Below, one piece after another: positions 1 through 64,000 of a stretch of DNA of 64,000 nucleotides. The stretch lies in contig CAITIS010000067.1 of assembly GCA_903892515.1 (NCBI GenBank), positions 65,347-129,346 on the forward strand. Reading direction: 5' to 3'. Both the position numbers and the translations under genes were made by a program. The notes under the pieces were generated by a model, which worked only from the letters and a program-made list of their open reading frames with translations, did not search any database and was not told where the DNA came from. Every line of letters starts with the position of its first letter. Positions within the stretch are counted from its first letter, which is position 1. The stretch is from an uncultured Planctomycetota bacterium. GTDB taxonomy: Bacteria; Planctomycetota; Phycisphaerae; SM23-33.

Positions 1-292
1 TCCATCTGAATCAGCAGCAGCGTGGAGATCACGAAGTAGAGAATGTTCAGGACGTTGTTGATCAGCAGCACAGTCGTCAGCAGCGTGCGCGGCATCTTCA
101 TCACGGAAGCGACCATTCGCCCCAGCGGCCTGCCCTCGCGTCCCATCGCGAACAGTTCGGCCGATCCCAGGCTGAAAAAGCCCGTCTCGCAGGCGCTGAC
201 CATCGCGCTGAAAACCAGCAGCAGCGACAGCACGACCAGTTGCCAGCCGTTGAGCAGGAGAAATTGACCGACGCTCGCGTCGTACATTCGCG

Positions 293-967
293 TTATCGCC
301 CCGGTGAGATCATGTAGTTATCGTGGCCACAGACAATCAGGTCGGCGATTTCCAGGATTTCCGTCAGGCTCTGCATGGCGGCCTCGACATCCTGGCAGCC
401 CGACCAGACCTGGCCGGCCAGCACGTGATCGATCGTCAGGGCCGCGTCGCCGGCAACGATGACCGTTCGGGTCGCCCCTGCCACCAGCAGTCCGGCATGG
501 CCTTCGGATGGCCCCGGCAGCGGGAAGAGGTCCACGACGTCTGTCAGCTTGTCAGGCGCCGGCTGAAATCGCTGCAAGATTTCAATGTCGACGTGGATGG
601 CCTGATCGACCTCGCCGCCCTGCCGGTGGCTGGACTCATGCATCGCCTGCAAGTGGCCGCGATAGTCGTCCAGTTCAGCCCCGCTAGCCAGCCAGCGGGC
701 CTTGGGAAAGGCGGCGATGGCCCGGCGGTGCGTTGGCCGGAGGGTGGTGCAGAAGACATCCGTGATGGCGTCGGGTTGCAGGCCGGTGCGTTCAAAGAGC
801 CGGCTGGCCAGCACGATCTCGGGTAAGGACGGGTCGATAAGGATCCGCCGCGCACCGTCCTGGACGAGCGTGGTGGTGGCATGGGCAGTGCGAACACCCG
901 GCGGCTCCTTCCAGAAAGGGTTGGAGCTGACCGTGCCGATACTGACGATGGTGAACGTGACGCTCAT
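293..967 (-). CDS. MBL-fold hydrolase-like protein (metal-binding motif appears degenerate)
   Basis: ORF 293..1021; start trimmed to MSVTFTIVSIG at CAT 965-967. Beta-lactamase-fold-like layout (ILIDPS..VFCTTLRPTH) but no clean HxHxDH. Confidence 0.45.
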   Translation of the reverse strand: MSVTFTIVSIGTVSSNPFWKEPPGVRTAHATTTLVQDGARRILIDPSLPEIVLASRLFERTGLQPDAITDVFCTTLRPTHRRAIAAFPKARWLASGAELDDYRGHLQAMHESSHRQGGEVDQAIHVDIEILQRFQPAPDKLTDVVDLFPLPGPSEGHAGLLVAGATRTVIVAGDAALTIDHVLAGQVWSGCQDVEAAMQSLTEILEIADLIVCGHDNYMISPGR

Positions 968-1053
968 GGCAGAACATGGTATACCAAGCACGAGAGAATA
1001 GGGAGTAGGCAATCGGCCCAACGCCGCAGAAGCCTGAAAACCCGGAGCTGATA

Positions 1054-2661
1054 ATGAAGATTTTGATCGCTGATACGCTGTCCAAAGTTGGCCTGGATTA
1101 TCTCGCCGGCCAGAGTGACGTTCAGGTTGATTACAAGCCCGGCCTGACGCCTGGCGAACTGGCCCAGATCATCGGCGGCTACGACGGCATGATCCTGCGC
1201 TCGGGCATCCGCGTGACGGCCGATGTGTTGGCCAACCCCGGCAAGCTGCGCTGCATCGCCCGCGCCGGCGTCGGCGTGGACAACATTGACGTGCCGGTGG
1301 CCACCGCCAAGGGCGTCATCGTCATGAACACGCCCGGCGGCAACACGCTTTCGACGTGCGAACTGACGTGGGCGCTCATGCTGGCGATGTCGCGCAAGAT
1401 CGTCCAGGCGAACGTCTCGCTGCGCGGCGGCGCCTGGGAACGCAAGAAGTTCGAGGGCACGCAGCTGGCCGGCAAGACGCTGGGCGTGATAGGCCTGGGC
1501 AGGATCGGCAAGAGCGTGGCCAAGCGGGCGCTGGCGATGGAAATGAAAGTGCTCGCCTACGATCCGTACTTTGCCGGCTCGTGCCCGCAGGGTTCCTTCA
1601 CGCGTTTGGAGGACATGCTGGACCTCTGCCGGCAGAGCGACTACATCACCGTCCACACCCCCAAGAGCAACGAGACCAGCGGCATGATCGGCCAGGAGGA
1701 AATTGCCGCCATGAAGGACGGCGTCCGGCTGATCAACGCGGCGCGCGGCGGCATTATCGACCCCGAAGCGCTGCTCTCCGGGCTGGAATCCGGCAAGGTG
1801 GCCGGCGCCGCCATCGACGTGTGGGCAAAGGAGCCGCCCGAGTCGGAAATTGACAAGAAGCTCATCGCCCACCCCAACGTGCTGGCCCTGCCCCACCTGG
1901 GCGCCAGCACCGAAGAGGCGCAGGAGCAGGTCGCCCTCGAAGCCGCCCAGCAGCTTGTGGAGGCCTTGCACGGCGGCGATATCCGCAACGCCGTCAACGC
2001 CCCCGGTTTTGACAAGGCCTTGCCGCCCATCCTATGCCCGTACGTTGAACTGTCCCGGCGGATGGGCACGATCCTCTCGACCATAACCGCCGGCGCCATC
2101 ACGCACGTCGAGGTCGGCTACTACGGCGCGATCGCCGAACAGAATGTCTCGCCCATTACCGCCCACCTGCTGGTGGGGCTGATGACCCCGCACATGGAAG
2201 AACCGGTGAACGTCATCAACGCCCCGGTGCTGGCGCGGCAGCGCGGCATCGAGGTCGAGCAGAGCACCAGCCCGGCCATGCAGGAATTTGCCAACGTGCT
2301 GCGCGTGACGGTGCGGTCTGCCCAGATGCAGCATTCAGCCGTCGGGACGATCTTCGGCCACCGGTACCCGCGCGTCATCGGCATCGACGGCCACTCGGTG
2401 GAGATGCGGCCCGAAGGCCACATCGCCATCATCCTGAACCGCGACGTGCCCGGCGCCCTGGCCACGTACAGCCAGGTCTTTGGCCGGCACGGCATCAATA
2501 TCGCCAGCCTGACGCTGTCACGCGATGACGCTACTGGCCTGGCGCTGGTGGGAATCAATCTCGACCAGAAGCCCTCCGACAAGGTCATGGCCGAGGTCCG
2601 CCAACTGGAAGCCGTGGAGGACGCGTACTATCTCAGCCTGCCGCCGCTGCCGGCGGAATGA
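1054..2661 (+). CDS. serA: D-3-phosphoglycerate dehydrogenase (long form with C-terminal ACT domain)
   Basis: 535 aa. 2-hydroxyacid dehydrogenase NAD-binding motif GVIGLGRIG, catalytic region and C-terminal regulatory domain. Confidence 0.9.
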   Translation: MKILIADTLSKVGLDYLAGQSDVQVDYKPGLTPGELAQIIGGYDGMILRSGIRVTADVLANPGKLRCIARAGVGVDNIDVPVATAKGVIVMNTPGGNTLSTCELTWALMLAMSRKIVQANVSLRGGAWERKKFEGTQLAGKTLGVIGLGRIGKSVAKRALAMEMKVLAYDPYFAGSCPQGSFTRLEDMLDLCRQSDYITVHTPKSNETSGMIGQEEIAAMKDGVRLINAARGGIIDPEALLSGLESGKVAGAAIDVWAKEPPESEIDKKLIAHPNVLALPHLGASTEEAQEQVALEAAQQLVEALHGGDIRNAVNAPGFDKALPPILCPYVELSRRMGTILSTITAGAITHVEVGYYGAIAEQNVSPITAHLLVGLMTPHMEEPVNVINAPVLARQRGIEVEQSTSPAMQEFANVLRVTVRSAQMQHSAVGTIFGHRYPRVIGIDGHSVEMRPEGHIAIILNRDVPGALATYSQVFGRHGINIASLTLSRDDATGLALVGINLDQKPSDKVMAEVRQLEAVEDAYYLSLPPLPAE

Positions 2662-2686
2662 CACGGCGGGCAACCGTCGTCGAGCG

Positions 2687-3607
2687 TCACTCGAACGTCG
2701 GTAGCAATCGCTCGGCCAGGGTCTCGGCCTTGTCATCGGGGGCGACGTCGATCCACTGCACAGCGGCGAAGCGCCGGAACCACGTCCGCTGATGCTTGGC
2801 GAATTGACGCGTGTTGATCTTGATCTGCTCGGTGGCCTCTTCCAGCGTCAGTTCGCCGCGCAGGTGGCGAATCATCTCGGCGTAACCGACCGCCTGGGCG
2901 GCCTGGGCGGACAGCCCCGCCGGCTCGGCCAGCAGCGCTGCCACCTCGTCACACAGGCCCTGCTCAACCATCCGCTTGACGCGGGCGTTGATGCGGTGAT
3001 TGGTGTCCTCTAAGCCGCGCCGCAGGCCGATAAAGACGCATTCGTAGCGGCTCTGGCCACTGCCCCACTGCCGCTGGAGTTGGCTGATGGGCTTGCCGGT
3101 AAGGCGAAAGATCTCGATGGCGCGGATAATCCGTTTTTCGTCGTTGGGGTGGATTCGGCCAGCGGCTTCGGCGTCCAGCGTGGCCAGTTCCACATGCAAT
3201 GCCGGCACGCCCTGCTCCGCGGCGCGAGCTTTCAACTCGCGGCGAAGTCCCTCGTCGGCGGCGGGCCCTTCAAACAAGCCTTCAGTCAGGGCCTTGATGT
3301 ACAAAGCAGTGCCGCCCACGGCCAGGACGATCTTGCCCCGCGACGCCACATCCGTAATCGCGGCGTCGGCGGCCTCGACGAACCGGGCGACGCTGAAGGT
3401 CTCGCTAGGTTCGACCAGGTCCAGGCAATGGTGCCGCACATCGGCCTGCACTTGCGACGTGGGCTTGGCCGTGCCGATGTTCATGCGCCGATAGATCTTC
3501 ATCGAATCGACGCTGACGATCTCGCCAGACAGCCGCTGGGCCAGTGCCAGCCCAAGCGCAGCCTTTCCGCCGCCAGTGCAACCCAGAATGAAATTCACTC
3601 GTGTCAT
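2687..3607 (-). CDS. miaA: tRNA dimethylallyltransferase
   Basis: 306 aa. N-terminal P-loop ILGCTGGGKAAL and IPT-family layout. Confidence 0.9.
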   Translation of the reverse strand: MTRVNFILGCTGGGKAALGLALAQRLSGEIVSVDSMKIYRRMNIGTAKPTSQVQADVRHHCLDLVEPSETFSVARFVEAADAAITDVASRGKIVLAVGGTALYIKALTEGLFEGPAADEGLRRELKARAAEQGVPALHVELATLDAEAAGRIHPNDEKRIIRAIEIFRLTGKPISQLQRQWGSGQSRYECVFIGLRRGLEDTNHRINARVKRMVEQGLCDEVAALLAEPAGLSAQAAQAVGYAEMIRHLRGELTLEEATEQIKINTRQFAKHQRTWFRRFAAVQWIDVAPDDKAETLAERLLPTFE

Positions 3608-3617
3608 GTCGCGTATC

Positions 3618-4026
3618 TCACGACCGGCTCGACTTTACCAAATCGTAGAATCCACGAGGCGACAGGATTGGGATGTTGCCGCACTTCTCAAGGACCAGCA
3701 AGTCTGCGTCACCTGTAACTAGACAATCCGCCTGGCCAGCCAGAGCGGTTCCGAGAATGGCCAAGTCTTCGGGATCGCGACAGGCGTCGGGGCCCAGCGA
3801 ACGCGGGACCACTATCGTGCAGACTTGTCGGAAAGATTCGATGACCTCGGCGGCCTCAGATATGGGAAAGCGAAACTTCCCGGTCAAGTGCCGCTGGACC
3901 TCGGCCAGTATCTGTTCACAAACGAGAATCTCGTGAGACTTCAGGCAGGATGCCAGGAGAGCTTCGCATAGTCCGTGCGTACCAAGTGCGGCCAGCAGCA
4001 CGTTACTGTCGAGCACCACCTTCACG
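3618..4026 (-). CDS. PIN-domain type II toxin (VapC-like ribonuclease)
   Basis: Conserved acidic PIN positions (VVLDSNVLL ... VTGDADLL). GTG start at ~4026 overlaps the stop of the upstream RHH gene. Confidence 0.7.
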
Positions 4027-4237
4027 AGATTTCCCGAAACACGTCTTCGTCTGTCAGGAATCCCTGAGCCTCCGCGAAAGGCAGAACCCGCCCGCGCAGT
4101 TCGCGGAACCTCTCGCCAGCCACATACCGGCGCAGACATTCTCGCACGATCTCGCTGACCGGCTTGTGCTGGCGTGCCGACAGCCGTTTGATTTCCTTGC
4201 GAACTGATTCCGGGATGCGCACCGTCAGGTTGCTCAT
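4022..4237 (-). CDS. ribbon-helix-helix (CopG/MetJ-like) antitoxin
   Basis: 71 aa. N-terminal RHH pattern (LTVRIPESVRKEIKRLSARQHKPVSEIVRECLRRYV), translationally coupled to the PIN gene. Confidence 0.65.
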   Translation of the reverse strand: MSNLTVRIPESVRKEIKRLSARQHKPVSEIVRECLRRYVAGERFRELRGRVLPFAEAQGFLTDEDVFREIS

Positions 4238-4361
4238 GCACTACATTGTAGTACACCCGCGGATTCATGGCAACATCCAAAGCGGACATGGAGATGGTGC
4301 TCTTGTTGACCGGCCGGGGCACGCCCCGTATAGTTCGGCAATCGCATTATCGAGCCATCCA

Positions 4362-5135
4362 TTGACCGCCGACAACTTCATCGTGGGCACGAGCGGGTAC
4401 TCCTTCGCCGACTGGGTGGGCAGCGTCTACCCTGCCGGCACGAAGAGTTCGCAGATGTTCGGCTGCTACAGCCGGCTCTTCCAGGCCGTGGAACTGAACT
4501 TCACCTTCTACGCCACGCCCACCCAGGCGACCATGCAGCGAATGGTCGAAGGCTCCGGGGCGGACTTCGGCTTCTGGGTCAAGGCCAATCAGCAACTCAC
4601 GCACGCGGGCGACCGCTCCGGCACGGGGGCCTTTCTCGACGCGCTGGCACCCATGCGGCAAAGCAACAAGCTGCTGGGCGTGCTGCTGCAATTCCCGCAG
4701 TCGTTCCATCGCACCGTCGAGAGCCGCAAGTTTCTGTCGGAGGCCACGGAGGACTTTGGCGACGTGCCGCTGGCGATCGAGTTCCGCCACCGTTCCTGGC
4801 TGCACCCCTCCACGGCCCAGGGGCTTCGGGAGCGACACCTCACGCTGGTTGTGCCCGACGTGCCGGACATCCCCGACCTGTACGCGACGCCCGCCCTGCT
4901 CACGAGCCGAACGGGCTACCTGCGGCTACACTCGCGCGACGCCCAGAAATGGTACACCGGCAAGGCCCAACGCTACGACTACAGCTACAGCGAAGAGGAG
5001 CTGCGCGAACTGGTAACGCACTGGACGACGCTGCAGGATCAGGCCGAGCGCGTCTATGCCATGTTCAACAATTGTCACCGTGGCCAGGCGGGCCAGAACG
5101 CCCAAACGCTCAGACGCATCCTGGGGCAGATTTGA
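4362..5135 (+). CDS. DUF72 (YecE-like) family protein
   Basis: Motifs IVGTSGYSFADW, FYA(T)P, FRH.SW typical of DUF72. TTG/alternative start inferred, ATG absent near the N-terminus. Confidence 0.7.
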   Translation: MTADNFIVGTSGYSFADWVGSVYPAGTKSSQMFGCYSRLFQAVELNFTFYATPTQATMQRMVEGSGADFGFWVKANQQLTHAGDRSGTGAFLDALAPMRQSNKLLGVLLQFPQSFHRTVESRKFLSEATEDFGDVPLAIEFRHRSWLHPSTAQGLRERHLTLVVPDVPDIPDLYATPALLTSRTGYLRLHSRDAQKWYTGKAQRYDYSYSEEELRELVTHWTTLQDQAERVYAMFNNCHRGQAGQNAQTLRRILGQI

Positions 5136-5263
5136 ATTTCCAGTAAAGTTGCGGACTGGCGGACGTGCGACTGCGAGCGAAGCGCCCCCAATGCAAAGGC
5201 CGCAAATCCGCGGATCGCAAACTCGAGCGAGTTCGCGAATCGGCGGATTCGCGGCCTGGGTGT

Positions 5264-5647
5264 TTATGCCACGCGCGTGTCTGCGTTCTTATCGCTGCGT
5301 GCGGGCAGAGCGGCCTGGCCCCACTGCTTCTTCTGCCGCGAAACCGTTGCGGCGGCCTTGCGCACTTGCCGCACGGGCTCTCTGACGCGGATGACACTGT
5401 CAGCGCCCAACGGACCCATCTCGATGCCGAAGGCAGCGTAATCGGTGAACCATTGGCCATCGCAACGATAGCGGAATTTGTAATCGCCCTGCGGCAGATA
5501 CAGCACGGCCGTCCAGTAGCCTTGCGTGCCGGGCGTCATGCGCAGCTCGTGCTCACGCCAACCATTGAAATCCCCAACCACGTGAACGTTCCGAGCCAAG
5601 GGGCGGTAGAACTGGAACACGACTTTGTTGCCTTCCACGCTGACCAT
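5264..5647 (-). CDS. standalone CBM48 / AMPK-beta-type glycogen-binding domain protein
   Basis: 127 aa. VVFQFYRP..VHVVGDFNGW...YKFRY..DGQW motif set of the isoamylase N-terminal / AMPK1_CBM domain. Confidence 0.65.
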   Translation of the reverse strand: MVSVEGNKVVFQFYRPLARNVHVVGDFNGWREHELRMTPGTQGYWTAVLYLPQGDYKFRYRCDGQWFTDYAAFGIEMGPLGADSVIRVREPVRQVRKAAATVSRQKKQWGQAALPARSDKNADTRVA

Positions 5648-5689
5648 AGCGCACGACTCCTTTTCGGCCGGACCTCCGTCCGAGCCGGC

Positions 5690-5962
5690 TCAGTCTAAGT
5701 GAGCCACCGAATTGACGGTCCCTATGGGACTGATCGCAAAGCTGCTGTTGTCGGGGTCCACGACCCACCGGCCATCCAGCAGGAACTTATACTCATACAC
5801 CCCCGCCGAAACCGGCAGGACCGCCTCCAGAGTGCCGTCGGCCTTTTTCTGCATCGCCACAGGTTTCCAGTTCGTAAAGTCGCCGGCGATGAAACCTTCC
5901 CTCACCTGCGCTCGCAGGGCGAAGCTGACTTTCCTGGCACGAGAATCCTTCTTCTTGTACAT
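5690..5962 (-). CDS. standalone CBM48 / AMPK-beta-type glycogen-binding domain protein (paralog)
   Basis: 90 aa. KVSFALRA..GDFTNW..YEYKFLLDGRW. Tandem with the 5264..5647 gene. Confidence 0.65.
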   Translation of the reverse strand: MYKKKDSRARKVSFALRAQVREGFIAGDFTNWKPVAMQKKADGTLEAVLPVSAGVYEYKFLLDGRWVVDPDNSSFAISPIGTVNSVAHLD

Positions 5963-6341
5963 GACACTCTCTTAAAGGCTTGCACTTACCCGCGGCCTCA
6001 CTGGCCAACGTCCAGTGAACTAATTAGCTCACGGGAGTTCTCGCCGCCATCAGGGGTGATGCCGGTTTTCTTCTGCTACAAGCCCCTAGGCTTGGCCGCA
6101 ATAGTACACCATTCGCACGTACATATTCGCACGCGTTATAAGTGGCTGCATGCACGACTGTTATACATTCACTGCCAATGGGGGCATTGTGCAGTACCAG
6201 TGCACAGCCGGCGGGTATCTTGCCCAGGGGGCCTAGGGAATGTGTCTGCGCGATCTTAAGAATCGCTCTGGTTTACGAAAGATTACGTTGCCCAGCTGTC
6301 ATATGCTGGCGGCGAATCAGTCAACATGAGGAGCGGCCCCT

Positions 6342-7814
6342 ATGGCAGATCAAAGTCGATGGCGAGATGGATTCGGGCCCGATGAGGTCTCTCAACGCGT
6401 CCGGCCAGAGCACACCAACGAGTACCTGAACAACCCGCACAAGGGCCTGGTCACCTTCCAGCGCTTTGCCGGCGACCCACTCATGCAGTACCTGTTCGAC
6501 CAGGGCCGCGGCACGTGGGGCGTTCCGGATGGGGCCGAGGAAATGGAGGCCGAGGGCGCCCAGTACTTCATCAACGGCCAGCCGGCGGTGGGCTCGCAGC
6601 GTCCAATCGGCCCGGTGCCGGATGAAACCAACTACCTGCCCTCTCGCGTGGCGTACTGCCGCTGGGCGTGGCAACTGCTGGAGCCGCAGCGCGGCAAGAT
6701 TCGTTTCGACATCGTTGACAAGGCGCTGGAGACGGCCGCCGCGCGCGGCCAGACGCTGCAACTTCGCACCCAGCCGTTCATCAGCCCGAGCCTGTACCCC
6801 GTGCCGGAGTGGTACTGGCAGAACGGGGCAAAGCGCGACGCCGCCGCGTCCCGGCCCCACTACGCTATTCCCGACCACAACGACCCGCACTATCTCGAAT
6901 ACTGGGGCAACCACATCCGCGCCTTGGGCCAGCGATACGACGGCGACGAGCGGCTGGAAAGCTTCGACCTGTCCTACGGCGGCGGGTGCGGCGAGGGCGG
7001 CGGCAATTGCACGAGCGAAACGGCCGCCCGACTGGCCGACATCTATATGGACAGCTTTCGCCGCACGCCGCTGCTGACCCAACTTGGGACGGAAGGCGGC
7101 CGATATGCCGCACAGCAGCGGCAAGGCCGGATCGGGTGGCGGGCCGACTGCCTCGGCGACGTCCACACCGACAGCAACGGCACGGTGCCTGATGGCCTGA
7201 ACTGGAATCACATGTACGACTCGTATCCAGCCGAGGTGGACCGGTGCGGAGTGACGGATGCGTGGCGGCACGCGCCGGTGGCGTGGGAAACTGGCTGGTC
7301 GGTAGCGTACTGGCACGCCCAGGGCTGGGATGTCGATTGGATCCTGGACCAGGCCTTGAAGTACCACCCCTCGACGCTCAACGTCAAGAGCATGTACATT
7401 CCGCCTGACTTGATGGACAGGATGCGGGCGTTCTGTCAGCGGATGGGCTACTGGCTGCACTTGCACCAGATGGTCCTGCCGCTGGAGGGCCGGGCCGGGC
7501 AGGAGTGCCCGCTGGCCATGGTGATCGACAACAAGGGCGTCGCGCCGCTGTACCGGCCATATCGGCTGGCGCTGCGGTTCTCGCAGGGCAAGACGCACCG
7601 CGTGGTCTGCCTGCGCCAGGATGTGCGGCAACTGCTGCCCGACCTGACGCACTTCCGGGAGAGCTTCATATTCCCCTGGGGCCTGCAAGCGGGCCAGGCC
7701 AAGGTCTCGCTGGGCATCGTCGATTCCCGCGAAAGCCCCGTCGTCCGCCTGGCCATCAAGGCCATCGACGCCGAACTCTGGCACCCGCTGACCAGCGTGG
7801 ACGTGCTGGCCTAA
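6342..7814 (+). CDS. glycoside-hydrolase-like TIM-barrel protein (GH42 / DUF4874-DUF4832-like; paralog of 57454..58842)
   Basis: 490 aa. Shares NPHKG..TFQ.F.GD, YCRW.W.L.EP..GK..F and a C-terminal GW(D)(V/L)D block with the 57454 ORF. The W..EP..G..F pattern resembles GH TIM-barrel N-termini. No signal peptide. Confidence 0.6.
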   Translation: MADQSRWRDGFGPDEVSQRVRPEHTNEYLNNPHKGLVTFQRFAGDPLMQYLFDQGRGTWGVPDGAEEMEAEGAQYFINGQPAVGSQRPIGPVPDETNYLPSRVAYCRWAWQLLEPQRGKIRFDIVDKALETAAARGQTLQLRTQPFISPSLYPVPEWYWQNGAKRDAAASRPHYAIPDHNDPHYLEYWGNHIRALGQRYDGDERLESFDLSYGGGCGEGGGNCTSETAARLADIYMDSFRRTPLLTQLGTEGGRYAAQQRQGRIGWRADCLGDVHTDSNGTVPDGLNWNHMYDSYPAEVDRCGVTDAWRHAPVAWETGWSVAYWHAQGWDVDWILDQALKYHPSTLNVKSMYIPPDLMDRMRAFCQRMGYWLHLHQMVLPLEGRAGQECPLAMVIDNKGVAPLYRPYRLALRFSQGKTHRVVCLRQDVRQLLPDLTHFRESFIFPWGLQAGQAKVSLGIVDSRESPVVRLAIKAIDAELWHPLTSVDVLA

Positions 7815-8908
7815 CGGCGTGCCAATTTGGCGACGGGTGGCTCACATGCCGGCGGGTGCCATGGTCAGGCCGTCGTCTGGCCTGGCCATGCATGGAGGCA
7901 AACAACGCGGCAGGTAGGGCGGGCACTGCCCGCCGCCTTCCAGGCGACGCCAGATATCCGACCCGTCGGCCCATGGGGCGTTGCTGTTCTGACCGGCGAC
8001 GCCCGCCTTGCCCCAGCTTCGCATATGCAGCGTCTAACATGGTCACGCGAACAGCGTGACCATGCCACCCAAGTCGAGTCATGGCACCCATCTCTCAGCC
8101 GAGGGCGGCTGAGCCACGAAGACGGGGAGGAAAGCGGCGCGGGCAAGTTGGGTGCCATGGTCGCCTCGTCCAGCGGGCAAGTTGGGTGCCGTGGCAGCGG
8201 CGTCCAGCGGCCACGTTGCCTCGTCCTGCCCCCGCACCCCGCACGGCCGCGCAGGTCGCGACGGGGATCGATTCTAATAAATGAAGATCGCCGGCCGGGA
8301 GAATCGGACAGGCCGGGTGATCCTGTGCGCAGAATGGCATGCACCGGCCCTTCTATAGAAGCACCTCCGGCCGAGCGGGCGCGGGGGAGAAAGTTTAAAA
8401 AGTGAAGAGAGATCCGGCCTGGCCCAAGACGGTAATCAGACCGCTGCGCGGATGTGCGCATGGGGTATGCGCATGGTCAAATGCGGACAGTCAGGGGCGT
8501 GGCATTTCCGCAAGAACGTGCCGGCCAGAATGATGCGGCGCTTTGCCTGCGTGCAGAAACGTTGCAAACGGTTCCGTTTCGTTCCGAATCGTTCCGTTTG
8601 GTTCCGTTTCGTTCCGTTTGGTTCCGCTTGGTTCCGCTTGGTTCCCGATGGTTCCCAATGGTTTTGTTGGGTGCCGTGGCCGCGGCGTCCAGCGGCCACG
8701 CGTCCCCCGGCTAACCTGCTGCGTCCAAACATGGTCACGCGAACAGCGCGACCATGCCACCCACTACGTTGACAGTTCCACGGCCCCACTCCGCGCGGCG
8801 TCTGAACATGGCCAGGCCTAGACAGCGGCCTGACCATGCCACCCAATTCCACAGCCGAGGGCGGCTGTGCTACGCGTCTGCCCGCGCCGCCGCACTCGTG
8901 CTACGCGT
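7815..8908. repeat. ~1.1-kb non-coding region packed with short hairpin repeats, duplicated ~36-bp units and a 10-bp tandem array
   Basis: Hairpins CATGGTCA(N)TGACCATGCCACCC at ~7860, 8038, 8730 and 8807. ~36-bp GTTGGGTGCC(A/G)TGG..GTCCAGCGG units at ~8140, ~8176 and ~8662. CAGCCGAGGGCGGCTG at 8096 and 8846. GTGCTACGCGTCT twice at ~8862-8905. Confidence 0.8.
8566..8660. repeat. tandem 10-bp repeat (GTTCCGTTTC / GTTCCGTTTG / GTTCCGCTTG ...), ~10 units
   Basis: Directly visible periodic array of gttccgtttc, gttccgaatc, gttccgtttg, gttccgcttg and gttcccgatg units. Confidence 0.85.
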
Positions 8909-10429
8909 CTACTCGCGCAGCTTCCTCTGCACCGTTTCGACCACGGATGAGGCGGCGATGCGTTCCTGCTTGAGGCTGTCGCGGTCGCGGATCGTCACGC
9001 TGCCGTCGGTGGCGGTCTGGCCGTCGATCGTCACGCAGTACGGCGTGCCGGCTTCGTCCTGGCGGCGGTAGCGCCGGCCCACGGCACCCTTCTCGTCATA
9101 GAAGGCCGTCAGCCCGGCCTTCTTGCATTCGCGGTAGACCTTGTCCGCCGACTCGGGCATGCCGTCCTTCTTCACCAGCGGGAAGATCGCCACCTTGATA
9201 GGTGCCAGCCGCGGGTGAAAACGCAGCACAGTCCGCGTCTGCATCGCCCCGTTCTCGTCGGGGGCCTCGTCCTCGGTGTACGCCTCGCACAGGAAGGCCA
9301 GCGTGGCGCGGTCGCAGCCGCCGGAGGGCTCAATGACGTACGGGATGTACCGCTCCTTCGACTCGTCGTCGAAGTAGGCCATGTCCTTGCCGCTGAACTT
9401 CTGATGCTGCGTAAGGTCAAAGTCGGTCCGGTTGGCGATGCCTTCCAACTCGGCCGTGCCGAACGGGAAATCGTACTCCACGTCGGCGCAGGCCCGCGCG
9501 TAGTGGGCCAGTTCTTCCTTTTCATGGGAGCGCAGATGCAACTTACTGCTCTTCAAGCCCAGGTTGATGTACCACTGGTAGCGCGTGTCGCGCCAGTACT
9601 CGTACCACTTGTCGGCCTCGCTGGGATGGCAGAAAAACTCGATCTCCATTTGCTCGAACTCGCGGCTGCGGAAGGTGAAGTTGCGCGGGTTGATCTCGTT
9701 GCGGAAGCTCTTGCCGATCTGGGCGATGCCAAAGGGCGGCTTGATCCGCGCCGTGTCCAGCACGTTGCGATAGTTAGCGAAGATGCCCTGGGCCGTCTCG
9801 GGCCGGAGGTACGCCACGCTGGTGGAATCCTCCATGGCCCCGACGAAGGTCTTGAACATCATGTTGAACTTGCGGGCGTCGGTGAGGTGACCGCCACACA
9901 TCGGGCAGATACCGGCCGGGCCGCCCTCGACCGCGTGATCGACGCGAACGACCGACCAGGTCAGACGGTCGGCCTTTTCTTCCAGGCGGCGACGCGTCTT
10001 GCTGTTGGCCTTGGCGATGGCTTCGGCCTTGGCTTGTTCATCACCGTCGGCCTCGACGCCGGCCTGGTGCACGACCTCTTCGCCGGCCATGGCGATGACC
10101 ATGTACACCTTGTCGGCGCGGAAGCGGGCCTTGCAGCCCTTGCAGTCCACCAGCGGGTCGTTGAAGTTGACCACGTGGCCGGAGGCTTCCCAGACCTTGG
10201 GGTTCATGATGATCGAGCAGTCCAGGCCGACGACGTCGTCGCGCTGGCGGACGATGGTGTTCCACCACTCGTCCTTGACGTTCTTCTTGAGCTCGACGCC
10301 CAGGGGCCCGTAGTCCCAGAAGCCGTTGATGCCGCCGTAGATTTCGGAGGATTGAAAGATGAAGCCGCGGCGCTTGCACAGCCCCACGAGTTTTTCCATC
10401 AAGTCGCCGGGTTTGCTCTCTTTAGCCAT
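8909..10429 (-). CDS. glyQS: glycine--tRNA ligase (class II, single-chain dimeric type)
   Basis: 506 aa. N-terminus RRGFIFQSSEIYGGINGFWDYGPLG plus class II motifs and anticodon-binding C-terminus. Confidence 0.9.
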   Translation of the reverse strand: MAKESKPGDLMEKLVGLCKRRGFIFQSSEIYGGINGFWDYGPLGVELKKNVKDEWWNTIVRQRDDVVGLDCSIIMNPKVWEASGHVVNFNDPLVDCKGCKARFRADKVYMVIAMAGEEVVHQAGVEADGDEQAKAEAIAKANSKTRRRLEEKADRLTWSVVRVDHAVEGGPAGICPMCGGHLTDARKFNMMFKTFVGAMEDSTSVAYLRPETAQGIFANYRNVLDTARIKPPFGIAQIGKSFRNEINPRNFTFRSREFEQMEIEFFCHPSEADKWYEYWRDTRYQWYINLGLKSSKLHLRSHEKEELAHYARACADVEYDFPFGTAELEGIANRTDFDLTQHQKFSGKDMAYFDDESKERYIPYVIEPSGGCDRATLAFLCEAYTEDEAPDENGAMQTRTVLRFHPRLAPIKVAIFPLVKKDGMPESADKVYRECKKAGLTAFYDEKGAVGRRYRRQDEAGTPYCVTIDGQTATDGSVTIRDRDSLKQERIAASSVVETVQRKLRE

Positions 10430-10889
10430 GTCTGAGACTCTCCTAATGACTGTCCGGCTGGGCCGGAAAGATTCAGATCATAGGCCCCTGGGGGCGAGAA
10501 AACAACGCTTTGCATGGTATGGCGTCGCATGTCGATGTAACTATGGCACACAACCATCGCATATCGAGCAGGCCCTTCAGAGGTTTGGCCAGAGGCGTGT
10601 CGTTCGGGCGGCGCCACCCTGCGGGAGTCCCAACATGGTCATCCCAGACGGCGGGATTGACCATGCCACCCCAAAATCGCCCATCTACGAGCGGTTATAC
10701 GCTACAGACCGCACGGCCCGGAAAGGTCAGCCAGATTCGCACCCCATATCCGCCATTTTCTCCAGATTCAAATGTGCGTAACGCAATGGTGACAAGACAC
10801 TTGCGTATTCACTTTTGGCCTATTCAATCTGAACAAATCGGATACTATGAAGTCAGAGGAAGCACCGATTGCCCAAGGAGGTAATCCCA

Positions 10890-10961
10890 ATGTCTCGCAC
10901 GCTACGTCACAAGATCAAAGTGTTGCTGTTCGTCGCACTCAGCTTCGCCGCGATGTGCTAG
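10890..10961 (+). CDS. candidate small ORF (23 aa, MSRTLRHKIKVLLFVALSFAAMC) with canonical Shine-Dalgarno
   Basis: AAGGAGGT 8 nt upstream of ATG. Hydrophobic signal/TM-like peptide. Followed at once by a long hairpin. No homolog recognised. Confidence 0.25.
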   Translation: MSRTLRHKIKVLLFVALSFAAMC

Positions 10962-10963
10962 TA

Positions 10964-11009
10964 GTCCTTCGACTCTGATTTTGCAGTCACAAAATCACAG
11001 TCGAAGGAC
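10964..11009 (+). other. long near-perfect hairpin (11-bp outer stem GTCCTTCGACT / AGTCGAAGGAC) following the small ORF
   Basis: Inverted repeat read directly. No clear T-tract, so terminator assignment is uncertain. Confidence 0.4.
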
Positions 11010-11228
11010 TACAGAGCAGGCGAGCAGCAGAACAGGTGAGCAGGCGAGAAGACTGACCGCTCGCCTGCGGTCGCCTGTTCACCTGCTCACGACTCACAGA
11101 ATCGACGGTGACGAATATCACTGCGTCACCTTCGGTGAACGCACCGGGCCAGCGAGCGATTGAGTCGATGAACACACGACCAGTGGCCGGTGAAACTCCG
11201 GCCCACGCCCGCAGCCGGCCTGCGGGTT

Positions 11229-13962
<2,734 letters not shown>

Positions 13963-14198
13963 CGATTCCCTTTCCTGGTCGGAGGTCAATTGCCCCGCCA
14001 CTGTATGGCCCGCGACGGGTTCTCGTCAAGCCGATGTGGAGTGGCATCCACATTCCCTGCCTCCCGAACAAATCTCTCGACAGCCGCGTGGTAACAAAGT
14101 ATTGATGGGCGCCAAAGTCGCAAATCCGCCGGGGACTGGGCGTTGACACGAATGATTGCCTTTGCTAAGATTTGGTGCTTTTAACGAAGAGGTTCGCT

Positions 14199-14582
14199 AT
14201 GGCTGGAAAGCTTGAAGGAAAGAAGATTCTGCTGGTTGACGATGATCAGGACATTCTGGCGTCGCTGCAGATGGCGTTGGCCGACACCGGTGCGACGATC
14301 CAAACCGCCAGCGATGGCAATACCGCCGTCGAAATGGCCCAGACCTTCCAGCCTGACCTGATGGTGCTGGACCTGATGATGCCCAAGCGAAGCGGCTTTT
14401 TGGTCTTGGACACCATCAAGAAGGGCAAGAAGAAGGGCGATGCTCCCAGGGTGATTATGATCACCGGCAACACGGGCATGCGGCACCGGGCGTACGCCGA
14501 GAGCCTGGGCGTCAGCAAGTACTTCAATAAGCCCTTCCGCATGGACCGGATGGTCGAGTCAGTGATGGGATTGCTGTCTTAG
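14199..14582 (+). CDS. single-domain response regulator (CheY-like receiver)
   Basis: KKILLVDDD ... DLMVLDLMMP ... K receiver motifs. GAAGAGG SD-like purine-rich sequence ends 8 nt upstream of the ATG. Confidence 0.8.
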   Translation: MAGKLEGKKILLVDDDQDILASLQMALADTGATIQTASDGNTAVEMAQTFQPDLMVLDLMMPKRSGFLVLDTIKKGKKKGDAPRVIMITGNTGMRHRAYAESLGVSKYFNKPFRMDRMVESVMGLLS

Positions 14583-14685
14583 GACGGCTTGACGAGACGA
14601 TACACGAAGCGATTGACAGAGAAAAACAGTACGGCCGACGGGATACGCTCGACGGCCAAGCAATGAAGGATAGTGAAAAGCAGGT

Positions 14686-14955
14686 ATGACCACCGACACG
14701 ATTGACAAGAAAAGCGTAGTGACCACCCACCAGCGGCATGAAGGCGACACGGGTTCAGCCGAGGTTCAGATCGCCCTGCTGACCGAGCGCATCAGCCACC
14801 TCACTGAGCACCTGCGGAGCCACAAGAAGGATTTTTCTTCCCGCCGCGGATTGCTCGTAATGGTCGGCAAGCGCAGCGGGATGCTGAAGTACCTGGCCAA
14901 GACTGACGTGGGCCGTTACCAGCAGATCATCGGCAAGCTGGGCCTGCGCAAGTAG
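14686..14955 (+). CDS. rpsO: 30S ribosomal protein S15
   Basis: 89 aa. Typical S15 sequence ([37 protein letters not shown]) upstream of pnp. Confidence 0.9.
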
Positions 14956-15005
14956 CACGTCGAAGGCACTCCATAAGCCTCGGACGACCTGAGCGAAAAG
15001 GTCCT

Positions 15006-15032
15006 GAGCGGCTCTCTCCGCGCGAGCCGCTC
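15006..15032 (+). promoter_or_regulatory. 9-bp perfect stem hairpin (GAGCGGCTC..GAGCCGCTC) in rpsO-pnp intergenic leader
   Basis: Inverted repeat seen in sequence. Position matches the conserved rpsO terminator / pnp-leader processing hairpin. Confidence 0.4.
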
Positions 15033-15237
15033 CGGGCCCAAGGCTTCCAAGCTGTGGCAGCGCGGGTCTTTGATGTTTTCTGTACCCCGCAGGGACGCAC
15101 TGGCCGCCCTAGGGGCCGCCGGTGGTCGTCTGGACGGTTGGTCCTGCGCGGCGAGTATGAGTTGTGTCGGCATAGTGTCGGCTGTGAAATAGGCAAGTTG
15201 GTAGACAGGCAAACAAAGTAGGTAAGGCAAAGAGAAA

Positions 15238-17385
15238 ATGGCAACGATTGCAAGTGTAGAGAAGAAAATTGGATCCGGAACACTCACTATCGAAACTGGC
15301 CGTATGGCCAAGCAGGCTCATGGCGCCGTGACCGTGCGCTATGGCGACACCGTGGTGCTGGCGACGGTTCTGTCGGCCCCCTCCACCCGCGACCTGGATT
15401 TTTTCCCGCTGTACGTGGACTACCGCGAGATGCAGTACGCCGCGGGCAAGTTCCCCGGCGGGTTCTTCAAGCGTGAAGGCCGGCCCTCCTCCAAGGAGAT
15501 TCTGACCGCCCGGTTGATCGACCGCCCGATTCGCCCGCTGTTCCCCGATGATTTCAACGACGAAGTTCAGATTCAGTGCATGGTCATCGCCGCCGACAAG
15601 GAAAATGACGGCGACGTGCTGGCCGTGATCGGCTCCAGCGCCGCCCTGGCCTTGAGCCACGCGCCCTTCATGGGCCCGATGAGCTGCGTCCGCGTCGCCC
15701 GTGCCGACGGCAAGTTTGTCGCGTTCCCCTCATATACGGAGCGTGCCGCCAGCGACTTCGACCTGATCATTGCCGGCCACAGCAAGGCCGTGAACATGAT
15801 CGAGATGGGCGGCAAAGAAGTTCCCGAAGCCGACATGGTTGCCGCCTGCACCTTCGGCTTCGAGCAGATGCAGATCGTCATCGGCATGATCAACGAGCTG
15901 GTGGCCAAGGTCGGCAAGCCGACGACGTACGTGCCCACCCCGCTCTCCGAAGAGCTGATCAAGAAGGTCATCGGCATCGCCGGCGACCGCATGCGGAAGC
16001 TCAAGACCATCAAAGCCAAGCAGGAGCGCAACGCCGCCATGTCCGCCTTGGCCGACGAAGTTGTGGCCCAGCTTTGCCCGCCCGACGAGACGGCCCCGCA
16101 GTTCCTGCCCGCCGATGTCAAGGCCGCCTGCTACAAGGCCGAGGGCAAGATCCAGCGCGAGCTGATTCTCTCGGGCATCCGTCCTGATGGCCGAGGGCCC
16201 AAGGAAGTTCGCCCCATCAACATCGACTGCCCGGTCCTGCCCCGCGTCCACGGTTCGGCGTTGTTTTCCCGCGGCGAGACGCAGGCGTTGGCGATTGTGA
16301 CCCTGGGCACGCCGCGCGATCAGCAGAAGATCGACGGACTCCAGGAAGAGTACTTCAAGCGATTCCTGCTGCATTACAACTTCCCGCCCTTCAGCGTCGG
16401 CGAGATTCGTCCTGTTCGCGGCCCGTCGCGACGCGATATTGGCCACGGCGCCTTGGCCGAGAAGAGCCTCGAAGCCGTCATCCCCAGCCAGGAAGAGTTC
16501 CCGTACACGATCCGCGTTGTCAGCGAGATCATGGAGTCCAACGGCTCCAGCTCGATGGCGACGATTTGCGGCGGCTGCCTGGCCATGATGGATGCGGGCG
16601 TTCCGATCAAGACCCCGGTGGCGGGCATCAGCATCGGCCTGGTTCGCGAAGGCGACCGGAAGCTGCTGCTGACCGACATCATCGGCGAGGAAGACTTCCA
16701 TGGTGACATGGACTTCAAGGTCGCCGGCACCAAGAACGGCATCACCGGCATCCAGCTGGACTTCAAGCCCCCCACGGGCATCGATCTGCCGACAATTGCC
16801 GAGACGTTCGCCCAGGCCCGCGAGGCCCGCATGCACGTGCTGGCTGAGATGGCCAAGGCCCTGGCCGAGCCGCGTAAGGAAATCAGCCGCAATGCCCCGC
16901 ATCTGCTGTCGATCCATATCGACCCCGAGAAGATCGGCAAGGTCATTGGACCGGGCGGCAAGATGATCAACGGCCTGAGCCAGAAGTACGCCGTCACCAT
17001 CGATATAGAAGACGATGGCTCGATCTTCATCGGCGGTATGGATGCCGAAGGCGTCGAAGGCGCCCGCGGCGAAATCGAGGCCATTACCGAGGAGATCAAG
17101 GTCGGCAAGACATACACCGGAAAGGTGGTAGGAATTCGCGAATTCGGCGCGTTCCTGGAGATCGCCCCGGGCAAGGACGGACTTTGCCACATATCAGAAT
17201 TAGATGAAAAATACGTGAAAAATGTCGCCGATGCGGTTAACCTTGGTGACACCTTCAAGGTGAAGGTTATTGCCGTCGACGATCAAGGCCGAGTGAAGCT
17301 GTCCCGCAAGGCCGTGATGAAGGACGAGCGGCCAGCCGGCGAAGAGCCCACGGCCGAAGGCACGACCGAGGGCGAATCGAAGTAG
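15238..17385 (+). CDS. pnp: polyribonucleotide nucleotidyltransferase (PNPase)
   Basis: 715 aa. Two RNase PH domains plus C-terminal KH and S1 (GKVV.I..FGAF). Strong SD AAGGCAAAGAGAAAATG. Confidence 0.95.
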   Translation: MATIASVEKKIGSGTLTIETGRMAKQAHGAVTVRYGDTVVLATVLSAPSTRDLDFFPLYVDYREMQYAAGKFPGGFFKREGRPSSKEILTARLIDRPIRPLFPDDFNDEVQIQCMVIAADKENDGDVLAVIGSSAALALSHAPFMGPMSCVRVARADGKFVAFPSYTERAASDFDLIIAGHSKAVNMIEMGGKEVPEADMVAACTFGFEQMQIVIGMINELVAKVGKPTTYVPTPLSEELIKKVIGIAGDRMRKLKTIKAKQERNAAMSALADEVVAQLCPPDETAPQFLPADVKAACYKAEGKIQRELILSGIRPDGRGPKEVRPINIDCPVLPRVHGSALFSRGETQALAIVTLGTPRDQQKIDGLQEEYFKRFLLHYNFPPFSVGEIRPVRGPSRRDIGHGALAEKSLEAVIPSQEEFPYTIRVVSEIMESNGSSSMATICGGCLAMMDAGVPIKTPVAGISIGLVREGDRKLLLTDIIGEEDFHGDMDFKVAGTKNGITGIQLDFKPPTGIDLPTIAETFAQAREARMHVLAEMAKALAEPRKEISRNAPHLLSIHIDPEKIGKVIGPGGKMINGLSQKYAVTIDIEDDGSIFIGGMDAEGVEGARGEIEAITEEIKVGKTYTGKVVGIREFGAFLEIAPGKDGLCHISELDEKYVKNVADAVNLGDTFKVKVIAVDDQGRVKLSRKAVMKDERPAGEEPTAEGTTEGESK

Positions 17386-17711
17386 CACGGATTCGCTCAG
17401 ATGCATATCACAAGTTAGTGCAGTAGCCGCGATAGACGAAACCGGTCGGTCGGGCGGAGGGCGTCGCCTTCCGCCTGGCCGGACCGTTGACTGTCGAATA
17501 ACGCAAAAGGTGGTGGTGCGTTCGCGGACAAATAATCGGAAAGCGATGGCGGCGGGCATTAGTTCCGTTTCCGGCCGGAAGCGGGTGGCTCGGGGGTAGC
17601 AGCCGTCCCGAGTCCTTTGCCATCGCGGCTCATGTCATTTCGAAACACTGGATCTGGCCGGCCCCTCGGCTGAATTTCGTTCTGGGGCAGGACGAAAAAG
17701 GAGGTGGGATC

Positions 17712-17987
17712 ATGCCCACCGGGAAAGTGAAATGGTTTGATCCGAAGAAGGGGTATGGCTTCATCATTGGCGAGCAGGGCCAGGACGTCTTCGTCCATTA
17801 CACCAGCATCCAGGGTGATGGCTTCCGCGCTCTCAAAGATGGTGAGATCGTCACCTACGAGCTAGTCCAGGGCGACAAGGGACACCAGGCTCGGACCGTC
17901 ACGCGGCAGAAGGATATCGGGAAGCTCCCCGCTCTTCCCCGCCCCGCCGCCGGTCAGCAGAGCGGCTCGACTGCCCAGCTTTCTTAG
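17712..17987 (+). CDS. cold-shock protein (CspA family) with short C-terminal extension
   Basis: GKVKWFDPKKGYGFI..DVFVHYTSI cold-shock domain with RNP1/RNP2 motifs. ~325-bp upstream leader. Confidence 0.85.
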   Translation: MPTGKVKWFDPKKGYGFIIGEQGQDVFVHYTSIQGDGFRALKDGEIVTYELVQGDKGHQARTVTRQKDIGKLPALPRPAAGQQSGSTAQLS

Positions 17988-18093
17988 GAACTCGCAGGAG
18001 CGGCTTTCCGGCTTGCGGGGCAGGAACAGGCCGGGTGGTTCCGTGCAACTTCGCGCTCTGGCTTTTTGCCCCGGCGTCAGGCAGAATGCCGCA

Positions 18094-18915
18094 ATGCAAT
18101 GGCTTTTCTTTTCCTTGGGCGCCGCATCGGCCGCGATCGTGACGGCTGTCACCGTCTTGTTGCTCGTGCGCCGACGACTTCGCACTGCCCGCAACCTCAT
18201 CCGCCACGTCCACGACCATGAACACTTGGCCGAACTCGGCCGCCTTACCGGCGGCTTGGCCCACGAGATCAAGAACCCCTTGTCCACGATCCGGCTGAAC
18301 CTTCAGCTTCTGGCCGAGGACTTCCAACTGGCCGACGATGATATGGGCCGGCGGCACTATCAGCGGCTCAACCGGCTCCAGGACGAGGTCCAACGCCTGC
18401 ACGACATCCTGGGCGAGTTCCTCCGCTTCGTCTCTAATCAGGAACTGCACACCGACCAGCTCGACCTTCGACAGGCGCTAGAGGAATTGATCGATTTCTT
18501 TCGCCCCCAGGCCGAGGCTTCCCGCGTGGTCATTCGTGGCCTCATGCCGCCTCAACCCGTCCTGGTTGATGTGGACGTCACGCTCATTAAGCAGGCGGTG
18601 CTCAACCTGCTGATCAACGCCGTTCAGGCCATGCCCGAAGGCGGCGAGTTGATCCTCCGCCTGACCACCTCATTGAGCAAGGCCGTGCTGGAGGTCATAG
18701 ATACCGGGCCGGGTATCCCGCCTGACGTGCTGGGGCAGATCTTCGATGCGTACTACTCGACCCGCTCTGGAGGCACCGGCCTGGGGCTGCCGACCACGCG
18801 CCGGATCATCCGCCAGCACCATGGCCAGATCGCCGCCGACAGCGAACTGGGCAAGGGCACGCGTTTCCGTATAACCTTGCCTCTGGCCCGTCACAAACCG
18901 CCGACGAGCAAGTGA
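18094..18915 (+). CDS. sensor histidine kinase (single TM helix, HisKA + HATPase_c)
   Basis: TM helix at the N-terminus. H-box LTGGLAHEIKNPL. N, G1 and G2 boxes (DTGPGIP, GTGLGL). Confidence 0.8.
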   Translation: MQWLFFSLGAASAAIVTAVTVLLLVRRRLRTARNLIRHVHDHEHLAELGRLTGGLAHEIKNPLSTIRLNLQLLAEDFQLADDDMGRRHYQRLNRLQDEVQRLHDILGEFLRFVSNQELHTDQLDLRQALEELIDFFRPQAEASRVVIRGLMPPQPVLVDVDVTLIKQAVLNLLINAVQAMPEGGELILRLTTSLSKAVLEVIDTGPGIPPDVLGQIFDAYYSTRSGGTGLGLPTTRRIIRQHHGQIAADSELGKGTRFRITLPLARHKPPTSK

Positions 18916-18960
18916 TTCCCCAAGCACACGGCGCTGGAACTGTGTTGCTCAGGCCGCGTG

Positions 18961-19362
18961 TTACCAGCCGAATCCGAAGGAGAAGCCGTTGCCCGGATAG
19001 TAGTTGTACCCATATGGGTAGCTGTAGCTATACGGGTATCCATAGTAATACCCGTACGGGGCATAGTACGGATAGCTGCGGTAGTAATATCCCCGGCCGC
19101 CGCCGTATCCGCCCCAACCACGGCCGCCACCGCCCCAGCCATGCCCACCGTAGTGACCGCCCCGGCCTCCGCCGCGGTCGATGAAGTACATGTGAGCCTG
19201 ATTGTCTCCCTTCGCCAGCAGATCGCTTGCGATGGGCGCAGGGGCCGAACCGGATGCCGGCATTACGGCCAGTTGCTGATCGGGCACGACGGCCGCCGGT
19301 GCTGCAATGCACCAAACCATCGCTCCCGTAACGGCCACGAGTGTTAGAAGTAACTTGTTCAT
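18961..19362 (-). CDS. secreted Gly/Tyr/Arg-rich low-complexity protein
   Basis: Signal peptide MNKLLLTLVAVTGAMVWCIAAPAA. C-terminal half is GGRGGHYGGHGWGGGG...YYYGYPYSYSYPYGY repeats. Confidence 0.55.
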   Translation of the reverse strand: MNKLLLTLVAVTGAMVWCIAAPAAVVPDQQLAVMPASGSAPAPIASDLLAKGDNQAHMYFIDRGGGRGGHYGGHGWGGGGRGWGGYGGGRGYYYRSYPYYAPYGYYYGYPYSYSYPYGYNYYPGNGFSFGFGW

Positions 19363-19623
19363 GTCATCATCTCCCATGAACCGGGCGGGAACATTCCCGC
19401 CTCTTCTCTTGTTTAATACGAATGGCAACGGCTGTGGCTCAAACAGAGAAAGTTTGTGCTGCATTGAATCTCGTGTGAGATCCTGGCATGGGAACTCGCA
19501 GTTGGGCCGCGGCGCCCCTCCGGGTTCACCTGCTTCGATGCCCCTACGACCTATGACCTATGACCTATGACCTCGTCTTCGTTTGCTTGCTTCGTGGCCA
19601 GCGGCAGGTAAGATGTTCCGTCT

Positions 19624-20823
19624 ATGCTCGAGCGTATCAGGCGGATTGCCATTATTGGGTCCACCGGCAGCATCGGGCGGCAGGCCCTGGAAATCATTGC
19701 CAGCGACCGCCGCCGCTTTCATGCTTGCGCGTTGGCAGCGGCCAGCAGCGCCGACAAGCTCATCGAGCAGGCGCGGGCGTTCCGGCCTGAGTTCGTTGCC
19801 CTGGCCAAGCCGCCTGCTGACATGGCGAGCATTGCCGCCGCGCTGCCGGATGGCACGCGGCTACTCACCGGTCCCTCGGCGGCAGAAGATGCTGTTCGGC
19901 AAAGCCGGCCCGACATGGTCCTGACGGCGTTGGTCGGTTCCGCCGGCCTGGCTCCCACGCTGGCCGCCATTGACGTCAAGGCCGATCTGGCCATCGCCAA
20001 TAAGGAGTCGCTGGTCATGGCCGGGGCGGTGGTCATGCCCACCGCCAAGAAGGCCGGCATCAACGTCCTGCCGGTTGACAGCGAGCACTCAGCCTTGTTT
20101 CAGTGCCTGCTGGGCCACCGCCATCGCGACATCCGCCGCGTGGTCATCACGGCCTCAGGAGGGCCCTTCCGCGACTGGCCAATCGACCGCATTCAGTCGG
20201 CCTCGGTGCAACAGGCCCTCAATCACCCCACGTGGCAGATGGGCCCGAAAATCACGATCGACTCGGCCACGCTGATGAACAAGGCCCTGGAGATCATCGA
20301 GGCGCATTGGCTTTTCGATGTGCCCGCTGAGCAAATCGACGTGCTGATTCACCCCGAGTCCATCGTGCATGGCATGGTGGAATTCCGCGACGGCAGCGTA
20401 CTGGCCCAGATGGGCACGCCGTCGATGACGACCCCCATTGGCTTTGCGATGTATTACCCAGAGCGGGCGGCACAGGCCTGGGGGCTGCTGGACCTGGCCA
20501 AGGTCGGCACGCTACATTTTTCGGCCATCGATCCTGCGCGGCATCCGGCCATCGCTTTAGGGTATGATGTGATCCGTCGAGGCGGAACGGCCGGGGCGGT
20601 GCTCAACGGGGCCAACGAAACCGCGGTGGCCGCCTTCCTCGATGGCCGGATCGCCTTTGGGCAGATTATCCCGATTGTGCGGGATGTTCTGAACCAAGCC
20701 CAGCTTACGTCCGAAATAGATAAAGACGTCCTTTTGGCCGCCGATGCGCTTGCGCGCCGGCGGGCCGATGAACGGGTTGAGCAACTACAACAATCGACCC
20801 ATCCCCGCCCTGCGCGCGGATGA
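19624..20823 (+). CDS. dxr: 1-deoxy-D-xylulose 5-phosphate reductoisomerase
   Basis: N-terminal NADPH motif IAIIGSTGSIG and full Dxr layout (399 aa). Confidence 0.9.
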   Translation: MLERIRRIAIIGSTGSIGRQALEIIASDRRRFHACALAAASSADKLIEQARAFRPEFVALAKPPADMASIAAALPDGTRLLTGPSAAEDAVRQSRPDMVLTALVGSAGLAPTLAAIDVKADLAIANKESLVMAGAVVMPTAKKAGINVLPVDSEHSALFQCLLGHRHRDIRRVVITASGGPFRDWPIDRIQSASVQQALNHPTWQMGPKITIDSATLMNKALEIIEAHWLFDVPAEQIDVLIHPESIVHGMVEFRDGSVLAQMGTPSMTTPIGFAMYYPERAAQAWGLLDLAKVGTLHFSAIDPARHPAIALGYDVIRRGGTAGAVLNGANETAVAAFLDGRIAFGQIIPIVRDVLNQAQLTSEIDKDVLLAADALARRRADERVEQLQQSTHPRPARG

Positions 20824-20841
20824 GCCTGACACGAGGTCTTA

Positions 20842-22797
20842 ATGACGAACTGTGCACTGGGCTTGGCGCTTCCTAGCATGCTGACTGACAACATCTGGCC
20901 GCTGCTGCAATTCCTGATCGGCCTGGGCATCGTCGTGATCGTGCACGAATTCGGGCACTTCATGGCCGCCAAGTGGGCCGGCATCAAGGTCGAGGAATTC
21001 GCGGTCGGCTTCGGCAAGAAGCTCTGGGGCCTTCAGCGTGGCGAGACGCTGTATCGCATCAACGCCGTGCCGCTGGGCGGCTACGTGAAGATGCTCGGCC
21101 AGGACGATCTCAACCCGGGGGCCTCGGCCCCGGACGACCCGCGTTCGTGGCAGGCCGCTCCCGCCCGCAAGAAGATGGTCGTGCTGGCGGCCGGCGTGGC
21201 CATGAACATCGTCTTCGCCCTGGTCGTCTTCGTGATTGTGTACCTGGTGGGCATCCGCTTCCAGGCGCCGGTGATCGGCCAGGTTCTCCCCGGGAATCCG
21301 GCCGCCCGTGCTGGTCTTCAGCCCGGCGATGAAATCCAGGCCGTCAACGGCAAGCCTATCCGCAAGTTCGCCCAGATCGTCATGATGGCGGCCTTGAGCG
21401 GGAAGGATCAGCAGTTCGATTTCCAGGTCGCCCGCAAAGAGAACGGCCAAGAGAAGATCCTGCACGTTCAGTTGGTACCCGAGAAGCTCGACACCGGCAA
21501 GCAGGGCTCCCATTACGACTTTGGCATCCTTGCCGCCAGTTCGCTGACCATAGCCAAACCCGATGACACGGGCTATGTCGGCAAAGAACGCTTCCAGAAA
21601 GGCGACGCCATCGTCGCCATCGACGGCACGCCCGTCAACGCATACTGGGAGTTAGACGGCCTGCTGCCCAAGTACGCCGGACAGAACGTGCCGGTCGTCG
21701 TGGAACGTGGGGGCCAACGAGTGACCGTCGAGACCTCCCCGCCGGCGCTGGCAAACGACGCATCGGATGAGCTGCCGCCGACAAGCCAGGCAGCGACTCA
21801 GCCCAGCGACACGCGGAAGCAGGAAATGCTGACGATCCTGGGCATGAACAGCCTGATGCGGATCGGTTCGGTGTCGCCTAAGACCACCGCCGGAAAGGCT
21901 GGGCTCCAGCCTGGCGACATCATCGTTCGCTACGGCACAACGGACTATCCCAGCTATTTTGAGCTGACCCAGATCAACAAGCAGTCGGTGGACAAGCCGG
22001 TGGCAATCCAGGTTCTGCGCGATGGCAAGCCCGTCGATGCCACCGTCACGCCGCAGCAGGTCGGCGAGCGTTCGATCATTGGCATAGGCCCCGGCCCCGC
22101 GCAGGAGCTTCCGATTGTCGCGTCGGTGATGCCATCGTCCCCGGCGGCGGATGCCGGCATCGTGAAGGGCGCCCAACTGGTGGCCGTTGACGGCACGGCC
22201 GTCAGCAACTGGAGCAAGGTCTACGCCCTGCTGGCAGCCAAGCAAGGCAGCCAGGCCAAGTTGACTTTCAAGGTTAAGGATAGCGAGACGGCCGTCACGG
22301 TTAACGTGCCGAAGGACTCACTGAGCCCCCACGATTATCTTTTCGGCCTGGCCGCGTTGGGCGAGATGCAGCCGCTGCTGACGGCCCCGGTGCGCGGCAA
22401 CCCGCTCAAGGCCATTGTATGGAGCGTCGAAGACACGCGCGACTGGATGCTCCAGTCGTATCAGACGCTGGCGCGGATCTTCGAAGGCCGGGTCAGTGCC
22501 AAGGAAGTGGCCGGGCCGGTGGGCATCGGCCAAATCGCCATTTCGTTCGCACGCAAGTCACCCATCGACTTCGTCAACTTCATGGCGATGCTGTCGGCCA
22601 TGCTGGCGGTGATGAACTTCCTGCCCTGGCCGGCGCTGGACGGCGGGCACTTCGTGATCGTGCTGATCGAAAAGGCCCGCGGCAAGCCGCTCTCAACCAA
22701 GCTCATGACCGGCATCCAGATGGCCGGCATCATGGTCCTGCTGGGCGTGTTCCTCATGGTGACGTTCAACGACATCCTGAGGCTGATTAGAAGCTAG
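20842..22797 (+). CDS. rseP: RIP metalloprotease RseP (site-2 protease) with multiple PDZ domains
   Basis: HEFGHFMAAK zinc motif in the first TM helix. PDZ segments. C-terminal NxxPxxxLDGG motif. Confidence 0.9.
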   Translation: MTNCALGLALPSMLTDNIWPLLQFLIGLGIVVIVHEFGHFMAAKWAGIKVEEFAVGFGKKLWGLQRGETLYRINAVPLGGYVKMLGQDDLNPGASAPDDPRSWQAAPARKKMVVLAAGVAMNIVFALVVFVIVYLVGIRFQAPVIGQVLPGNPAARAGLQPGDEIQAVNGKPIRKFAQIVMMAALSGKDQQFDFQVARKENGQEKILHVQLVPEKLDTGKQGSHYDFGILAASSLTIAKPDDTGYVGKERFQKGDAIVAIDGTPVNAYWELDGLLPKYAGQNVPVVVERGGQRVTVETSPPALANDASDELPPTSQAATQPSDTRKQEMLTILGMNSLMRIGSVSPKTTAGKAGLQPGDIIVRYGTTDYPSYFELTQINKQSVDKPVAIQVLRDGKPVDATVTPQQVGERSIIGIGPGPAQELPIVASVMPSSPAADAGIVKGAQLVAVDGTAVSNWSKVYALLAAKQGSQAKLTFKVKDSETAVTVNVPKDSLSPHDYLFGLAALGEMQPLLTAPVRGNPLKAIVWSVEDTRDWMLQSYQTLARIFEGRVSAKEVAGPVGIGQIAISFARKSPIDFVNFMAMLSAMLAVMNFLPWPALDGGHFVIVLIEKARGKPLSTKLMTGIQMAGIMVLLGVFLMVTFNDILRLIRS

Positions 22798-23016
22798 TTA
22801 GTCGGGAATCGGGAATCGGGAATCCGGAATCGGGAAAGACGGGCGGGCGATGCTGCTCGGAGGCTTGATGTTCCTGATCGACTGTTCTTCCGATCAACTG
22901 ATTAGCCGCTTCCTGGTGGCTGGGCTCGCATTGTGTTTGGCCGGAGAGCTGCTCGCGTCGTCTTGACGCCGCCGTGGCGTCCTCGTACCATCACCCGGAG
23001 TTTGCAGGAGATACTC

Positions 23017-24345
23017 ATGACAGGCCGCAAGGAATGTGGCATTGCCATTGTCGGCTGCGGCACGGTGGGCGGGGCGACCGCCAGCTACCTGGTCCAACAC
23101 GCCGACCGGCTTGCCGAACGATACAAGACCCGCCTGGTGTTGCGCCAGGTCGTCGACGTGAACTGGGACCATGCCCGCAAGCTCGGCCTGCCCGAAAGCC
23201 TGCTGACCAAGGACATCGACGCCGTCCTGCGACGCGACGATATCCAGATCGTGGCCGAACTCATCGGCGGCACGACCATCGCCAAGGCCGTGGTGGAAAA
23301 GGCCCTGTCGGCCGGCAAGAACGTCGTCACCGCCAACAAGGCCCTGCTGGCCAAACATGGCGCCGAACTGTGGGCGCTGGCCCGCAAGAACAACGTCACC
23401 ATCGCCTTTGAGGCCAGTTGCGCCGGGGCGATCCCCATCATCGCCGTGCTCACCGAAGAGCTTTCCTGCGACAACATCGAGGCCATGTACGGCATCGTCA
23501 ACGGCACGTGCAACTACATCCTCTCGGCCATGACTCAGCATGGGCAAAGCTACGCCGACGCGCTCAAGCTGGCCCAGCAGGCGGGGCTGGCCGAGGCCGA
23601 TCCGACGCTGGATGTGGCCGGCGGCGATTCAGCGCACAAGCTGGCAATCCTGGCATCTCTGGCCTTTGGCGGACGGATCGACTTTGGCCGTATCTATGTC
23701 GAGGGCATCGACAAGTTGCAGTTGCAGGACATTCAATACGGCCAAGAGCTGGGCTACGTCATCAAGCTGCTGGCCATCGCCCGGCGGCAGGAAGAAGGCC
23801 TGAGCCTGCGCGTGCATCCTTCGTTCATCTCGACGCGGCATCCGCTGGCCTGGGTCAGCGGGCCCTTCAACGCCATCAGCGTGTACGCCGAGAACTCCGG
23901 CCACACCATGTACTATGGCCGCGGCGCCGGTGGCGCCCCCACTTCGGCCGCCGTCATTGGCGACATGGCCGCCGTGGCGCTGGGCACTGCCCAGCGGAAA
24001 TTCGAGGAACTGTCGATCTTCCCCGACGTCGCGCCGCCGGCTCGTCAGGTGGACATCGGCTCGGTGTGCGGGCGGTACTATCTGCGCATGCAACTCGAAG
24101 ACAAGCCCGGCATGCTGGCCAGTATCGCCACGATCTTAGGCCGACGCGATATCAGCATCTCCTCCGTACTGCAGCGTGAGCCGGCCGACGAGTCTTCGCT
24201 GGGCGTGCCGGTTGTCATCACGACGCACCCCGCCCGCGAGGCAGACATTCACGCCGCCCTGGAGGAAGTTAACCGAATGGACTCAGTCAAGGCCCCCTGC
24301 GTCTGCATACGCATTCTGGAGGAGCACCCGGAACGGACCGTATAG
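23017..24345 (+). CDS. hom: homoserine dehydrogenase (with C-terminal ACT domain)
   Basis: Start at MTGRKECGIAIVGCGTVGG (ATG 23017). NAD-binding domain, catalytic domain and ACT domain. Confidence 0.9.
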   Translation: MTGRKECGIAIVGCGTVGGATASYLVQHADRLAERYKTRLVLRQVVDVNWDHARKLGLPESLLTKDIDAVLRRDDIQIVAELIGGTTIAKAVVEKALSAGKNVVTANKALLAKHGAELWALARKNNVTIAFEASCAGAIPIIAVLTEELSCDNIEAMYGIVNGTCNYILSAMTQHGQSYADALKLAQQAGLAEADPTLDVAGGDSAHKLAILASLAFGGRIDFGRIYVEGIDKLQLQDIQYGQELGYVIKLLAIARRQEEGLSLRVHPSFISTRHPLAWVSGPFNAISVYAENSGHTMYYGRGAGGAPTSAAVIGDMAAVALGTAQRKFEELSIFPDVAPPARQVDIGSVCGRYYLRMQLEDKPGMLASIATILGRRDISISSVLQREPADESSLGVPVVITTHPAREADIHAALEEVNRMDSVKAPCVCIRILEEHPERTV

Positions 24346-24363
24346 GTTCCGGCGGAGAGCACG

Positions 24364-25551
24364 ATGAAATACGCTGTAATTATCCCCGATGGCGCCGCTG
24401 ATGTGCCGCTAGCCGAACTGGGCAACCGCACGCCGCTCCAGGCGGCCCGCAAGCCCAACATGGACTGGATTGCCGCCCATGGCCGATGCGGCACGGTACG
24501 CACCGTTCCCCGCAACATGGAGTGCGGCTCGGACGTGGCGATCCTGTCCGTACTGGGCTACGACCCACGCGAGTTCTACACTGGCAGGGCTCCGCTGGAA
24601 GCGGCCGCTCGCGGCGTGCCGGTGGGCGAGAACGAATGGGTCTTCCGCTGCAACTTCGTGACGATTATCGACGGCGTTATGGAAGATCACTCGGCCGGGC
24701 ACATCAGCTCGAAGGAGTCGGCCGCCCTGATCGCCGAGCTGAATCGGCTGGTGGCGCAGGAGCGGCTGCACTTCTTCCCGGGCGTATCGTATCGGCACCT
24801 CATGACGCTCAAGGGCGAGGTCAACGTCAAGACCACGCCGCCGCACGACATTCTCGGCCAGAAGGTCGCTGACCACATGCCCACCGGCCCCGGCAGCGAG
24901 ATACTTTCGACGCTGTTTGCCCGCAGCCAGGAAATCTTCGCCAATCACGAGGTCAACCAGGTGCGGCGCGACCTGGGCGAAAACCCGGCCACGCACATCT
25001 GGCTGTGGGGCCAGGGAAAGATGCCAAACCTGCCGAATTTTCAGGAAAAGTATGGCATGCGCGGCGTGGCGATCACGGCGGTGGATCTGGTTCGCGGCAT
25101 TGCAAAACTGATCGGCTGGGACTGCGTCGAAGTGGCCGGCGCCACCGGCTTTCTTGACACCGACTTTGCGGGCAAGGGCCAGGCCGCCATCGGCGCGCTG
25201 GCCAATTACGATGTGGTCTGCGTTCACGTTGAGGCCTCCGACGAGTGCGGCCACCAGGCCGACGCCAAGGGCAAGGTCCAGGCCCTTGAGCAGATCGACA
25301 AGTTCATCGTCGGGCCCCTGCTCAAGCACTTCCAAGCCGGACAGGACGAGTGGCGCATCCTCGTGCTGCCCGATCATCCCACGCCCTGTACGAAGCGGAC
25401 GCACACCTCCGAGCCCGTGCCCTTCGCCATGGCCGGCAGCGGCCTGTCAGCGGTGGTTGAGCATCCCTTCACCGAGCAGGCGGCCGTGGAGTCGGACGTC
25501 CACGTGGCCAAGGGCAGCGACCTGATGGAGTTCTTCCTCCGCGGATCGTAA
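24364..25551 (+). CDS. cofactor-independent phosphoglycerate mutase family protein (ApgM-like); probable non-canonical homoserine kinase
   Basis: 395 aa. Metalloenzyme-superfamily N-terminus (IPDGAAD) and PhosphMutase-like core. Sits between hom and lysC, 18 bp after hom. A divergent paralog lies at 31047..32264. Confidence 0.7.
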   Translation: MKYAVIIPDGAADVPLAELGNRTPLQAARKPNMDWIAAHGRCGTVRTVPRNMECGSDVAILSVLGYDPREFYTGRAPLEAAARGVPVGENEWVFRCNFVTIIDGVMEDHSAGHISSKESAALIAELNRLVAQERLHFFPGVSYRHLMTLKGEVNVKTTPPHDILGQKVADHMPTGPGSEILSTLFARSQEIFANHEVNQVRRDLGENPATHIWLWGQGKMPNLPNFQEKYGMRGVAITAVDLVRGIAKLIGWDCVEVAGATGFLDTDFAGKGQAAIGALANYDVVCVHVEASDECGHQADAKGKVQALEQIDKFIVGPLLKHFQAGQDEWRILVLPDHPTPCTKRTHTSEPVPFAMAGSGLSAVVEHPFTEQAAVESDVHVAKGSDLMEFFLRGS

Positions 25552-25706
25552 CGGGATATCTGGGATTCGGCCTTTGGATTCGGAACTGTCTCCGCCGCTT
25601 TGGCGGCCTGAAAACCATTGGACTTTTCCCGCGAGTTCGCTAGTCTTTCAGCCCTAATCAACTGGTTGCGAGGCCCGGGCTCGCGTCAGCAAGGAGCGGC
25701 GTTGCG

Positions 25707-26957
25707 ATGAGTATCGTGGTAATGAAATTCGGCGGGTCCAGTGTGGCCGACGCGGACAAGATTCGCGCCTGTTCCGCCCGGGCCATCGAAGCACGCAAAG
25801 CCGGCCACAAGGTCGTCATGGTCGTATCGGCCATGGGCGACACGACGGACGACCTCGTCGCACTGGCCAAGCAAATTACGTCCACCCCGTCCAAGCGCGA
25901 GTACGATCAATTGCTCGCCACCGGTGAGCAGGTGACGATTTCCCTGGTCGCGATGGCGATGGAGGCCATGGGCCAGCCCGCCATCAGTTTCACGGCCGGT
26001 CAGATCGGCATGGTCACCGACGACAAGCACACCAAGGCCCGCATCAAGCGCATCGACGTGCAGAAAGTCCTGCGCGAACTCAAGTCCGGCAAGATCGTCA
26101 TCGTGGCCGGCTTCCAGGGCGTGACCGAGGACGGCGCCGTCACCACGCTGGGACGCGGCGGCTCGAATGTGACGCTGGTGGCCATAGCCGCGGCCCTCAA
26201 GGCCGATATGTGCGAGAACTACACCGACGTCGATGGCATCTTCACGGCCGACCCGCGGCTGGTGCCCAACGCCCGCAAAATCGACCAGGTCAGCTACGAT
26301 GAGATGCTCGAACTGGCCTCGCTGGGCGCCAACGTGCTGCACAACCGGGCGGTAGAGTTTGCCAAGAAGTACAATGTGCCGATTCATGTTCGCAGCAGTT
26401 TGAACCATTCCAAAGGAACGATGATCGTGGCGGAATCAGAGGAAATGGAGCGTATCGTCGTCAGCGGGGCCGCGTTGAAGAAGCAGTTGGCCCGCGTGAG
26501 CCTGCGTAACGTCCCGGACCGGCCGGGCATGGCGGCCAGGATTTTTCACACGATCGGGGCGGCCGACATCGTCGTGGATGACATCATCCAGACCGAGACG
26601 ACGAACAAGCTAGCGGCCGTTTCGTTCACGGTGGACATGGGCGACATCACCGACGTCAAGGCCGTATGCGAGAAGCTGTGCAGCCAGCACGCCGGCATGA
26701 CGGTTGAATTCAAGACCGACCTGGCCAAGGTCAGCGTGGTGGGCGTGGGCATGCGCGTCCACACGGGCGTGGCCCAGCGGATGTTCGCCGCCCTGGCCGG
26801 CGCTGGCATCAACATCCACAACATCACCACCAGCGAGATCAAGATCTCCTGCATCATCGACCAGGTCCAAGGCCCCATAGCGCTGCGCCTGATCCACGAC
26901 GCCTTCGACCTGGGCAAGACTCCTGGGAAAGCCAAGGCCAAGAAAGGTAGGAAGTAG
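25707..26957 (+). CDS. lysC: aspartate kinase (with tandem ACT domains)
   Basis: MSIVVMKFGGSSVAD... amino-acid-kinase fold plus two ACT repeats. 416 aa. Confidence 0.9.
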   Translation: MSIVVMKFGGSSVADADKIRACSARAIEARKAGHKVVMVVSAMGDTTDDLVALAKQITSTPSKREYDQLLATGEQVTISLVAMAMEAMGQPAISFTAGQIGMVTDDKHTKARIKRIDVQKVLRELKSGKIVIVAGFQGVTEDGAVTTLGRGGSNVTLVAIAAALKADMCENYTDVDGIFTADPRLVPNARKIDQVSYDEMLELASLGANVLHNRAVEFAKKYNVPIHVRSSLNHSKGTMIVAESEEMERIVVSGAALKKQLARVSLRNVPDRPGMAARIFHTIGAADIVVDDIIQTETTNKLAAVSFTVDMGDITDVKAVCEKLCSQHAGMTVEFKTDLAKVSVVGVGMRVHTGVAQRMFAALAGAGINIHNITTSEIKISCIIDQVQGPIALRLIHDAFDLGKTPGKAKAKKGRK

Positions 26958-27006
26958 ACCTGCGCGGTCAAGGAACATGTTTTGCCAATGAAAGGCAACG
27001 ATAGCC

Positions 27007-27504
27007 TTGCGGGACTACGTCGAAAAGCACCCGGAGACAGTGCAGGACCTGGAGTTGGCGAGCGAGGATCGGCTCTGGGAAGGTCTTGAACTGCTGGCTT
27101 CTGGACAAACAGCAGGCGGCATGTACTTGCTGGGTTACGTTGCCGAGATGGTATTGAAGAACGCGTGCTTTCTGTTTGAAGGAGCTCGTCCCTCCGACCC
27201 AATATCTGCTCGGCTCGGACCCATGCGGGCTTTCGGCAAGTCTCATTTTCCGACAATCGACAGGGAGAATTACCACAGCCTTGTCTTCTGGTATCATGCA
27301 CTGCTTCATAAACGAAACTTGGCAGGACGCTCGCTGCCAAGTCCCACGGCGCGCCAGTTGGGGCGCAGGGTCGCCAGCATTCACAGCATGTGGGTCGTAG
27401 CCATGCGATATTATCCGGCTGCACTTCTTCTCCCAAGTCACGCAGCGACGATCTACAATGATGTGATCTGGCTGTACGATCATCGTCTCCAACTGAGGAT
27501 GTAA
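27007..27504 (+). CDS. hypothetical protein in lower-GC cassette (possible HEPN-like; carries RAFGKSH, an Rx5H motif)
   Basis: 165 aa. No recognised family. Alpha-helical character. R-x5-H motif. TTG start is tentative. Local GC is visibly lower than flanks. Confidence 0.45.
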   Translation: MRDYVEKHPETVQDLELASEDRLWEGLELLASGQTAGGMYLLGYVAEMVLKNACFLFEGARPSDPISARLGPMRAFGKSHFPTIDRENYHSLVFWYHALLHKRNLAGRSLPSPTARQLGRRVASIHSMWVVAMRYYPAALLLPSHAATIYNDVIWLYDHRLQLRM

Positions 27505-27505
27505 C

Positions 27506-27826
27506 ATGCCCATCAAGCATCGCCTGCAACGTACTTTGCCTTCCACCGCAGCAGAACTTACTCGGCAGCTCATGCACGAATGGACAGAGCCCAGCAGCGC
27601 GGGGCAGCCGCTAATCGTGCTTGAAGGTGAGAGGGGGCAGCCCCAGCATGTCTACGTCATCTGGGACGAGTGGAAAGGCCTCGACCAGAGAGAGAGGTCT
27701 GAGATCATCATGGACGTTGTTGAGCAACTGAGCGGCCCACAGGGTATGCCCGACTTGTCCCTAGTGACAGTGGCGATGGGATTGACTATCGAAGAAGCGA
27801 AGCGGATGGGCATTGATGTGTCCTAG
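27506..27826 (+). CDS. hypothetical protein, tightly coupled partner of 27007..27504
   Basis: 106 aa. ATG lies 1 nt after the upstream stop. No recognised family. Confidence 0.45.
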   Translation: MPIKHRLQRTLPSTAAELTRQLMHEWTEPSSAGQPLIVLEGERGQPQHVYVIWDEWKGLDQRERSEIIMDVVEQLSGPQGMPDLSLVTVAMGLTIEEAKRMGIDVS

Positions 27827-27934
27827 CCACTCAACTCCCGTGCGGTTGTGAAGACTGGGAATACATGCTAATGCCTTCTGGTTCCCGCCTTTCGCCGGTC
27901 GCCGGTTTGTGATGTTGCTTTGCCTGTCGATGTA

Positions 27935-28636
27935 ATGGCACACGACACGCCCGACCTTCCTTCACTCTTTCGCATCACGCCGGCCGATGAATACCTCATG
28001 CCACGATTCAACATCCCTTTGCCGATGAGCGGTCCGAGCCGGCGACGGCGCTACATGGGCCGGCACGCCCGCATCGGCGGCGTGGCTGGGCTGATCGTGA
28101 TGGCGCTGTTCCTGCTGGATCGGCAAGGCGTGTTTGGCCGGACCACCGGCCCGGACGTGCAGCGGTACGACAGCAAGTCATGCCAGGTCATCCACGTCAC
28201 CGACGGCGACACCGTGGACGTGGATATCCCCGACGGTGCCAAGTCCAGCACCCGCATCCGCCTGCTGGGCATGGACACGCCAGAGACGGTCAAGCCCGAC
28301 ACGCCCGTGCAGTACTTCGGTCCCGAGGCCAGCCAGTACACCAAGAGCCACCTGCTGCGCAAGACCGTTACGCTGCAATTGGACAAGAGCCGCTCCGCCC
28401 GCGACAAGTACGGCCGATTGCTGGCGTATATCATGATCGACGGCAAAAACTACAACCGCCAGATCGTGGCCGAGGGCTACGCCTACGCCGACCCGCGCTT
28501 CCCCCACCCGCTGCTCAAGGACTTCAAAGCCGCCCAGGAACAAGCCAAGGCCGCCGGCGCAGGCCTGTGGCGCGGCGTACAGGACAAGGACCTGCCCTAC
28601 TACTATCAGGGCAAACTCAAGCTGCCGGGACGATGA
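27935..28636 (+). CDS. thermonuclease (staphylococcal-nuclease-like, SNase) family protein with N-terminal membrane anchor
   Basis: VIHVTDGDTVDV..RIRLLGMDTPE...GRLLAYI...NY.R..V..GYA SNase motif set. TM segment IGGVAGLIVMALFLL. Start ambiguous (27920 TTG, 27935 ATG). Confidence 0.75.
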   Translation: MAHDTPDLPSLFRITPADEYLMPRFNIPLPMSGPSRRRRYMGRHARIGGVAGLIVMALFLLDRQGVFGRTTGPDVQRYDSKSCQVIHVTDGDTVDVDIPDGAKSSTRIRLLGMDTPETVKPDTPVQYFGPEASQYTKSHLLRKTVTLQLDKSRSARDKYGRLLAYIMIDGKNYNRQIVAEGYAYADPRFPHPLLKDFKAAQEQAKAAGAGLWRGVQDKDLPYYYQGKLKLPGR

Positions 28637-28781
28637 TTCACGGGAAGAACGCGTGCAACGAGTTGCACCCCTACGTGCCGATCATTGCCAGCGCCGGATG
28701 GGGTCAGCGCAAGTACGGCTTGCGGGTGAGTGAATCCTGCCTTCTTCTTGGGGGCTTGACCCGATAGAATCAAACCTGCCC

Positions 28782-30929
28782 ATGAAAGAGCCCGCGATCG
28801 CCATGCAACCGTCACCCTCTGCCACTGCCCATTGGTTGGGTGTGGCCGCTGCCGCGGCGGCACTGGCGTTTGCTGTCACCCTGTCCATCCGGCCAATATC
28901 GAGTTACGACATCGGCTACCACTTGGCCTATGGCGAAAAGCTGCTCACCTACGGCCAGATCGTGCAGGGCAACGACTTCGTGTACACGAAACTGCCCGCC
29001 AACTTCGGCCAGAACCCCGCGGACACGCCGCCGGGAGGCTGGATCGACCAGAGCGGCAGATACCGCTTCGTCAACGCCAACTGGCTCAGTCAGGCCATCA
29101 TGTACGAGGTCTACCACCTGGGCGGTTTTGCCGGGCTGGAAGCGCTGCAGGTGGCACTGGTGGCCGGGGTGTTTCTGCTGATCCTGCTGACGCTTCGCCT
29201 CTCGGGCGTTGGTTGGCCCGCCACGGCCGCGGCCTTGCTGCTGGCGGCTCTGGTCTCTTACGAGCGATTCGTGCTGCGTCCTGAGTTGTTCGGATACCTG
29301 CTCCTGGCCGCTCAATGGTGCCTGCTCTCCCGGCCAGCGTTCACCTGGCGCAAGATGGCCGGCGTGATCGCGCTGCAATTGCTGGCGGTCAACGTGCATA
29401 GTTATTTCTGGCTGGGTTTCTTCCTGGTCGGCGCGGTCTGGGCCGATGCGTTCGCGCGATGGTGCTGGGCGAAGGCCCACGGGCAGTTGCTGCCGCGGGA
29501 GTGGCGGGCAAAGCTCAAGTGGCTTTCCTGGACGCTGGGTGGCTGTGCGGCCGCGGCGCTGGTCAACCCATGGTTCGTTCGCGGCGCCATCATGCCGATC
29601 CAGACGGTCTTGTACATGCGCCGCTATCACATCGGCGGCGGCCGGCCCGGCGACATCTTCGAGCACCCCTGGGCCGTCATCGGTGAACTTTACTGGCCCT
29701 TCGTGCCGCGGCTGGCTACGACGTATGCATCGATCGCCCTGTACGTCCTGCTAGGCGTTGCGGCCATCGCTGGCGTCGTCGCCGCGGCTCGGCGGCAGTG
29801 GGCAAGCTTGCTGGCATTGATTGGAATGATGGCTGCGGGCATCAGCGTGCGGCGCAACATGGCCTTGGCAGGCTTGCTGGCTGGGCCCATGGCCTTTGTC
29901 ATTCTGAGCGGCCTGTGGCAGGTCGCGCGGCAGCGTCTGGCCAAGGCCGGCCGATGGTTCGGCGGTCGTCCACGCACAATGCCTGCATTCAGCACGCTTG
30001 TCTCTATCGCACTGCTGGGCCTCGGGCTCTGCGCGGTGTATTTCGTCGTGACCCAACGCTTCTATTTCAACGAGCGCCGGCCCTGGGCCTTTGGCGTCGG
30101 GCCCTCGCGCTTTTCGATCCCGCTGGGAGCGGCCGATTGGCTCTCGCAGCACCGCCTCGAAGGACGCGTCTTCACCGACCAGGAATCATCATCCAACCTC
30201 AGCTTCTTCACCAGCCCGCACGTGAGCGTGCCCGTCCTGACGAACACCTGGGCCATGCCGCCCTCGACCATGACGACCGTCCTGCGCGTCGCCCATGGCC
30301 AGGACGACTGGCGGCCCAGCTTCGACGCCTGCGACATCCAGGCCGTCGTGCTGCACACGATCTACTCTCAGCCGCTCATCAAGGCCCTGGCCCGCAGCCC
30401 GGAGTGGGCCATCGTCAACATCGACGTCAAGCACGTGCTCTTCCTACGCCGCGCCGGACCCAATGCCGATTTGGCAGCCAAGGCGGCATTGAAACCCGAG
30501 ACGTTCGACGTGGCGGATTTCGCTCGCCAGGCCTGCACGTCGGAGATGCCGCCGGCGTTTGCCCTCAGCAACGCGGGCGATACCCTGAGCCTGCTGGGCT
30601 GGCGCGACGCCGCCATCGCTCTGTGGCGTGACTGTGTGCGCCTCAAACCCGACTACGCCGAAGCCAACCAGCAATTAGGGCAAGAACTGGCCCTGCGCGG
30701 CGGCGAGCGGCTGATCCAGATGACCGAGGCCTACAACACTGGACAAGACCGGCACGGTGACGAGTTGCGCGCCGCAGTGCTGGATGATTGGCGTACGGCC
30801 GAGCAGCACCTTGGCCAAACATTGCGACTTCAGCCGGAGAACACGCAGGTGCGCCAGCTTCTCCAGGCAGTCCGGCAGGCAGAGGGCGAACTCAGCTCGC
30901 CGCGCACCACGACATATCCCCAGCGGTGA
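28782..30929 (+). CDS. polytopic membrane protein with C-terminal TPR domain (GT-C/PMT-like architecture, function unknown)
   Basis: 715 aa. >10 predicted hydrophobic helices in the first ~450 aa. C-terminal soluble region carries TPR-like repeats (AIALWRDCVRLKPDYAEANQQLGQELALRG). Confidence 0.6.
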   Translation: MKEPAIAMQPSPSATAHWLGVAAAAAALAFAVTLSIRPISSYDIGYHLAYGEKLLTYGQIVQGNDFVYTKLPANFGQNPADTPPGGWIDQSGRYRFVNANWLSQAIMYEVYHLGGFAGLEALQVALVAGVFLLILLTLRLSGVGWPATAAALLLAALVSYERFVLRPELFGYLLLAAQWCLLSRPAFTWRKMAGVIALQLLAVNVHSYFWLGFFLVGAVWADAFARWCWAKAHGQLLPREWRAKLKWLSWTLGGCAAAALVNPWFVRGAIMPIQTVLYMRRYHIGGGRPGDIFEHPWAVIGELYWPFVPRLATTYASIALYVLLGVAAIAGVVAAARRQWASLLALIGMMAAGISVRRNMALAGLLAGPMAFVILSGLWQVARQRLAKAGRWFGGRPRTMPAFSTLVSIALLGLGLCAVYFVVTQRFYFNERRPWAFGVGPSRFSIPLGAADWLSQHRLEGRVFTDQESSSNLSFFTSPHVSVPVLTNTWAMPPSTMTTVLRVAHGQDDWRPSFDACDIQAVVLHTIYSQPLIKALARSPEWAIVNIDVKHVLFLRRAGPNADLAAKAALKPETFDVADFARQACTSEMPPAFALSNAGDTLSLLGWRDAAIALWRDCVRLKPDYAEANQQLGQELALRGGERLIQMTEAYNTGQDRHGDELRAAVLDDWRTAEQHLGQTLRLQPENTQVRQLLQAVRQAEGELSSPRTTTYPQR

Positions 30930-31046
30930 CTTTACACACACCCGGCCGGTCGGTAAGCTCGCCACTCTTTAGAAGCGCACATCATGGGCGAGGCGTCCAT
31001 GACACACGTGGCCAGGATGGCCATGCAACAAAAACAAGGTGATGCA

Positions 31047-32264
31047 ATGTACGAAGACTATTACGGCAATTTGATTACCTCCCTGGCGATGGCCAACGAC
31101 AAGAAGATCGTCCTGCTGGTGATGGACGGCCTGGGCGACGCCCCCAACGCCACCGGCAAGACGCCACTGCAAGCCGCCATCAAGCCCAACCTCGACGCCC
31201 TGGCGGGACAATCGGCCTGCGGGCTGCTCGTGCCAGTCGCTACAGCCGTCACGCCAGGCTCGGGCCCGGGCCACCTGGGCCTGTTTGGCTACGACCCGCT
31301 GATATACCAGGTCGGGCGCGGCGTGCTCAGCGCGCTGGGCGTGGAATTCCCGCTGGAAGACCGCGACGTGGCCGCCCGGTTGAACTTCTGCACCATCGAC
31401 AAGAGCGGCAACATCGCCGACCGCCGCGCTGGCCGGATTCCCGACGAGGAGAACCGCCGCGTACTGGAGAAGATTCGCAAGGGCTTGAAGACTCCTGCGG
31501 GCGTAGAGGTCTTCTTTACGACTGAGGCTGAACACCGCGCCGTGCTGGTGCTGCGTGAGAACAATCTCGACGACAACATCGGCGACACCGACCCGCAGCA
31601 CACGGGCGTCCCGCCGCTGAAGGCCAACCGCGCCCCGTACGACAAGAGCCCCACGGCCGCTATCGCCGCCAATATCATCGAGCAGGTGCAGAAGATGCTG
31701 GCCGATGAGCCCAAGGCCAACATGATCGTCGCCCGCGGCTTTGCCAAGCACCCGGCCTGGCCGAAGTTCCCCGACCGCTACAAGGTCAAGCCGGCCGCCG
31801 TGGCGGGCTACCCGATGTATCGCGGCGTGGCCAAGTTGGTGGGCATTCCCGTGGTGGCCAAGCCCACGACCGCCCAGGATGTCTGCGCCGAAGCCGCCAA
31901 GGCAATGGCCGAGCACAGCTTCGTCTTTGCCCATTTCAAGTACACCGACAAGACCGGCGAAGACGGCGACTATGACGGCAAGGTCAAGCGGATCGAGGAG
32001 ATGGACAAGGCCCTGCCGACGCTGCTGGCGGCCAAGCCCGACGTGCTGATTATCACCGGCGATCACTCCACGCCGTGCGTGTTGAAGAGCCACTCCTGGC
32101 ATCCCGTGCCGGTGCTGATGAAGGCCCCGTGGCTGCGTGGCGGGCAAGTGGCGAAGTTCGACGAGGTCAACTGCCGCGGCGGCGAGATCGGCACCATCCC
32201 CAGCCGTGAACTGCTGCCTCTAGCCATGGCCCACGCCGGCAAGCTGGAGAAGTTCGGCGCGTAG
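31047..32264 (+). CDS. apgM: 2,3-bisphosphoglycerate-independent phosphoglycerate mutase, archaeal-type (ApgM family)
   Basis: LLVMDGLGD ... GHLGLFGYDP ... ITGDHSTP motifs of the ApgM/metalloenzyme family. Start tentative (MYEDYYGNL); upstream ATGs overlap a palindromic repeat. Confidence 0.7.
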   Translation: MYEDYYGNLITSLAMANDKKIVLLVMDGLGDAPNATGKTPLQAAIKPNLDALAGQSACGLLVPVATAVTPGSGPGHLGLFGYDPLIYQVGRGVLSALGVEFPLEDRDVAARLNFCTIDKSGNIADRRAGRIPDEENRRVLEKIRKGLKTPAGVEVFFTTEAEHRAVLVLRENNLDDNIGDTDPQHTGVPPLKANRAPYDKSPTAAIAANIIEQVQKMLADEPKANMIVARGFAKHPAWPKFPDRYKVKPAAVAGYPMYRGVAKLVGIPVVAKPTTAQDVCAEAAKAMAEHSFVFAHFKYTDKTGEDGDYDGKVKRIEEMDKALPTLLAAKPDVLIITGDHSTPCVLKSHSWHPVPVLMKAPWLRGGQVAKFDEVNCRGGEIGTIPSRELLPLAMAHAGKLEKFGA

Positions 32265-32292
32265 CCGTCGCCTCGGAAGTGTCAGAAACATC

Positions 32293-32319
32293 AGCAGGGA
32301 TGCATGGGATTCAAGGGAT
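32293..32319. repeat. 27-bp direct repeat, copy 1 (AGCAGGGATGCATGGGATTCAAGGGAT)
   Basis: Exact copy at 32882..32908. Flanks a ~560-bp lower-GC segment. Confidence 0.85.
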
Positions 32320-32427
32320 AGGAATGATTTTCGATTCTCGATTTGAGTTCAATGCCTTGGGAAATAGCGCAGGCCTCTGGCGCTTCCGGAGGTCTAAGGA
32401 CAGACCGCAGGAATAGGAGGGTCTACG

Positions 32428-32883
32428 ATGTCTTGGATGGCTTGGAAGATGTTGGACTCGTGCCTGATGGTGGCCATGCTGCCGTTGCTGGTCGTAAACA
32501 TAGTGCTGAACGCGCGAGCCAGGCAGGCGATGAAGCGCGAGGGATCCGCTGCCAAGGCCTGGCCTGAGACACGCTTCTGGAAGACATTACGCCGATTTGT
32601 GATGGTGTTGTTTCTTGCCTCGTTCGGGTGGGCTATCTTCTGGGATTACAGGTTGTCACGAGACTTACCGACTACACCTGATGCAGGCGCAGGCCGCACT
32701 CATGAACTCCACGTTGGCCACGCCTTGCATTACGCGACTGAGCAGGAGTACAGTCGGTCTAAGTCGTCCGAAGCGACCCTTTGGGCTTCCGGCATTGTCG
32801 TTCTGGCTTACAACGCAGCGAGAGAGCTTAGCAAGAAGCGCAAAAGCCCACAGAGCGGCGAGTTGAACGTCAACAAAAACTAG
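32428..32883 (+). CDS. small two-TM membrane protein of unknown function (inside direct-repeat-flanked insert)
   Basis: 151 aa. Good SD (AGGAGGG then ATG). Two hydrophobic helices then a polar Lys-rich tail. Lower GC than surroundings. Confidence 0.5.
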   Translation: MSWMAWKMLDSCLMVAMLPLLVVNIVLNARARQAMKREGSAAKAWPETRFWKTLRRFVMVLFLASFGWAIFWDYRLSRDLPTTPDAGAGRTHELHVGHALHYATEQEYSRSKSSEATLWASGIVVLAYNAARELSKKRKSPQSGELNVNKN

Positions 32884-32908
32884 CAGGGATGCATGGGATT
32901 CAAGGGAT
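32882..32908. repeat. 27-bp direct repeat, copy 2
   Basis: Identical to 32293..32319. Confidence 0.85.
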
Positions 32909-32967
32909 TTAACTCCATCCCATACATCCCTGCTGTGTTTTCCAGATTCCGACTTCCCGATTCCAGG

Positions 32968-34179
32968 CTACTTCGTGTACTCGCCCTTGTTCCGCGGGCC
33001 CGTCAGGCCTTCCCACTTCGGGTCGAGCCTGGCCACGCCGTACCACGCGCGGGACATGTACAGGGCGTCCAGCACCGAGCAGGCCACCATGGCCTCGGCC
33101 ACCGGGTAGATGCGCGGGCAGATGCTGATGTCGCGGCGGGTGACGGCGGCCAGTTTCTTGGCCTGCATCGTCTTCAAGTCCACGGTGTCCTGCTGCTTGG
33201 AGATCGTCGGCGTGGCCTTGACGTACATGCGTATGATCAGGTCTTCGCCGTTGCTCATGCCGCCCGAGAACCCGCCACTGTGGTTGGTCTGGAAGCGGAC
33301 CTTGCCGTCTTCCAGTACGGGCTGGTCGTTCCATTCGCTGCCCAGCGTGCGAGCGGCCGCGGCGCCAGAGCCGAACTCCAGCCCGGTCATCGCCCCGATG
33401 CTGCACAGGCCGTGCGCGATCGTGGCCTTGAGCTTGTCAAAGACCGGCTCGCCCAGGGCCGCCGGCACACCTCGGGCGATGATCTCGATGGTCCCGCCGG
33501 CCGTGTCGCCCGCATCGCGGACTTTCAGCAAGTCAGCGATCATGACCTTGGCCTGGTCAAGATCGCAGCAGTTCAGGTCGTTCTTGCGATAGTTGGCCTT
33601 GAGTTCCTCGAAGGTCATCGTGCCTTCGGCCACGCTCCTGCCCTTGATGCCGTGACTCTCAATGACGTGGGCGAGGATCTCGATGTTCTCGCGGGCGAGA
33701 ATCTGCTTAGCCACAGCGCCGCCGGCCACCCGGCCCACCGTCTCACGTCCACTGGCCCGGCCAGCGCCGCACCAGTCGCCGTGCTCGCCATACTTGTACA
33801 GGAAGTTCAGTTCGGCATGGCCGGGGCGAACGACATCTTTCACGTCGCGGTACTGCTGGACGTGAATGTCCTGCGTATCGACGTTGCGGACGAGCAGCCC
33901 GACGGGCGCGCCGGTCGTGATGCCTTCCTGCAAGCCGGCGACGACCTCGACGATGTCGGTTTCCTTGCGCGGGCTGTCGAGCTTGCTCTGGCCGGGGCGG
34001 CGTTTGAACAGTTCGTCCTGGATTCTCTTGACGTCGAGCTTGATGCCCGGCGGCACGCCGTTGACGATGCAAAAGAGCGAGCCGCCCCAGTTGCCCGGGT
34101 CCTCGGCCGTCGCGTGCCAGCCGTAGCTCTCGCCGCACGTAGTGATCTGGAAAATCCGTCCAAACGTGTTGCCCAGCAT
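32968..34179 (-). CDS. aroC: chorismate synthase
   Basis: MLGNTFGRIFQITTCGESYG ... full chorismate synthase layout (403 aa). Confidence 0.9.
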   Translation of the reverse strand: MLGNTFGRIFQITTCGESYGWHATAEDPGNWGGSLFCIVNGVPPGIKLDVKRIQDELFKRRPGQSKLDSPRKETDIVEVVAGLQEGITTGAPVGLLVRNVDTQDIHVQQYRDVKDVVRPGHAELNFLYKYGEHGDWCGAGRASGRETVGRVAGGAVAKQILARENIEILAHVIESHGIKGRSVAEGTMTFEELKANYRKNDLNCCDLDQAKVMIADLLKVRDAGDTAGGTIEIIARGVPAALGEPVFDKLKATIAHGLCSIGAMTGLEFGSGAAAARTLGSEWNDQPVLEDGKVRFQTNHSGGFSGGMSNGEDLIIRMYVKATPTISKQQDTVDLKTMQAKKLAAVTRRDISICPRIYPVAEAMVACSVLDALYMSRAWYGVARLDPKWEGLTGPRNKGEYTK

Positions 34180-34265
34180 TTCATTCTCCTTCTTCTATAT
34201 TCAGGCCGCTTGGCCTTTAGTCAAACGGAACGGAAGCCGGAATCTGGAGTCCGCGGTCGCGTGGG

Positions 34266-34487
34266 CTAGGCTTCAAACAGCTCTCGTGGCAGCCGACTCT
34301 GCCGGATGATTGCCAGCAGCGCACCCATCCGCAATTCCCTGTGATCCGGAACAGGCACGGTGATGGTTGTTCCGCCAGTCTTCTGCTGCATGGTGACGTG
34401 GCTGCCTCGCTGCCGAATCTGCTGGAATCCCTGGGCCAAGAGGATTGCCATGACCTCTTTTCCGGAAAGGATCCGCAGCCTAGCCAA
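34266..34487 (-). CDS. hicA: HicA-family toxin (mRNA interferase)
   Basis: 73 aa. GKEVMAILLAQGFQQIRQRGSHVTMQ matches the HicA dsRBD-like fold motif with catalytic His in GSH. Confidence 0.8.
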   Translation of the reverse strand: MARLRILSGKEVMAILLAQGFQQIRQRGSHVTMQQKTGGTTITVPVPDHRELRMGALLAIIRQSRLPRELFEA

Positions 34488-34716
34488 TCCTCACCTCAAG
34501 GGGCGAAACGACCACGTCGCCGTGCAGTCGGTCTCGGATTTCCTGAGCTGACGCCGTTTCCAGGAATAGCTCGACGGCCTCACGCAGGTTTTCGCGAGCT
34601 TCATCCAGCGTGTCTCCCTGGCTGGCGACATCCAATTCCGGACACAAGGCCACATACCCGTCGCCTTCGCGGTGAATCGCAGCCGTGAACGTTCGAGTAG
34701 CCATAACTAGCCTCAC
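34480..34716 (-). CDS. hicB: HicB-family antitoxin
   Basis: 78 aa. YVALCPELDVASQGDTLDEARENLREAVELFLE is a HicB N-terminal RNase-H-like motif. Overlaps hicA by 8 nt. Confidence 0.75.
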   Translation of the reverse strand: MRLVMATRTFTAAIHREGDGYVALCPELDVASQGDTLDEARENLREAVELFLETASAQEIRDRLHGDVVVSPLEVRIG

Positions 34717-34792
34717 AATCTTGCTGCCATTATACCGCTCGCCACCTCGTGCGGGACGCGCTTCTTGCTCCCCATGCCCTTCGTCCTACGCC

Positions 34793-36088
34793 CTAAATCT
34801 TCTGCATCTCGCAGCCCAGCAGCGTCATCTGCTCGATGAAGTTGGGAAAGGTCTTCTTGACACACTCGATGTCGCTGATGTGCGTCTGGCCACTGGCGAC
34901 CATGCCGGCCAGGCTCAGCGTCATTACCATGCGATGATCGGCCCGGCTGTTGAGGTGCGCCCCGTGCAGCCGGCTGCCACGAATCACCAGACCATCGGGC
35001 CGCTCCTGCACGTCGGCGCCCATTGCCCGCAGGGCCTTGTGCATCTCGGCGATGCGGTCGCACTCCTTCTGCCGGCAGATGGCGGCGTCGTACAGTTCGG
35101 TCGTCCCTTCGGCGCAGGCCCCGACGACGGCCAGCAGCATGAACTGATCGACGAAGTCGTTGCAGTCGATCCGCATGCCCTTGAGTTGGCTGGTGCGGGC
35201 GATCACGCCATCAGGCAGGATCTCCAGGTTCGCGCCCATCTGCCGCAGGACATCCAGAACCAGCCGGTCGCCCTGCACGTCGCGGTAGTCCACGCCCTGC
35301 ACGTGCACCTCGCTGTCGGGGCACAGCAGACCCGCCACGATCGGGTACATGGCCGCCGACCAGTCGCCGGGTATGCGGGCGTCAAAGCCCTTCCAGCGGC
35401 TTCCGCCGGCCAACCGGTATCGAGCGAAGTCCTCGTTCTCCAACTTGATGCCGCACTGATCCAGCCAGTACAGCGTCACGCCGATCCAGGGCTTTTCGCC
35501 CGGATTGTGTACGATCAGTTCCGTCGGCGCCTCGGCCATGCTGGCGGCGATGAGCATCGCGCTGACTGGCTGGGAATCGGCCCCGTCCAGTTCCGCCCGC
35601 CCGCCCTTGAGCCGGCCTCGAACGACTACCGGCGCATGACCGTCATTCTTGGTCGAATACGCGCTGGCCCCCAGCGCGTTCATCGCGTCGAGCAGCGCCT
35701 GGCAGGGACGAATATGCCGGATGGACTCGTCGCCCGTCAGGATGGTCGTGCCGTCGCACAGCCCGGCCAAGGCCGTAAAGAAGCGAAAGATGATGCCGCT
35801 GTTGCCGCAGTTGATCACGTCATCGGGAATCCGCAGCTCCCCGGCGGTGCCCGTGATCTGCCAGCAATCGTGAGCTTCGGGCTCGATCCTGGCCCCGAAC
35901 ATCTCCAGGGCCTCGGTCCCACGCATCCAATCGGCCGAGACGGCTGGGGACTCAATGCGGCTGGTCCCCTCCGCCAGCGCAGCCATAATGAGCGCTCTAA
36001 ACGAGTGAGACTTGTTGGGGGGAATCTTGATAGCCCCCCGCAGCGACCGCGATGACTGCACAGATACGTTCATTTTGTCCTCAGCCAA
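34793..36088 (-). CDS. aroA: 3-phosphoshikimate 1-carboxyvinyltransferase (EPSP synthase)
   Basis: GAIKIPPNKSHSFRALIMAALAEG ... LVIRG motifs. 431 aa (start may be the internal MNVSV). Confidence 0.9.
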   Translation of the reverse strand: MAEDKMNVSVQSSRSLRGAIKIPPNKSHSFRALIMAALAEGTSRIESPAVSADWMRGTEALEMFGARIEPEAHDCWQITGTAGELRIPDDVINCGNSGIIFRFFTALAGLCDGTTILTGDESIRHIRPCQALLDAMNALGASAYSTKNDGHAPVVVRGRLKGGRAELDGADSQPVSAMLIAASMAEAPTELIVHNPGEKPWIGVTLYWLDQCGIKLENEDFARYRLAGGSRWKGFDARIPGDWSAAMYPIVAGLLCPDSEVHVQGVDYRDVQGDRLVLDVLRQMGANLEILPDGVIARTSQLKGMRIDCNDFVDQFMLLAVVGACAEGTTELYDAAICRQKECDRIAEMHKALRAMGADVQERPDGLVIRGSRLHGAHLNSRADHRMVMTLSLAGMVASGQTHISDIECVKKTFPNFIEQMTLLGCEMQKI

Positions 36089-36293
36089 GTGAAGTAATCG
36101 TATCGATTCAGGCCAAAATGGTCAACCCAAACCCGCTATCCGCGAGGGCATGCTGTGAAATTGTGAACGCGATTGGGTGAAAACACTTGACGAATGTATA
36201 CTCCTTAGCCGAAAAGACTTCAATGCGGTGCCAAGGGCCTGCGCACCGGTTAGACAAATCGCGCTTCATGTGCATAACTTATAGGAGACGTTC

Positions 36294-37979
36294 ATGACAG
36301 AGTACATGCCGCTGTTGCTGACCCTGCTGCCAATTGCAGTCATTCTAGTCATGCTCATTATCCTTCGCCGAGCAGCCGACATCAGCGGCATCGTGGGCTG
36401 GATCGTCATTTCGCTCGTGGCCTATTTCGCGTTCAGCACTTCCGTGGACGTCATCCTGCGTTCGACCGTGGCCGGGTTCGTGCGGTCGTTCTCCGTCTCG
36501 CTCATCGTGGCCACATCGCTGCTCCAGATGGCCTTGATGGAGAAGAGCGGTGCCTTAAAGCGGATCATCATCTTCATCAAGACCATTGCCCGCGACCACC
36601 GGGCTGTGCAGATCATGATGATAAACATCGGCTTTGGCACGCTCATGGTGGCCGTCGGCGCCACGCCGGTGTCGCTGCTGCCGCCCATTCTGATTGCCAT
36701 GGGCTATTCCACCTACGTCGCCATCGCCCTGCCGGCCATCGGCTATGACTCGCTGTGCACGTACGCTTTGCTGGGCGCGCCCATCGTCGTTTTCGTCGAT
36801 ATTGCCAACGGCTTTCTGGGCAAGGGCAACGAAATCAGCCTCCACCAGGCCGGCATGGTTTTCTTCATGTTCCTGCCGGTGGTCTCAACGCTGATCGGCT
36901 TTTGCATGCTGTGGATCGTCGGCAGAGGCAAGGCCCTCAAGGAGGGCTGGCTGCCCTGCCTGATCACCGGCGCGGTCATCGGCGTGGTGGCGTACTTCAC
37001 CAACCGGCATGACAATCTCGTCGTGCTCACAGGCATCCTCTGCGGCCTGGCGGTCATAATCGCGATGGCCTTGTACCTAAAGGCCGGCGGAAGGAAGGTA
37101 ATCGACAAGAGCCAACTCACCACCGACGAGTTGGCGTATGAGAACACCTATTCACTCTGGAAGGCCCTGTCGCCCTGGATACTGCTGGTCATGCTGGTCC
37201 TGGCGATGAACCTGCACAAGGGTTCAGTCATTCTGACGCCTCAAAACACCCTCGCCTTCACGGACAACGCTGAACTTGTCAAGCAGGGGCATGTCCTCGT
37301 GCCTGGCTTTGACCATCTCTACCGTACGCTCAAGATGCCCATCATGGGCCTGACCGCCGACAAGAAGCCGCTGGACACCCGCGCCCTGTGGAACGCGTAC
37401 ACGTGGATCCTCATCAGTACGCTGCTGGCCATTCCGATCCTGCACCCCACCCGCACGCAGCTTAAAGACACGCTGCGCATCTGGCTGAAGCGTGCCCCCC
37501 GGCCCGTTTTCGCGGCGGCCATTTTCTTCGCCATCGGCGAAGTGATGAACATGTCCGGCTTCAGCATGGGCAGCGGCAAGTTCGAGACTGCCAGCATGGT
37601 CAAGGTGCTGGCCGACAGTTCGTCGGGCTTCTTCGGCAGCGCGTACGGCTGGGTGGTATCTTTCATCGGCCTGTTCGGCGGCTTCATCACGGGCAGCGAG
37701 GCATCGACCATCGCCATGTTCGCCAAGTATACGCTGACGACGGCCAAGAACCTGAGCATGCCGCTGGATGGGCTCATCATCATCACGGCCGGCCTGGCGT
37801 TTGGCGGCGGCTTGGCCAGCGTGATTTCGCCGGCCAAGCTTCAGAACGCAGCCGCGTCCATCGACAAGATCGGCGAAGAAGGCAAGGTCATCCGCGTGGC
37901 GTTCGTCTTCTCGATCCTGCTGACCATCGTGACGACGGTCTTCGTGGTGATTCTGCTGAAGTGCATGTGCCCGGCCTGA
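36294..37979 (+). CDS. L-lactate permease family transporter (LctP/LldP)
   Basis: 561 aa polytopic. C-terminal blocks FITGSEASTIAMFA and SVISPAKLQ resemble LldP FLTGSDTSSNALFA and KMISPQSIAIA. AT-richer upstream region. Confidence 0.7.
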   Translation: MTEYMPLLLTLLPIAVILVMLIILRRAADISGIVGWIVISLVAYFAFSTSVDVILRSTVAGFVRSFSVSLIVATSLLQMALMEKSGALKRIIIFIKTIARDHRAVQIMMINIGFGTLMVAVGATPVSLLPPILIAMGYSTYVAIALPAIGYDSLCTYALLGAPIVVFVDIANGFLGKGNEISLHQAGMVFFMFLPVVSTLIGFCMLWIVGRGKALKEGWLPCLITGAVIGVVAYFTNRHDNLVVLTGILCGLAVIIAMALYLKAGGRKVIDKSQLTTDELAYENTYSLWKALSPWILLVMLVLAMNLHKGSVILTPQNTLAFTDNAELVKQGHVLVPGFDHLYRTLKMPIMGLTADKKPLDTRALWNAYTWILISTLLAIPILHPTRTQLKDTLRIWLKRAPRPVFAAAIFFAIGEVMNMSGFSMGSGKFETASMVKVLADSSSGFFGSAYGWVVSFIGLFGGFITGSEASTIAMFAKYTLTTAKNLSMPLDGLIIITAGLAFGGGLASVISPAKLQNAAASIDKIGEEGKVIRVAFVFSILLTIVTTVFVVILLKCMCPA

Positions 37980-38064
37980 TCCGGCCGAACGTAAAGATGC
38001 TGCCGCAGCAACGCAGTGCGTGCAGATTCCGGGCCAACGGTGCGGAGTCTGCACACCGAACTGC

Positions 38065-39069
38065 CTACGCGTCGGATCGGTCTCTGATCACGCGCCGCAC
38101 GGCGTACGTGTGCCGCTGGCCGCTCTCGAAGTAGACCCGCATGAGCATCTCGCCCATCAGGCCAGTGGCCAGGCACAGCAGGCCGGCGACCAGGAAGAGC
38201 ACGCCCATCGCCAGCAGCGGGCCGTGCGTGTGGACGATGGAGAAATCCTGCCAGCTAACCAGCTTGCGGATCAGCAAGTACAGCAGAATCGCCCCGCCGC
38301 TGGCCAGTCCGAGCATGCCGCCCTTGCCGAAGAAGTGCATGGGGCGCGTGAGATAGGCCGTGGTGAAACGCAGCGTCAGCAGATCGAGTGCGACGCGGAA
38401 GGTCCGGCCGATGCCGTAGTTGCTCTTGCCGGCCTTGCGGCGGACGTTCTTGATGGGCACCTCGCAGATGCGCGCCCCCCACCGGGCGATGATGGCGGGC
38501 ACGTACCGGTGCATGTCGCCATACAGGCGGATGCCTTCGAGCACTTCGCGCCGATACGCCTTGAACGTGGTGCCGAAATCATGCAGCGGCACGCCCGACA
38601 CGGCCGCCAGCAGTTTGTTGGCGATCCGGCTGGGCAGACGCCGCAGCAGAAAGCCGTCGCCGCGACGAATCCGCCAGCCGCTGGCCACGTCGTAGCCCTC
38701 GTCGATCTTCTTGATAAAGAGCGGAATCTCGTACGGATCGTGCTGTAAATCGCCGTCCATGGCGATGATGACCTGCCCGCGGCAGTGGTCAAAGCCCGCC
38801 TGCAGCGCGGTGGTCTGGCCAAAGTTCCGACGCAAGTCCACGAAGATCACGCGGCCATCGTCTCGGCTGATTTGCTCCAGCATCGCCGGCGTGTCATCTT
38901 TGCTGCCGTCATTGACGAAGACCATTTCGTACGGCTGGCCGACGTGCTTCATGACGCGTGCGATCCGCTCGTATAACGTGCGGACGATGCCAGCTTCGTT
39001 GTAGAACGGCACGACGATGCTGTACTTGATGTCGCTGTTTGAACTATCCATGCTGTTAAAGCTGTCCAT
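38065..39069 (-). CDS. GT2 glycosyltransferase (polyprenyl-phosphate sugar transferase-like, C-terminal TM helices)
   Basis: YSIVVPFYNE ... VFVNDGSKD ... DGDLQHDP motifs. Two C-terminal TM segments. Confidence 0.8.
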   Translation of the reverse strand: MDSFNSMDSSNSDIKYSIVVPFYNEAGIVRTLYERIARVMKHVGQPYEMVFVNDGSKDDTPAMLEQISRDDGRVIFVDLRRNFGQTTALQAGFDHCRGQVIIAMDGDLQHDPYEIPLFIKKIDEGYDVASGWRIRRGDGFLLRRLPSRIANKLLAAVSGVPLHDFGTTFKAYRREVLEGIRLYGDMHRYVPAIIARWGARICEVPIKNVRRKAGKSNYGIGRTFRVALDLLTLRFTTAYLTRPMHFFGKGGMLGLASGGAILLYLLIRKLVSWQDFSIVHTHGPLLAMGVLFLVAGLLCLATGLMGEMLMRVYFESGQRHTYAVRRVIRDRSDA

Positions 39070-39904
39070 AATGAATCAACTGCACGCCACGCAGGCGGAT
39101 TCTTTCCTTTACCCGTTCATCGCACAACGCGTCGAGTTCGGCCCGGCGGCTTTCACGCAGCCGGGTCTGCCCGTGGGGCACGTCCTCGGCGTAGCCGGGA
39201 TGAACCATGATCTCCGTCGCCCCGGCCGTCAAACCATCGATGGCCGACAGCAAGTACGCCACGTCGATGTGGCCCGTGTGCGCCACGCCCAGCGTGCCCG
39301 TCGTGCCGACTAAGTCTCCGCCACGGCGAGCGTTGCCCCGGCCCAACCAGTTCAGCACACAGCTGAGGCGGCGCCGCTTGGCCGAGGTCGGCTCGAACGC
39401 GCCGGCGGCCAGGTGTTCAGCGTGCCGGCGCACGTGCGGGATATCATAGCGGCGGCAAAGCCCCAGCACGAGGCGGAAAACCGCCGGCCAGCCGTGCACG
39501 TGCCGGTGACTGTCCATGTGCGTAGGTTTCAGGCCCAGTGAAAGCGCCCGTTCGATCTGGGCGGCGAACTCAGCCTCGATGGCCGGCAAGAAGCGGCGTC
39601 CGTGTAACAGGCAGCCCTTGATGATGGCATCGCCACTGGAGTTCATGACGCCGTTTTGGTCCGCGAGGACTTCTCGTCCTTGCTTTGAGAGTGCCGGTCC
39701 CTGACATGCGTTCAAGTGCACTCCAACGCCCAGGCTGGGCGTCTGGATGGCGATCGCGGCGGCGTACTCACAGGCAGGCATGTTGGCCGCCAACGTAGTG
39801 GAAGTAATGACGCCGTGCCGATGGCCATGCACGATGCCGTCGGTGATGCCGCGCGACCAGCCGAAATCGTCGGCATTGACGATCAGGCGGACCGAGTCGG
39901 ACAT
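39056..39904 (-). CDS. YdjC/ChbG-family carbohydrate deacetylase (HpnK-like)
   Basis: LIVNADDFG..GI..GI...H..G.ITSTTL motif at the N-terminus. Start set at MSDSVRLIV. Confidence 0.7.
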   Translation of the reverse strand: MSDSVRLIVNADDFGWSRGITDGIVHGHRHGVITSTTLAANMPACEYAAAIAIQTPSLGVGVHLNACQGPALSKQGREVLADQNGVMNSSGDAIIKGCLLHGRRFLPAIEAEFAAQIERALSLGLKPTHMDSHRHVHGWPAVFRLVLGLCRRYDIPHVRRHAEHLAAGAFEPTSAKRRRLSCVLNWLGRGNARRGGDLVGTTGTLGVAHTGHIDVAYLLSAIDGLTAGATEIMVHPGYAEDVPHGQTRLRESRRAELDALCDERVKERIRLRGVQLIHYGQL

Positions 39905-40011
39905 GGCACAGCCGTGGCTCGACTGAACTAGCCGAAGCGCCTTGGCTGTGGGCATCTTCGTAGCACAGCCGCCCTCGGCTGTGGGTTTGCTCGTATCCTG
40001 CTCTCCCGCCA

Positions 40012-40962
40012 TCATTGCGGCCTCTCCCGCAACTTCACGCCCATCGCCCAGGCCCCAAGCACGCCGACGCAGGCCGGGAGCAGCAGCACGATCAAGGCGT
40101 TAGTCAGGTACGCCGCCAGCACCATCGACGGCGTGAACCCGAACGCCCCGAAGACCCCCACCGCCACCGTCTCGCGCACGCCGAAGCCGCCGGGCGTAGC
40201 CGGGATGAGGTTATTGAGCATGACCACCGGCGTCAGGGCTGAGGCCATCAGCAGCCCGATGGGCCCGAAGGCGCGCAGGCAGAGATAGACGGTCAGCACA
40301 CTGAGAACTTCGGCCAGGATCGAAGTGGCCAGGAACACGCCAAATGGCCACCATGGCAGCGTGATTTCCGCCAGTTGCTTGGCCTTGCCTGGCAGCAGGC
40401 GGGTAAACAAGCCCCACAGTCGAGCAGGCCGATAGTGCAGCAGCAGCGGAAAAGCCAGGGCCAGACACAGCAGCACAGGACAGGCGACCAGAGCGGCCGG
40501 TGGGATCTGCGAGCCGCCGAGTTTCACGTCGGCCGTCACGAGATACACCAGCCCCAGCAGGCACAGCAGCAGCACGCCAGCCAGGTCGAAGAGCCGTTCG
40601 ACCACGACCCACCCCGCCAGTTTGAGCCGCACGCCCTTGGGCACGAACATCGGCCTGACGACTTCCCCGCCGCGAAACGGCGTGGCCAGCCCCACGCCCA
40701 AGCCCGCCAGCATGGAAACCCACGCCTGCCGCCAGAGGATGGGCTGCCCCTCCAGCCCGGTCATCCAGCGCCACCGCGCCACCCGCACCGTCCAGTACGC
40801 CAGAGCCAATACGACGGCTCCCAGGAGATGCCCTGCGCTGGCGTGGCGAACCTCGGCGGCCAAGCTGGACCACTGCTGATGGCTCAGCAAATACGCCAAC
40901 AGCCCCGCGGCCAGTGCCAGCGAGAGCCCCTGCAAAATCCACGCTTTCAGACGAGACGGCAT
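40012..40962 (-). CDS. flippase-like / UPF0104 (lysyl-PG-synthase TM-region) family membrane protein
   Basis: ~316 aa with ~8 hydrophobic helices. Start at MPSRLKAW. Stop overlaps the YdjC start (ATGA). Same operon as the GT2 gene. Confidence 0.55.
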   Translation of the reverse strand: MPSRLKAWILQGLSLALAAGLLAYLLSHQQWSSLAAEVRHASAGHLLGAVVLALAYWTVRVARWRWMTGLEGQPILWRQAWVSMLAGLGVGLATPFRGGEVVRPMFVPKGVRLKLAGWVVVERLFDLAGVLLLCLLGLVYLVTADVKLGGSQIPPAALVACPVLLCLALAFPLLLHYRPARLWGLFTRLLPGKAKQLAEITLPWWPFGVFLATSILAEVLSVLTVYLCLRAFGPIGLLMASALTPVVMLNNLIPATPGGFGVRETVAVGVFGAFGFTPSMVLAAYLTNALIVLLLPACVGVLGAWAMGVKLRERPQ

Positions 40963-41034
40963 GAGGGGACAGCGTAGTCGATTTCGCCCCCTGGGGAAAG
41001 CGACTGATGCGCTGCATGACCGGGTTGTGCCTAA

Positions 41035-41292
41035 TACTACAACGCTACGAATGGAGCTTTGATAATTCGCCTGGCTTGGAGGCCCGGAGGGCCGAAACGA
41101 TTGTAGCCGTGGGCGTAAGCCCACGGAGACCGCCCCAGTGGCAAAGAGCCCCGGCGGGGCGACAGAGTCGTTGGACAAGCCAACGGTGTCGCCCCTTCGG
41201 GGCTCAGGCACAAGCCCATGCATACCGGGGGCTTACGCCCCCGGCTACAGTAGTACCGACCCTTCGGGTCTGAATTTCGTAGCGTTGTAGTA
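41035..41292. repeat. 258-bp structured element bounded by 17-bp perfect inverted repeats (TACTACAACGCTACGAA), MITE-like or structured RNA
   Basis: IR-L 41035..41051, IR-R 41276..41292. Nested internal inverted repeats (GGCGTAAGCCC/GGGCTTACGCC, GGGGCGAC/GTCGCCCC, CCCTTCGGG). Confidence 0.55.
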
Positions 41293-41539
41293 CTAACTGC
41301 GTCATCTGCAAATGGCGACTACTTCTCTGCAGGCAGTTGCGAATTGCGACGCAGAGAAACGGAGAGGCAGAGAAGGGCCGAGAATATTCAAGGGAATAAG
41401 GCGGAAGTCTCTCAATGGCTCCCCGAATCAGTTCTTCTCACAGTGCCTTTCTTCTCTGAGCCTCTCGACCTCTGCGTCGAATGCTGCCTGCTCTTCAAAG
41501 AGGTTCCCGCCAGAGAAGACAAGCGCGCCCAATCCCCCA

Positions 41540-42607
41540 CTAGCTCCACGGGGTCCGCTTCTTGATGACCTTCTTATCGCGGAAGTACTTCACGCGCTTG
41601 TAGTGGTCCTGCACGTTCGTCAGCAGCGGGTTGGTCTCATTCATGTCCTGGCCGGTGATCATGGTCAGCAACTCGGAGAACTCCTTCTCCGCCCGCAGCC
41701 AATCCTGGTCCTTTTCCAGCAGGTACGCATTGCGGTACTGTTCGCTGACCCGCTGCGTGACCTTTTCCAGCACCTGCTGGTACATGCGGTCATTTTCCGG
41801 ATCGGCAAAGAAGTTCCTGCCGCTGTACGCGTAGGCCTCCTTAAAGGCCTCCAGCACGCGGTAAAGGTGCGGCGAATCCAGCCCGTACTGCTGGTAGAGC
41901 CCCAGGGCGTAGTGCAGGCGATCTTCCATCAGCACCGGATTGACCGCCCGAACAGGCCGGGTCTCCAACGCTTTGGCGATGTCAGAACGCGAAAGTTCCG
42001 GCGGAATGGGCATTTCGTTCTCGTGCCGGCTGCTCAAGCCGGAGAGAAACAAGAACAGCAGCACCATCGCGGCCATGTATACGCCCAGGATGATCAGCAG
42101 CTTCTTTCGCCGCGAACTCTTGGGCACCGTCAACTTGTCCTGCAGGCCGACGCCGACGGCCTTGATGGCATTGCGACCTTCCGAGAGGGCAGGCAGCGTT
42201 TTGCCGGCATCAGGCTGGACCTTCTTGACGGTCTGGCCAAAGGCGTTGCGGCGTTTGTCGGGCTTCAACATGGCGGCCACGGCCTGCTCAACATCATCGC
42301 CGACGGCCACGAAGAGCAACTCGGTCTCGCGACCCACGCCGATGAGGTCGCCCGTATCCAAAAGCACGCTCTTGCCGCTTTTATACTTCCGGCCGTTGAT
42401 CCACGTGCCCAGGGCTGAAATGTTTTCGATGACCAGGCCGTCATCCACCCGGCGAAATCGAGCATGCTCGCGAGAAATGTACTGCTCGCTCAGAGACACA
42501 TTGGCCTCGGCAGAGCGGCCCAACAGCATGAGCGGGTCGGTCAGGATGACCCGCTTGCCGGCCTGGGGGCCCGCGAGAAACACAAGTTCGGCGTAAGTTT
42601 GACTCAT
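41540..42607 (-). CDS. FHA-domain protein with central TM helix (Tad/Kil-locus associated)
   Basis: N-terminal FHA (LLGRS..NVSLSEQYISREHARF ... NISALGTWINGRK). TM segment LLIILGVYMAAMVLLFLFLSGL. Confidence 0.75.
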   Translation of the reverse strand: MSQTYAELVFLAGPQAGKRVILTDPLMLLGRSAEANVSLSEQYISREHARFRRVDDGLVIENISALGTWINGRKYKSGKSVLLDTGDLIGVGRETELLFVAVGDDVEQAVAAMLKPDKRRNAFGQTVKKVQPDAGKTLPALSEGRNAIKAVGVGLQDKLTVPKSSRRKKLLIILGVYMAAMVLLFLFLSGLSSRHENEMPIPPELSRSDIAKALETRPVRAVNPVLMEDRLHYALGLYQQYGLDSPHLYRVLEAFKEAYAYSGRNFFADPENDRMYQQVLEKVTQRVSEQYRNAYLLEKDQDWLRAEKEFSELLTMITGQDMNETNPLLTNVQDHYKRVKYFRDKKVIKKRTPWS

Positions 42608-42710
42608 GGCTTGCTGGTTAGTCAGTTAATCGGTGAAGCAGCTAATCTCACGCGTCATCAGCATCAGCGTACGCCCGCGACCGGTCGCTGATTAACTGGT
42701 CTACTCTCCC

Positions 42711-43649
42711 TCAGAACAACTCCCGCTTCAAGGCCCGGATGATAATCGGAGCGAACACGGTCAGCACGACTGAAAGCAGCACCAGCAGGCTGGGCACGAG
42801 AATCCGCACCGAAGCGGCCGCTGCCAGTTTCTCCGCCCGCACAGACCGCTGCAACCGCATCAGGTTGGCCTGTTCTTTGAGCACAATCGACAGCGGCGTA
42901 CCGAGCCCTTCGGCCTGGATGATCGCCGCCACGATCGAGCGCAGCGATTCCAGCGGAATTCTATCGGACAGGTTGTGCAGTGCCATCGCCCGCGTGGTGC
43001 CCAGTTCCACCTCGGCCAGGACCGTGTTCAATTCCACGTTGAACGGGTGGCTGGGGTCTTCTCGGATCACCGTGCGAATCGCCTCGGTGAAGGTTGCGCC
43101 GGCCCCCATTGCCAATGCGATCAGGTCCAGCGTGTACGGCACGCGCCGGGCGATGTCATGCACCCGCCGCTTGGCCATGTTAAAGAGGTGGTACAGGTAA
43201 AAGCCGAAGCCGCCGACCAAACCAATGACGAGGGCCGCCGGGCTGAACTGCTGCTGCAGGGCCATGTTACCGACTGTCAGCAGGCCCGCTGAACCCACGC
43301 TGACGAGCAAGGCCATGGCAATGGCCTCATCCGTGGTGTAGAAGTTCGGGCTGCCGGCCGCAATGAGCGTCCGCCGAAGTCTTTCTCGCAAATTCGGGGC
43401 CGGAAGCTGCCGGGACAATGCCAGCAGCAGCCACAGCATGGGCGCGAAGAATGAGTTTTCAAAGAGCGTGCGCCGGTCGGCATGGCCAGTGGCAAGCGCC
43501 ATCTGCCGCTCGGGCGTGACCTCGACCCGGCCGTGCACGCCGAAGACCGCCAGCACGAACGCCACCACGAAGGCGAAGATCGCCCCCGCCAGGCCCCACT
43601 GCAGCAGGCTCATCTCGGCCAACGGGATGTTCAGTTCGATGTTATACAT
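42711..43649 (-). CDS. Tad pilus inner-membrane platform protein TadC-like (T2SS-F family)
   Basis: Polytopic. T2SSF-domain-like. Adjacent to and overlapping the TadB-like gene. Confidence 0.65.
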   Translation of the reverse strand: MYNIELNIPLAEMSLLQWGLAGAIFAFVVAFVLAVFGVHGRVEVTPERQMALATGHADRRTLFENSFFAPMLWLLLALSRQLPAPNLRERLRRTLIAAGSPNFYTTDEAIAMALLVSVGSAGLLTVGNMALQQQFSPAALVIGLVGGFGFYLYHLFNMAKRRVHDIARRVPYTLDLIALAMGAGATFTEAIRTVIREDPSHPFNVELNTVLAEVELGTTRAMALHNLSDRIPLESLRSIVAAIIQAEGLGTPLSIVLKEQANLMRLQRSVRAEKLAAAASVRILVPSLLVLLSVVLTVFAPIIIRALKRELF

Positions 43650-44507
43650 CGATGGACACAATCTGGCGGATCCACAGGAACCCGGCAACGTTGAGCAGAA
43701 TAATGAAAAACAGGATGACCTTTCCGGTGTCCTCGGTCACCAGCAGGCTCACGCCGTACGGGTCGATCATGTACAAAATGGCCAGAATCACCGCCGGCAT
43801 GGCGCCCATCCACCTGGCGGCCGTGCGACCCGGGGCGGTCAGCGTCTCGATCTGCTTCTCCAACCGATGAATCTCGCGGATGCTCTCGGCGATCCGTTCC
43901 AGCGTTTCGCCCAGGTCACCGCCGCGCTCGCGGTGCGTTAATAGAGCGGAAAACAGCAGCCGGTAGTTGCTCGACCCAATCCGGGAGGCCGCGTTCTGCA
44001 TGGCCTGTTCGAGCGAAATTCCGTGCTCGTACTCCCGCAGCAGGTGGGTGAATTCCTCGCTGATGGGCTTGGAGGCGTTGTGGGCCAACAGTTCCATCGC
44101 CTGCACCAGGTTGAGCCCGGCCCGCACGCCGCTGGACAACGTCTGGATGCCGTCAACAAGCTGATCCTCCAGCCGTGAAAGCCGCCGGCGTTTGAGCATC
44201 TTGATCGTCAGCACCGGCACGGCCAGCCCCAGCAAGGCCCCGCCCACCGCCACGAGCGCGTGCTGAATCAGCGTGTAGCCGATGGTAGCGAATAACGCCA
44301 TGCACAGGCCCGTCAGGACCGTCACCGTTCGCGGACTGATCTCCAGCAGCAGCGAGCCGCGTAGGACGGATTCGTACCCGCTCTCCTGACGCAGCACGAA
44401 ACGCCGAAACGGCGCCCAGCCGCCCAGAACAACCAGGAATACGGCCGTGAAGAGCACCGCTCCCATCGCGATCTGCCACAGCCGTTCGTCAGCCACCACC
44501 GCCATCA
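43642..44507 (-). CDS. Tad pilus inner-membrane platform protein TadB-like (T2SS-F family)
   Basis: Start set at [10 protein letters not shown] (first 148 codons of the long ORF overlap cpaF out of frame). Polytopic T2SSF-like. Confidence 0.65.
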
Positions 44508-46412
44508 CTGAAAGACCTCCAGCGCCAGCAGATCCTTTGCCATGAGTTCCTGCGTGAATTCCGGAATGTAGCCGGTGTGCTGGAGCCGCAGTTCGCCCTT
44601 CCACGCGCTGTCGAAGATATTGCCGCTGCCGAAGGACTCGTGTGCCGGCCGGAGGACGAAGATGTCCTCCGTGAGAATCTGCGAGGTTTCCTGATCCAGC
44701 CCCACCACCTCCGAAATATGCGTAATCCGCCGCCGGCCATCGGGGAATCTGGCTACCTGCACCACCAGGTGGATGGCCGCCACGATCTGCTCGCGAATAG
44801 CCCGCACCGGCATCTCGACGGCGGTCAGAACCATGGTTTCCAGCCGCATCATCGTGTCGGTCGGCGTGTTGGCGTGGATCGTGGTCAGCGAACCATCGTG
44901 GCCGGTGTTCATGGCCTGGAGCATGTCCAGAGCCTCGGGGCCGCGGCATTCGCCGACAATCAGCCGGTCCGGCCGCATACGCAGCGCGTTGCGGACCAGG
45001 TCGCGGATCGTGTAGGCGCCCCGGCCCTCGATGTTGGGCGGCCTGGTCTCCAGCCGGACGACGTGCTCCTGCGGCAGTTGCAGTTCGGCCGAATCTTCAA
45101 TGGTGACGATGCGTTCTTCGGCCCCGATGAAGGCAGCCAGCACGTTTAGCGTCGTGGTCTTGCCGCTGCCCGTGCCGCCGGAGATCAGGATGTTCTTCCG
45201 GCCTTGCACGCAGGCCTTGAGAAAGTTGGCCGTCGCCTCCGTCAGCGTGCTCCGCTCGACGAGGTCGTCGATGGTGAAGGGAATGCGGGCGAATTTTCGG
45301 ATCGTCAGGGTTGGCCCCGACAGGCTCAGCGGGTTGATGATAGCGTTGACGCGCGAGCCGTCGCTCAATCGGGCGTCCACCAGCGGCGTGGAGCGGTCGA
45401 TGCGCCTGCCCACGGGCGTGATGATTCGCTCGATAATGCTCAGGACAACTTCGTCGGAGAAGAAACTGCGGTCGGTGTTGGACACCTGGCCGTCCTTCTC
45501 AATATAAATGTGGTCCTTGCCCACGACCATGATCTCGTTGACGTGGGGCATCTCCAACAGATCCTGCAACGGGCCGTAGCCAAAGACGACGTCCTCGATT
45601 TCCTTGCTGACCATCCGCGTGGCCACGTAGCGGCGCAGCTCGTCAGTCACCTTGTCATCGCACCGCCGCAGCACGTTGTCGAAGTCCGCCTCGATCATGG
45701 CGGCGTCTTCCCGAATGGACTGCGGCGTCAGCCGAACCGGGAAGTAGCTGATGATGTCGCCCACAAGCCGGCTGAGCGTCTTTTCCAGTTCGCCCTGCAG
45801 GATGTCGGAATCCTCGAAACCGTAGCTGTACATCATCCGGCCTGTAGAACGCATGGTCAGTTCGGTAATGACGGAGCGCCAGAGGAATTCACGCAGCAGG
45901 TGAGCGAGCATCTCCTCGTCGAGTTCAGGCAACCGCTGCTGGATGATCTCGGCCAGGTGCCGCTTGATCAAGGCCGCGTAGTCCGCGTCGGCCTTGGCCA
46001 CTTGCGAGGCCACGCGCAAGTTCAGCCGTTCGAGCAATTGGGCGTGCAGCGACTGTTCGAATTCCACCAGCCGGCGGCGTGGCGTGGTCGTTTCGGCCGA
46101 GGCGCGTCCGCGCCGGGCCGATGGCTCCATCATGAACAGCGAGAACTCGCCCAGGCGAATCTCGTCACCGTAAGAGATCTTCGCACGCGTGTGCGGCGGA
46201 ACGTCGCGGTTGGCAACCGTCGTGCCGTTTAAGCCCAGGCTCTCGACGAAAAAGCTGCCGCTGTCCTTGAACAGCCGGGCGTGCTGACGCGAGACAAACG
46301 GGCTCTTGAGCGCAACCGTATTGCGCTCATCCCGGCCGATAGTGACTTCGCCATCGCCGACCTGGACGACCTTGCGCTCATCGGACAGGTGATTGTAGAC
46401 CCAGATTTCCAA
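44505..46412 (-). CDS. cpaF: Tad secretion ATPase CpaF/TadA with N-terminal FHA domain
   Basis: FHA motifs ([21 protein letters not shown]...GLNGTTVAN) then VirB11/CpaF core (Walker [10 protein letters not shown], Asp box, Walker B, His box). Confidence 0.85.
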
Positions 46413-46428
46413 ACGCCTCTCCCGCTGC

Positions 46429-47262
46429 CTATTGTCCCGGCTTTCCCGGTGTCACCGGCGCGTTGCTCAGCAGCGCCTCGACCTCCGGGTTGAGCTTGTT
46501 GTCGAACTGGGCCTGGTTGTCGGTGGGGTTCCTCACCGCCAGCCAAAGCTTGCCCTCGATCCGCGGCATCAGATCGGCCAGTTGCACGGCCACTTCAGGT
46601 TTGAGTTCCACGGTGAACGACCGGTACACGCGGGCGGCGCTGTCGCGGGCCGAGGAAACGCCTGGCCGGTCGTCGGGTGATTCGCTGCGCCCACCGATCG
46701 CGATGACGCGCAGATTCTGAATCAGCACATACGCCTTGGCCGGCCTGCCCTTGATGCTGAACAAGCCGATCAGATCGGCGCGGTCACCCACCTGAAGCAA
46801 GCCGCCGGGCGTGTAGCTCGGGTCCACCGGCAGCGAGACGCCCAGCATGCCCTTGCGGATGTTGATTGACGGGCTCTCGCGGTCGGAGCCGACAAGCTGA
46901 ACGAAGCGAATGTACTCGTCGCGGCTGACGGCGCGGTTGACGTGTACGTTTGGCCCCAACACAAGCTGTCGATCGGCCTTGGTCAGCACCTTGCCCTGGC
47001 TGTTGTATTCGTTGCGGTGGATGTCCACCTCGGCAAAGTCGTTGGGCGTGATTTCTTCGCCGCTCTTTAAGTCGCGAGTCCACTTGAGCACCGTGACGGT
47101 GTCGCCGGTCAATTGCCGCTCGCGGGCCGAGTCGTAGGCAATGAACAATCCCACGGCCACCAAGCCGGCGATCACCGCCACGAGCAGCAGCTTCTTGTTG
47201 ACCTGGCCGTCGCCGCCGGTGGGCGTCCCAGGGGCAATCCTCTTGGCAGTCGTTTCAGCCAT
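46429..47262 (-). CDS. cpaB: Flp pilus assembly protein CpaB/RcpC (SAF + periplasmic domain)
   Basis: N-terminal TM segment LLLVAVIAGLVAVGLF. SAF-like region and conserved CpaB C-terminal domain. Start at MAETTAKR. Confidence 0.75.
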   Translation of the reverse strand: MAETTAKRIAPGTPTGGDGQVNKKLLLVAVIAGLVAVGLFIAYDSARERQLTGDTVTVLKWTRDLKSGEEITPNDFAEVDIHRNEYNSQGKVLTKADRQLVLGPNVHVNRAVSRDEYIRFVQLVGSDRESPSINIRKGMLGVSLPVDPSYTPGGLLQVGDRADLIGLFSIKGRPAKAYVLIQNLRVIAIGGRSESPDDRPGVSSARDSAARVYRSFTVELKPEVAVQLADLMPRIEGKLWLAVRNPTDNQAQFDNKLNPEVEALLSNAPVTPGKPGQ

Positions 47263-47399
47263 CGTCTTCCTCGACCTCGTTTCGCCGCGTGACACGGGCG
47301 TCTCGCCCGTGCGTGTCACGGCCGTCTCGGCCGTGTTTCCTTCAGAACCATGGGCGAGACGCCCATGACACACATGGCCGAGACGGCCATGTCACATTC

Positions 47400-48014
47400 C
47401 TATCTCTTTAGCGGACGGGAGATCGCCAACGCAATCTCCGCCTGATCTTTTCTATCGGCTTGTCGAATGCCCACCCAGTAGGACTCTCCGTGGGCTTGGA
47501 CGAACGTGAGAGCGGATGAGCCGTCAATACCGGTGCGTTTCACGAGTTTGTACCCAAGTTTAGGCATGGCGGTTCGATAGAACGATTCCACGTCGTCCGG
47601 GCTAGAGGCCGCCGCATAGTGTAAGCTCCAACTCTCGATCCCGCCAATGTCGCGTGAAAAGCCGTACAGAAGCCGGCTCCCAGGCGGCGAAACCACCCAC
47701 GCCGGCGGCTGGGTCACCGGCCGCATGTGCTCCATCGCAAAGGGCTGGCTGGCCAAGGCAAACGGATCGGACGCGGGCATGGTCGAGTTCGCCGCCCAGG
47801 CATCTGCGTAATCTGCGGACGGCTGGGGCAAGTGACGAGCCCGCAGATTCCGCTCGACGACAAGAACATGCCCCGCAAGCCCCAACCCCACTGCCAGCAA
47901 CACGCCCATAACTTTCCACGCCAGTCGATGTCCAGACAGTCGGGGGCGGCTGGGCCGCTGGCTCTGGCCGTTGCCGCATTGCGCGTGCTCAGTTGGGCGG
48001 TCTGGCACCGTCAT
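47400..48014 (-). CDS. hypothetical membrane-anchored protein within Tad locus
   Basis: 204-aa ORF with an N-terminal hydrophobic segment. No recognised family. Overlaps the tadE-like stop by 4 nt. Confidence 0.45.
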   Translation of the reverse strand: MTVPDRPTEHAQCGNGQSQRPSRPRLSGHRLAWKVMGVLLAVGLGLAGHVLVVERNLRARHLPQPSADYADAWAANSTMPASDPFALASQPFAMEHMRPVTQPPAWVVSPPGSRLLYGFSRDIGGIESWSLHYAAASSPDDVESFYRTAMPKLGYKLVKRTGIDGSSALTFVQAHGESYWVGIRQADRKDQAEIALAISRPLKR

Positions 48015-48619
48015 TGCGTCGGCCGACCCCAGTAGCCCAGGTACAAGTTCTGGATCATCCCAACCATTCCCGCAGCCACCGGGTCAGCCGTTTCCAGCGA
48101 CTGATCCAAGTCCGAGAGGTACAGGGTCCGCAAGGCGTTCCAGCAACTGACGTCGTCGAGAACCCAGGTCACGCCGTCGCGGCTGTGGTGGCTCGATATC
48201 GTCGGCGAGAATCTCGCCCCCGCCCGGGGCTGAAGGGCTAGAAAATCGGCCGAGGCGCGAACATCGGTGCCGCCGGGAAAAGCCTCTCCGATGGTGGCAT
48301 CAGCCAGCGGCTGAGCGCCTTGACTGATCTGGCCAAGCAAGTCCTGCATGGTAGTAACCTCGGCGTTGCTGGGCGTGATGACGACGTTGACGCCCTTGCT
48401 GGCCATGGCCACCTCGTTGGTTCGGTCCTCACTGGGAGTGCCGTTGTAGATCGTCTCCCAGGCGGCGTATCGACTGGCCATGATGACCTGCTGCTTGTGC
48501 AGCATCGCCCAGCCAAAGAAGAAGATGAACGACACCACGGTGGCCAGGAACGGCAAGGCCAGCACCATCTCGGTCATGGCGGTGCCCGCGGCGAATTGTC
48601 GGTTGTGCGTGTGCATCAT
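48011..48619 (-). CDS. TadE-like pseudopilin (TadE/TadG N-terminal motif)
   Basis: N-terminus AAGTAMTEMVLALPFLATVVSFIFF matches the TadE-family pattern. Confidence 0.65.
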   Translation of the reverse strand: MMHTHNRQFAAGTAMTEMVLALPFLATVVSFIFFFGWAMLHKQQVIMASRYAAWETIYNGTPSEDRTNEVAMASKGVNVVITPSNAEVTTMQDLLGQISQGAQPLADATIGEAFPGGTDVRASADFLALQPRAGARFSPTISSHHSRDGVTWVLDDVSCWNALRTLYLSDLDQSLETADPVAAGMVGMIQNLYLGYWGRPTQ

Positions 48620-48706
48620 CTTCTCTCGGTCATCAGGTGGGCCTCACAATACAGCGTTCGGCCCAGCCTACGCATTTCCCTACGCCCTGCGCCCTACGCC
48701 CTGCCT

Positions 48707-50700
48707 CTAATGCTGCATCATCTGCTGGGCCATCTCGGCGCTGAAGTTCGACAAGTATCGGTACGTTTCAGAAACGGCCGACATGGACACAATCCCTTCC
48801 GTCTGGTCGGCCTGGTCTACTCCCTGCGATAGCCGGCTGATCCAGTCGTCCCAACGAGTAACAGGCACGAGTTTGACCTTCCAGTCCTGCGTCCAGAGAT
48901 CCCAACTCGTGGCGTTGAAGATTTCCACCTGCGACACCGCCAGAATGTGATCGAACGGATTCCCGCTGCCAAACCGCTGGGCCCAGGCCGTCGGCGTGTT
49001 TGGCTTGCGCGCGACGCCCAGCCAGGTAAACTGGCTCCGCCGCGATCCCTGATCGTGGTCGCTTGTGTAATCCTTGGCGTTGTCGGCCATCAGGATCGGC
49101 GCCGGCAAGCTTGCGTCATCGAGGCTGTCATAGTTGCTCGGGTCGTGAATCGGTTCGTCACTGCCCACATCGATGCCGCCAAAGACGTAGTCACTCACCA
49201 CGTACACGTTGAACAGAACCGGCTTGCCGCTGGCGTCAAGTTGCAGGGCGATGCCGATGGTTGCGTCTTGCTCCGTCTGGTAGAACCACTGGTCCTCCCA
49301 GATCCACTCGCCAATTTGTTGCAGCGACCATTTGGCAGGGTTTTCCCAATGATCCACCCAAACGGCCATGGGTGTCGGCGGGATGAAAAAGCTACCGGGA
49401 GAGAGGAACCGCCCATCCGTGCGAGGGTATCGGCTGCGAACTTCGATCCTGTAGAACATCGTCTGCCGAATCGTCACACCGCCGCGGTCGGCCAGAGCCA
49501 ATGCCTGCGGATAGTTGATCACCCAGTGGGGTCTGTGAATCTGCCGCTGCGCCTTGTCGCCCCACATGTACGCCAACTTAGCTGGGGCCAGCGTTCCCAT
49601 GTAGTAATTGGTCTGGTCGATGGGACGTTGCGTGGCGTAGCCGGCCGGGCCCGCGCTGGTCCCTGACCAGGGTCTGGCGAAGAGTGTGTCGCTCAGCCCC
49701 GAGGTGGACTGCGCCCACCACCCGACCTGGTCCATCATCCAATCGAAAGGCCCATATGGGGCGTAGCCGGTCTGGTCGATGGGACGCCAGGTCCAGTAGC
49801 CGTTGGGGTTGCCCATGCCGCTAAGTGCTCCGCTGCCGGTGGCACGCGTCTGGCCGCCCAGGCTAAACCCAGACGAGCCGGGTTGTATCTGCCCTGATCC
49901 AGGCGCCGGCGGCACATACCGGCCGGGCACGGTGTGGCCTCGGTAATCGCGCCAGCGAAAGAGTCGATCAAATGGCCCCAGGCGATACGGCCACTGCCGG
50001 TCGGGGATTATGCCATGTTTCACCGGGCCGGCGAAGTCGATGAACGCGCCCCGCCGGCCGGGGAACTCGGGCAGGATCGGCGTGACGAAGGCGTCGCTCG
50101 CCCCATCGCCGTGGCCATACTGCACCGCATTGGACTGGCTCAGCACGCCGGCAGAGGAGGTGACTGACTGGCTCAGTTCGTCCAGACTGACGGCCGCACG
50201 CCACAGTTCGCCGTGCGGCGGCGGTCCCGGCTGGTCGGCCAAGTGCCAATACGTCAATCGCTCCATGCGAAAGATGCCTTGGTTGAACAGCCGGTCCATC
50301 GGATCAAGAATGTTCTTCTGCCGCTCAAAGCGGTCTCGCAGCAGTTTCAGGCCCTGGTAGAGCGGCGAATCCTGGTTGTTGATCGTCTTGAGTTGCGCGG
50401 CCCCCTCCACCACGGCCAGTTGGTCATTCAGCCGGTTCAGCCAGGCGGTGGCGTCGAGGTTCGCCAGTTCCGTCGCCAGCGGAAGGGAGTCCAGGATCGG
50501 CACCAGGGCCAGCATGCGGGTCTGGGCCACGTTGTTCATGGCCACGGTGTTCATGCTGCGGGCCATCCACGTGGCGCCGCCCACGGCCGTGGCGTCGGCA
50601 GCGTTCTGCATCGCCAGATGACCGTTGAGTTGATCGCCGACATTGACGACGTAAAAGATCATTCCCGCCAGCAGCAGAATCCCCAGCAAGACCACCACGA
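48707..50700 (-). CDS. TadG-like large pilus-assembly/pseudopilin protein
   Basis: Tad_N-like pattern VVVLLGILLLAGMIFYVVNVGDQLNGHLAMQNAADATAVGGA. True start likely a GTG near 50690; the long ORF N-terminus is translated repeat DNA. Confidence 0.6.
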
Positions 50701-50947
50701 GAATCTGGCCAGGTTGGAAAAGCAGGCCAGAGGTCAGAGGCCTGAGGGCAGAGGGAGAAGCAACCGCTGGGTGCCATGGTCGCGGAGTCCAGCGACCATG
50801 CGCGCTGCCTGCGTCCGTGTGGCCGCACGCGCCGCGACTACGACCCGCGCGGAAACATGCTTCCCCAAACAGCGTGGAAGCATGGCACCCAATCAAGCGC
50901 GGGCGAGACGCCCATGTCACAAAATGCCTCAGGCCCATGGCAGCTGA

Positions 50948-51014
50948 CCTCAGGCCACTGGCCTCGGGCCTCTGACCTCCGGCCTCTGACCTCCGGCCTC
51001 CGGCCTCTGGCCTC
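50948..51014. repeat. tandem GGCCTCTGACCTCC-type repeats (inverted copy at ~50722-50756)
   Basis: ggcctctgacctccggcctctgacctccggcctccggcctctggcctc seen directly. Reverse-complement copy across the 50760-50940 spacer. Confidence 0.7.
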
Positions 51015-51051
51015 TTCTCTTCGTGGCCTTTGTGGTCCAGGTTTTCCCGCA

Positions 51052-53712
51052 TCACTGGGGCCTTTTGGAGGCATCCTCGATGAGCTTTTCCACTTCGGGC
51101 GTCTGGCGGAAGCTCCTGGCGAGCTTGAAGTACGCCAGGGCCTGCACGTAATTCTGATCGGCCAGCTCCTGCTTGCCGCGCTGGAGGTTGTCCTGGTACT
51201 TAACCTCGTTGATCCGCTCCCTCACCTCGGGCTTGTCCAGCACGTTCTTGGCGGCGGTCAGCCGGTTGAGGGCCTCGCCGTAGTTGCCCTTGGCCCGTGC
51301 GGCCTCAGCCTGGTTCATGAGGTCGGAATACTTCTTCTCAAGCTGCACCTGCTCGATGCGGGCGCGGGCTTCGGGCGTGTTGGGCCTGGCCGCGTCGGCC
51401 CGCCGATAGGACGCCTCGGCCTTGGCCCAATCCTTGGCCGCGACAGCCTGATCGCCTTCGTACATCGCCTTGGCGTATTGCGCGTCGGCCAGTTTGGCCT
51501 TGATCTCGTCTCCCGGCCGGACGCCAGCGGCGGCGTGGTACTTCTCAATCGCGTCGTCAAATTTCTTCTCGGCCAGCAGCTTGTCGCCGGCCTGCGTGAG
51601 GCCCTGATAGTCTTTCAGCTTGCTCGCCTCGGCCAGCTCCGCCTGCACCTCGGGCGTATCACGACACTCCTTGGCCTTGTTGAACTCGTCCAGCGCCAAC
51701 TCCACCTGGCCGGTCGTCATGTGCTGCCGCCCCTGCTCCAAGTTGTAGTTGTAGCGGAGGTCCTTGACCTTCTCCGCCAGTTCCGGCGTGCTCTTGAGCT
51801 TCAGGGCCTTGTCGTACGCGTCGGCGGCCGCCATCATCTGGTTCTGGCTCAGCGCGGTCTCGGCCTCGGCGATGGCCTTGCCGTACTCGATGCCGACCTT
51901 CAGCTCGGCCTTCTTCTGTTCGGCCGTCTGCTTGAGCTGCTGATAGACCTCCGGCGAAAGCGACTGCCGCTCGCTCTCGACCACGGCCAGCGCCTTCTCA
52001 CACTCAATCATCGCCTCGTCGGGCTTGTTCTCGGTCATGGCCTGATCGGCCTTCTGCAGGTGGCCCAGGTACTCGCTCTGCTTTTGCATCTCCTGGATCT
52101 TGGCGGTCAAAGCCTTGACCTCGTCAAACTGTTCGGTCAGCAGGGCCTTCTTGCCGGCCTCCTCGGCCTCGGTCAGCGCTTGCGCCAGATTGCCGCTGGC
52201 AATGCCGGCCTTGGCGGCCTCGAGCCTCTTCTGGTAATCCCGCTGCTGCATGTAGTAGTCGCTGAACTCCTTGAGTTGGTCCTTCATGTCCTGCGTCCAC
52301 TTGTACAGCTCCCCCTGGGCGTTTCGCTGGATATCCACGTTCCGGTCGGACGCTTTGGACCAGTACATATCCACGCTGTTGCTGTTGTTTTCGAGCACGC
52401 CCAGTTGCGCCGTCGTCAGCCAGCTCATTACCTCGGCCTTGGAGGCTGTGTTGGGCGCCTGCTCGCCATAACGCTTGGCGATGCGGCCAAACGCTGCGCC
52501 CGCCTCGCCGAACTTAGCCTGTTTGACCGCGCGGCTGGGAGCCTTGGCGGCTTCGCGATAGTCCACCAGGGCCTGGTCATAGGCCTGCTGGGCATCGCGG
52601 CGAACCATGTCGCGCTGCAAGTAGCTCCGCACCAGCAGGAACACGAGCACGACCACCACCAAGCCCATGATCGATGCGACATAGGCGAGCTTCTTGCCCA
52701 GTGACATGCTCGTCTTTGGAATGCTCGCCGTCAGTGCCTCTTGAGGCGAAGGCACCGCCCCCGTCGGCGGCACGGACAACTCCGCCGAGTCGCCGGGGCT
52801 GATTGGAGCAGGCCGCTCCGCCGTATCTCGGCCAGGGCGGCTGAAGGAAGCCCGGATATCCCGGCCTAGCGCTTCAACGTCGGCGTATCGCTTGGCGGGG
52901 TCTTTGGCCATCATCTTCTCGACCACGGATGAAAGGCTTGCCGGCACGGATGGATTCGCTTCCGCCAGCGGCGGCGCCGACACATCCGGCGAGGAATGCC
53001 ATTTCATCCACCGCAGCGCTTCGCTGTGCGGATCGCGCACGATGTCCTGGAAGATCTCGTTGAACTTACTCCGCCCGCACAGCATCTCGTAGGAAATAAT
53101 GCCCAGCGAGTAGATGTCCGACTGGCCGTCCACCTGGGCGGTCGAGAACAATTCCGGCGCCATGTACTTGGTGGTGCCCAGTTTCATCGACGCAGCCGAA
53201 CCCGTCCGGGCCGCCACGCCGAAGTCGGTGATCTTGACCCGCAGATCCTTGGTGATGAGGATGTTGCCGGGCTTGATGTCGCGGTGGATGATGCCCGCGC
53301 GGTGAATCGACGACAGCCCGGCCGCGATCCGCCAGATGATCTGCAGGGCCGATTTCGTCTCGATCGGCTTACCCGGGGTGAGCATCGATTCGAGACTCTG
53401 GCCGTCGACGAACTCCATGACCACGAACATGCCGCTGGGCTCTTCGAGCATGTCCAGAAGCGTCACGACGTGCTCGCTGCCGAGCTTGGCCACCTGCTGG
53501 GCAACCTCGCGGTAGCGGCGAATGAACGCGGCATCGGAAGAAGCCGGGGCGGGAATCTGCTTGATGGCGACGAAGCGGTCGAGCACCGGGTCGTGGGCCT
53601 TGTACACAATGGACTGCCCGCCCGCGCCGATGCGTTCGAGGATGACGTACTTGCCGATCTTCGTGCCCGGCGGCAACGCACCGGCCATAGCTTGTTTCAT
53701 ATCAACGGCCAT
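51052..53712 (-). CDS. Hanks-type Ser/Thr protein kinase, single TM, long C-terminal TPR/coiled-coil domain
   Basis: GAGGQSIVYKA..VAIKQ, HRDIKPGNIL, DFG, YMAPE motifs. TM segment LAYVASIMGLVVVVLVFLLV. ~500 aa of TPR-like repeats. Confidence 0.85.
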   Translation of the reverse strand: MAVDMKQAMAGALPPGTKIGKYVILERIGAGGQSIVYKAHDPVLDRFVAIKQIPAPASSDAAFIRRYREVAQQVAKLGSEHVVTLLDMLEEPSGMFVVMEFVDGQSLESMLTPGKPIETKSALQIIWRIAAGLSSIHRAGIIHRDIKPGNILITKDLRVKITDFGVAARTGSAASMKLGTTKYMAPELFSTAQVDGQSDIYSLGIISYEMLCGRSKFNEIFQDIVRDPHSEALRWMKWHSSPDVSAPPLAEANPSVPASLSSVVEKMMAKDPAKRYADVEALGRDIRASFSRPGRDTAERPAPISPGDSAELSVPPTGAVPSPQEALTASIPKTSMSLGKKLAYVASIMGLVVVVLVFLLVRSYLQRDMVRRDAQQAYDQALVDYREAAKAPSRAVKQAKFGEAGAAFGRIAKRYGEQAPNTASKAEVMSWLTTAQLGVLENNSNSVDMYWSKASDRNVDIQRNAQGELYKWTQDMKDQLKEFSDYYMQQRDYQKRLEAAKAGIASGNLAQALTEAEEAGKKALLTEQFDEVKALTAKIQEMQKQSEYLGHLQKADQAMTENKPDEAMIECEKALAVVESERQSLSPEVYQQLKQTAEQKKAELKVGIEYGKAIAEAETALSQNQMMAAADAYDKALKLKSTPELAEKVKDLRYNYNLEQGRQHMTTGQVELALDEFNKAKECRDTPEVQAELAEASKLKDYQGLTQAGDKLLAEKKFDDAIEKYHAAAGVRPGDEIKAKLADAQYAKAMYEGDQAVAAKDWAKAEASYRRADAARPNTPEARARIEQVQLEKKYSDLMNQAEAARAKGNYGEALNRLTAAKNVLDKPEVRERINEVKYQDNLQRGKQELADQNYVQALAYFKLARSFRQTPEVEKLIEDASKRPQ

Positions 53713-53720
53713 TCAATTCC

Positions 53721-54452
53721 CTATCCGCCCGCAGGAATGTCGCGGGGAAACTTCTCCACATCGATCTCATCCACCAGCCCCTCATTGGGCAAGGCAAAGG
53801 ATGCCGCTGCCGCCGTGGCGTAACCGCCGCCAACACCTGTTGACTCGCCAAACAGGCGATTGGCGTACGGCACCGACAGGAACAGCAAGTGCGTCACGCG
53901 CACCTGCAAGTCTTCGTGCGCGGCATACGCCCAGCCATCCGCCGGCGGCGCCAATGTAACCTGCGTGTTCTCATACGCGTAATTATACTTCGCCGCCAGC
54001 AATTGGCCGACCCAGTTGGGCACGCCTTGGCCTGAACGCAGGAAGAACTCCCGCAGCCCATCGCTGATCGCACCGGTCGAATCGCCCTGACCGCCGGCAC
54101 TCTTGCCCGACGATATCGGCAGCACCGTGAACACCGCGGCCATGCGAATGTGCTGGTACTTTTCGTCGGTGAGCTTGTTCCAGTTCCGAAAAGCTGGATC
54201 GGCTCCGCTACTCGACGGCAGATCTTCTGGTATCCAGACCACGGCCGACCTGGCCGCAGCATAAGCGGCCGCGTTCACGGCCAGATTGCCCGCCATCAGC
54301 AACATCGACTGAATCAGGATCAGCACGATCGCCAGTGCGACCGGAAAGACCAGCGCGAACTCGACCGCGGCCGTGCCTTCCTGACCGCCGAATCGACGGG
54401 AACCGTAGGGCGGGCACTGCCCGCCGCGATTTCTCCCCAATCGCCGCATCAT
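53721..54452 (-). CDS. TadE-like pseudopilin (second copy)
   Basis: N-terminus MRRLGRNRGG...GTAAVEFALVFPVALAIVLILIQ (TadE motif). Start trimmed. The 22-bp palindromic element falls in codons 7-14. Confidence 0.6.
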   Translation of the reverse strand: MMRRLGRNRGGQCPPYGSRRFGGQEGTAAVEFALVFPVALAIVLILIQSMLLMAGNLAVNAAAYAAARSAVVWIPEDLPSSSGADPAFRNWNKLTDEKYQHIRMAAVFTVLPISSGKSAGGQGDSTGAISDGLREFFLRSGQGVPNWVGQLLAAKYNYAYENTQVTLAPPADGWAYAAHEDLQVRVTHLLFLSVPYANRLFGESTGVGGGYATAAAASFALPNEGLVDEIDVEKFPRDIPAGG

Positions 54453-54690
54453 GCCGCACAGGAAGACCAGCACCGCACCGCTGGCCAACATGCATAGACC
54501 GGCAATCACGGTCAGCCGGTTGGTCAGGAACCCGTCAAACCAGACTGGCCGGGCACGCCAAGCGATCCAGAGCACCACGGCCAGTGCGGCCACAGCGCTC
54601 AATTTGCACAACGCAAGGCCAACACGGCCGAACGACACATGGACGCGACGCCCATGCCGCGGCTCTCTGCCACCAGAATGAATCGATTGT

Positions 54691-55311
54691 TCAACCAAGC
54701 GGCCTCCCGCCGTGCATGATTGCGTACCACGCCAGTTTTCCGACTGCCCCAAGCACGCCCACGCACAGAGCAACGGCAAATGGAATTCGCGGGCTCTCGG
54801 GCGTGGTGGGATCGGCTGGGCGGACGCCGCCAAACAGCAGCGCGGCCGCGTGAAACACCCGCCGCAACGTCTGGCGGACAACTTTCCGCCGAATCATAAC
54901 CCAAATCGCCATCACGGCCGCTGCCAGGCAGCCAAGGAACAATGCGTCCACTGCCACCAACCAGCCGCCGATGCTGCCGATGGCTCCCATCAGCTTGGCG
55001 TCGCCACCGCCGATGCCGCCGGCCAGCCATACCAGCATCATGGGCACGAAGCCAACGGCCAGCCCGGCCAGCGATCCGGCCAAGCCCATGTCGTTGTCGG
55101 TCCCGACCACCCCACCGGCCAAGGCATGCCCCGCCAAACCCACGAGAACCGCCGAGTAGGTCAGCCAATTTGGAACCAGCCCCTTACGCAGGTCAACGAC
55201 GGCCGAGGCAACGGCCATCGCCACCAAGGCGGCCGCGCACCACGTTGGCAGTCCCAGCGGGGACTGTACCAGCCAAGCCATCGCACTCTCGACTCGGTCG
55301 AGCCATGGCAT
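54691..55311 (-). CDS. A24-family prepilin peptidase (TadV/CpaA-like)
   Basis: Polytopic with GGGDAKLMGAIG motif. Start set at MPWLDRV. Confidence 0.75.
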   Translation of the reverse strand: MPWLDRVESAMAWLVQSPLGLPTWCAAALVAMAVASAVVDLRKGLVPNWLTYSAVLVGLAGHALAGGVVGTDNDMGLAGSLAGLAVGFVPMMLVWLAGGIGGGDAKLMGAIGSIGGWLVAVDALFLGCLAAAVMAIWVMIRRKVVRQTLRRVFHAAALLFGGVRPADPTTPESPRIPFAVALCVGVLGAVGKLAWYAIMHGGRPLG

Positions 55312-55315
55312 CAGA

Positions 55316-55504
55316 TCAACCGGTACCTTCCGACTTGGTCGTATTCCAGAGATCCTGCACCCAGGTGGCCAGGTCCTTCCGGAACCAGATAAGCAGGCCC
55401 AGCAGCGGCAGCACAACGGCCGCGATGATGAGCAGTTTTTCCAGACCTTCGGCGCCGCGCTCGTCGGAGTGGAGCTTTCTCAAACTCGTCCAGATTCTCT
55501 TCAT
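55316..55504 (-). CDS. Flp-family type IVb pilin
   Basis: 62 aa. MKRIWTSLRKLHSDERGAEGLEKLLIIAAVVLPLLGLLIWF has Flp-like G/xxxxE + hydrophobic-stretch architecture. Confidence 0.55.
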   Translation of the reverse strand: MKRIWTSLRKLHSDERGAEGLEKLLIIAAVVLPLLGLLIWFRKDLATWVQDLWNTTKSEGTG

Positions 55505-55712
55505 ACTTCCATCCATATCTTTGTGATACATCCGCGGCTCGACTGAGCTCGCTGAAGTCCATCGGCTGTGCGCGTCGGTGGCACAGCTTTTCCAAGCTGT
55601 TCCTTTCCGAACCGGCACGGGCTAGAAAGCCTGTGCCACCACAGACTCAACTGTGTTCTCACCGCGGCACCAGCACGGCTGCAAACTCCGCAGCCGTGGC
55701 ACCCGCCCAATA

Positions 55713-55886
55713 CTCAGGGAAACGGCAAGGTCTCCAGGAACGACACCATCCGGTAGTGCGACGCCAGGGCTGACGTTCCCAGCTTGATCACGCCGAACAT
55801 CGGCAGGGCCACAGCGGCCAGCACCAGCGACCACTCCAGCGTCATTTGGCCGGCACGATCGCGCTGCAACTTCAGCCACGTCTTCA
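55713..55886 (-). CDS. Flp-family type IVb pilin (second copy, unlisted 57-aa ORF)
   Basis: MKTWLKLQRDRAGQMTLEWSLVLAAVALPMFGVIKLG fits G/xxxxEW processing motif + hydrophobic helix. ATG overlaps the cpaF2 stop region. Confidence 0.55.
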
Positions 55887-56999
55887 TGCCGCCCCCTCGG
55901 CCGACGGGAAGAGAATCTCCCTCGTCAGCTCAGCTTGGGGCTCCAGCACGCGCATGGACGCCTCGCCGCCGTACAGTGACTTCATGCCAGTCCAAACGAG
56001 CCGCCCCTTGCCCGTATTGCCGGCCTCCAGCTCGTAGCGGAAAATCGTCCGCAAGTGGTACTGGCCCTGCTCCAACGCCTGCACCTCGGCGATTTCGGTA
56101 ATGGCCCGCCGGCCGTCGGAAAAACGCATCATCTGCACGATCACGTGGATGCCCGAAGCGATTTGCGCCCGCATCGCGTGCAGCGGCAAGTCTATCTTCG
56201 ACATCATGCACAGCGTCTCCAAGCGGTTCAGCGCGTCCAGCGGATTGTTTGCGTGAAGCGTGCTCATCGAGCCCGCATGGCCGGAGGTCATCGCCTGGAC
56301 GATCTCAAGGGCCTCACCGCCGCGGCACTCGCCGATGATGATCCGGTCTGGCCGAAGGCGCAGCGACGAGCGGAACAAATCGCGAATCGTGACTTCGCCT
56401 CGCCCGTAGCGATCCGCGCCGCGACTTTCCAAGCTGATAACATGCTCCTGTTGCAGCTTCAGCTCGGACGAGTCTTCGATCACGACAATCCGCTGATGCT
56501 CGGGGATAAACCCGCTGAGCACATTGAGCAGGCTGGTCTTGCCCGAGCTGGTTCCACCGGCCACGAGCAGGTTCTTCTGGGCCAGCACGACCAGCTTGAG
56601 GTATTCCATCCCCTGCGGTGTGGCCGAACCCATCTGGATCATGAAATTGGCGTCGAAGAGCACCTTCGCGAATTTTCGGATCGTCATGCACGTGCCATGC
56701 CGGCTGAGCGGCGCAAGGATGACGTGCACGCGCGAGCCGTCGGGCAATCGCGAATCCTGCAGCGGCCGCTCGGAGGTGAGGCGTTTGCCCGTGTATTGCA
56801 GCACATTATTGACCGCGGCCAGGAATGCCGCTTCGCTGTCGAAGTGAGCGTCGGTGCGGATCAGCTGCCCGCTCTTCTCGATGTATATTTCCGAGGGCGT
56901 GTTGATCATGATCTCCGACACGGCCGGGTCGCGCAGGTACTCTGCCACCGGGGCCAGGAAGTGATTGATCGTGACGGAGAATATCTCGCTTCGGTCCAT
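55884..56999 (-). CDS. cpaF: Tad secretion ATPase CpaF/TadA (second copy, no FHA)
   Basis: 371 aa. Walker A GGTSSGKTS, Asp/His boxes, RLRPDRIIIGECRG. Confidence 0.85.
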   Translation of the reverse strand: MDRSEIFSVTINHFLAPVAEYLRDPAVSEIMINTPSEIYIEKSGQLIRTDAHFDSEAAFLAAVNNVLQYTGKRLTSERPLQDSRLPDGSRVHVILAPLSRHGTCMTIRKFAKVLFDANFMIQMGSATPQGMEYLKLVVLAQKNLLVAGGTSSGKTSLLNVLSGFIPEHQRIVVIEDSSELKLQQEHVISLESRGADRYGRGEVTIRDLFRSSLRLRPDRIIIGECRGGEALEIVQAMTSGHAGSMSTLHANNPLDALNRLETLCMMSKIDLPLHAMRAQIASGIHVIVQMMRFSDGRRAITEIAEVQALEQGQYHLRTIFRYELEAGNTGKGRLVWTGMKSLYGGEASMRVLEPQAELTREILFPSAEGAA

Positions 57000-57221
57000 T
57001 GAATATCCAAGCTGACAGCCTCGCAGCGGACAGGTCTTCCGTCCGGCGGTGAGGCCGTCTCAAAACACAACCCAACCTCGGTACTAAGTTTAGATCGGCC
57101 CGAGGACTGGAGCAAGTTGAGCACTCTGACGATAAGCTACGAGTAATACTCTGGAAAGAAAAGGAAGGTTTGCTAGAATGACGCTCCCTCGTCCGAAGCC
57201 TTTGGGCTCGGCGGGTCCTCC

Positions 57222-57310
57222 GGAGAGGTGTCCGAGTGGCCGAAGGAGCCGGTTTCGAAAACCGGTGTACACCCAACGGTGTACCGTGGGTTCGAATCCC
57301 ACCCTCTCCG
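57222..57310 (+). tRNA. tRNA-Ser (anticodon CGA), type II with long variable arm
   Basis: GGAGAGG acceptor, D-arm, anticodon stem CCGGT/ACCGG with loop TTCGAAA, long variable arm, T-arm GGGTTCGAATCCC. Acceptor 3' strand CCTCTCC pairs with the 5' end. Confidence 0.85.
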
Positions 57311-57324
57311 TATCCAGAGAGTAC

Positions 57325-57375
57325 GGCCTCGCAAGCGGCTCAGTCTGAGCAACTTGCGAGGCCGTTTGTTTTTCC
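57325..57375 (+). terminator. rho-independent terminator after tRNA-Ser
   Basis: GGCCTCGCAAG...CTTGCGAGGCC stem followed by GTTTGTTTTTCC. Confidence 0.65.
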
Positions 57376-57453
57376 GGCAGGTTCGTGCGACCAACCTTGC
57401 CCGCGCGCCTGCTATTCCCCAAGACGGCTGGGCGCAGGCTTGGGGCAGCGAGC

Positions 57454-58842
57454 CTACACCACTTCCATCTTTCCCAGTTGCAGCCAGCGGTCGAAGAAGC
57501 GTGGCTTGTTGGCAAAGCTGACCTTGCACTGCTTCTTGGCGTCGATGAGTCCGGCCGACAGTTCCACCAGCCCGGGACGAAGCCCCTTGGGCAGTGTCAC
57601 CTTGCGATCCATGCACGTGTCGCCCGGCAGCCAGGTCCGCACGTCCACGTCCTTGCAGGGCACGATGAATGCGTTGTCGCCCTGGCGGAAGCGCAGGGCG
57701 AAATCGTAATGATGGTACAGCGGGGCCACGCCCACGTTCTCAATCCAGGATTCAAAGGCCATTCGCCCGCCCCTTTTCACCCTGGCCTCGAACTTGGCCT
57801 GGCGGAAGATGTACCGGTAGCCCATCATCCGGCTGAACTTGTCCAGCTTGTCGATCCACGCGTCCGGCAGATACGTGTACTTGGGCGAGAAATACGTCGT
57901 GTGGAACTTCAACCCCTGCTGAATGATGAAGTCCAGATCCCAGCCCTTCTGATACCACCCCATGGGCACCCAGCACGATTCGAAGAACACCGGGCCGGTC
58001 TTCCATGCCTCCGTCACGCCCGAGGCGCAGAGGTGTTGCGGGTAGGAGTCGAAGTGGTGATTCCAGGAAACGTCACGTGTGACAAGATCCGAGCCCACGC
58101 TGCTCAGGTCGCCGTAGCAGTTGGCTCGCCAGCCGCCCCGGCCATCCGTCTTAAGCCCGATTGGCATCTGGTGGCCGGCGAATTCCCAAAGCTTAATCGT
58201 CCTGGGAAAGGCTTCGCAGAAGACGTTGACGAACTTCTGGATCTGTCCGTCGGACATGTCCGCGTCGCCTTCGCCCCAGAAGCCGACGAAGGCCGGCGTG
58301 TAGTTCTCAATGAAAGGGTGGCCATCGTATCGCCGGCCCAGTTCGCGGATGAAGTCGCCCCAGTGCTTTAGATACTCTTTGGAGTTGGGAACCGGCACCA
58401 TCCAGTCCGTGTCGTTGTAGGGTTCCATCGGACACTTCTGGCTGTACCACTTGGGCACCGCCGGCTGGCTGGAGGGGCCGTAGGCCATGGCGCGCATGGC
58501 CAACCGCTGGCCACGCTCCTGGCAGGTCTGCAACGATTTCTCGATAACGGTGAAGTCGTACTTGCCCTTCTCCGGTTCCATCAAGTTCCAGAACCAGCGG
58601 CAGTACGCCACGGTCGTGGGCACGTACCCCTTGACGGTGATTTGCGCGCCGCTTTCAGGCGCTCCCGATGCCAGCCCGGTGCCCTTGATCGGTGGGAACG
58701 TTTCTGGGCCCGACTCCGACCACGTCGTGCCCGGGAACAATTCATCACCGTTGAAGTGCTGGAAGGTAGTGATGCCCTTGTGCGGGTTGGCCAGGTACTC
58801 GTCGGTGGGTTGGGGACGGACACGAACGAATTGTTCTGCCAT
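57454..58842 (-). CDS. glycoside-hydrolase-like TIM-barrel protein (paralog of 6342..7814)
   Basis: 462 aa. Shares NPHKGITTFQHF, YCRWFWNLMEPEKGKYDF and C-terminal GWDLDF blocks with the 6342 ORF. Confidence 0.6.
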   Translation of the reverse strand: MAEQFVRVRPQPTDEYLANPHKGITTFQHFNGDELFPGTTWSESGPETFPPIKGTGLASGAPESGAQITVKGYVPTTVAYCRWFWNLMEPEKGKYDFTVIEKSLQTCQERGQRLAMRAMAYGPSSQPAVPKWYSQKCPMEPYNDTDWMVPVPNSKEYLKHWGDFIRELGRRYDGHPFIENYTPAFVGFWGEGDADMSDGQIQKFVNVFCEAFPRTIKLWEFAGHQMPIGLKTDGRGGWRANCYGDLSSVGSDLVTRDVSWNHHFDSYPQHLCASGVTEAWKTGPVFFESCWVPMGWYQKGWDLDFIIQQGLKFHTTYFSPKYTYLPDAWIDKLDKFSRMMGYRYIFRQAKFEARVKRGGRMAFESWIENVGVAPLYHHYDFALRFRQGDNAFIVPCKDVDVRTWLPGDTCMDRKVTLPKGLRPGLVELSAGLIDAKKQCKVSFANKPRFFDRWLQLGKMEVV

Positions 58843-59078
58843 GTTCTATCTCCTGTTGGCGATGCCAGCTTGTCGGACAGCAATGCTACCCGGCCGCCAT
58901 CAACACTGCCACAACTCCCTTCGCCAAGCGGCGATCCACGAGGACGGCGCCGGCGGCCCCTATTCCATGAAAACTTCGCGACAGGATACATGCTTGCCTG
59001 TATAATGGGGCCAGTCGCCTGCGTTGCCTGGCAGTCACATCTATCGGCCTTGAAACGTGGAAAAAGGAGCTTTCAGCC

Positions 59079-60188
59079 ATGCGACCTGGCCGTTCGCACA
59101 TACGGATTCTGACGACGATTCTAATGCTGTCGAGCCTGTCGGCTGCGCGGGCAGGCACAATCCTGGACAACGTACCGGATTCGCAGTATCTCGCCCTGGC
59201 TGCGCAAAGCCAGTTTAGCGCGGTGGGATGTTTGACCTGGAACAACGGCTATCTCGCCTCCGGCACGTATCTGGGGAATGGCTGGGTGCTGACGGCTGGG
59301 CATGTCACCAGCGGCAACGACTATGCCGGCGGAGGCATCACCAACGCGAGCTTCGCAATCAACGGCCAAGTCTACTCAGCCAGCCAGTTCATCCCTAACC
59401 CAGGATGGACGGCCACCAGCGGCGACCTCAGCAAAGGTTACGACATCGGCCTGGTCCGACTGGGCCAGGACATCCCCGGGCTCGCGCCAGCGGCGCTGTA
59501 CACGGGATCGAGCGAACTGAACAGCACATTGACGATCGTCGGGTACGGCTTTACCGGCACGGGGCTGACGGGATACGCCACCGATGCCATCGGCACCAAG
59601 CGGGCCGGTCAGAACGTGGTGGACCGCGTTGGCGGCCAGTCCAACCCCACCAACGACTGGCTGTATGGCTATTCGCCCAACACGATGTTCACCGACTTCG
59701 ATAGTCCCAACCGCAGGGAGAGCATGTGGGGCAGCCGCACTCCGCTGGCGATGGAGTACTGCGCGGCCCCGGGCGACAGCGGCGGAGGCGACTTCATCCA
59801 GGAGGGCGGCCAGTGGTATGTGGCCGGCGTCACGTCCTTTCTCGTGGCTGGCACCGACGGCACAGTGAATGCCAGCTATGGCGACATGGCCGCCTTCACG
59901 CGGGTCTCCCCCTTTGTCGACTGGATCGACCAGATGATGGCCACCCCATCGCTGCCTGGCGACGCCAACCATGACGGCAAGGTCACCTTTGCGGACTATA
60001 TCATCTTGGAACTTAACTTCGGCAAGACCAACGCCCTCTGGACCGACGGCGACTTCAACGGCGACGGTCGGGTCGACTTCAAAGACTACATCATTTTGGA
60101 AGGCCACTTCGGCCAAATCGCTCCGGAGCCGGCCACTTTTGCGTTCCTGCTGAGCGGGCTGACGGCATCACTGCGGCGCAGGCCATAA
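59079..60188 (+). CDS. secreted trypsin-like (S1) serine protease with dockerin-like Ca-binding repeats and PEP-CTERM sorting signal
   Basis: Signal peptide. LTAGHV (His), DIGLVRL (Asp region), GDSGGG (Ser). DANHDGKVTFADY / DFNGDGRVDFKDY repeats. C-terminal PEP..FAFLLSGLTASLRRRP. Confidence 0.8.
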   Translation: MRPGRSHIRILTTILMLSSLSAARAGTILDNVPDSQYLALAAQSQFSAVGCLTWNNGYLASGTYLGNGWVLTAGHVTSGNDYAGGGITNASFAINGQVYSASQFIPNPGWTATSGDLSKGYDIGLVRLGQDIPGLAPAALYTGSSELNSTLTIVGYGFTGTGLTGYATDAIGTKRAGQNVVDRVGGQSNPTNDWLYGYSPNTMFTDFDSPNRRESMWGSRTPLAMEYCAAPGDSGGGDFIQEGGQWYVAGVTSFLVAGTDGTVNASYGDMAAFTRVSPFVDWIDQMMATPSLPGDANHDGKVTFADYIILELNFGKTNALWTDGDFNGDGRVDFKDYIILEGHFGQIAPEPATFAFLLSGLTASLRRRP

Positions 60189-60214
60189 TCGATGTCGGCC
60201 CGTTGAACATTTTC

Positions 60215-60293
60215 GTGTCGCGGGCGTCTCGCCCGCGCGTGCAGAGGCCATGATTCCGAGGATTTCCAGACGCGGGCGAGACGCCCGCGACAC
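60215..60293. repeat. perfect 23-bp inverted repeat (GTGTCGCGGGCGTCTCGCCCGCG ... CGCGGGCGAGACGCCCGCGACAC), 33-bp spacer
   Basis: Read directly. Each arm contains the GCGGGCGTCTCGCCCGC sub-palindrome. Related to ATGGGCGAGACGCCCAT elements elsewhere. Confidence 0.85.
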
Positions 60294-60544
60294 TTATTCA
60301 ACAGCTGTCAGCTCTGGCCAAGCATGGCTCGCCACGCTCGCAAAGTGCCCATTCCCTGTATCCCTGCCACCTCGCTGGCACTTCATCTTGCTGCCGGAAT
60401 ATCATTGCGAACCATCCCCGTTTTATGCAGAATGCATGACTTTGTTGCCCGGCGCGAGACAGCCATGCAGGGAACGTTCCCCCAATAGCGCCGGAGAGAG
60501 GCCAACGGCCTCGCCAAGTGCCTACTTCAGAAGGGATGCAGAAG

Positions 60545-63500
60545 ATGAAACCGACGTCCGACAAGCGCCGAACGGCGACAATCGATGCCAACGAAGCAGT
60601 GGCCCTCATTGCCCACAAGCTCAGCGAAGTGATCGCCATTTACCCGATCACGCCCTCCAGCGGCATGGGCGAGCACAGCGATGCCTGGAGCTCCGAGGGC
60701 AGGAAGAACCTCTGGGGCACCGTCCCGCTGGTAGCTGAGATGCAGAGCGAAGCCGGCGCCGCCGGCGCTGTCCACGGCGCCCTGCAGACCGGCGCGCTGA
60801 CCACCACTTTCACGGCCAGCCAGGGCCTGCTGCTGATGATCCCCAACATGAACAAGATCGCCGGCGAGCTTACCCCGGCCGTGTTTCATGTCACCGCCCG
60901 CTCGCTGGCCTACCAGGCCCTGAGCATCTTCGGCGACCACAGCGACGTCATGGCCGTGCGCCAGACCGGCTTTGCCATGCTCTGCTCCAACAGCGCCCAG
61001 GAAGCCCATGACCTGGCCGTGGTGGCCCACGCCGCCACGCTGGAAGCCCGCGTGCCGTTCATGCACTTCTTCGACGGCTTCCGCACCAGCCACGAGGTAC
61101 AGAAGATCGAACTGCTGGCCGACGAAGTCCTGCGCGAGATGGTCAGCGACGACCTGGTCAAGGCCCACCGTGATCGCGCCATGTCGCCTGAACGTCCTTT
61201 CCTGCGCGGCACCAGCCAGAACCCCGACGTGTACTTCCAGGGTCGCGAGACCGTCAACCCCTTCTACGACAAGTGCCCCGCCATCGTGCAGAAGGCGATG
61301 GACAAGTTCGCCAAGCTGTCGGGCCGGCAGTACAAGCTGTACGAATACGTCGGCGCTGCCGATGCCGATCGCATCATCGTCATGATGGGCTCGGGCGCCG
61401 ACTGCGTGCACGACACCGTCGAGCACCTCAACGCCCAGGGCCAGAAGGTCGGCCTGCTGAAGGTCCGGCTGTACCGCCCCTTCAGCATGAAGGACTTCGT
61501 TTCGGCCATTCCCGCCAGCGTCAAGAAGATCGCCGTCATGGACCGCACCAAGGAGCCGGGCGCCGGCGGCGACCCGCTGCACCTGGACGTGGTGATGGCC
61601 TTGTCGGAGATGGGCCGGCAGATCAAGACCATCGGCGGCCGGTATGGCCTGTCGAGCAAGGAATTCACGCCCGCCATGGCCAAGGCGATCTACGACAACC
61701 TGGCCCAGAGCGAGCCCAAGAACCACTTCACCGTGGGCATCAACGACGACGTGACGCACACGTCACTGGCCGTCGATGCCAGCTTCAACATCGAGCCCAA
61801 GGACGTGGTCCGCTGCATGTTCTACGGGCTGGGTTCCGACGGCACGGTGGGCGCCAACAAGAACTCCATCAAGATCATCGGCGACGAGACGGACAACTTC
61901 GCCCAGGGCTATTTCGTGTACGACTCCAAGAAGGCCGGCGCCATGACGGTGTCGCACCTTCGCTTTGGCCCCCGGCCTATCCGCTCGACGTACCTGATCA
62001 ATCACGCCAACTTCGTGGCCTGCCACCAGTTCACGTTCCTGGAGCGGTTTGACATGTTCACCCAGTTGGTGGAAGGCGGCGTGTTCCTGCTGAACACCCC
62101 CTACACCATCGAGGAGACGTGGGACCGCATGCCGCGCAACGTCCAGCAGGCCATCATCGACAAGAAGGCGCGCTTCTACGCCATCAACGCCTACGAAGTG
62201 GCCAAGGCCACCGGCATGGGCGGCAGAGTCAACACCATCATGCAGACCTGCTTCTTCGCCCTCTCGGGCATCCTGCCCAAGGACGAGGCCATCGCCAAGA
62301 TCAAGAAGGCCATCTTGAAGACGTATGGCTCCAAGGGCGAGAAGGTTGTGCAGATGAACTACAACGCCGTGGACCAGACGCTGGCCCACCTGCACGATAT
62401 GAAGGAGTACATCACCGCGAAGCCAACCTCGAAGATCGAGAACCCGCCGGTGGTCTCCGACAAGGCGCCGGCGTTCATCAAGAATGTCACGGCCGCCATC
62501 CTGGCCGGCAAGGGCGACGACATTCCGGTTTCGGCCATGCCCATCGACGGCACCTGGCCGACCGGGACGACGCAGTGGGAAAAGCGGAACATCGCGCTGG
62601 AAATCCCGGCCTGGGACCCGGCCGTTTGCATCCAGTGCGGCAAGTGCTCCATTGCCTGCCCGCACGCCACCATCCGCATCAAGGTGTACGACCCCAAGTG
62701 CGTGGCCAATGCCCCGGCCACCTTCAAGAGCACCGATGCCAAGGGCAAGGAATTTGCCGGCATGAAGTGCACCGTGCAGGTCGCCCCCGAAGACTGCACC
62801 GGCTGCGGCAATTGCGTGGAAGTCTGCCCGGCCAAGAACAAGGCCGAGCCGCGCCGCAAGGCCATCAACATGGAGTTCCAGCCGCCGCTGCGTCAGGCGG
62901 AGAAGACCAATTACGAGTTCTTCCTGACGCTGCCCGAGGCCGACCGCACGCAGCTCAAGGTCAACACCGTCAAGGGCAGCCAGCTCTGCCAGCCGCTGTT
63001 TGAATACTCCGGCTGCTGTGCCGGCTGCGGCGAAACTCAGTACATCAAGCTGCTCACCCAGCTCTTCGGCGACCGGCTGCTGATCGGCAACGCCACGGGC
63101 TGTTCGAGCATCTACGGCGGCAACCTGCCCACCACGCCGTATGCCAAGAACGTTGATGGCCGTGGCCCGGCCTGGAACAATTCGCTGTTCGAGGACGCCG
63201 CCGAGTTCAGCTACGGCTTCCGGCTGACGACCGACAAGCAGACGGAATTCGCCACCGAACTGGTCGAAGCCCTGCGTGAGCAGATCGGCCAGGACCTGGC
63301 CAACGGCCTGCTGAACGCCAAGCAGGATTCCGAGGCCCTCATCGCCGAGCAGCGCACCCGCGTGGCGGCCCTCAAGAGCAAGATCGCCTCCAACAGCGAC
63401 CCCAAGGCCAAGCTGCTGCTGGGGCTGGCCGACGCGTTGGTGGCCAAGAGCGTCTGGGCCATTGGCGGTGACGGCTGGGCTTATGACATCGGTTACGGCG

Positions 63501-64000
63501 GCCTGGACCACGTGCTGGCCAGTGGCCGGAATATCAACATCCTGGTCCTGGACACGCAGGTGTACTCCAACACCGGTGGCCAGTGCTCCAAGGCCACCCC
63601 GCGAGCGGCTGTGGCGAAGTTCGCCGCCGGCGGCAAGGGCGTGCCCAAGAAGGATCTGGGCCTGATCGCGATGAGCTACGGCTCGATCTTCGTGGCCCAG
63701 ATTTCGATGGGCGCCAACGACAACCACGCCGTCAAGGCCATCTGCGAGGCCGAGGCGTATCCTGGCCCCAGCCTGGTGATTGCCTACGCCCACTGCATCG
63801 CCCACGGCATCAACATGCGGACGGCCTTTGACCAGCAGAAGAAGGCCGTGGATTCGGGCTACTGGCCGCTGTACCGGTTCGACCCGCGGCAGTCGCCCCA
63901 GGGCAAGAACCCGCTGCAGTTGGACAGCAAGGCCCCGTCCATCAGCCTGAAGGACTACGCCTACAACGAGACCCGCTACACCATGCTGGCCAAGAGCAAC
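60545..64000 (+). CDS. nifJ: pyruvate:ferredoxin (flavodoxin) oxidoreductase, 3'-partial (continues past window)
   Basis: Plus-strand ORF (absent from the supplied track, which shows antisense ORFs). PFOR domains I, III, II, two 4Fe-4S ferredoxin motifs (CIQCGKCSIACP, CTGCGNCVEVCP) and TPP domain GDGW..D. AAGGGA SD before ATG 60545. Confidence 0.9.
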   Translation, partial: MKPTSDKRRTATIDANEAVALIAHKLSEVIAIYPITPSSGMGEHSDAWSSEGRKNLWGTVPLVAEMQSEAGAAGAVHGALQTGALTTTFTASQGLLLMIPNMNKIAGELTPAVFHVTARSLAYQALSIFGDHSDVMAVRQTGFAMLCSNSAQEAHDLAVVAHAATLEARVPFMHFFDGFRTSHEVQKIELLADEVLREMVSDDLVKAHRDRAMSPERPFLRGTSQNPDVYFQGRETVNPFYDKCPAIVQKAMDKFAKLSGRQYKLYEYVGAADADRIIVMMGSGADCVHDTVEHLNAQGQKVGLLKVRLYRPFSMKDFVSAIPASVKKIAVMDRTKEPGAGGDPLHLDVVMALSEMGRQIKTIGGRYGLSSKEFTPAMAKAIYDNLAQSEPKNHFTVGINDDVTHTSLAVDASFNIEPKDVVRCMFYGLGSDGTVGANKNSIKIIGDETDNFAQGYFVYDSKKAGAMTVSHLRFGPRPIRSTYLINHANFVACHQFTFLERFDMFTQLVEGGVFLLNTPYTIEETWDRMPRNVQQAIIDKKARFYAINAYEVAKATGMGGRVNTIMQTCFFALSGILPKDEAIAKIKKAILKTYGSKGEKVVQMNYNAVDQTLAHLHDMKEYITAKPTSKIENPPVVSDKAPAFIKNVTAAILAGKGDDIPVSAMPIDGTWPTGTTQWEKRNIALEIPAWDPAVCIQCGKCSIACPHATIRIKVYDPKCVANAPATFKSTDAKGKEFAGMKCTVQVAPEDCTGCGNCVEVCPAKNKAEPRRKAINMEFQPPLRQAEKTNYEFFLTLPEADRTQLKVNTVKGSQLCQPLFEYSGCCAGCGETQYIKLLTQLFGDRLLIGNATGCSSIYGGNLPTTPYAKNVDGRGPAWNNSLFEDAAEFSYGFRLTTDKQTEFATELVEALREQIGQDLANGLLNAKQDSEALIAEQRTRVAALKSKIASNSDPKAKLLLGLADALVAKSVWAIGGDGWAYDIGYGGLDHVLASGRNINILVLDTQVYSNTGGQCSKATPRAAVAKFAAGGKGVPKKDLGLIAMSYGSIFVAQISMGANDNHAVKAICEAEAYPGPSLVIAYAHCIAHGINMRTAFDQQKKAVDSGYWPLYRFDPRQSPQGKNPLQLDSKAPSISLKDYAYNETRYTMLAKSN

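Follow-up and report, generated by a model that had tools for sequence, protein, structure and literature searches.

What occupies a gap of about 1.1 kb in which hairpins, duplicated units and a 10-bp tandem array are found? The region in question spans positions 7815-8908 of the 64-kb stretch of DNA that was analysed (hereafter, the window). Its separate motifs are mostly one and the same thing, namely, short hairpins whose stem is adjoined by an unpaired GT(A/G)N tag, a feature that typifies the GTAG super-family of REP elements. The region as a whole is probably a BIME-like cluster of such REP-type elements, located between convergent genes of a Phycisphaerae-like planctomycete. REP elements are a known kind of bacterial intergenic repeat DNA, found here in a lineage where they are not catalogued.

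A non-coding gap between convergent genes

The region fills the gap between a GH42/DUF4832-like gene and glyQS, which are convergent, and REP clusters (BIMEs) typically build up in such places. The convergence of these two genes was omitted in the first-pass annotation of this DNA.

6342-7814, + strand: left flanking gene, DUF4832/GH42-like (Pfam PF16116 and PF02449; GC3 0.86)
8909-10429, - strand: right flanking gene, glyQS-type glycyl-tRNA synthetase (Pfam PF00587 and PF03129)

The product of glyQS is 80% identical to glycyl-tRNA synthetases (GlyRS) of Planctomycetota/Phycisphaerae. None of its best relatives, at ~80% identity, has the GH-like gene downstream, and the sole other member of its GlyRS cluster is encoded on a 1.5-kb contig without flanks.

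The region carries no coding signal, in agreement with the earlier claim that it is free of genes. The codon-phase GC spread collapses to 0.05-0.20 across 7810-8890, versus 0.4-0.58 in both flanking genes, and the translations of its open reading frames (ORFs) are Arg/Pro-rich junk. A Pfam search with nine ORFs of the region (E<=1) returned only Sex_peptide and DUF5539, as weak matches of two short ORFs below the curated cut-offs, and the long ORFs had no Pfam match. Public gene calls include a 198-aa ORF within the region; its sole match among 5.8 billion proteins is itself, and it is a spurious call on repeat DNA. An assembly artefact is unlikely because an independently recorded contig of 12.9 kb, seen in three samples, is 100% identical over the region. 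Searches of plasmid and phage collections gave no match to the region.

Three families of tagged hairpins

Repeats account for about half of the region. Its elements are mapped below, with scores of the R3 covariance model (CM) where applicable.

7854-7890, - strand: R3 REP copy; the + strand reads tag GGGTGC (7854-7859) and stem CATGGTCAGGCC / loop / GGCCTGGCCATG (CM 39 bits, E 9e-8; DNA fold -11.3 kcal/mol)
7914-7934, + strand: R1 REP, GTAG + GGCGGGCA c TGCCCGCC (perfect 8-bp stem)
8036-8070, + strand: R3 REP copy, AA-CATGGTCACGC gaaca GCGTGACCATG-CCACCC, that is, tag GGGTGG on the - strand (11-bp perfect stem; CM 47.8 bits)
8080-8089, + strand: orphan R3 tail CATGGCACCC without hairpin (pairs with 8146-8159)
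8094-8117, - strand: R2 variant REP, GTGG + CTCAGCCG ccct CGGCTGAG, read on the - strand (perfect 8-bp stem)
8147-8181, - strand: degenerate R3 unit, tag and 3' arm intact, 5' arm decayed (80% repeat identity; weak fold of -4.3 kcal/mol)
8181-8215, - strand: R3 REP copy of the TGGACGCC-loop subfamily, tag GGGTGC at 8184-8189 (CM 47.9 bits)
8220-8540, no strand: unique central segment with slightly lower GC (58-65%) and no assigned feature
8541-8663, + strand: 10-bp tandem array, consensus GGTTCCGTTT (TRF and repeat comparison)
8666-8700, - strand: R3 REP copy, 97% identical to 8181-8215 (CM 49.3 bits, the best match; 9-bp perfect stem)
8728-8762, + strand: R3 REP copy, duplicate of 8036-8070 (CM 46.6 bits)
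8807-8844, + strand: R3 REP copy, CATGGCCAGGCC tagacagc GGCCTGACCATG-CCACCC (CM 37.6 bits)
8850-8873, - strand: R2 REP, GTAG + CACAGCCG ccct CGGCTGTG, read on the - strand (perfect stem)
8867-8910, - strand: GTGCTACGCGTCT / AGACGCGTAGCAC pair, R2 tag plus flank, at 8867-8879 and 8898-8910 (repeat comparison)

Three families are thus present: R1 (GTAG-GGCGGGCA), R2 (GTAG/GTGG-CNCAGCCG) and R3 (GGGTG(G/C)-CATGG...). Their elements are 21-38 nt long with stems of 8-12 bp, which places them among the short palindromes of 20-40 nt with stems of 5-13 bp that characterize REPs. The tag is GTAG in R1 and R2 and GTGG in the R2 variant as well as in four R3 copies; the remaining R3 copies, about half, have GTGC and depart from the REP tag definition. 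In R3, the tag is extended to GGGTGS, often followed by AA, and the tag, the CATGG base of the stem and the loop of 7-8 nt are conserved.

The motifs that the first-pass annotation had listed are all at their places, with counts of 13 versus 2.9, 2 versus 0, 7 versus 0.4 and 5 versus 0.2 expected from shuffles, and its picture of a region built of hairpin repeats, duplicated units and an array of ~10 units of 10 bp (recovered by TRF) is accurate. The CAGCCGAGGGCGGCTG pair (8096-8111 and 8852-8867) and the GTGCTACGCGTCT pair were also found. Four 'CATGGTCA hairpins' (8036-8070, 8728-8762 and 8807-8844 on the + strand, 7854-7890 on the - strand) and three '36-bp GTTGGGTGCC units' (8147-8181, 8181-8215 and 8666-8700) exist as described, but not as separate types of motif: they are a single family, R3, on opposite strands. 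The R1 element GTAGGGCGGGCACTGCCCGCC at 7914-7934 had been overlooked, and the feature that unifies the motifs, dispersed GT(A/G)N-tagged palindromes, had been missed.

Along the region, the REPs follow each other in the order -,+,+,(+),-,-,-,[array],-,+,+,-, and several are connected by further repeats. The sequences 8036-8070 and 8728-8763 are 97% identical, 8147-8181 and 8181-8215 form a tandem (TRF period 34), and the R2 variant is 81% identical over 32 nt to 8843-8874. The orphan R3 tail takes part in a larger imperfect palindrome (8080-8093/8146-8159, 14 nt, 93%), and the first R3 copy, 7854-7890, is the inverted partner of 8807-8844 (inverted repeat of 25 nt, 88%, 7854-7878/8820-8844). 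Some junctions recur, namely, an R3 tail joined to R2 and the 5' flank GCGTCYRAAC. The stop codon of glyQS, TAG, comes from the second AGACGCGTAGCAC copy.

Tag enrichment, dispersal and covariation

A tag was found directly beside the stem in 18 of the 38 perfect hairpins of the window (stem >=8 bp), versus 1.1 expected (binomial P ~4e-18 for GTAG, GTGG, GTGC and GTGT, a set chosen after seeing the data). GTAG alone was the commonest tag, with seven hairpins. Across 289 kb of related Planctomycetota loci, these four tags again ranked first beside hairpins; in loci of Firmicutes, AAAA ranked first, which stems from terminator T-tracts.

Elsewhere in the window, copies of R1, R2 and R3 are all located outside genes, with gene boundaries taken from Pfam and public gene calls, and each family occupies two to five separate intergenic sites within the 64 kb. 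Identical copies of the R1 element are found at 54405-54427 (+) and 13454-13475 (-), and R2 recurs at 39959, where a 26-nt copy (39959-39984) is identical to 8850-8873 and the R2 variant has a match at 39955-39981. R3 is found at 10631, 50766, 50853 and 55671. The covariance model of R3 had 10 strong matches in the 64 kb, six of them inside the 1.1-kb region, and the total of 12 R3-like sites is only suggestive of genome-wide abundance. Relative to the neighbouring genes, REP copies point either way, which favours a DNA-level element over an orientation-dependent RNA signal.

The R3 stems covary: both sides have changed in seven of nine pairs, with 91.5% of the cells paired, a result matched by 0 of 500 shuffles. 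Homologues of R3 and of a further family, R4, were found in related loci (L004, L006, L007, L021 and L080), and a literature search with the R3 core sequence returned primer coincidences only.

Comparison with known REP systems

The GTAG super-family, which includes E. coli REP/BIME, Pseudomonas REP, S. maltophilia SMAG and the elements of R. baltica and O. terrae (Di Nocera et al. 2013, PMC3733652), shares with the region palindromes of 20-40 nt, an unpaired GTAG/GTGG tag beside a GC-rich stem of 7-12 bp, multiple families per genome, an extragenic location and a preference for convergent genes. Previous reports of the super-family include Planctomycetes (R. baltica) and Verrucomicrobia (O. 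terrae, where GTGG predominates), coexistence of several families is common, clusters are frequent, and most copies lie between convergent or unidirectional ORFs (PMC3733652). Common to both are also sub-families with compensatory stem changes, clusters that mix orientations and flanking segments, and a tag that provides a TAG stop codon, as GTAG tags often do (PMC3733652).

There are also differences. The stem and loop sequences of R1-R3 are new, and R3 stands apart by its GGGTGS tag (often + AA), half of its copies having GTGC, by the CATGG stem base and by a AAACAGCG or TGGACGCC loop. Its loops of 7-8 nt are longer than the short-hairpin rule in the literature allows (2-5 nt), and the published REP search rule calls for GTAG or GTGG at a distance of 0-2 nt on the 5' side of a stem of 7-20 bp (PMC6006769). 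BIMEs are characterized by REPs in regularly alternating orientation with conserved linker motifs between them. Unlike E. coli BIMEs, the cluster has no regular alternation of orientation and contains a 10-bp array, and unlike the catalogued GTAG families, it resides in a Phycisphaerae-like MAG.

With REPIN-RAYT systems (Bertels & Rainey 2011, PMC3116915; Nunvar et al. 2010, PMC2817692), the region has in common that tagged hairpins in inverted pairs are able to form larger hairpins (8080-8093/8146-8159, L007:2020-2120 and 41080-41271) and that the elements are dispersed and apparently retained vertically in related genomes. However, there is no RAYT gene in the 64 kb, and the elements are mostly singletons or irregular clusters instead of uniform doublets. 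Genes for a Y1 transposase, an integrase or cas proteins were likewise absent among the ~45 ORFs of the window.

A possible origin of the cluster

If the REP interpretation is correct, three intermixed families, R1, R2 and R3, in both orientations, would have accumulated in the 'safe' space between convergent genes, each element being a palindrome of 20-40 nt with an unpaired GT(A/G)(G/C) tag directly at the stem. The tagged hairpins would form on single-stranded DNA, as in other bacteria, and would be recognized, by tag and stem, by a HUH tyrosine nuclease of the RAYT/TnpA-REP type. RAYTs are typically single-copy and often have REPs on their flanks, and a single-copy gene elsewhere in the genome might encode this enzyme, which is assumed here to mobilize the hairpins and to spread them as non-autonomous elements. 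New copies would insert beside old ones, and local duplication would then generate blocks such as 8036/8728, 8181/8666 and the 34-bp tandem at 8147-8215, while the 10-bp array embedded in the cluster would be a product of slippage. It should be noted that the REP model itself accounts for neither the central segment of 320 bp nor the array.

At the RNA level, the first hairpins lie ~40 nt past each stop codon (40 nt in the case of the left flanking gene) and would most likely act as T-tract-less terminators or 3'-end protectors of the GH-like and glyQS mRNAs.

Alternative explanations

A more novel possibility, which we regard as doubtful, is that R3 and the arrays of the 10-bp unit GTTCCGTTTC constitute, instead of ordinary REP debris, a composite intergenic system that is specific to the lineage of Phycisphaerae-like Planctomycetota and has not been described before. 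The features that may point in this direction are the GGGTGS tag, the fixed CATGG base, the AAACAGCG loop, the freely covarying stems, the retention across genera and the occurrence of leader-led arrays at many loci elsewhere. Such a system could be a mobile mosaic of a new, non-autonomous type, or else a phased platform to which a dedicated protein binds. This protein might be an enzyme other than a RAYT, for example, a class 3 TnpA-Y1, which is enriched in Planctomycetes. If the pairing of R3 and array were a true functional unit, a new mosaic repeat system would have been found, which is speculative.

It is unlikely that the hairpins act primarily at the RNA level, as factor-dependent or T-tract-less terminators, as stabilizers of mRNA 3' ends or as a repeat-derived small RNA, and are not mobile DNA. 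Such a role would fit with the position of the first hairpin ~40 nt after each of the convergent stop codons, with covarying stems between conserved flanks, with the retention of the motif with different stems in related genomes and with the absence of Firmicutes-style T-tract terminators from these GC-rich loci; moreover, another tagged hairpin pair of the window belongs to an Rfam sRNA family, Acido-Lenti-1. However, the elements occur in both orientations, including antisense between co-directional genes (10631, 50853 and 55671), and the near-identical duplicates (97%) include the flanks, which indicates copying of DNA. In addition, six to eight copies in one gap far exceed the needs of termination.

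The searches for RNA features also argue against a primary RNA function, and against the suggestion of the first-pass annotation that the region might encode a repeat-derived ncRNA. Rfam (7000-11000, E<=1) returned nothing that overlaps the repeats; at the gathering threshold, the matches in the whole window were one tRNA-Ser and two Acido-Lenti-1, all outside the region, and a tRNA/tmRNA scan found none near it. The central segment 8220-8540 does not fold significantly better than shuffles (z -0.85 and -0.89 for the two strands), and no DNA similar to it was found in the fetched related loci, plasmids or phages. A scan for sigma-70 promoters and T-tract terminators gave 0 sites, the terminator result being explained by hairpins without T-tracts. 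RNA-level functions need not compete with the REP model, within which they could be a secondary role.

Quite improbable is the proposal that the 10-bp array is the functional core of the region, be it as a helically phased protein-binding platform (an iteron- or centromere-like array, or a regulator array), as intrinsically bent DNA or as a contingency switch of variable copy number, options that had in part been raised on account of the 10-bp period. This period is indeed exact over ~95-120 bp, with ~9.5 good units over 8570-8663 (TRF 7.6+2.5 copies), preceded by ~3 degenerate units from 8541. Arrays of the GTTCCGTTTC unit are also present in at least nine high-GC metagenome contigs, behind a conserved leader of ~60 nt, and two of these contigs also carry R3-type REPs, so that the module recurs across related genomes and is not a one-off product of slippage. 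However, these contigs had been selected by the array unit itself, and the identity of the unit is thus partly a matter of ascertainment. Furthermore, their leader is absent from the window (nhmmer; Smith-Waterman versus shuffles), and the genes beside the metagenome arrays are unrelated housekeeping genes. The array is the only one of its kind in the window and among the GlyRS-related loci.

The individual functions fare no better. The curvature that a wedge model predicts for the array core is low (3-16 degrees, in low percentiles, where the window averages 21 and a strong A-tract control reaches 131; indicative only), which argues against intrinsic bending. A contingency locus requires the repeat to lie within a gene or promoter. 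Here, the flanking genes both have their 3' ends towards the array and no promoter-like site is present, so that changes in length would have no obvious thing to switch, and its copy number is the same in the two recorded assemblies. Partition systems such as parC of plasmid R1 have direct repeats of ~10-11 bp. VNTRs or minisatellites and iteron or centromere arrays share with the present array the head-to-tail units of ~10 bp, a length of ~100 bp and the decay of the outer units. It differs from them in being chromosomal, between 3' ends and without partition or replication genes nearby (no gene for a ParR-, Rep- or regulator-type binding protein is adjacent), and in that no variation in copy number has been observed so far.

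There is very little to be said for the block 7854-8844 being one non-autonomous transposable element, a large MITE whose terminal inverted repeats (TIRs) of ~37 bp would be the two GCCAGGCC-stem R3 copies. Its arms (7854-7878/8820-8844) are 88% complementary over 25 nt and pair as the outermost stem when the region is folded as a single strand, and some RAYT genes are flanked by long TIRs, not REPs (PMC3733652). However, any pair of palindromic REPs in opposite orientation automatically resembles TIRs, the interior has no second copy in the window, in the related loci or among plasmids and phages, there is no evident target-site duplication, and the interior, too, is pieced together from these small repeats.

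A decayed or fast-evolving gene, a CRISPR array, an integron attC cluster and an assembly artefact are effectively refuted, since the region, in which a public gene caller placed the 198-aa ORF, has neither a codon-phase signal nor a Pfam match or homologue, the repeats have uneven spacing without spacers or cas genes in the window, the hairpins lack the properties of attC sites, and the repeats, although of a kind that can confuse short-read assemblers, are identical in the independent contig from three samples. The earlier verdict that this is not a CRISPR array is therefore upheld: in place of repeats of 23-50 nt with uniform spacers, the spacing is 34, 485, 692 and 82 nt, and the 10-bp array has no spacers. 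The comparison with attC sites, which rests on features only, starts from imperfect palindromes that act as single-stranded hairpins and from the R3 tail ACCCAAC/GTTGGGT, which fits the attC core consensus, RYYYAAC/GTTRRRY. Nevertheless, the hairpins of 26-32 nt are far shorter than attC sites, which measure 55-140 nt, contain R''/L''-L'/R' cores and flank promoterless cassettes, with intI nearby in complete integrons. The core-like sequence occurs on one side of the hairpin only, and this is the wrong one; cassettes, an integrase and the extrahelical-base architecture are all absent.

A probable extension of the REP catalogue and overlap with an sRNA family

With the region being most readily understood as a REP cluster, the catalogue of GTAG-type REPs would gain three to five new families and, with them, a lineage that is uncultured and Phycisphaerae-like, and the combination of a GTRS tag and a palindrome would provide a reusable masking signature for Planctomycetota MAGs.

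The elements within 7815-8908 did not match Acido-Lenti-1 (RF01687; Weinberg et al. 2010, PMC2864571) at E<=1, and this family has a second small hairpin that R1-R3 do not have. Nevertheless, it consists of a GC-rich hairpin followed by CUA(C), which is the GTAG tag on the other strand, and it is present in the window as an inverted pair. The tagged palindromes of this genome therefore overlap with a family that has been curated as an sRNA, and Acido-Lenti-1 is suggested to behave as a tagged REP doublet in this genome.

Anatomy of the intergenic region

The 1,094-bp gap between glyQS and a DUF4832/GH42-like gene lies downstream of both, since the two genes are convergent, and it is a REP/BIME-like cluster (REP, repetitive extragenic palindrome; BIME, REP cluster) with an embedded tandem array. 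The main features, including dispersed copies of the tagged palindrome families R1 to R4 named here, are as follows.

Genes and repeat elements in the window
6342-7814, + strand: DUF4832/GH42-like gene, left flank of the region (7815-8908)
7865-8461, - strand: public gene call of 198 aa (L081:7969-8565 in a locus fetched for comparison)
7914-7934: R1, GTAG-GGCGGGCA-c-TGCCCGCC
8570-8663: 10-bp array, unit GGTTCCGTTT, about 9.5 good units, with decayed units from 8541
8909-10429, - strand: glyQS, right flank of the region, with ligA next after it
13454 and 54405: other R1 copies, outside genes
39959: other R2 copy, outside genes
10631, 50766, 50853 and 55671: other R3 copies, outside genes
41107/41225: further tagged family
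47293-47392 and 60219-60289: further tagged hairpins (R4), GTGT/GTGA + C[AG]YGGSCG tct CGSCCRYG

All motifs of the first-pass annotation were reproduced by direct sequence reading, Tandem Repeats Finder and a repeat finder, and the count of every listed motif exceeded that in dinucleotide shuffles; the observation is confirmed, and its interpretation is partly supported. The region had been described as gene-free, which agrees with a codon-phase GC difference of 0.05-0.20, compared with 0.4-0.58 in the flanking genes (GC of the window, 62.6%). Its ORFs translate into Arg/Pro-rich strings, without any meaningful match in a Pfam search. The 198-aa call is wholly inside the repeat region, has neither a coding signal nor any relative except itself among 5.8 billion proteins, and should be regarded as spurious. 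Over 5709-16429 the window is 100% identical to a 12.9-kb contig that was recorded separately and occurs in three samples, and thus the repeats are no obvious assembly artefact. Identity of the glyQS-type GlyRS to Planctomycetota/Phycisphaerae MAG proteins does not exceed about 80%, so that the window comes from an uncultured Phycisphaerae-like planctomycete without a close representative at species level. The DUF4832/GH42-like gene has a paralogue in the window (57454-58842, - strand).

Families of tagged palindromes

The "CATGGTCA...TGACCATGCCACCC hairpins" and "GTTGGGTGCC...GTCCAGCGG units" of the first-pass annotation are present, but once oriented consistently they are a single family, R3. 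Its unit is a hairpin with a stem opening with CATGG or CGTGG, followed by [G/C]CACCC(AA), so that the opposite strand has the tag GGGTG[G/C] immediately 5' of the stem. A covariance model retrieved 10 strong copies in the 64 kb, six of them within the 1.1-kb region, and their stems vary by compensatory changes (seven of nine pairs altered on both sides; 91.5% of cells paired). The motif CAGCCGAGGGCGGCTG is the body of R2, which reads GTAG-CACAGCCG-ccct-CGGCTGTG on the minus strand, with a variant GTGG-CTCAGCCG. The R2 tag plus flank, GTGCTACGCGTCT, is present twice, and glyQS takes its TAG stop codon from the second copy. R1 had been overlooked. R4 forms two opposite-facing pairs (four copies) at 47293-47392 and one inverted pair at 60219-60289.

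In a blind tabulation of all perfect hairpins in the window with stems of at least 8 bp (n=38), GTAG was the commonest flanking tetranucleotide (7/38), followed by GTGC, GTGT and GTGG, and one of these tags was found on 18 hairpins, compared with 1.1 expected. The same tags were again the top ones in 289 kb of related Planctomycetota loci; in Firmicutes loci from the same query the top tag was AAAA, owing to T-tract terminators. The loci L004, L006, L007 (inverted doublet), L021 and L080 contain elements of the R3 and R4 types whose stems differ, the R4 homologues in L004, L006, L021 and L080 having GTAG or GTGT tags.

Comparison with the GTAG super-family

The repeats of the region carry the published signature of GTAG super-family REPs. 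These palindromes of 20-40 nt carry a GTAG tag that stays unpaired and that some families have in a degenerate form, GTRG or GTGG; one genome frequently houses several families, with sub-families differing by complementary stem changes, and such elements are known from Planctomycetes (R. baltica) and Verrucomicrobia (O. terrae). Clusters are frequent, preferred sites are between convergent and co-directional ORFs, and the tag sometimes serves as a stop codon (PMC3733652). R1, R2 and four R3 copies also conform to a REP prediction rule used elsewhere, GTAG or GTGG located 0-2 nt 5' of a 7-20-bp stem (PMC6006769). However, in contrast to GTAG REPs, about half of the R3 copies have a GTGC tag, the conserved R3 tag is longer and the loops comprise 7-8 nt, and the irregular order of element orientations differs from textbook BIMEs. 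Among the about 45 window ORFs there is no RAYT (the HUH-Y1 enzyme of REP spread), transposase, integrase or cas gene; RAYTs are normally single-copy.

Two matches to Acido-Lenti-1 (Rfam RF01687; 41-43 bits against a gathering score of 37) are inverted to each other and about 100 bp apart, at 41080-41126 (-) and 41225-41271 (+), with an LPG-synthase-like gene on one side and an FHA-domain gene on the other. In both, a GC hairpin precedes CUAC, which is a GTAG tag on the opposite strand, so that in this planctomycete the curated "sRNA" looks like a REPIN-style doublet (inverted REPs) of tagged palindromes. In Rfam the family is confined to Acidobacteria and Lentisphaerae.

The segment 8220-8540 is unique sequence that looks like filler: folding revealed no significant structure in it, Rfam gave no match, and no similar DNA was found in the fetched loci, plasmids and phages.

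The 10-bp array

No second GGTTCCGTTT-type array was found elsewhere in the window or in GlyRS-related loci. A metagenome scan with two consecutive units as query, in which the matches listed were mostly of two units and might be due to chance, revealed at least nine high-GC contigs in which the same unit or related ones (GGAACTTTCC, GAAACTTTCC) are repeated in arrays of 4-10, namely L083, L086, L096, L101, L121, L137, L162, L171 and L173 (e.g. L171:1440-1830 and L121:1-430). These arrays of GGAACTTTCC / GAAACTTTCC / GTTTCGTTCC units with a 10-bp period adjoin unrelated housekeeping genes, are preceded by a conserved leader of about 60 nt (..CAAAACAGGAAATGCATTGTGCTGCAAGGACTTACGGATTTCGGGGCGGTTGCG), which was not found in the window, and are often accompanied by the short tandem repeats GGCACCRG, GAGTGCGG and CAATTGTC and by R3-type hairpins. 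The latter are present in two of the nine contigs (e.g. CATGGCCAGGC-AAACAGC-GCCAGGCCATG-GCACCC in L171) and in none of about 90 other loci among the matches listed; Rfam has no match for the leader-array mosaic. As at least nine contigs share arrays and two also have R3-type hairpins, the mosaic intergenic repeats of this bacterial group seem to include the array as a recurring module.

Replication slippage is the simplest explanation for the origin of the array, which may have a protein-binding role. It seems rather unlikely that R3 combines with the 10-bp arrays into a composite system specific to this lineage. A contingency locus had been proposed, but the array lies between two 3' ends without a promoter-like site, and a switch would therefore have no target. 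Intrinsic bending, also proposed, is not supported by a wedge model, which predicts no array curvature and is indicative only.

IS110/IS1111 elements target palindromic repeats, and a five-unit GTTCCGTTTC array (L147:366-405, another fetched locus) directly adjoins an IS110-family transposase gene (L147:485-1654; PF01548/PF02371).

Possible mechanism of cluster formation

Established REP/RAYT biology (PMC2817692, PMC3116915, PMC3479197) suggests that the tagged hairpins would form on single-stranded DNA, where an HUH-Y1 nuclease with its gene at another locus would recognise them, that the elements would spread as non-autonomous elements, and that they would build up at sites where insertion does no harm. 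Local duplication might then amplify them, for example, in the 34-bp tandem at 8147-8215 and the pairs 8036/8728 and 8181/8666, which are 97% identical, flanks included. The hairpins about 40 nt beyond each stop codon have folding energies of -10 to -14 kcal/mol (DNA parameters) and probably terminate or protect both convergent mRNAs.

Effects on gene prediction

The longest-ORF starts of several genes overrun REP hairpins: 11229-13688 (hairpin at 13455), 39056-40015 (39964), 48707-51055 (50766-50896) and 53721-54881 (54405). Both the positions of Pfam domains and the publicly called length of ligA, 680 aa instead of 819 aa, point to true starts further downstream, and thus REPs inflate naive ORF predictions here. 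A large Tad/Flp-pilus-type cluster (41540-56999), with RcpC/CpaB, T2SSE ATPases with FHA domains, T2SSF, TadE/TadG-like proteins, a prepilin peptidase and an inserted Ser/Thr kinase gene, holds REP-type hairpins in several of its short intergenic gaps.

Follow-up and report, generated by a model that had tools for sequence, protein, structure and literature searches.

Which enzyme phosphorylates homoserine when the gene that follows the homoserine dehydrogenase gene belongs to the phosphoglycerate mutase family? The question is raised by a 64-kb stretch of DNA from an uncultured, Phycisphaerae-like member of the Planctomycetota (hereafter the window), for which a sequence-only reading had described a phosphoglycerate-mutase-family gene, 24364..25551, lying 18 bp after hom and ahead of lysC, in the position of homoserine kinase. 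The list of open reading frames (ORFs) of the window confirms this layout, with hom, the ApgM-like gene, and lysC all on the + strand and in that order. Judged from the encoded proteins, the three genes form a same-strand threonine/aspartate-pathway cluster in which the 24364 product is very probably the HomK (ThrB2/TIGR02535) enzyme. The features discussed below are as follows.

22802..22836, + strand: tandem heptamer (TCGGGAA)x5 (Tandem Repeats Finder: period 7, 5.0 copies, 92% matches)
22963..22991, + strand: TTGACG-17-TACCAT, a weak match to a sigma-70-like promoter, ending 26 nt ahead of the hom ATG (consensus scan)
23017..24345, + strand: hom, homoserine dehydrogenase, 442 aa, with a C-terminal ACT domain; NF004976 491 bits (cutoff 205)
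24364..25551, + strand: predicted homK (ThrB2, TIGR02535), 395 aa; TIGR02535 535.3 bits (cutoff 446.3)
25552..25706, + strand: homK-lysC spacer, 155 bp, with AAGGAG 10 nt ahead of the lysC ATG
25707..26957, + strand: lysC, monofunctional aspartate kinase, 416 aa; NF005155 535.7 bits (cutoff 346)
31047..32264, + strand: divergent ApgM paralog, probable glycolytic iPGM; NF003160 539.5 bits (cutoff 468)

Organization of the locus

The hom ORF is listed as 22933/23017..24345, and the ATG at 23017, which has AGGAG 6 nt ahead of it, is the start used in public gene calls. The hom product carries the Pfam domains NAD_binding_3, Homoserine_dh, and ACT. Its stop codon TAG (24343-24345) is followed 18 bp further on by the homK ATG at 24364, with GGAG 6 nt 5' of it. 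The lysC product, the aspartate kinase that opens the aspartate pathway, has the Pfam domains AA_kinase, ACT, and ACT_9, and two ACT domains in all. The same gene order is found on five other public contigs that encode an identical HomK protein. The homK gene is probably co-transcribed with hom; for lysC, the 155-bp gap ahead of it makes co-transcription less certain.

The heptamer repeat falls within the 219 bp that separate the rseP stop from the start of hom. The sigma-70 consensus scan returned two sites against 1.0 expected from shuffled sequences, which is the chance level, and the promoter match is therefore not significant evidence. No regulatory RNA was found around the operon by Rfam, either at the gathering threshold or at E<=1. 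In addition, neither a riboswitch nor a canonical terminator was found in the homK-lysC spacer, and its folding is not unusual (z-score -0.39 against shuffled sequence).

Family assignment of the 24364 product

Besides passing TIGR02535, the curated model named "proposed homoserine kinase", the 24364 product scores 532.7 bits on NF003242 (cutoff 426), a model that bears the name "cofactor-independent phosphoglycerate mutase". It also passes TIGR00306 apgM (501.9 bits; cutoff 320), a broad model at subfamily level that covers both functions, mutase and HomK. It falls below the cutoff of NF003104, the archaeal iPGM equivalog (300.6 vs 489). Pfam finds only the Metalloenzyme and PhosphMutase domains in it, without GHMP domains, and neither the NCBIfam profiles nor tblastn gave a match of the protein to ThrB/TIGR00191.

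The conflicting names of the models are settled by two reference proteins. BT2402 scores 603.9 bits on TIGR02535 and 581 bits on NF003242, whereas the solved iPGM 2zkt scores 327.4 and 329 bits, below both cutoffs, and 622 bits on NF003104. NF003242 is thus misnamed rather than informative, since BT2402 passes its cutoff and a solved iPGM fails it. The BT2402 sequence used here was recovered from a gut metagenome by scanning for the published forward cloning primer, and aligns end to end with the window HomK at 39% identity (401 columns, E=2e-97). Representative P0169, considered as the BT2402 cluster for its matching numbering, was rejected as it is archaeal, with a Bathyarchaeota/Methanosarcina neighbourhood. 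The best match among the searched genomes is 66% identical to the window HomK.

Taken from its sequence, the 24364 gene is an ordinary member, predicted to be catalytically intact, of the already described HomK family. The HomK idea itself is not new, since the family has a curated model under which the gene is named accordingly. Public sources call the window HomK a phosphoglycerate mutase, so the assignment likely corrects a misannotation.

Active site residues, structure, and phylogeny

The key residues of the window HomK are D9, S56 (nucleophile), E290 (specificity), D293, H297, D337, H338, and H347. In the alignment with BT2402, D9, S56, D337, and H338 correspond to D9, S56, D346, and H347, while D293, H297, and H347 correspond to D302, H306, and H356. 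The catalytic Ser56 and all six metal ligands are thus present. Moreover, E290 aligns with E299, the published specificity residue of BT2402. Glutamate occupies this position in 124 of the 146 family representatives and at 70/70 genome loci, and the window paralog, like 2zkt and 3kd8/3idd, has lysine there. The signature DDSHEDEHDHH is common to about 115 of the 146 representatives and to all genome loci, and every catalytic and metal-binding residue is kept both in the window HomK and in 70/70 genome orthologs.

Six positions tell HomK from iPGM, and the window HomK is in the HomK state at all six. Y143, W213, W215, and E294 are further family-specific residues, which add discriminating positions to the single published specificity residue; F354 is an additional one that is less strictly conserved. 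The window HomK has Tyr143, Trp215, and Glu290; the corresponding residues of 2zkt, 3idd, and the paralog are His, Arg, and Lys, respectively.

The AlphaFold2 model of the window HomK has a mean pLDDT of 95.4. Its best PDB match is 2zkt (the PH0037 iPGM), with a TM of 0.84-0.87, and no kinase fold was matched. A neighbor-joining (NJ) tree of 51 sequences splits 2zkt, 3idd, and the paralog clade from BT2402, the window HomK, and the representatives with bootstraps of 100/100. All the sequence-level tests applied here thus support the alternative homoserine kinase family, and not the mutases, for the 24364 gene: the TIGR02535 score of 535 bits, the 39% identity to BT2402, Glu290, this split, and the place of the gene right after hom on the same strand.

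The second ApgM-type gene

The sequence-only reading had regarded the divergent paralog at 31047..32264 as the likelier true iPGM, and its NF003160 score, its place in the tree, and the lysine (Lys298) that it has at the position of the HomK specificity residue agree with that. It groups with the solved iPGMs 2zkt and 3idd (100/100) and carries the C-terminal EKFGA as in PH0037 (2zkt). On TIGR02535, it scores only 171 bits, and it is 26-29% identical to HomK. The ORF starts are listed as 30984/30999/31047, of which 31047 is favored since the relatives measure 404-405 aa. The metal-ligand histidine of DxxGH is replaced by Glu305 (HFKYTDKTGED), a replacement invariant in 120/120 relatives, and glutamate can bind metal. 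The paralog is a probable real iPGM, predicted to be able to cover glycolysis. The comparison of both paralogs that had been proposed as a check places the 24364 gene with BT2402 and the paralog with the solved iPGMs.

Absence of thrB from the window and conservation of the neighborhood

The statement that no canonical thrB lies in the window holds: neither a GHMP kinase (thrB) nor thrC was found by a Pfam scan of its 43 ORFs of at least 100 aa, and six-frame tblastn of the 64 kb with E. coli ThrB and ThrC as queries returned nothing. At another locus (L036), a ThrB-like tblastn match near HomK proved to be IspE, not ThrB. In published genomes, thrB and thrB2 are complementary: 278 of 300 thrB2 genomes are without thrB, and 22 carry both (PMC9026213).

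Synteny was read from 80 genome loci located with a 20-sequence alignment, a 42-sequence alignment being too diverse. In these related genomes, homK is usually beside hom, lysC, or thrC, and the linkage recurs across phyla. Of 69 loci, 24 have hom immediately upstream of homK and a further 15 have it within 3.5 kb; of 68 loci, 26 have lysC immediately downstream and a further 8 have it within 3.5 kb. A thrC gene on the same strand occurs at 13 loci, where it mostly separates hom from homK, and at another 3 loci thrC immediately follows homK. Among the sampled Planctomycetota and Omnitrophota genomes, HomK prevails and the hom-homK-lysC order recurs. Assigning HomK to the 24364 gene would close, at the level of sequence, the apparent gap in threonine synthesis of the genome from which the window comes.

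Alternative functions

A sister clade of HomK-like proteins lacks the Ser nucleophile and the metal ligands, yet its genes still stand immediately ahead of lysC. One of the three such dead proteins checked, P0125 (locus L095), is also directly downstream of hom, with a 1-bp gap to lysC. Since these relatives occupy the same slot, operon position alone is no proof of activity, and they are what favors reading the protein as redundant, or as a companion of aspartate kinase or Hom that is mostly non-catalytic (e.g., a homoserine sensor), with a normal thrB elsewhere; the 22 genomes carrying both genes (PMC9026213) speak for the redundancy. Nevertheless, such a role is very unlikely for the window protein, as the retention of all catalytic and metal residues here and in 70/70 orthologs is not expected under a purely structural role.

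Glu290 selects an amino group, not homoserine specifically, and a phospho-amino acid may also serve as the donor. On these grounds, the 24364 product could phosphorylate another hydroxy-amino acid (giving L-threonine O-3-phosphate for cobalamin, or phosphoserine) or be a promiscuous amino-acid phosphotransferase, and GapMind 2026 speculates that cobD-adjacent homologs bearing the glutamate make threonine phosphate. However, the mutase model gives the cobD-linked homologs a better score than does TIGR02535, which the 24364 gene passes, and its neighbors are hom and lysC, not cobD, with no cobalamin genes anywhere in the 64-kb window. This possibility is accordingly judged improbable.

That the gene encodes a genuine cofactor-independent phosphoglycerate mutase with an incidental position between hom and lysC is hardly credible, for although it passes NF003242 and TIGR00306, has the iPGM fold with all catalytic residues, and has close homologs that public sources name phosphoglycerate mutase, BT2402 passes NF003242 too and 2zkt does not, Glu290, Y143, and W215 replace Lys, His, and Arg, the tree splits it from the solved iPGMs, an iPGM-type paralog is already present 5.5 kb away, and the hom/lysC/thrC linkage recurs across phyla.

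Proposed reaction and phosphate donor

The window HomK is almost certainly a phosphotransferase and not an ATP-dependent kinase. As it has no ATP-binding domain, HomK would replace the GHMP-type ThrB by different chemistry. Its predicted fold is that of the two-metal alkaline-phosphatase superfamily, as in archaeal-type iPGM, and would have been re-tuned for amino-acid binding. In a ping-pong reaction, a phosphoryl donor would phosphorylate Ser56 at the bimetal center, where D9, D337, and H338 would hold one metal and D293, H297, and H347 the other. L-homoserine supplied by the upstream Hom would then bind with its alpha-amino group against Glu290, and its gamma-hydroxyl would take the phosphate from phospho-Ser56. 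The product, O-phosphohomoserine, would pass to a threonine synthase encoded elsewhere.

With regard to the donor, residues that are positive in iPGM are neutral or acidic in the window HomK (H to Y143, R to W215, K to E290, and K/A/V to E294). This loss argues against phosphoglycerate, whereas an amino-acid phosphate, for example phosphoserine, would be compatible with it; the Tyr143, Trp215, Glu290, and Glu294 swaps fit an amino acid as both donor and acceptor. Clustering of the neighborhoods for donor clues (glycerate kinase, serB/serC, a PEP enzyme) found none of these and gave only hom, lysC, thrC, cimA, valS, gpsA, plsY, a CstA-like transporter, and a nuclease. A tentative and rather doubtful extension is that HomK is an ATP-independent phosphotransferase with a phospho-amino-acid donor, most plausibly O-phosphoserine, and that its scaffold perhaps has a further function, non-catalytic and linked to aspartate kinase, the latter suggested by the dead relatives kept directly upstream of lysC. 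If phosphoserine were the donor, a single reaction would finish serine synthesis without SerB and also provide activated homoserine for making threonine. The donor and the in vitro mechanism are questions for the whole family and not specific to the hom-homK-lysC locus.

Comparison with known systems

The sequence-only reading stated that, in several bacteria, a member of this family next to threonine genes had been identified genetically as the missing homoserine kinase, and the literature agrees (10.1101/2024.10.14.618325; PMC7311316; PMC9026213).

Bacteroides thetaiotaomicron BT2402: Similar to the window HomK, BT2402 scores above the TIGR02535 cutoff, has the same Ser, metal ligands, and Glu, and is encoded among threonine-pathway genes, on the strand that also carries the gene for homoserine dehydrogenase. 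The Bacteroides order is thrA (a fused AK-HD), homK, and thrC, whereas in the window hom and lysC, both monofunctional, flank homK, and thrC lies outside the window. Rescue of E. coli thrB::kan was obtained with both BT2402 and DET_RS08350, and the specificity residue was proposed to be E299; the rescue by BT2402 was weak, at OD600 +0.14 after 47 h (10.1101/2024.10.14.618325), and an earlier attempt failed (PMC7311316). BT2402 is backed by genetics and complementation, while the Planctomycetota homK is known from sequence.

Dehalococcoides mccartyi DET_RS08350: This diverged HomK is about 39% identical to BT2402, and its genome also encodes a more distant iPGM-type paralog (10.1101/2024.10.14.618325), a two-paralog situation shared with the window. 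TIGRFAMs class it as TIGR00306, whereas the window HomK passes TIGR02535; the two are compared here by description.

ApgM (PH0037 = 2zkt; Thermoplasma 3kd8/3idd): The fold, the Ser nucleophile, and the bimetal site are shared with the window HomK at 30-32% identity. In contrast, ApgM has Lys, His, and Arg in place of Glu290, Tyr143, and Trp215, and the (E/D)KFG(A/S) C-terminal tail of the mutases is absent from HomK. ApgM catalyzes an intramolecular mutase reaction, whereas HomK would carry out an intermolecular transfer to homoserine.

ThrB (E. coli b0003, TIGR00191): ThrB and HomK would share the pathway step and the product O-phosphohomoserine, and take a comparable place in threonine clusters. 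On the other hand, ThrB is a GHMP ATP-dependent kinase, and the fold of HomK is unrelated and without the ATP-binding GHMP motifs, a case of non-orthologous displacement.

ThrH (Pseudomonas aeruginosa): ThrH has a HAD fold with an Asp nucleophile and is unrelated to HomK; no HAD protein is encoded within the 64-kb window. As a phosphoserine:homoserine phosphotransferase that forms O-phosphohomoserine without ATP (10.1101/2024.10.14.618325), it nevertheless provides the precedent, and its phosphoserine is the donor suggested for HomK.

Locus organization

The ApgM-like gene between hom and lysC very probably encodes an ordinary homoserine phosphotransferase of the HomK (ThrB2, TIGR02535) family with intact catalytic residues, judging from its sequence. 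NCBIfam and Pfam assign the relevant genes as follows.

Genes of the hom-lysC locus and the second ApgM-like gene
23017..24345, + strand: hom, homoserine dehydrogenase with ACT domain (442 aa)
24364..25551, + strand: ApgM-like middle gene, Metalloenzyme/PhosphMutase (395 aa)
25707..26957, + strand: lysC, aspartate kinase with two ACT domains (416 aa)
31047..32264, + strand: second ApgM-like gene (paralog), Metalloenzyme/PhosphMutase

The order hom, ApgM-like gene, lysC, with the middle gene placed 18 bp after hom, was correctly recognized in the sequence-only reading; the ORF list of the window matches what public gene calling gives for five further contigs that encode the identical protein. 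The hom stop and the middle gene ATG are 18 bp apart, with GGAG 6 nt 5' of the ATG, and because of this short spacer and ribosome-binding site the two genes are likely co-transcribed. The gap between the middle gene and lysC is 155 bp long and contains a separate AAGGAG. For the paralog, the start at 31047 is favoured because its relatives are 404-405 aa long. Neither a riboswitch nor a terminator nor an attenuator-like fold turned up in searches of the hom-homK-lysC region. The spacer 5' of hom has a perfect-looking tandem heptamer, (TCGGGAA)x5, at 22802..22836, close behind the stop codon of rseP.

Canonical thrB is missing from the window, as had been proposed: neither a Pfam scan of the 43 ORFs of at least 100 aa nor six-frame tblastn with E. 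coli ThrB found a GHMP kinase, and this absence refers to the 64-kb stretch. The same Pfam scan and six-frame tblastn with E. coli ThrC found no threonine synthase there.

Family identity of the middle gene

With TIGR02535, titled "proposed homoserine kinase" (cutoff 446.3), the window protein reaches 535.3 bits, and with NF003242, which is named "cofactor-independent phosphoglycerate mutase" at NCBI, it reaches 532.7 bits. This conflict of names is settled by the literature on BT2402/ThrB2/HomK, which also provides the published genetic evidence assumed earlier for a mutase-family homoserine kinase. TIGR02535 was put forward as a ThrB replacement, and Bacteroides thetaiotaomicron mutants of BT2402 require threonine (PMC7311316). 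ThrB2 and thrB show complementary occurrence in gut genomes (PMC9026213). GapMind 2026 reports rescue of E. coli thrB::kan by BT2402 and by DET_RS08350, a diverged HomK; it renamed the family HomK and proposed E299 as the discriminating residue, being Glu in HomK and Lys in mutases (10.1101/2024.10.14.618325). BT2402 passes NF003242 at 581 bits, whereas the solved iPGM 2zkt (PH0037) fails both NF003242 (329 bits) and TIGR02535 and matches NF003104 instead. NF003242 is thus a model of the HomK family that bears the name of a mutase, and this equivalog appears to spread a wrong product name across the whole family.

BT2402 was retrieved from a human-gut metagenome contig via the forward cloning primer of GapMind 2026 (10.1101/2024.10.14.618325). 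The recovered ORF (L092, 5284..6507; 407 aa) has both ends as the two primers require and sits between thrA and thrC. Its product and the window protein share 39% identity along their entire length (E=2e-97), with D9, S56, and E290 matching D9, S56, and E299 of BT2402. At the metal sites, D293/H297, D337/H338, and H347 match D302/H306, D346/H347, and H356. D9, S56, E299, D346, and H347 of the recovered protein agree with the published residues, and the second metal site was given as D274, H278, and H325 (10.1101/2024.10.14.618325). The recovered protein has N274, E278, and V325 at these positions, and by homology its second-site ligands would be D302, H306, and H356.

Discrimination from phosphoglycerate mutases

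Comparison of 36 HomK-type sequences with three independent iPGM lineages gave six discriminating positions, and the window protein has the HomK state at all six.

Discriminating positions (window protein residue: iPGM state)
Y143: H
W213: V/L
W215: R
E290: K
E294: K/A/V
F354: V/L/I

Y143, W213, W215, E290, and E294 are invariant in 70/70 genome-derived orthologs. Lys stands at the E290 position in PH0037, in the iPGM of Thermoplasma, and in the paralog of the window. In a neighbour-joining tree built from 51 sequences, 2zkt, 3idd (the Thermoplasma iPGM), and the paralog clade are split from BT2402, the window protein, and the family representatives with bootstrap 100/100. The TIGR02535 score, the identity to BT2402, E290, and this split uphold the earlier view of the middle gene as HomK-type and not a mutase, and the phylogeny places each ApgM-like protein with its characterised counterparts.

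The paralog is the predicted glycolytic iPGM, and several features support this role, which had already been suggested. It passes NF003160 (539.5 bits; cutoff 468) and reaches only 171 bits on TIGR02535, has the mutase Lys at the HomK specificity position and a C-terminal EKFGA as in PH0037, and groups with the solved mutases. In its DxxGH metal motif (HFKYTDKTGED), Glu (E305, codon about 31959..31961) replaces His. This variant is invariant in 120/120 close relatives and is therefore a conserved NF003160 subfamily trait, not an error.

Synteny in related genomes

An exhaustive representative search gave 6,869 homologs. Going by homolog names, the organism belongs to uncultured Phycisphaerae. 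The genome scan gave 80 loci, chiefly from Planctomycetota (Phycisphaerae, Pirellulales, Brocadiales) and Omnitrophota, plus a few methanogens; because even its top match reaches just 66% identity, the source species lies outside the scanned collection. Of the 69 loci with sufficient upstream DNA, 24 have hom directly upstream and another 15 have it no more than 3.5 kb away; of the 68 with sufficient downstream DNA, 26 have lysC directly downstream and another 8 have it no more than 3.5 kb away. Among the 59 loci with both flanks, 13 show the tight order hom-homK-lysC. Thirteen loci have a same-strand short-form thrC (TIGR00260, 326 bits), which mostly sits between hom and homK, and long-form thrC is directly 3' of homK in 3 others. 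No ThrB was seen near any of the 80 HomK loci. The sole ThrB candidate near a HomK locus is IspE.

Unusual HomK relatives

A HomK-like clade without catalytic machinery, 42-45% identical to the window protein, includes the representatives P0125 (L095, 6001..7197), P0134 (L100, 6001..7194), and P0148 (L102, 6001..7245). P0125 carries S56D, D293H, H297L, D337N, and H338Q, and proteins of its type retain the scaffold motifs WxW and HVE. Their genes are still directly 5' of lysC, with a 1-18 bp gap in L095 and L102. In L095 the upstream gene is hom, and L102 shares its downstream nuclease with the window. Some 16-20 of the 146 representatives of the family belong to this type, which may consist of pseudoenzymes whose role is non-catalytic. 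Among other reasons, the HomK assignment of the middle gene is held short of certainty because these dead relatives occupy the same slot, so position alone is no proof of activity.

In P0144, P0147, P0162, P0166, P0182, P0185, P0192, and P0199 (locus L098, 6001..9306), an N-terminal HomK-like domain whose catalytic signature is intact is fused to a C-terminal extension of about 600-700 aa with no Pfam match. Around the L098 gene lie glnA (type III), genes for amidotransferases, and a two-component system rather than threonine genes.

Other features of the window

Further genes of amino acid metabolism from the gene calls
1054..2661: serA, phosphoglycerate dehydrogenase with ACT domain
32968..34179, - strand: aroC
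34793..36088, - strand: aroA

Gene calls place a HicA-type toxin gene pair between aroC and aroA. Right 3' of lysC, a lower-GC stretch (27007..27826) holds two small neighbouring ORFs (165 aa and 106 aa) with no Pfam match. It varies among same-species contigs, with other genes in L001 and the 106-aa gene retained in L002, and is a small variable island, with the two ORFs possibly a toxin-antitoxin or defence pair. Two Acido-Lenti-1 RNA matches, 41225..41271 (+) and 41080..41126 (-), score 42.9 and 41.2 bits (gathering score 37). Separated by about 100 bp and oppositely oriented, they are located at the 5' end and just upstream of an LPG_synthase_TM gene (40012..41223, -). A large Tad/Flp-type pilus cluster spans 42711..56999 (-), with FHA-domain proteins and a Ser/Thr protein kinase (51052..53712) interspersed. 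Its members include RcpC/CpaB, a T2SS-F protein, TadE, and a pair of T2SS-E ATPases, of which one carries an FHA domain at its N terminus.

Proposed mechanism and comparison with known systems

The window protein has the fold, an intact Ser nucleophile and bimetal site, the specificity Glu, and the pathway linkage. By analogy with the alkaline-phosphatase/iPGM mechanism and GapMind 2026, a donor would phosphorylate Ser56, and the phospho-Ser56 intermediate would hand its phosphate to the gamma-hydroxyl of homoserine, while E290 would hold the alpha-amino group. Phosphoglycerate as donor is disfavoured by glycerate-kinase co-occurrence, and phosphoserine was suggested (10.1101/2024.10.14.618325). 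The swaps from iPGM His/Arg/Lys to Tyr/Trp/Glu in HomK may point the same way.

The HomK family is already known, with a curated model for years and complementation evidence now, and its occurrence here is not a discovery. To our knowledge, no HomK structure has been solved. The confident AlphaFold2 model of the window protein (pLDDT 95.4) is closest to PH0037 among solved structures. Bacterial iPGM, phosphopentomutase, and alkaline phosphatase come next, and its structure matches include no kinase fold. The window protein and the PH0037 iPGM are thus alike in fold (TM 0.84-0.87), but PH0037 has Lys where the window protein has E290.

Follow-up and report, generated by a model that had tools for sequence, protein, structure and literature searches.

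Among the effectors of bacterial conflict and defence, HEPN toxins form a major class. The toxin gene comes first in systems such as RnlAB, HigBA and HicAB. The HepT toxin, a DUF86 protein of the HEPN-M clade, carries an Rx4HxY motif, and its antitoxin, the gene of which lies 5' of that of the toxin, has nucleotidyltransferase activity (PMC3710099). HEPN-T domains of the AF0298 type have lost the histidine of the motif, several PF05168 members showing an aspartate instead, and exhibit a second conserved histidine, N-terminal to the motif, which was proposed to be part of an alternative active site; many HEPN domains without the Rx4-6H motif are non-catalytic (PMC3710099). How modules of the toxin-antitoxin and restriction-modification types can move when they carry no mobility genes has long been asked. 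For restriction-modification systems, an "insertion with long target duplication" has been described, with direct repeats of 46-423 bp (Furuta et al. 2010, PMC2853133; Nobusato et al. 2000), and in the searchable literature this type of insertion is cited for these systems only.

The two-gene cassette described here, which is located in a 64,000-nucleotide stretch of Planctomycetota DNA (hereafter the window), is best read as representing a new family of HEPN toxin-antitoxin-like modules, the mobility signature of which is unusual. It follows lysC (25707..26957, + strand), which encodes an aspartate kinase of 416 aa with AA_kinase and ACT domains, as found on L008, an identical contig, and which has a GC3 of 0.86. 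This host housekeeping gene shares the orientation of the cassette and is considered as context, outside the mobile unit. In the window sequence, a leader of 49 nt (26958..27006, + strand) separates the lysC stop from the start of ORF1. It comprises an AAAGG at 26991-26995, a possible ribosome-binding site, and an ATA at 27001-27003, which, according to the alignments, replaces the ancestral ATG start codon of the relatives. Because of this replacement, ORF1 of the window (27007..27504, + strand; 165 aa) must start at the TTG located two codons downstream. Neither a terminator-like nor a promoter-like site was found between lysC and ORF1, and the window copy gave no match to an Rfam element.

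The first-pass annotation had described two tightly coupled ORFs separated by 1 nt, and both the coordinates and the junction, a TAA followed by one base and an ATG, are exactly as claimed. ORF2 (27506..27826, + strand; 106 aa, ATG start) is probably translationally coupled to ORF1, judging from this junction. The 93-nt spacer that follows (27827..27919, + strand) is host or junction sequence, since other cassettes resemble that of the window exactly up to the ORF2 stop codon and no further; a displaced piece of lysC could not be detected there. The gene on the 3' side of the cassette is a genuine SNase gene (PF00565, 83 bits). Its adjacency had been regarded as meaningful, but no SNase is found near the cassette in any of 45 other loci, so this neighbourhood is coincidental and the SNase was discarded as a component of the system.

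Both ORFs are real genes under purifying selection, since their families are conserved and pN (0.15-0.37) is far below pS (0.66-0.92) for each of them. An antisense ORF of 201 aa (26968-27573) was also considered and was rejected as a real gene: it is broken in two related loci (L011 and L004), and the sense ORF is conserved and has a confident predicted fold. Nevertheless, one gene caller preferred this long antisense ORF on contig L008 and missed ORF1 there, which is a warning for annotation, as gene calling can skip ORF1 and choose the opposite strand.

The composition of the cassette differs markedly from that of its surroundings. The GC content is 0.55-0.58 over approximately 26950-27900, compared with 0.62-0.67 in the flanks, and GC3 is 0.61 in ORF1 and 0.69 in ORF2, compared with 0.81-0.86 in six neighbouring genes. 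The lower GC noted at first reading is thus borne out by the GC profile and, at the codon level, by GC3, and the same holds elsewhere, the GC of the cassette being below that of the flanks in each of the 42 loci for which it was measured. The hosts belong to the Planctomycetota and the Armatimonadota, in which the cassette shows a patchy distribution and occupies more than 20 different neighbourhoods. Eight cassettes that are at least 54% identical to that of the window are found in eight different neighbourhoods, and the relocation of cassettes is fast relative to their divergence. Foreign GC, varied insertion sites and presence in two phyla uphold the suggestion of a horizontal acquisition: the cassette is a foreign, horizontally mobile two-gene unit of 0.87 kb, which moved between two bacterial phyla without a mobility gene. 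No transposase, integrase or other mobility gene was found in any cassette.

In about 28 of 34 loci, the cassette has the same orientation as the gene upstream of it. Ten of these upstream genes are gap, with an eleventh locus (L030) that keeps the gene end only, three are gltB, and two each are rho and pgk; lysC, comM, smpB and others are found once each, and glycosidases are also among the host genes. Some cassettes sit inside operons, between gap and pgk or between gltB and the next gene. The presence of the cassette after gap in 11 Armatimonadota loci could also reflect a long vertical residence.

The first-pass annotation had proposed a HEPN-type protein for ORF1, which is supported at the level of the fold. 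The AF2 model of ORF1 (pLDDT 87, pTM 0.84) is an all-alpha, up-down helical bundle, and the top seven Foldseek matches in the PDB are all classical HEPN domains, with probabilities of 0.98-1.0. The HEPN matches include 2q00, 1wol, 2hsb (AF0298), 4nqf and 1ufb, with TM scores of at most 0.73 on the target, and AbiV (9bj6) is found among the weaker matches. On this structural basis, ORF1 is assigned the HEPN fold. Support at the sequence level is borderline: PF05168 matches are observed in seven of 52 diverse members of the ORF1 family, the best with an E-value of 2.2e-5, and the family member P0068 scores 20.5 bits (cutoff 22) over residues 20-61, which cover helices 1-2 only. ORF1 of the window has no PF05168 match at E<=1, and a search of PDB sequences with the ORF1 profile found no HEPN protein. 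The family is nonetheless large, with 774 representative clusters at 50% identity.

With regard to the catalytic residues, the R-x5-H stretch that had been taken as the HEPN motif (RAFGKSH, R74 to H80) is literally present in ORF1, but it lies in a variable stretch, and neither R74 nor H80 occupies an invariant or near-invariant column in the alignments of 20 and 52 sequences. As neither residue is conserved, its occurrence amounts to no more than chance. The invariant residues of ORF1 are G43, L50, K51, H90, R134, Y135 and W155, and the family is characterised by the motifs YLLGYxxEMxLK and WxVxMRYYP. The canonical Rx4-6H motif is absent from ORF1, in which no histidine is present 4-6 residues after the invariant R134; the context of this residue is MRYYPAAL in the window and MRYYPD in close relatives, A138 of the window corresponding to the aspartate. 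The invariance of both R134 and H90 among 52 diverse sequences corresponds to the AF0298-type pattern, in which the basic residue is kept and a histidine is present upstream. From its modelled fold, ORF1 is best read as a divergent protein of the HEPN-T clade that is associated with nucleotidyltransferases (PF05168, AF0298-like), and the conservation pattern suggests that it is most likely an RNase that uses R134 and H90 in place of the canonical motif.

The partner protein is of a different kind. The AF2 model of ORF2 (pLDDT 78) exhibits an alpha-beta-beta-alpha-beta-alpha order, and its family is characterised by the invariant residues L18, P35, W53, W56, R64, T94 and A98 and by the motif (A)MGLTxxEA. 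The ORF2 family shows no known family when compared with Pfam and the PDB. Since the HEPN-T clade to which ORF1 is assigned by its fold is associated with minimal nucleotidyltransferases (MNTs), the pair could be regarded as a degenerate HEPN-MNT system of type VII, in which ORF2 would inactivate ORF1 by nucleotidylation. In the PDB, the ORF2 model indeed matches best with 2rff, a putative nucleotidyltransferase from Sulfolobus (E-value 0.027). However, this weak resemblance has an rmsd of 13 Å and a TM score of 0.4, and BolA-like folds, to which the resemblance is also weak, score just as well. Furthermore, PF01909 is found in none of 35 diverse ORF2 family members and in none of 91 database homologues, hhalign gives a probability of 0.09% against a true MNT, the GS...DxD signature is absent from the family, and the two genes stand in the opposite order to those of MNT-HEPN dyads (PMC3710099). 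We therefore rejected ORF2 as a degenerate MNT, and the type VII reading is highly improbable. As far as its sequences indicate, ORF2 belongs to a new small alpha/beta family with no detectable nucleotidyltransferase. The absence of a recognisable family, also pointed out at first reading, holds for both proteins of the window, which have no match in Pfam, NCBIfam or PADLOC, where the pair is not described. What is new is thus a large HEPN family that is missed by the current models of these resources, together with a partner family that is wholly unannotated.

The two genes form a strictly co-inherited module, as the earlier proposal of a pair implied: in each of the complete loci examined, of which there were about 45, ORF1 is followed by ORF2, down to approximately 23% identity. 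The distance between them ranges from -1 to +9 nt in intact pairs and reaches 15 and 20 nt in two very divergent loci. Small co-directional genes, tight spacing, strict co-occurrence and patchy distribution are generic features of type II-like toxin-antitoxin systems, and all are observed here. The decaying copies are also informative. ORF1 is disrupted and ORF2 intact in four loci (L013, L023, L029 and L128), and L031 contains a solitary ORF2 remnant, whereas the reverse situation, an ORF2 interrupted by an in-frame stop next to an ORF1 that is apparently intact, is observed in L017 only. Decay is therefore biased 4:1 towards the loss of ORF1 before ORF2, although any decayed copy may be an assembly error. 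The architecture, the distribution and this bias back a putative toxin-antitoxin or abortive-infection role, in which ORF1 would be the toxin and ORF2 the antitoxin.

The stop codon in L017 should not be tolerated with a potent toxin, and it is one of the observations that would fit a non-toxic accessory function, in which an inactive HEPN protein would bind RNA or a nucleotide, with ORF2 as its cofactor, and modulate the operon mRNA or a stress response. The absence of the canonical Rx4-6H motif from ORF1 would agree with such a function, as HEPN proteins without it are often considered non-catalytic (PMC3710099), and so would the position of the pair, which is nearly always co-oriented right after metabolic genes, within operons. 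On the other hand, the host genes (lysC, comM, rho, smpB, gap, gltB and glycosidases) are functionally unrelated, and the patchy distribution, the foreign GC in all loci, the stacked insertions and the decaying copies speak against an accessory of this kind. The invariant R134 and H90, which resemble the proposed alternative HEPN active site, also argue against an inactive protein. We consider this accessory function to be unlikely and retain the toxin-antitoxin reading.

The most unusual aspect of the cassette is the insertion signature observed at the 3' ends of housekeeping genes. Flanking direct repeats of 19-365 bp are present in at least seven independent cases, and in six of these the 3' end of the host gene is duplicated, ending at its stop codon; in the coding cases, it is the left copy that ends at the host stop codon. 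Among the relatives, the repeats measure 129 bp in L001, 108 bp in L005a, 365 bp in L012, 47 bp in L014, 49 bp in L018, 97 bp in L029, 107 bp in L030 and 170 bp in L031. Most of the repeat pairs are near-identical, and most loci have no repeats. The two copies in L001 exhibit seven differences, all of them synonymous and all in the last 44 bp, which indicates that this end of the repeat came from another functional allele. Stacked insertions are observed at gap in L005 and L031, and L029 represents the empty site for the second pair of L005, which is the one empty-site comparison. An assembly artefact is an unlikely source of the repeats, as the same structures recur in independent samples (L001, L002 and L003 on the one hand, L005 and L006 on the other) and in chromosome-scale assemblies. 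At the window copy, no flanking direct repeat stands out above shuffled controls (criterion of Furuta, >30 bp), and no inverted repeats bracket the insert. A metagenome search for the empty lysC-SNase site, carried out with the SNase gene, gave distant SNases only, without synteny.

Duplication of a gene 3' end with a foreign-looking proximal copy, as in L001, is classical for tyrosine-recombinase islands. The gene comM, a known island target, is also among the cassette targets. This raises the question of whether the cassette is the cis-mobilisable remnant of a larger element, that is, cargo between att-like repeats left behind, or mobilised in trans, by the integrase of an element targeting 3' ends. 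Such an origin is improbable: no integrase is found in any annotated flank, the targets are many different genes, and both the repeat lengths (19-365 bp) and the junctions vary, even within gap, where the latter are located at about -60, -108 and -170. No conserved termini, inverted repeats or att-like or attC-like cores are observed among the cassettes, whose mutual similarity runs from at most about 30 nt upstream of ORF1 to the ORF2 stop codon, and the junctions have no common core.

The insertion could also be due to the cassette itself, with ORF1 and/or ORF2 promoting insertion beside the stop codons of conserved genes; this would amount to a novel form of transposition or homing that involves no known DNA-breaking domain. 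The repeats bound only the two ORFs and at most 90 nt, the left junction coincides with the host stop, and the right junction is located 1-11 nt past the ORF2 stop in six of nine repeat-bearing cassettes; the repeated polar stacking at gap and the fast relocation would be consistent with such an activity. Nevertheless, no role other than RNA cleavage or binding is known for the HEPN fold (PMC3710099), there are no conserved termini on which a recombinase could act, most loci are devoid of repeats, and coding homology between donor and recipient would in any case end the repeats at the stop codon. We consider this self-mobilising activity to be improbable, and there is little likelihood that the two-gene unit is a new minimal mobile element with the HEPN-like protein and/or its partner active in insertion. 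In a weaker version of this proposal, the module would use an undescribed host pathway that also moves restriction-modification systems.

Overall, the cassette is probably a mobile module comprising a HEPN toxin and a protein inhibitor, spread by host recombination after housekeeping genes. It would be a promoter-poor toxin-antitoxin-type module serving addiction or defence, with ORF1 as a putative RNase toxin and ORF2 as its cognate protein inhibitor, and in the window the pair would probably be transcribed by read-through from lysC. Without a mobility gene or conserved ends, the module would spread by means of the host recombination machinery and come to lie immediately behind the stop codon of conserved housekeeping genes. 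The homology arm would most likely be provided by the host gene, through its conserved 3' end, and Campbell-type or homology-facilitated recombination would leave a second copy of this end beyond the cassette, a copy that would later be lost, as in the window. As most repeat pairs are near-identical, a simple Campbell integration of a diverged allele would account for them only if gene conversion had also taken place. The family is centred on the Planctomycetota and Armatimonadota, phyla with poorly charted defence and addiction systems, and it offers natural snapshots of fresh insertions, long gene-end duplications, synonymous-only differences, stacks, decaying copies and an empty site. Because of these many snapshots, the recombination route is testable by comparative genomics and simple genetics.

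When compared with known systems, ORF1 shares its helical fold with the HEPN-T proteins (PF05168, AF0298-type; 2hsb, 1wol, 1ufb and 1o3u), and it also shares the motif deviation of the AF0298 type, in which the arginine is kept, the motif histidine is lost and a conserved histidine is present upstream. In contrast to these proteins, ORF1 has about 40 additional residues, with a helix (67-80) and a loop inserted, the protein of the window is below Pfam detection, and the partner is no MNT and is encoded downstream rather than upstream. HepT-MntA (SO_3166/SO_3165, type VII) is likewise an abundant and mobile HEPN-containing two-gene module of small, tightly linked genes, but ORF2 has no nucleotidyltransferase signature and is encoded 3', the HEPN gene being 5' in all of the approximately 45 loci. 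In RnlA-RnlB, LsoA-LsoB and AbiV, which act against phages, the HEPN toxin also comes first and is followed by a small, unrelated protein antitoxin. However, these systems show no sequence relationship with the cassette, RnlA is large and multidomain, and the cassette, which has no PADLOC match, is a candidate for a defence role.

In terms of mobility, the cassette resembles the restriction-modification systems inserted with long target duplication in being a selfish, addiction-type unit of lower GC without mobility genes, flanked by long, variable, target-duplicating repeats (19-365 bp) that sometimes overlap the 3' end of a gene. It differs from them in its cargo, a HEPN pair, so that there is no DNA endonuclease to make breaks, as well as in the left repeat ending at the host stop, the targets, which are for the most part conserved housekeeping genes, and the polar stacks at gap. 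A further analogy is provided by the orphan modules of Rhs/CdiA and by integron arrays. Although the cassette has no attC, attI or integrase, and the upstream gene is a housekeeping enzyme rather than a polymorphic toxin, new modules enter at one end in these arrays, which corresponds here to the gap 3' end, and older modules are pushed downstream, where they decay along with a displaced piece of the gene upstream, as observed at gap.

The upstream gene of the cassette, ORF1 (27007–27504, forward strand, 165 aa, TTG start), and its partner, ORF2 (27506–27826, forward strand, 106 aa, ATG start), are separated by a single base between the TAA of the former and the ATG of the latter. They are flanked upstream by the aspartate kinase gene lysC (25707–26957) and followed by a staphylococcal-nuclease-like (SNase) gene (27920–28636; PF00565, 83 bits). 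The tight coupling and low GC content described in the first-pass annotation are both confirmed: GC is 0.55–0.58 across approximately 26950–27900 versus 0.62–0.67 in both flanks, and the contrast is sharper at third codon positions, with a GC3 of 0.61 for ORF1 and 0.69 for ORF2 versus 0.81–0.86 for six neighbouring genes. The absence of a recognisable family also holds, as neither protein has a match in Pfam, NCBIfam or PADLOC. The ancestral ATG of ORF1, which relatives use two codons earlier, is ATA in the window (region 27001–27009), so ORF1 must begin at the downstream TTG, and this may lower the translation of the putative toxin from this copy. No terminator-like or promoter-like site is present between lysC and ORF1, which would fit read-through expression from lysC.

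ORF1 and ORF2 are genuine genes; between cassettes, both exhibit non-synonymous differences of 0.15–0.37 versus synonymous differences of 0.66–0.92 (saturated). A 201-aa ORF on the reverse strand (26968–27573) covers all of ORF1, and the annotation of L008, an ENA contig identical to the window, replaces ORF1 with a 181-aa antisense gene (7415–7960) and shortens ORF2 to 84 aa. In four of six close cassettes, the antisense frame stays open. As it is interrupted in the other two (L011 and L004), this ORF is spurious.

With regard to distribution, the cassette is found in Planctomycetota (Phycisphaerae, Tepidisphaerales, Planctomycetales, Gemmataceae), in Armatimonadota (Chthonomonadaceae, Capsulimonadaceae, Fimbriimonadaceae), in one Polyangiaceae MAG and in one "Janthinobacterium" MAG. 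The contig of the latter (L030, JBPBQB010000304.1), labelled Janthinobacterium lividum, is probably mis-binned, since it agrees with the Armatimonadota loci L005 and L029 in the 3' end of gap, in the type of cassette and in the junction. The proposed horizontal acquisition is supported: in each of the 42 loci measured, the cassette has a lower GC than its flanks, and the eight cassettes closest to that of the window (54–75% identity) lie in eight different neighbourhoods. The cassette is thus mobile. The immediate upstream gene runs in the same direction as the cassette in about 28 of 34 loci, lies 0–112 nt away and is usually a core gene: gap in ten loci (an eleventh, L030, shows the gene end only), gltB in three, where the pair is wedged ahead of the next gene, and rho and pgk in two each. 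Single cases, identified by their C-terminal sequences, are lysC, comM, trpE/pabB-like, smpB, thiolase-like, ATP-sulfurylase-like and SDR genes.

The SNase-like gene, whose adjacency had been taken as a functional clue, is native in composition (GC3 0.84), carries a hydrophobic segment at its N-terminus, and matches the PADLOC candidate model "SNc+LTD" (E 1e-30) through the nuclease domain only. Because lysC or SNase is found beside the cassette solely in contigs identical to the window, this adjacency is coincidental. The block comprising lysC, the cassette, SNase and a membrane protein is enclosed by paralogous cofactor-independent phosphoglycerate-mutase-like genes (PF01676/PF10143; 24364–25551 and 30984–32264). 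Farther on, a HicA toxin gene (34266–34451, reverse strand; PF07927, 48 bits, cutoff 27) and a sub-threshold HicB/UPF0150-like partner (34480–34704, reverse strand) are wedged between the chorismate synthase (32968–34179) and EPSP synthase (34793–36088) genes, a second toxin-antitoxin pair inserted among the housekeeping genes of one operon in the same pattern as ORF1–ORF2. A second low-GC patch (32200–32950, GC 0.54–0.58) may be another foreign insert; it contains a 151-aa ORF without a Pfam family (32428–32883, forward strand), with a phosphoglycerate-mutase-like gene on one side and chorismate synthase on the other.

The AlphaFold2 model of ORF1, built on a 17-sequence alignment, is all-helical and confident (pLDDT 87, pTM 0.84). 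In a Foldseek comparison with the PDB, each of its best seven matches is a classical HEPN domain (2q00, 1wol, 2hsb, 4nqf, 1ufb; probability 0.98–1.0), followed by weaker matches to 1o3u, sacsin HEPN and AbiV. The Pfam HEPN profile PF05168 is matched by seven of 52 diverse family members (best E 2.2e-5); one match inspected closely was slightly below the cutoff and covered helices 1–2 only. The HEPN assignment in the first-pass annotation therefore stands on the fold but not on the motif cited for it, as R74–H80 (R-x5-H) is unconserved and lies within a variable, lower-confidence insert. The residues invariant across the 52 sequences are G43, L50, K51, H90, R134, Y135 and W155, within the motifs YLLGYxxEMxLK, YHSL and WxVxMRYYPD, and ORF1 lacks the canonical Rx4-6H. 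In HEPN-T proteins of the AF0298/2hsb type, the motif keeps its basic residue and has lost its histidine, several PF05168 proteins have an aspartate in its place, and a second strongly conserved histidine N-terminal to the motif has been proposed as an alternative RNase site (Anantharaman et al., PMC3710099). ORF1 deviates from the motif in the same way, with R134 and H90 invariant. The predicted fold and the pattern of residues make ORF1 a new HEPN-T branch invisible to Pfam, and its catalytic activity is a putative one.

ORF2 is modelled as alpha-beta-beta-alpha-beta-alpha (pLDDT 78). It is a new small family, because what its model matches in the PDB is weak and heterogeneous (the putative nucleotidyltransferase 2rff with an rmsd of 13 A, then BolA-like proteins), because none of 35 diverse members or 91 database homologues has a Pfam domain or informative name, and because a genuine minimal nucleotidyltransferase, compared with it profile to profile, gave a probability of 0.09%. 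The model has no match in the viral library, and the ORF2 profile has no real match among PDB sequences. That nucleotidyltransferase (PF01909, 93 aa; L123 5228–5509) lies directly downstream of a cassette in one relative only and is unrelated to ORF2; a degenerate HEPN-MNT system is a very improbable reading of the pair. A long form of ORF2 (approximately 165–183 aa; L039 6507–7007, L040 945–1475, L042 6106–6612, and homologues P0051 and P0202–P0249), with a conserved C-terminal extension, occurs in Gemmataceae and Phycisphaerae-type loci and is still partnered with a HEPN ORF1. A word-indexed search returned 18 ORF1 and 33 ORF2 clusters, all of unnamed metagenomic proteins, and an exhaustive ORF1 profile search returned 774 representative clusters at E<=0.001 (476 at E<=1e-10). 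The unannotated ORF1 family is thus large.

As had been anticipated, the pair co-occurs elsewhere: among about 45 loci, drawn from metagenomes and from species-representative genomes, an ORF2 homologue follows every complete ORF1, down to approximately 23% identity. The intergenic distance in intact pairs is -1 to +9 nt, except in two very divergent loci (15 and 20 nt). ORF1 carries stops or frameshifts beside an intact ORF2 in L013, L023, L029 and L128, and L031 retains a solitary ORF2 fragment, whereas L017 is the sole case of an ORF2 stop with an intact ORF1. This asymmetry, based on small numbers and possibly affected by assembly errors, is in the direction expected if ORF1 were the harmful partner. 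A non-toxic accessory pair that binds RNA appears unlikely. The explanation that we moderately favour is a toxin-first, toxin-antitoxin-like HEPN addiction or defence module without mobility machinery, spread by host recombination, in which ORF1 would be an RNase using R134 and H90 and ORF2 its protein inhibitor.

Direct repeats bracket the cassette in at least seven independent cases, far above shuffled controls. They derive from comM (129 bp; L001–L003, from three samples), from gap (108, 97 and 107 bp in L005a, L029 and L030, with one common junction; 170 bp in L031), from gap and its terminator (19 bp, L005b), from rho (365 bp, L012), from a thiolase-like gene (49 bp, L018) and from non-coding DNA (47 bp, L014). 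Where the repeat is coding, its left copy is the host gene's intact 3' terminus, which finishes at the stop codon, and in six of nine repeat-bearing cassettes the right copy begins 1–11 nt past the ORF2 stop. Upstream of ORF1, the similarity between cassettes is lost within approximately 30 nt; on the other side, it ends precisely at the stop codon of ORF2. Two divergent HEPN pairs stand in series after gap in L005 (6437–8353; also L006), with a gap 3'-end fragment behind each, and L031 (5983–8047) has one intact pair and the solitary ORF2 fragment approximately 1 kb downstream; in both stacks, the newest copy adjoins gap. L029 is syntenic with L005 and lacks the second pair, and this occupied-versus-empty comparison reveals a duplication of the 3' half of the terminator. 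No repeat flanks the copy in the window, and a search for an empty lysC–SNase site found none.

Mobility genes, inverted repeats and att-like cores are all absent from the cassettes. Mobilisation of the pair as cargo by an integrase acting in trans is improbable, and a self-mobilising minimal element marginally more so. In L001, the first 85 bp of the repeat copies are identical and all seven differences, confined to the last 44 bp, are synonymous. Random decay is an improbable source of this pattern (about 1e-4 by our own estimate), which indicates that the cassette-adjacent gene end derives from another functional allele. Together with the repeats ending at the stop codon and the L031 leader, which resembles the gap terminator of another genome, this suggests that the cassette would move joined to a 3'-end piece of a conserved gene acting as a homology arm, by Campbell-type or homology-facilitated illegitimate recombination. 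The host's own gene end, pushed downstream, would then erode, a course visible in L029 and presumed for the window. Most repeat pairs are nearly identical, which on this route would call for gene conversion or a very closely related donor, so that a true long duplication of the target, with alleles exchanged afterwards, is also possible.

The leaders of L029 and L030 show a putative hairpin directly upstream of a GGAGTT ribosome-binding site. The regions concerned in these gap-associated cassettes are L005 6419–6436, L029 5918–5970 and L030 128–176, and the L005 counterpart hairpin with GGAGTT is at 6440–6482, within the annotated 181-aa ORF1. The stems differ in sequence among the three loci and keep their pairing; they may be regulatory, or may be a gap terminator that has travelled with the cassette.

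In its putative mode of working, the cassette is closest to the toxin-first HEPN systems, of which RnlAB is an example. It should not be filed as HEPN-MNT, since it differs from this group in the Rx4-6H motif, the partner and the gene order. Its natural intermediates open the spread of "mobility-gene-less" addiction modules to testing. In the searchable literature, "insertion with long target duplication" is cited for restriction-modification (RM) systems only, and not for classical toxin-antitoxin pairs, and RM systems are the sole precedent for the mobility signature of the cassette. Such insertions involve duplications of 46–423 bp without mobility genes, by an unknown mechanism (Furuta et al. 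2010, PMC2853133), and both the homology-arm route and target duplication with allele exchange are compatible with them.

Follow-up and report, generated by a model that had tools for sequence, protein, structure and literature searches.

The closest described relatives of the element reported here belong to three separate groups. Acido-Lenti-1 (Rfam RF01687) was described from 89 copies, was rated a probable RNA on covariation and was left with its function unassigned (Weinberg et al. 2010, PMC2864571). About 70 of the copies are in Lentisphaera araneosa, often in same-strand arrays, and 12 in Koribacter; others are in Rhodopirellula baltica, Geobacter uraniireducens and metagenomes, and the motif has been reported near group II introns (PMC2864571). 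The superfamily of GTAG-tagged REPs, defined as 'GTAG + palindrome' (Di Nocera et al. 2013, PMC3733652), includes families from R. baltica, G. uraniireducens and the PVC superphylum. Its members form tags-outside (HH) dimers with conserved structured spacers of 20-100 bp and with G-T pairs in the stems, and REP dimers nested in outer palindromes are documented (PMC3733652). Insertion sequences of the IS701 family are 1400-1550 bp long, carry the end signature YACT-Y--YR and produce a direct repeat of exactly 4 bp (De Palmenaer et al. 2008, PMC2266710). No description of the present element was found in the literature on IS701 MITEs in Planctomycetes.

The element occupies 258 bp of a 64-kb stretch of DNA (hereafter the window) from a planctomycete of the Phycisphaerae. 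Its ends are those of an IS701-family insertion sequence, and its interior holds an inverted pair of Acido-Lenti-1 motifs. It is very probably a MITE of the IS701 family flanked by a CTAA target duplication.

Anatomy and genomic setting of the element

The preliminary description had assigned 17-bp perfect terminal inverted repeats (TIRs) to the element, and both ends were confirmed with 0 mismatches. The 17-mer TACTACAACGCTACGAA and its exact reverse complement (Table 1) are the only two matches to this sequence in the 64-kb window at ≤3 mismatches, where 0.04 are expected from shuffled sequences. An inverted-repeat search stretched the ends to 41032-41051 and 41276-41295 (20 nt, 95%) because of the CTAA duplication at 41031-41034 and 41293-41296. 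The nested interior stems noted earlier were all recovered by this search, together with further stems. The interior includes two 8-bp stems with 100% complementarity (41107-41114/41119-41126 and 41225-41232/41237-41244), a 19-nt stem with 89% complementarity (41146-41164/41187-41205), and an inverted repeat of 47 nt and 81% (41080-41126/41225-41271). No ORF with coding support lies inside the 258 bp; the ORFs that overlap it are spurious only.

Table 1. Features of the 258-bp element and its borders, with positions in the window
Feature	Position	Strand	Remarks
Target-site duplication, left copy, CTAA	41031-41034		Identical to 41293-41296; fits the YTAR flanks
Left TIR, TACTACAACGCTACGAA	41035-41051	+	Same as the TIRs of 1.55-kb IS701-family elements (L035, L094, others)
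Subterminal spacer, TIR to core	41052-41079		28 nt; unique
Acido-Lenti-1, reverse copy	41080-41126	-	RF01687, 41.2 bits; gathering score 37
Small hairpin of reverse copy	41081-41093		Followed by the linker
GTAG tag of reverse copy	41103-41106
8-bp hairpin of reverse copy	41107-41126
Left inner spacer	41127-41145		Not complementary to the right inner spacer
Central hairpin, AGCCCCGGCGGGGCGACAGA ... TGTCGCCCCTTCGGGGCT	41146-41205		19-nt arms, 89%
Right inner spacer	41206-41224
Acido-Lenti-1, forward copy	41225-41271	+	RF01687, 42.9 bits; gathering score 37
8-bp hairpin of forward copy	41225-41244
CTAC tag of forward copy	41245-41248		Followed by the linker
Small hairpin of forward copy	41258-41270
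Junction GAAT, core to right TIR	41272-41275		4 nt
Right TIR, TTCGTAGCGTTGTAGTA on + strand	41276-41292	-
Target-site duplication, right copy, CTAA	41293-41296
Outer flanks of the element			...GTGCCTAA on one side, CTGCGTC... on the other

Folding had been proposed as a check, and a 268-nt stretch gave structure far above chance, with -162 kcal/mol (z = -10.7) for the plus strand and -154 kcal/mol (z = -10.5) for the minus strand. As the sequence is a near-palindrome of which both strands fold equally well, the fold energy cannot assign a strand.

The core of the element, 192 bp at 41080-41271, consists of two RF01687 matches in inverted orientation around a central hairpin. The Rfam scan that had been called for thus returned two matches above the gathering score. 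It had also been cautioned that a known family might explain the element fully; a family is indeed matched, but the two matches cover only 94 of the 258 bp and the family is itself one without a known function.

The reported intergenic position between an envelope operon and a Tad/Kil-like cluster holds, with a gap of 577 bp (40963-41539). One side of it is formed by the stop (41540) of an FHA-domain gene that closes a T2SSE/T2SSF cluster, and the other by the start (40962) of an LPG_synthase_TM/YdjC/glycosyltransferase cluster. All genes of both clusters are on the minus strand, and the distance from the element is 73 bp to the LPG_synthase_TM gene, which follows it downstream, and 248 bp to the FHA gene upstream of it. 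The consequence of the insertion here is that 258 bp of very stable hairpin-forming DNA were put upstream of the LPG_synthase_TM gene. Neither a sigma-70-like promoter nor an intrinsic terminator (hairpin plus T-run) was found in 40800-41700, and tblastn revealed no IS701 transposase in the 64-kb window. The named best matches of the chorismate synthase of the window, at 77-83% identity, are all from Phycisphaerae or Planctomycetota, and the flanking FHA protein shares 45% identity with its closest homologue. Contigs that encode the exact flanking proteins either carry the element or break within it, and none presents an empty site.

Other structured sequences were seen in the window. Between the element and the stop of the FHA gene, a second imperfect palindrome at 41347-41479 (29-nt arms, 72% complementary, 75 nt apart) folds with z = -2.8 on one strand and -3.4 on the other. 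It occurs once in the window and may represent either a further decayed repeat or the region in which the upstream operon terminates. Long GC-rich hairpins at 5201-5253, 11020-11090 and 47313-47395 (-46 to -55 kcal/mol for 76-103 nt) matched unrelated miRNA-precursor models on both strands, far under the thresholds; bidirectional terminators or intergenic palindromic elements are their probable identity. A tRNA of 89 nt, whose variable arm is long, is located at 57222-57310 (Rfam tRNA, 56.5 bits).

IS701-type ends, target duplication and a second copy

A scan that used one genome per species found the 17-mer in 92 stretches of species-representative genomes. Some of these are due to chance and lie scattered within genes from unrelated phyla. 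Genuine matches are concentrated in Planctomycetota MAGs (Phycisphaerae, Planctomycetaceae), where many are at contig ends and up to ~11 contigs per MAG are involved, which is the signature of a dispersed repeat. The 4 nt outside the 17-mer are nearly always cTAg, tTAa, cTAa or tTAg.

Complete elements were found by pairing forward and reverse copies of the 17-mer. Six full-length elements of 1547-1553 bp (L035, L094, L011, L039, L071 and L080) have TIRs identical to those of the window. The one in L035 (318-1864, 1547 bp, TTAA on both sides) encodes a protein of 486 aa, which scores 325 bits (cutoff 150) against NCBIfam NF033540, 'IS701 family transposase', and matches Pfam DDE_5 with E = 2.3e-66; a transposase of this type is present in 15 loci. 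The end sequence TACTACAACG agrees with the IS701 end signature YACT-Y--YR at 7/7 defined positions, and both the IS size (1547 bp) and the 4-bp direct repeat are within the published features of the family (PMC2266710).

The same 17-mer bounds eight short elements of 201-375 bp from the same phylum, which represent five unrelated interior families. All nine short elements with both TIRs, i.e. the one in the window and those in L026, L074, L036, L069, L083, L077, L029 and L041, have identical 4-bp flanks on the two sides: TTAA, CTAA, CTAA, TTAG, CTAG, TTAG, CTAT and TTAA, plus CTAA in the window. Eight of the nine follow YTAR, a term taken from the flanks observed here and not from the literature; the exception is L029 with CTAT. 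When the full-length IS are counted in, the flanks match in 10 of the 14 scorable elements, all non-matching ones being full-length copies, and a binomial estimate for this proportion is ~3e-4 under p = 0.25, the value for a shared YTAR consensus only. Since Y and R vary between copies and agree within a copy, the tetranucleotide is a duplication and not a part of the element. The element is thus short (<~600 bp) and non-coding, with the TIRs of an autonomous IS and a target-site duplication (TSD) of the length typical of the family, as in MITEs.

Two side observations concern these relatives. Four of the six full-length IS701 copies have non-matching 4-bp flanks (L011, L025, L039 and L094) versus 9/9 MITEs with matching ones, which suggests recombination between IS copies after insertion. 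The MAG JACRIL01 contains at least 11 copies of MITEs that are 350-375 bp long and share the 17-bp TIR (L008, L029, L033, L037, L041, L042, L047, L055, L056, L085 and L086). A variant among them (L037, L055, L085 and L086) diverges after ~65 nt into a different, unassembled interior, always at a contig end, and may be a longer element with the same TIR.

The metagenome contig L001 carries the element unchanged. A further contig, L002, is 100% identical to L001 over 2.9 kb and the first 50 nt of the element; beyond these, the body is ~91-93% identical, and between L001 5758 and 5954, where the alignment ends, the two differ by 17 substitutions and a single 1-base indel. The diverged stretch takes in the 28-nt spacer, and on its far side a decayed TIR (TTCGTGCGGTTTGCC...) is followed by unrelated DNA. 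The L002 contig may represent a real rearrangement or an assembly chimera; either structure requires a second, diverged composite copy in that population. Of the proposed check on copy number and TSDs, the TSD was thus found and a diverged copy came to light through L002, while within the 64-kb window the element is single-copy. Two independent assemblies, from ERZ1426681 and ERZ1426824, end or begin within 2 nt of the centre of the palindrome (L001 ~5858-5860; window ~41141-41143). Assemblies of long inverted repeats typically break in this way, an artefact through which elements of this kind can go unnoticed in MAGs.

The earlier suggestion of a non-autonomous transposable element is therefore borne out by IS701-identical TIRs, the 4-bp TSD and the diverged second copy. 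For its movement we infer mobilisation in trans and the following order of events. A transposase from a full-length copy elsewhere in the genome would bind the ends of the element and transfer the segment to a YTAR target (here CTAA) that had been cut with a 4-bp stagger; once the stagger was repaired, CTAA would be present on both sides.

The Acido-Lenti-1 dimer in other genomes

The core is not confined to the window. In the planctomycete MAG contig L047, the segment 3378-3565 is homologous to the whole of 41080-41271 (78% column identity); the homology stops exactly at the outer small hairpins, and IS701 ends are absent. The blocks common to the two, GTAGCCG ... GGCGACAGA ... CGGCTAC, served as the pattern of a metagenome scan, which gave 57 loci including ~30 true units of the same architecture (27 distinct in the alignment). 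The GGCGACAGA block of the central hairpin, found independently in L047, is a fixed part of the pattern and hence present in the metagenome units by design. No IS701 TIR occurs within 120 nt of these units, even at 4 mismatches.

Each unit begins with the small hairpin, the linker, GTAG, the 8-bp hairpin, a spacer of 20-30 nt, AGCCCCnnnGGGGCGACAGA and the loop, and continues with TCTGTCGCCCCnnnGGGGCT, a spacer, the 8-bp hairpin, CTAC, the linker and the small hairpin. The stems covary between units (CCGTGGGC, CCGGGGGC, CCGAGGGC, CCGGGGAC, CCGGTGGT and others). Within the window, compensated changes distinguish one arm from the other (CCGTGGGC/GCCCACGG versus CCGGGGGC/GCCCCCGG, and GGCCC/GGGCC versus GACCC/GGGTC); they keep the local hairpins and break the pairing of arm to arm. 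Complementarity of the linkers of the two arms is 0.67 within units versus 0.54 between units, and that of the inner spacers is 0.42 within versus 0.43 between elements. With linkers that tend to be complementary and inner spacers that are not, the unit is an inverted dimer with a unique spacer rather than a simple perfect palindrome. The 28-nt spacer of the window, 41052-41079, is not conserved in L047, which lacks TIRs, and is conserved with substitutions in the L002 copy.

Neither a TSD nor a common flank was seen in the bare dimers, all of which are intergenic by a crude analysis. A bias in their gene context (6 convergent, 6 tandem, 4 divergent) is not claimed, as these counts come from a crude GC3-based ORF caller that mis-called the flank of the window. 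No further Acido-Lenti-1 copy is present in the 64-kb window even at E ≤ 5, and related dimers are multi-copy in wetland metagenomes.

A second MITE family with the IS701 TIR, that of JACRIL01 (L029 4114-4463 and L041 1754-2128), also contains Acido-Lenti-1 motifs at gathering level, as a pair with the tags inside in L029 and as one arm only above the threshold in L041. In the wetland metagenomes Ga0316620 and Ga0316628, a composite of ~330 bp was observed in ten copies with different flanks (L096, L099, L101, L111, L112, L115, L118, L121, L124 and L148). There the dimer is placed asymmetrically inside an outer inverted repeat of 20-30 nt, ...CCGAGGCTGTCTCAAAAC / GTTTTGAGACAGCCTCGG..., and an extra hairpin occupies the loop of the left 8-bp hairpin; neither a transposase nor a TSD was identified for the ten copies. 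The IS701 MITEs and the wetland composite together indicate that outer inverted repeats have come to enclose the hairpin module repeatedly, the IS701 packaging being the only case with an identified transposase and TSD.

Arrays were met as well. The dimer at L113 621-808 is flanked on both sides by inverted arrays of the octamer repeat GGATCGAG, and in L134, from 3287 onward, another dimer precedes tandem repeats of the small accessory hairpin with a period of ~34 nt. The hairpin modules also amplify locally, like the Lentisphaera arrays of the Rfam seed. Integron attC sites and CRISPR-like arrays were considered because of these same-strand Lentisphaera arrays (69-200-nt spacing) and the reported vicinity of group II introns, and were set aside for the present element: no GTTRRRY/RYYYAAC core was found by eye, and the 46-nt units are the repeats and not the spacers.

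A search with E. coli RayT (tblastn) gave no credible match in the window (best E = 9.7) and a single one among all loci, in L100 (Pfam Y1_Tnp, 26 bits). The L100 gene, at 13388-14270, encodes a 245-aa IS200-like tyrosine transposase with HYH and YxHxNP motifs and is 'TIRYT'-like. It has perfect 60-nt inverted repeats unrelated to the Acido-Lenti-1 motif and lies ~770 nt from the dimer. A solo copy of the 60-nt repeat occurs in a different metagenome (L125 110-165), 40 nt from a dimer. We regard this association with Y1_Tnp as a lead, not a test.

Interpretation and comparison with known systems

The identification as an IS701-family MITE has to accommodate an interior of separate origin. The body is unrelated to the IS interior, and derivation of the body from an IS by deletion was rejected, since blastn of the MITE families against the IS ends revealed the TIR only in common. 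A likeness of the 28-nt spacer to the IS subterminal sequence (AGCTTTGATAAT vs AGCTCAAGATA) is weak and not convincing, and no claim is made of it. The module exists alone, without IS701 ends, in many other bacteria; it is thus either carried as cargo or the result of nested insertion, and the dimer may have come to its place by capture or by inserting into a mini-MITE. Two further points count against a MITE. As the body occurs elsewhere without TIRs, these could have been acquired in situ, with no transposition of the whole unit, and the visible TIR of the L002 copy is degenerate in a contig that may be chimeric.

If instead the mobile or functional unit were the inner 192-bp REP dimer, it would be a REPIN-like element moved as single-stranded hairpin DNA by an HUH tyrosine transposase (RAYT/TIRYT), and the IS701 ends would be incidental, e.g. 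left over from an IS701 or mini-MITE that had received the dimer. We consider this unlikely, although several observations agree with it. Besides the unit of L047, about 30 of the 57 metagenome matches are dimers free of IS701 TIRs, and their lack of a TSD or common flank is what HUH-type movement predicts. The GTAG-tagged 8-bp hairpins, head-to-head around a conserved structured spacer, have the GTAG-REP HH architecture, for which nesting of dimers in outer palindromes is on record (PMC3733652); the Y1_Tnp gene and the solo TIR near the dimers of L100 and L125 may be added. However, no tyrosine transposase flanked by the motif was found, the TIRs of the L100 gene are unrelated to it, and the window holds no other Acido-Lenti-1 copy at the permissive threshold given above. 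The perfect 17/17 TIRs with the matching CTAA mark the outermost event as an IS701-type insertion of the whole unit, and the L002 copy, which retains the 28-nt spacer and part of the TIR, indicates that the composite was copied as one piece.

The preliminary description had also suggested a structured ncRNA or a regulatory RNA. A structured ncRNA gene, or a part of one, with functional Acido-Lenti-1 domains and the 17-bp 'TIRs' as its closing helix is a very unlikely explanation. The two matches over the gathering score, the extreme fold (z about -10.7), the compensated changes that keep each local hairpin and the published rating of the motif as a probable RNA on covariation (PMC2864571) all speak for an RNA, but such covariation is equally expected of single-stranded DNA substrates, and the two strands fold equally well. 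The conserved features are two-fold symmetric, so that one copy of the motif would always be antisense in any transcript. Moreover, what is proposed as a closing helix is known as the TIR of an IS that encodes a transposase, has a TSD next to it and is absent from all homologous units elsewhere, and no sigma-70-like promoter or intrinsic terminator accompanies it. An immobile chance or local palindrome, e.g. a bidirectional terminator or attenuator between operons, would suit the intergenic site between two same-strand clusters and the abundance of GC-rich hairpins. It is extremely improbable given the 0.04 chance matches expected for the 17-mer, the recurrence of the ends as IS or MITE ends in many genomes, the homology of the core to units in unrelated contexts and the lack of a detectable hairpin-plus-T-run terminator.

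In annotation of the genome, the IS701 MITE should be entered as mobile DNA of an ordinary kind and not as a gene for an sRNA. As judged from the sequences compared here, Acido-Lenti-1 appears to behave like a dispersed, GTAG-tagged REP-like DNA repeat that forms inverted dimers and can ride between transposon ends. Such behaviour would be a testable explanation for the patchy multi-phylum distribution of RF01687 and is of concern to RNA-family curation, as the family has been without an assigned function since 2010 and is yet cited in genome papers as a possible regulator. A wider generalisation is tentative and rather doubtful: the Acido-Lenti-1 'sRNA' might be the arm of a ~190-bp REPIN-like mobile DNA module, spread over Planctomycetota, Acidobacteria, Lentisphaerae and other soil and aquatic bacteria and hitch-hiking in MITEs of unrelated DDE transposons, with IS701 ends as the carrier here and a different 20-30-nt outer inverted repeat in the wetland family. 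If true, one non-coding element would be mobilisable by two mechanistically different transposase classes. The element also bears on the earlier reports of REP dimers inside outer palindromes. What is added is modest, namely the reinterpretation of RF01687 as a REP-like repeat able to ride in MITEs.

Compared with IS701-type MITEs (PMC2266710), the element has the identical 17-bp TIR, agreement with YACT-Y--YR, the 4-bp TSD, a length of 258 bp with no ORF, and sibling families with the same TIR (201-375 bp) in the same phylum. It differs in that its body is an independent palindromic module instead of an IS deletion derivative, and in that all copies found of the cognate transposase are from other Planctomycetota genomes.

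With RF01687, both arms of the core share the 8-bp hairpin with a 4-nt loop, the GGCUA box, the 12-13-nt linker and the 5-bp hairpin. Whereas Rfam models a single 46-nt 'sRNA' from Acidobacteria and Lentisphaerae, the host of the window is a planctomycete of the Phycisphaerae, and the motif is present as an inverted pair around a conserved central hairpin between transposon ends.

Each unit of the window core differs from GTAG-REPs and REPINs in having a second hairpin and an additional linker, which is conserved. A RAYT bordered by the Acido-Lenti-1 motif did not turn up in the window or the loci searched, and many members of the wider Acido-Lenti-1 seed have NTAG or NCAG as the tag, not GTAG. 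Typical REPINs are shorter than the ~190-bp dimer. Read on the opposite strand, Acido-Lenti-1 is nonetheless 'GTAG + palindrome', the very definition of the superfamily. Shared with GTAG-REPs and REPINs (PMC3733652; Bertels & Rainey 2011 as cited there) are the 8-bp GC-rich stem-loop with an unpaired GTAG, the two inverted units with tags outside and a conserved structured spacer of ~98 nt, the covarying stems and the occasional nesting of dimers in outer palindromes. By these features of its sequence, with a stem in the range of 6-13 bp, an unpaired GTAG and an inverted dimer that can fold into a single hairpin, the window core is structurally classed as a GTAG-REP HH dimer.
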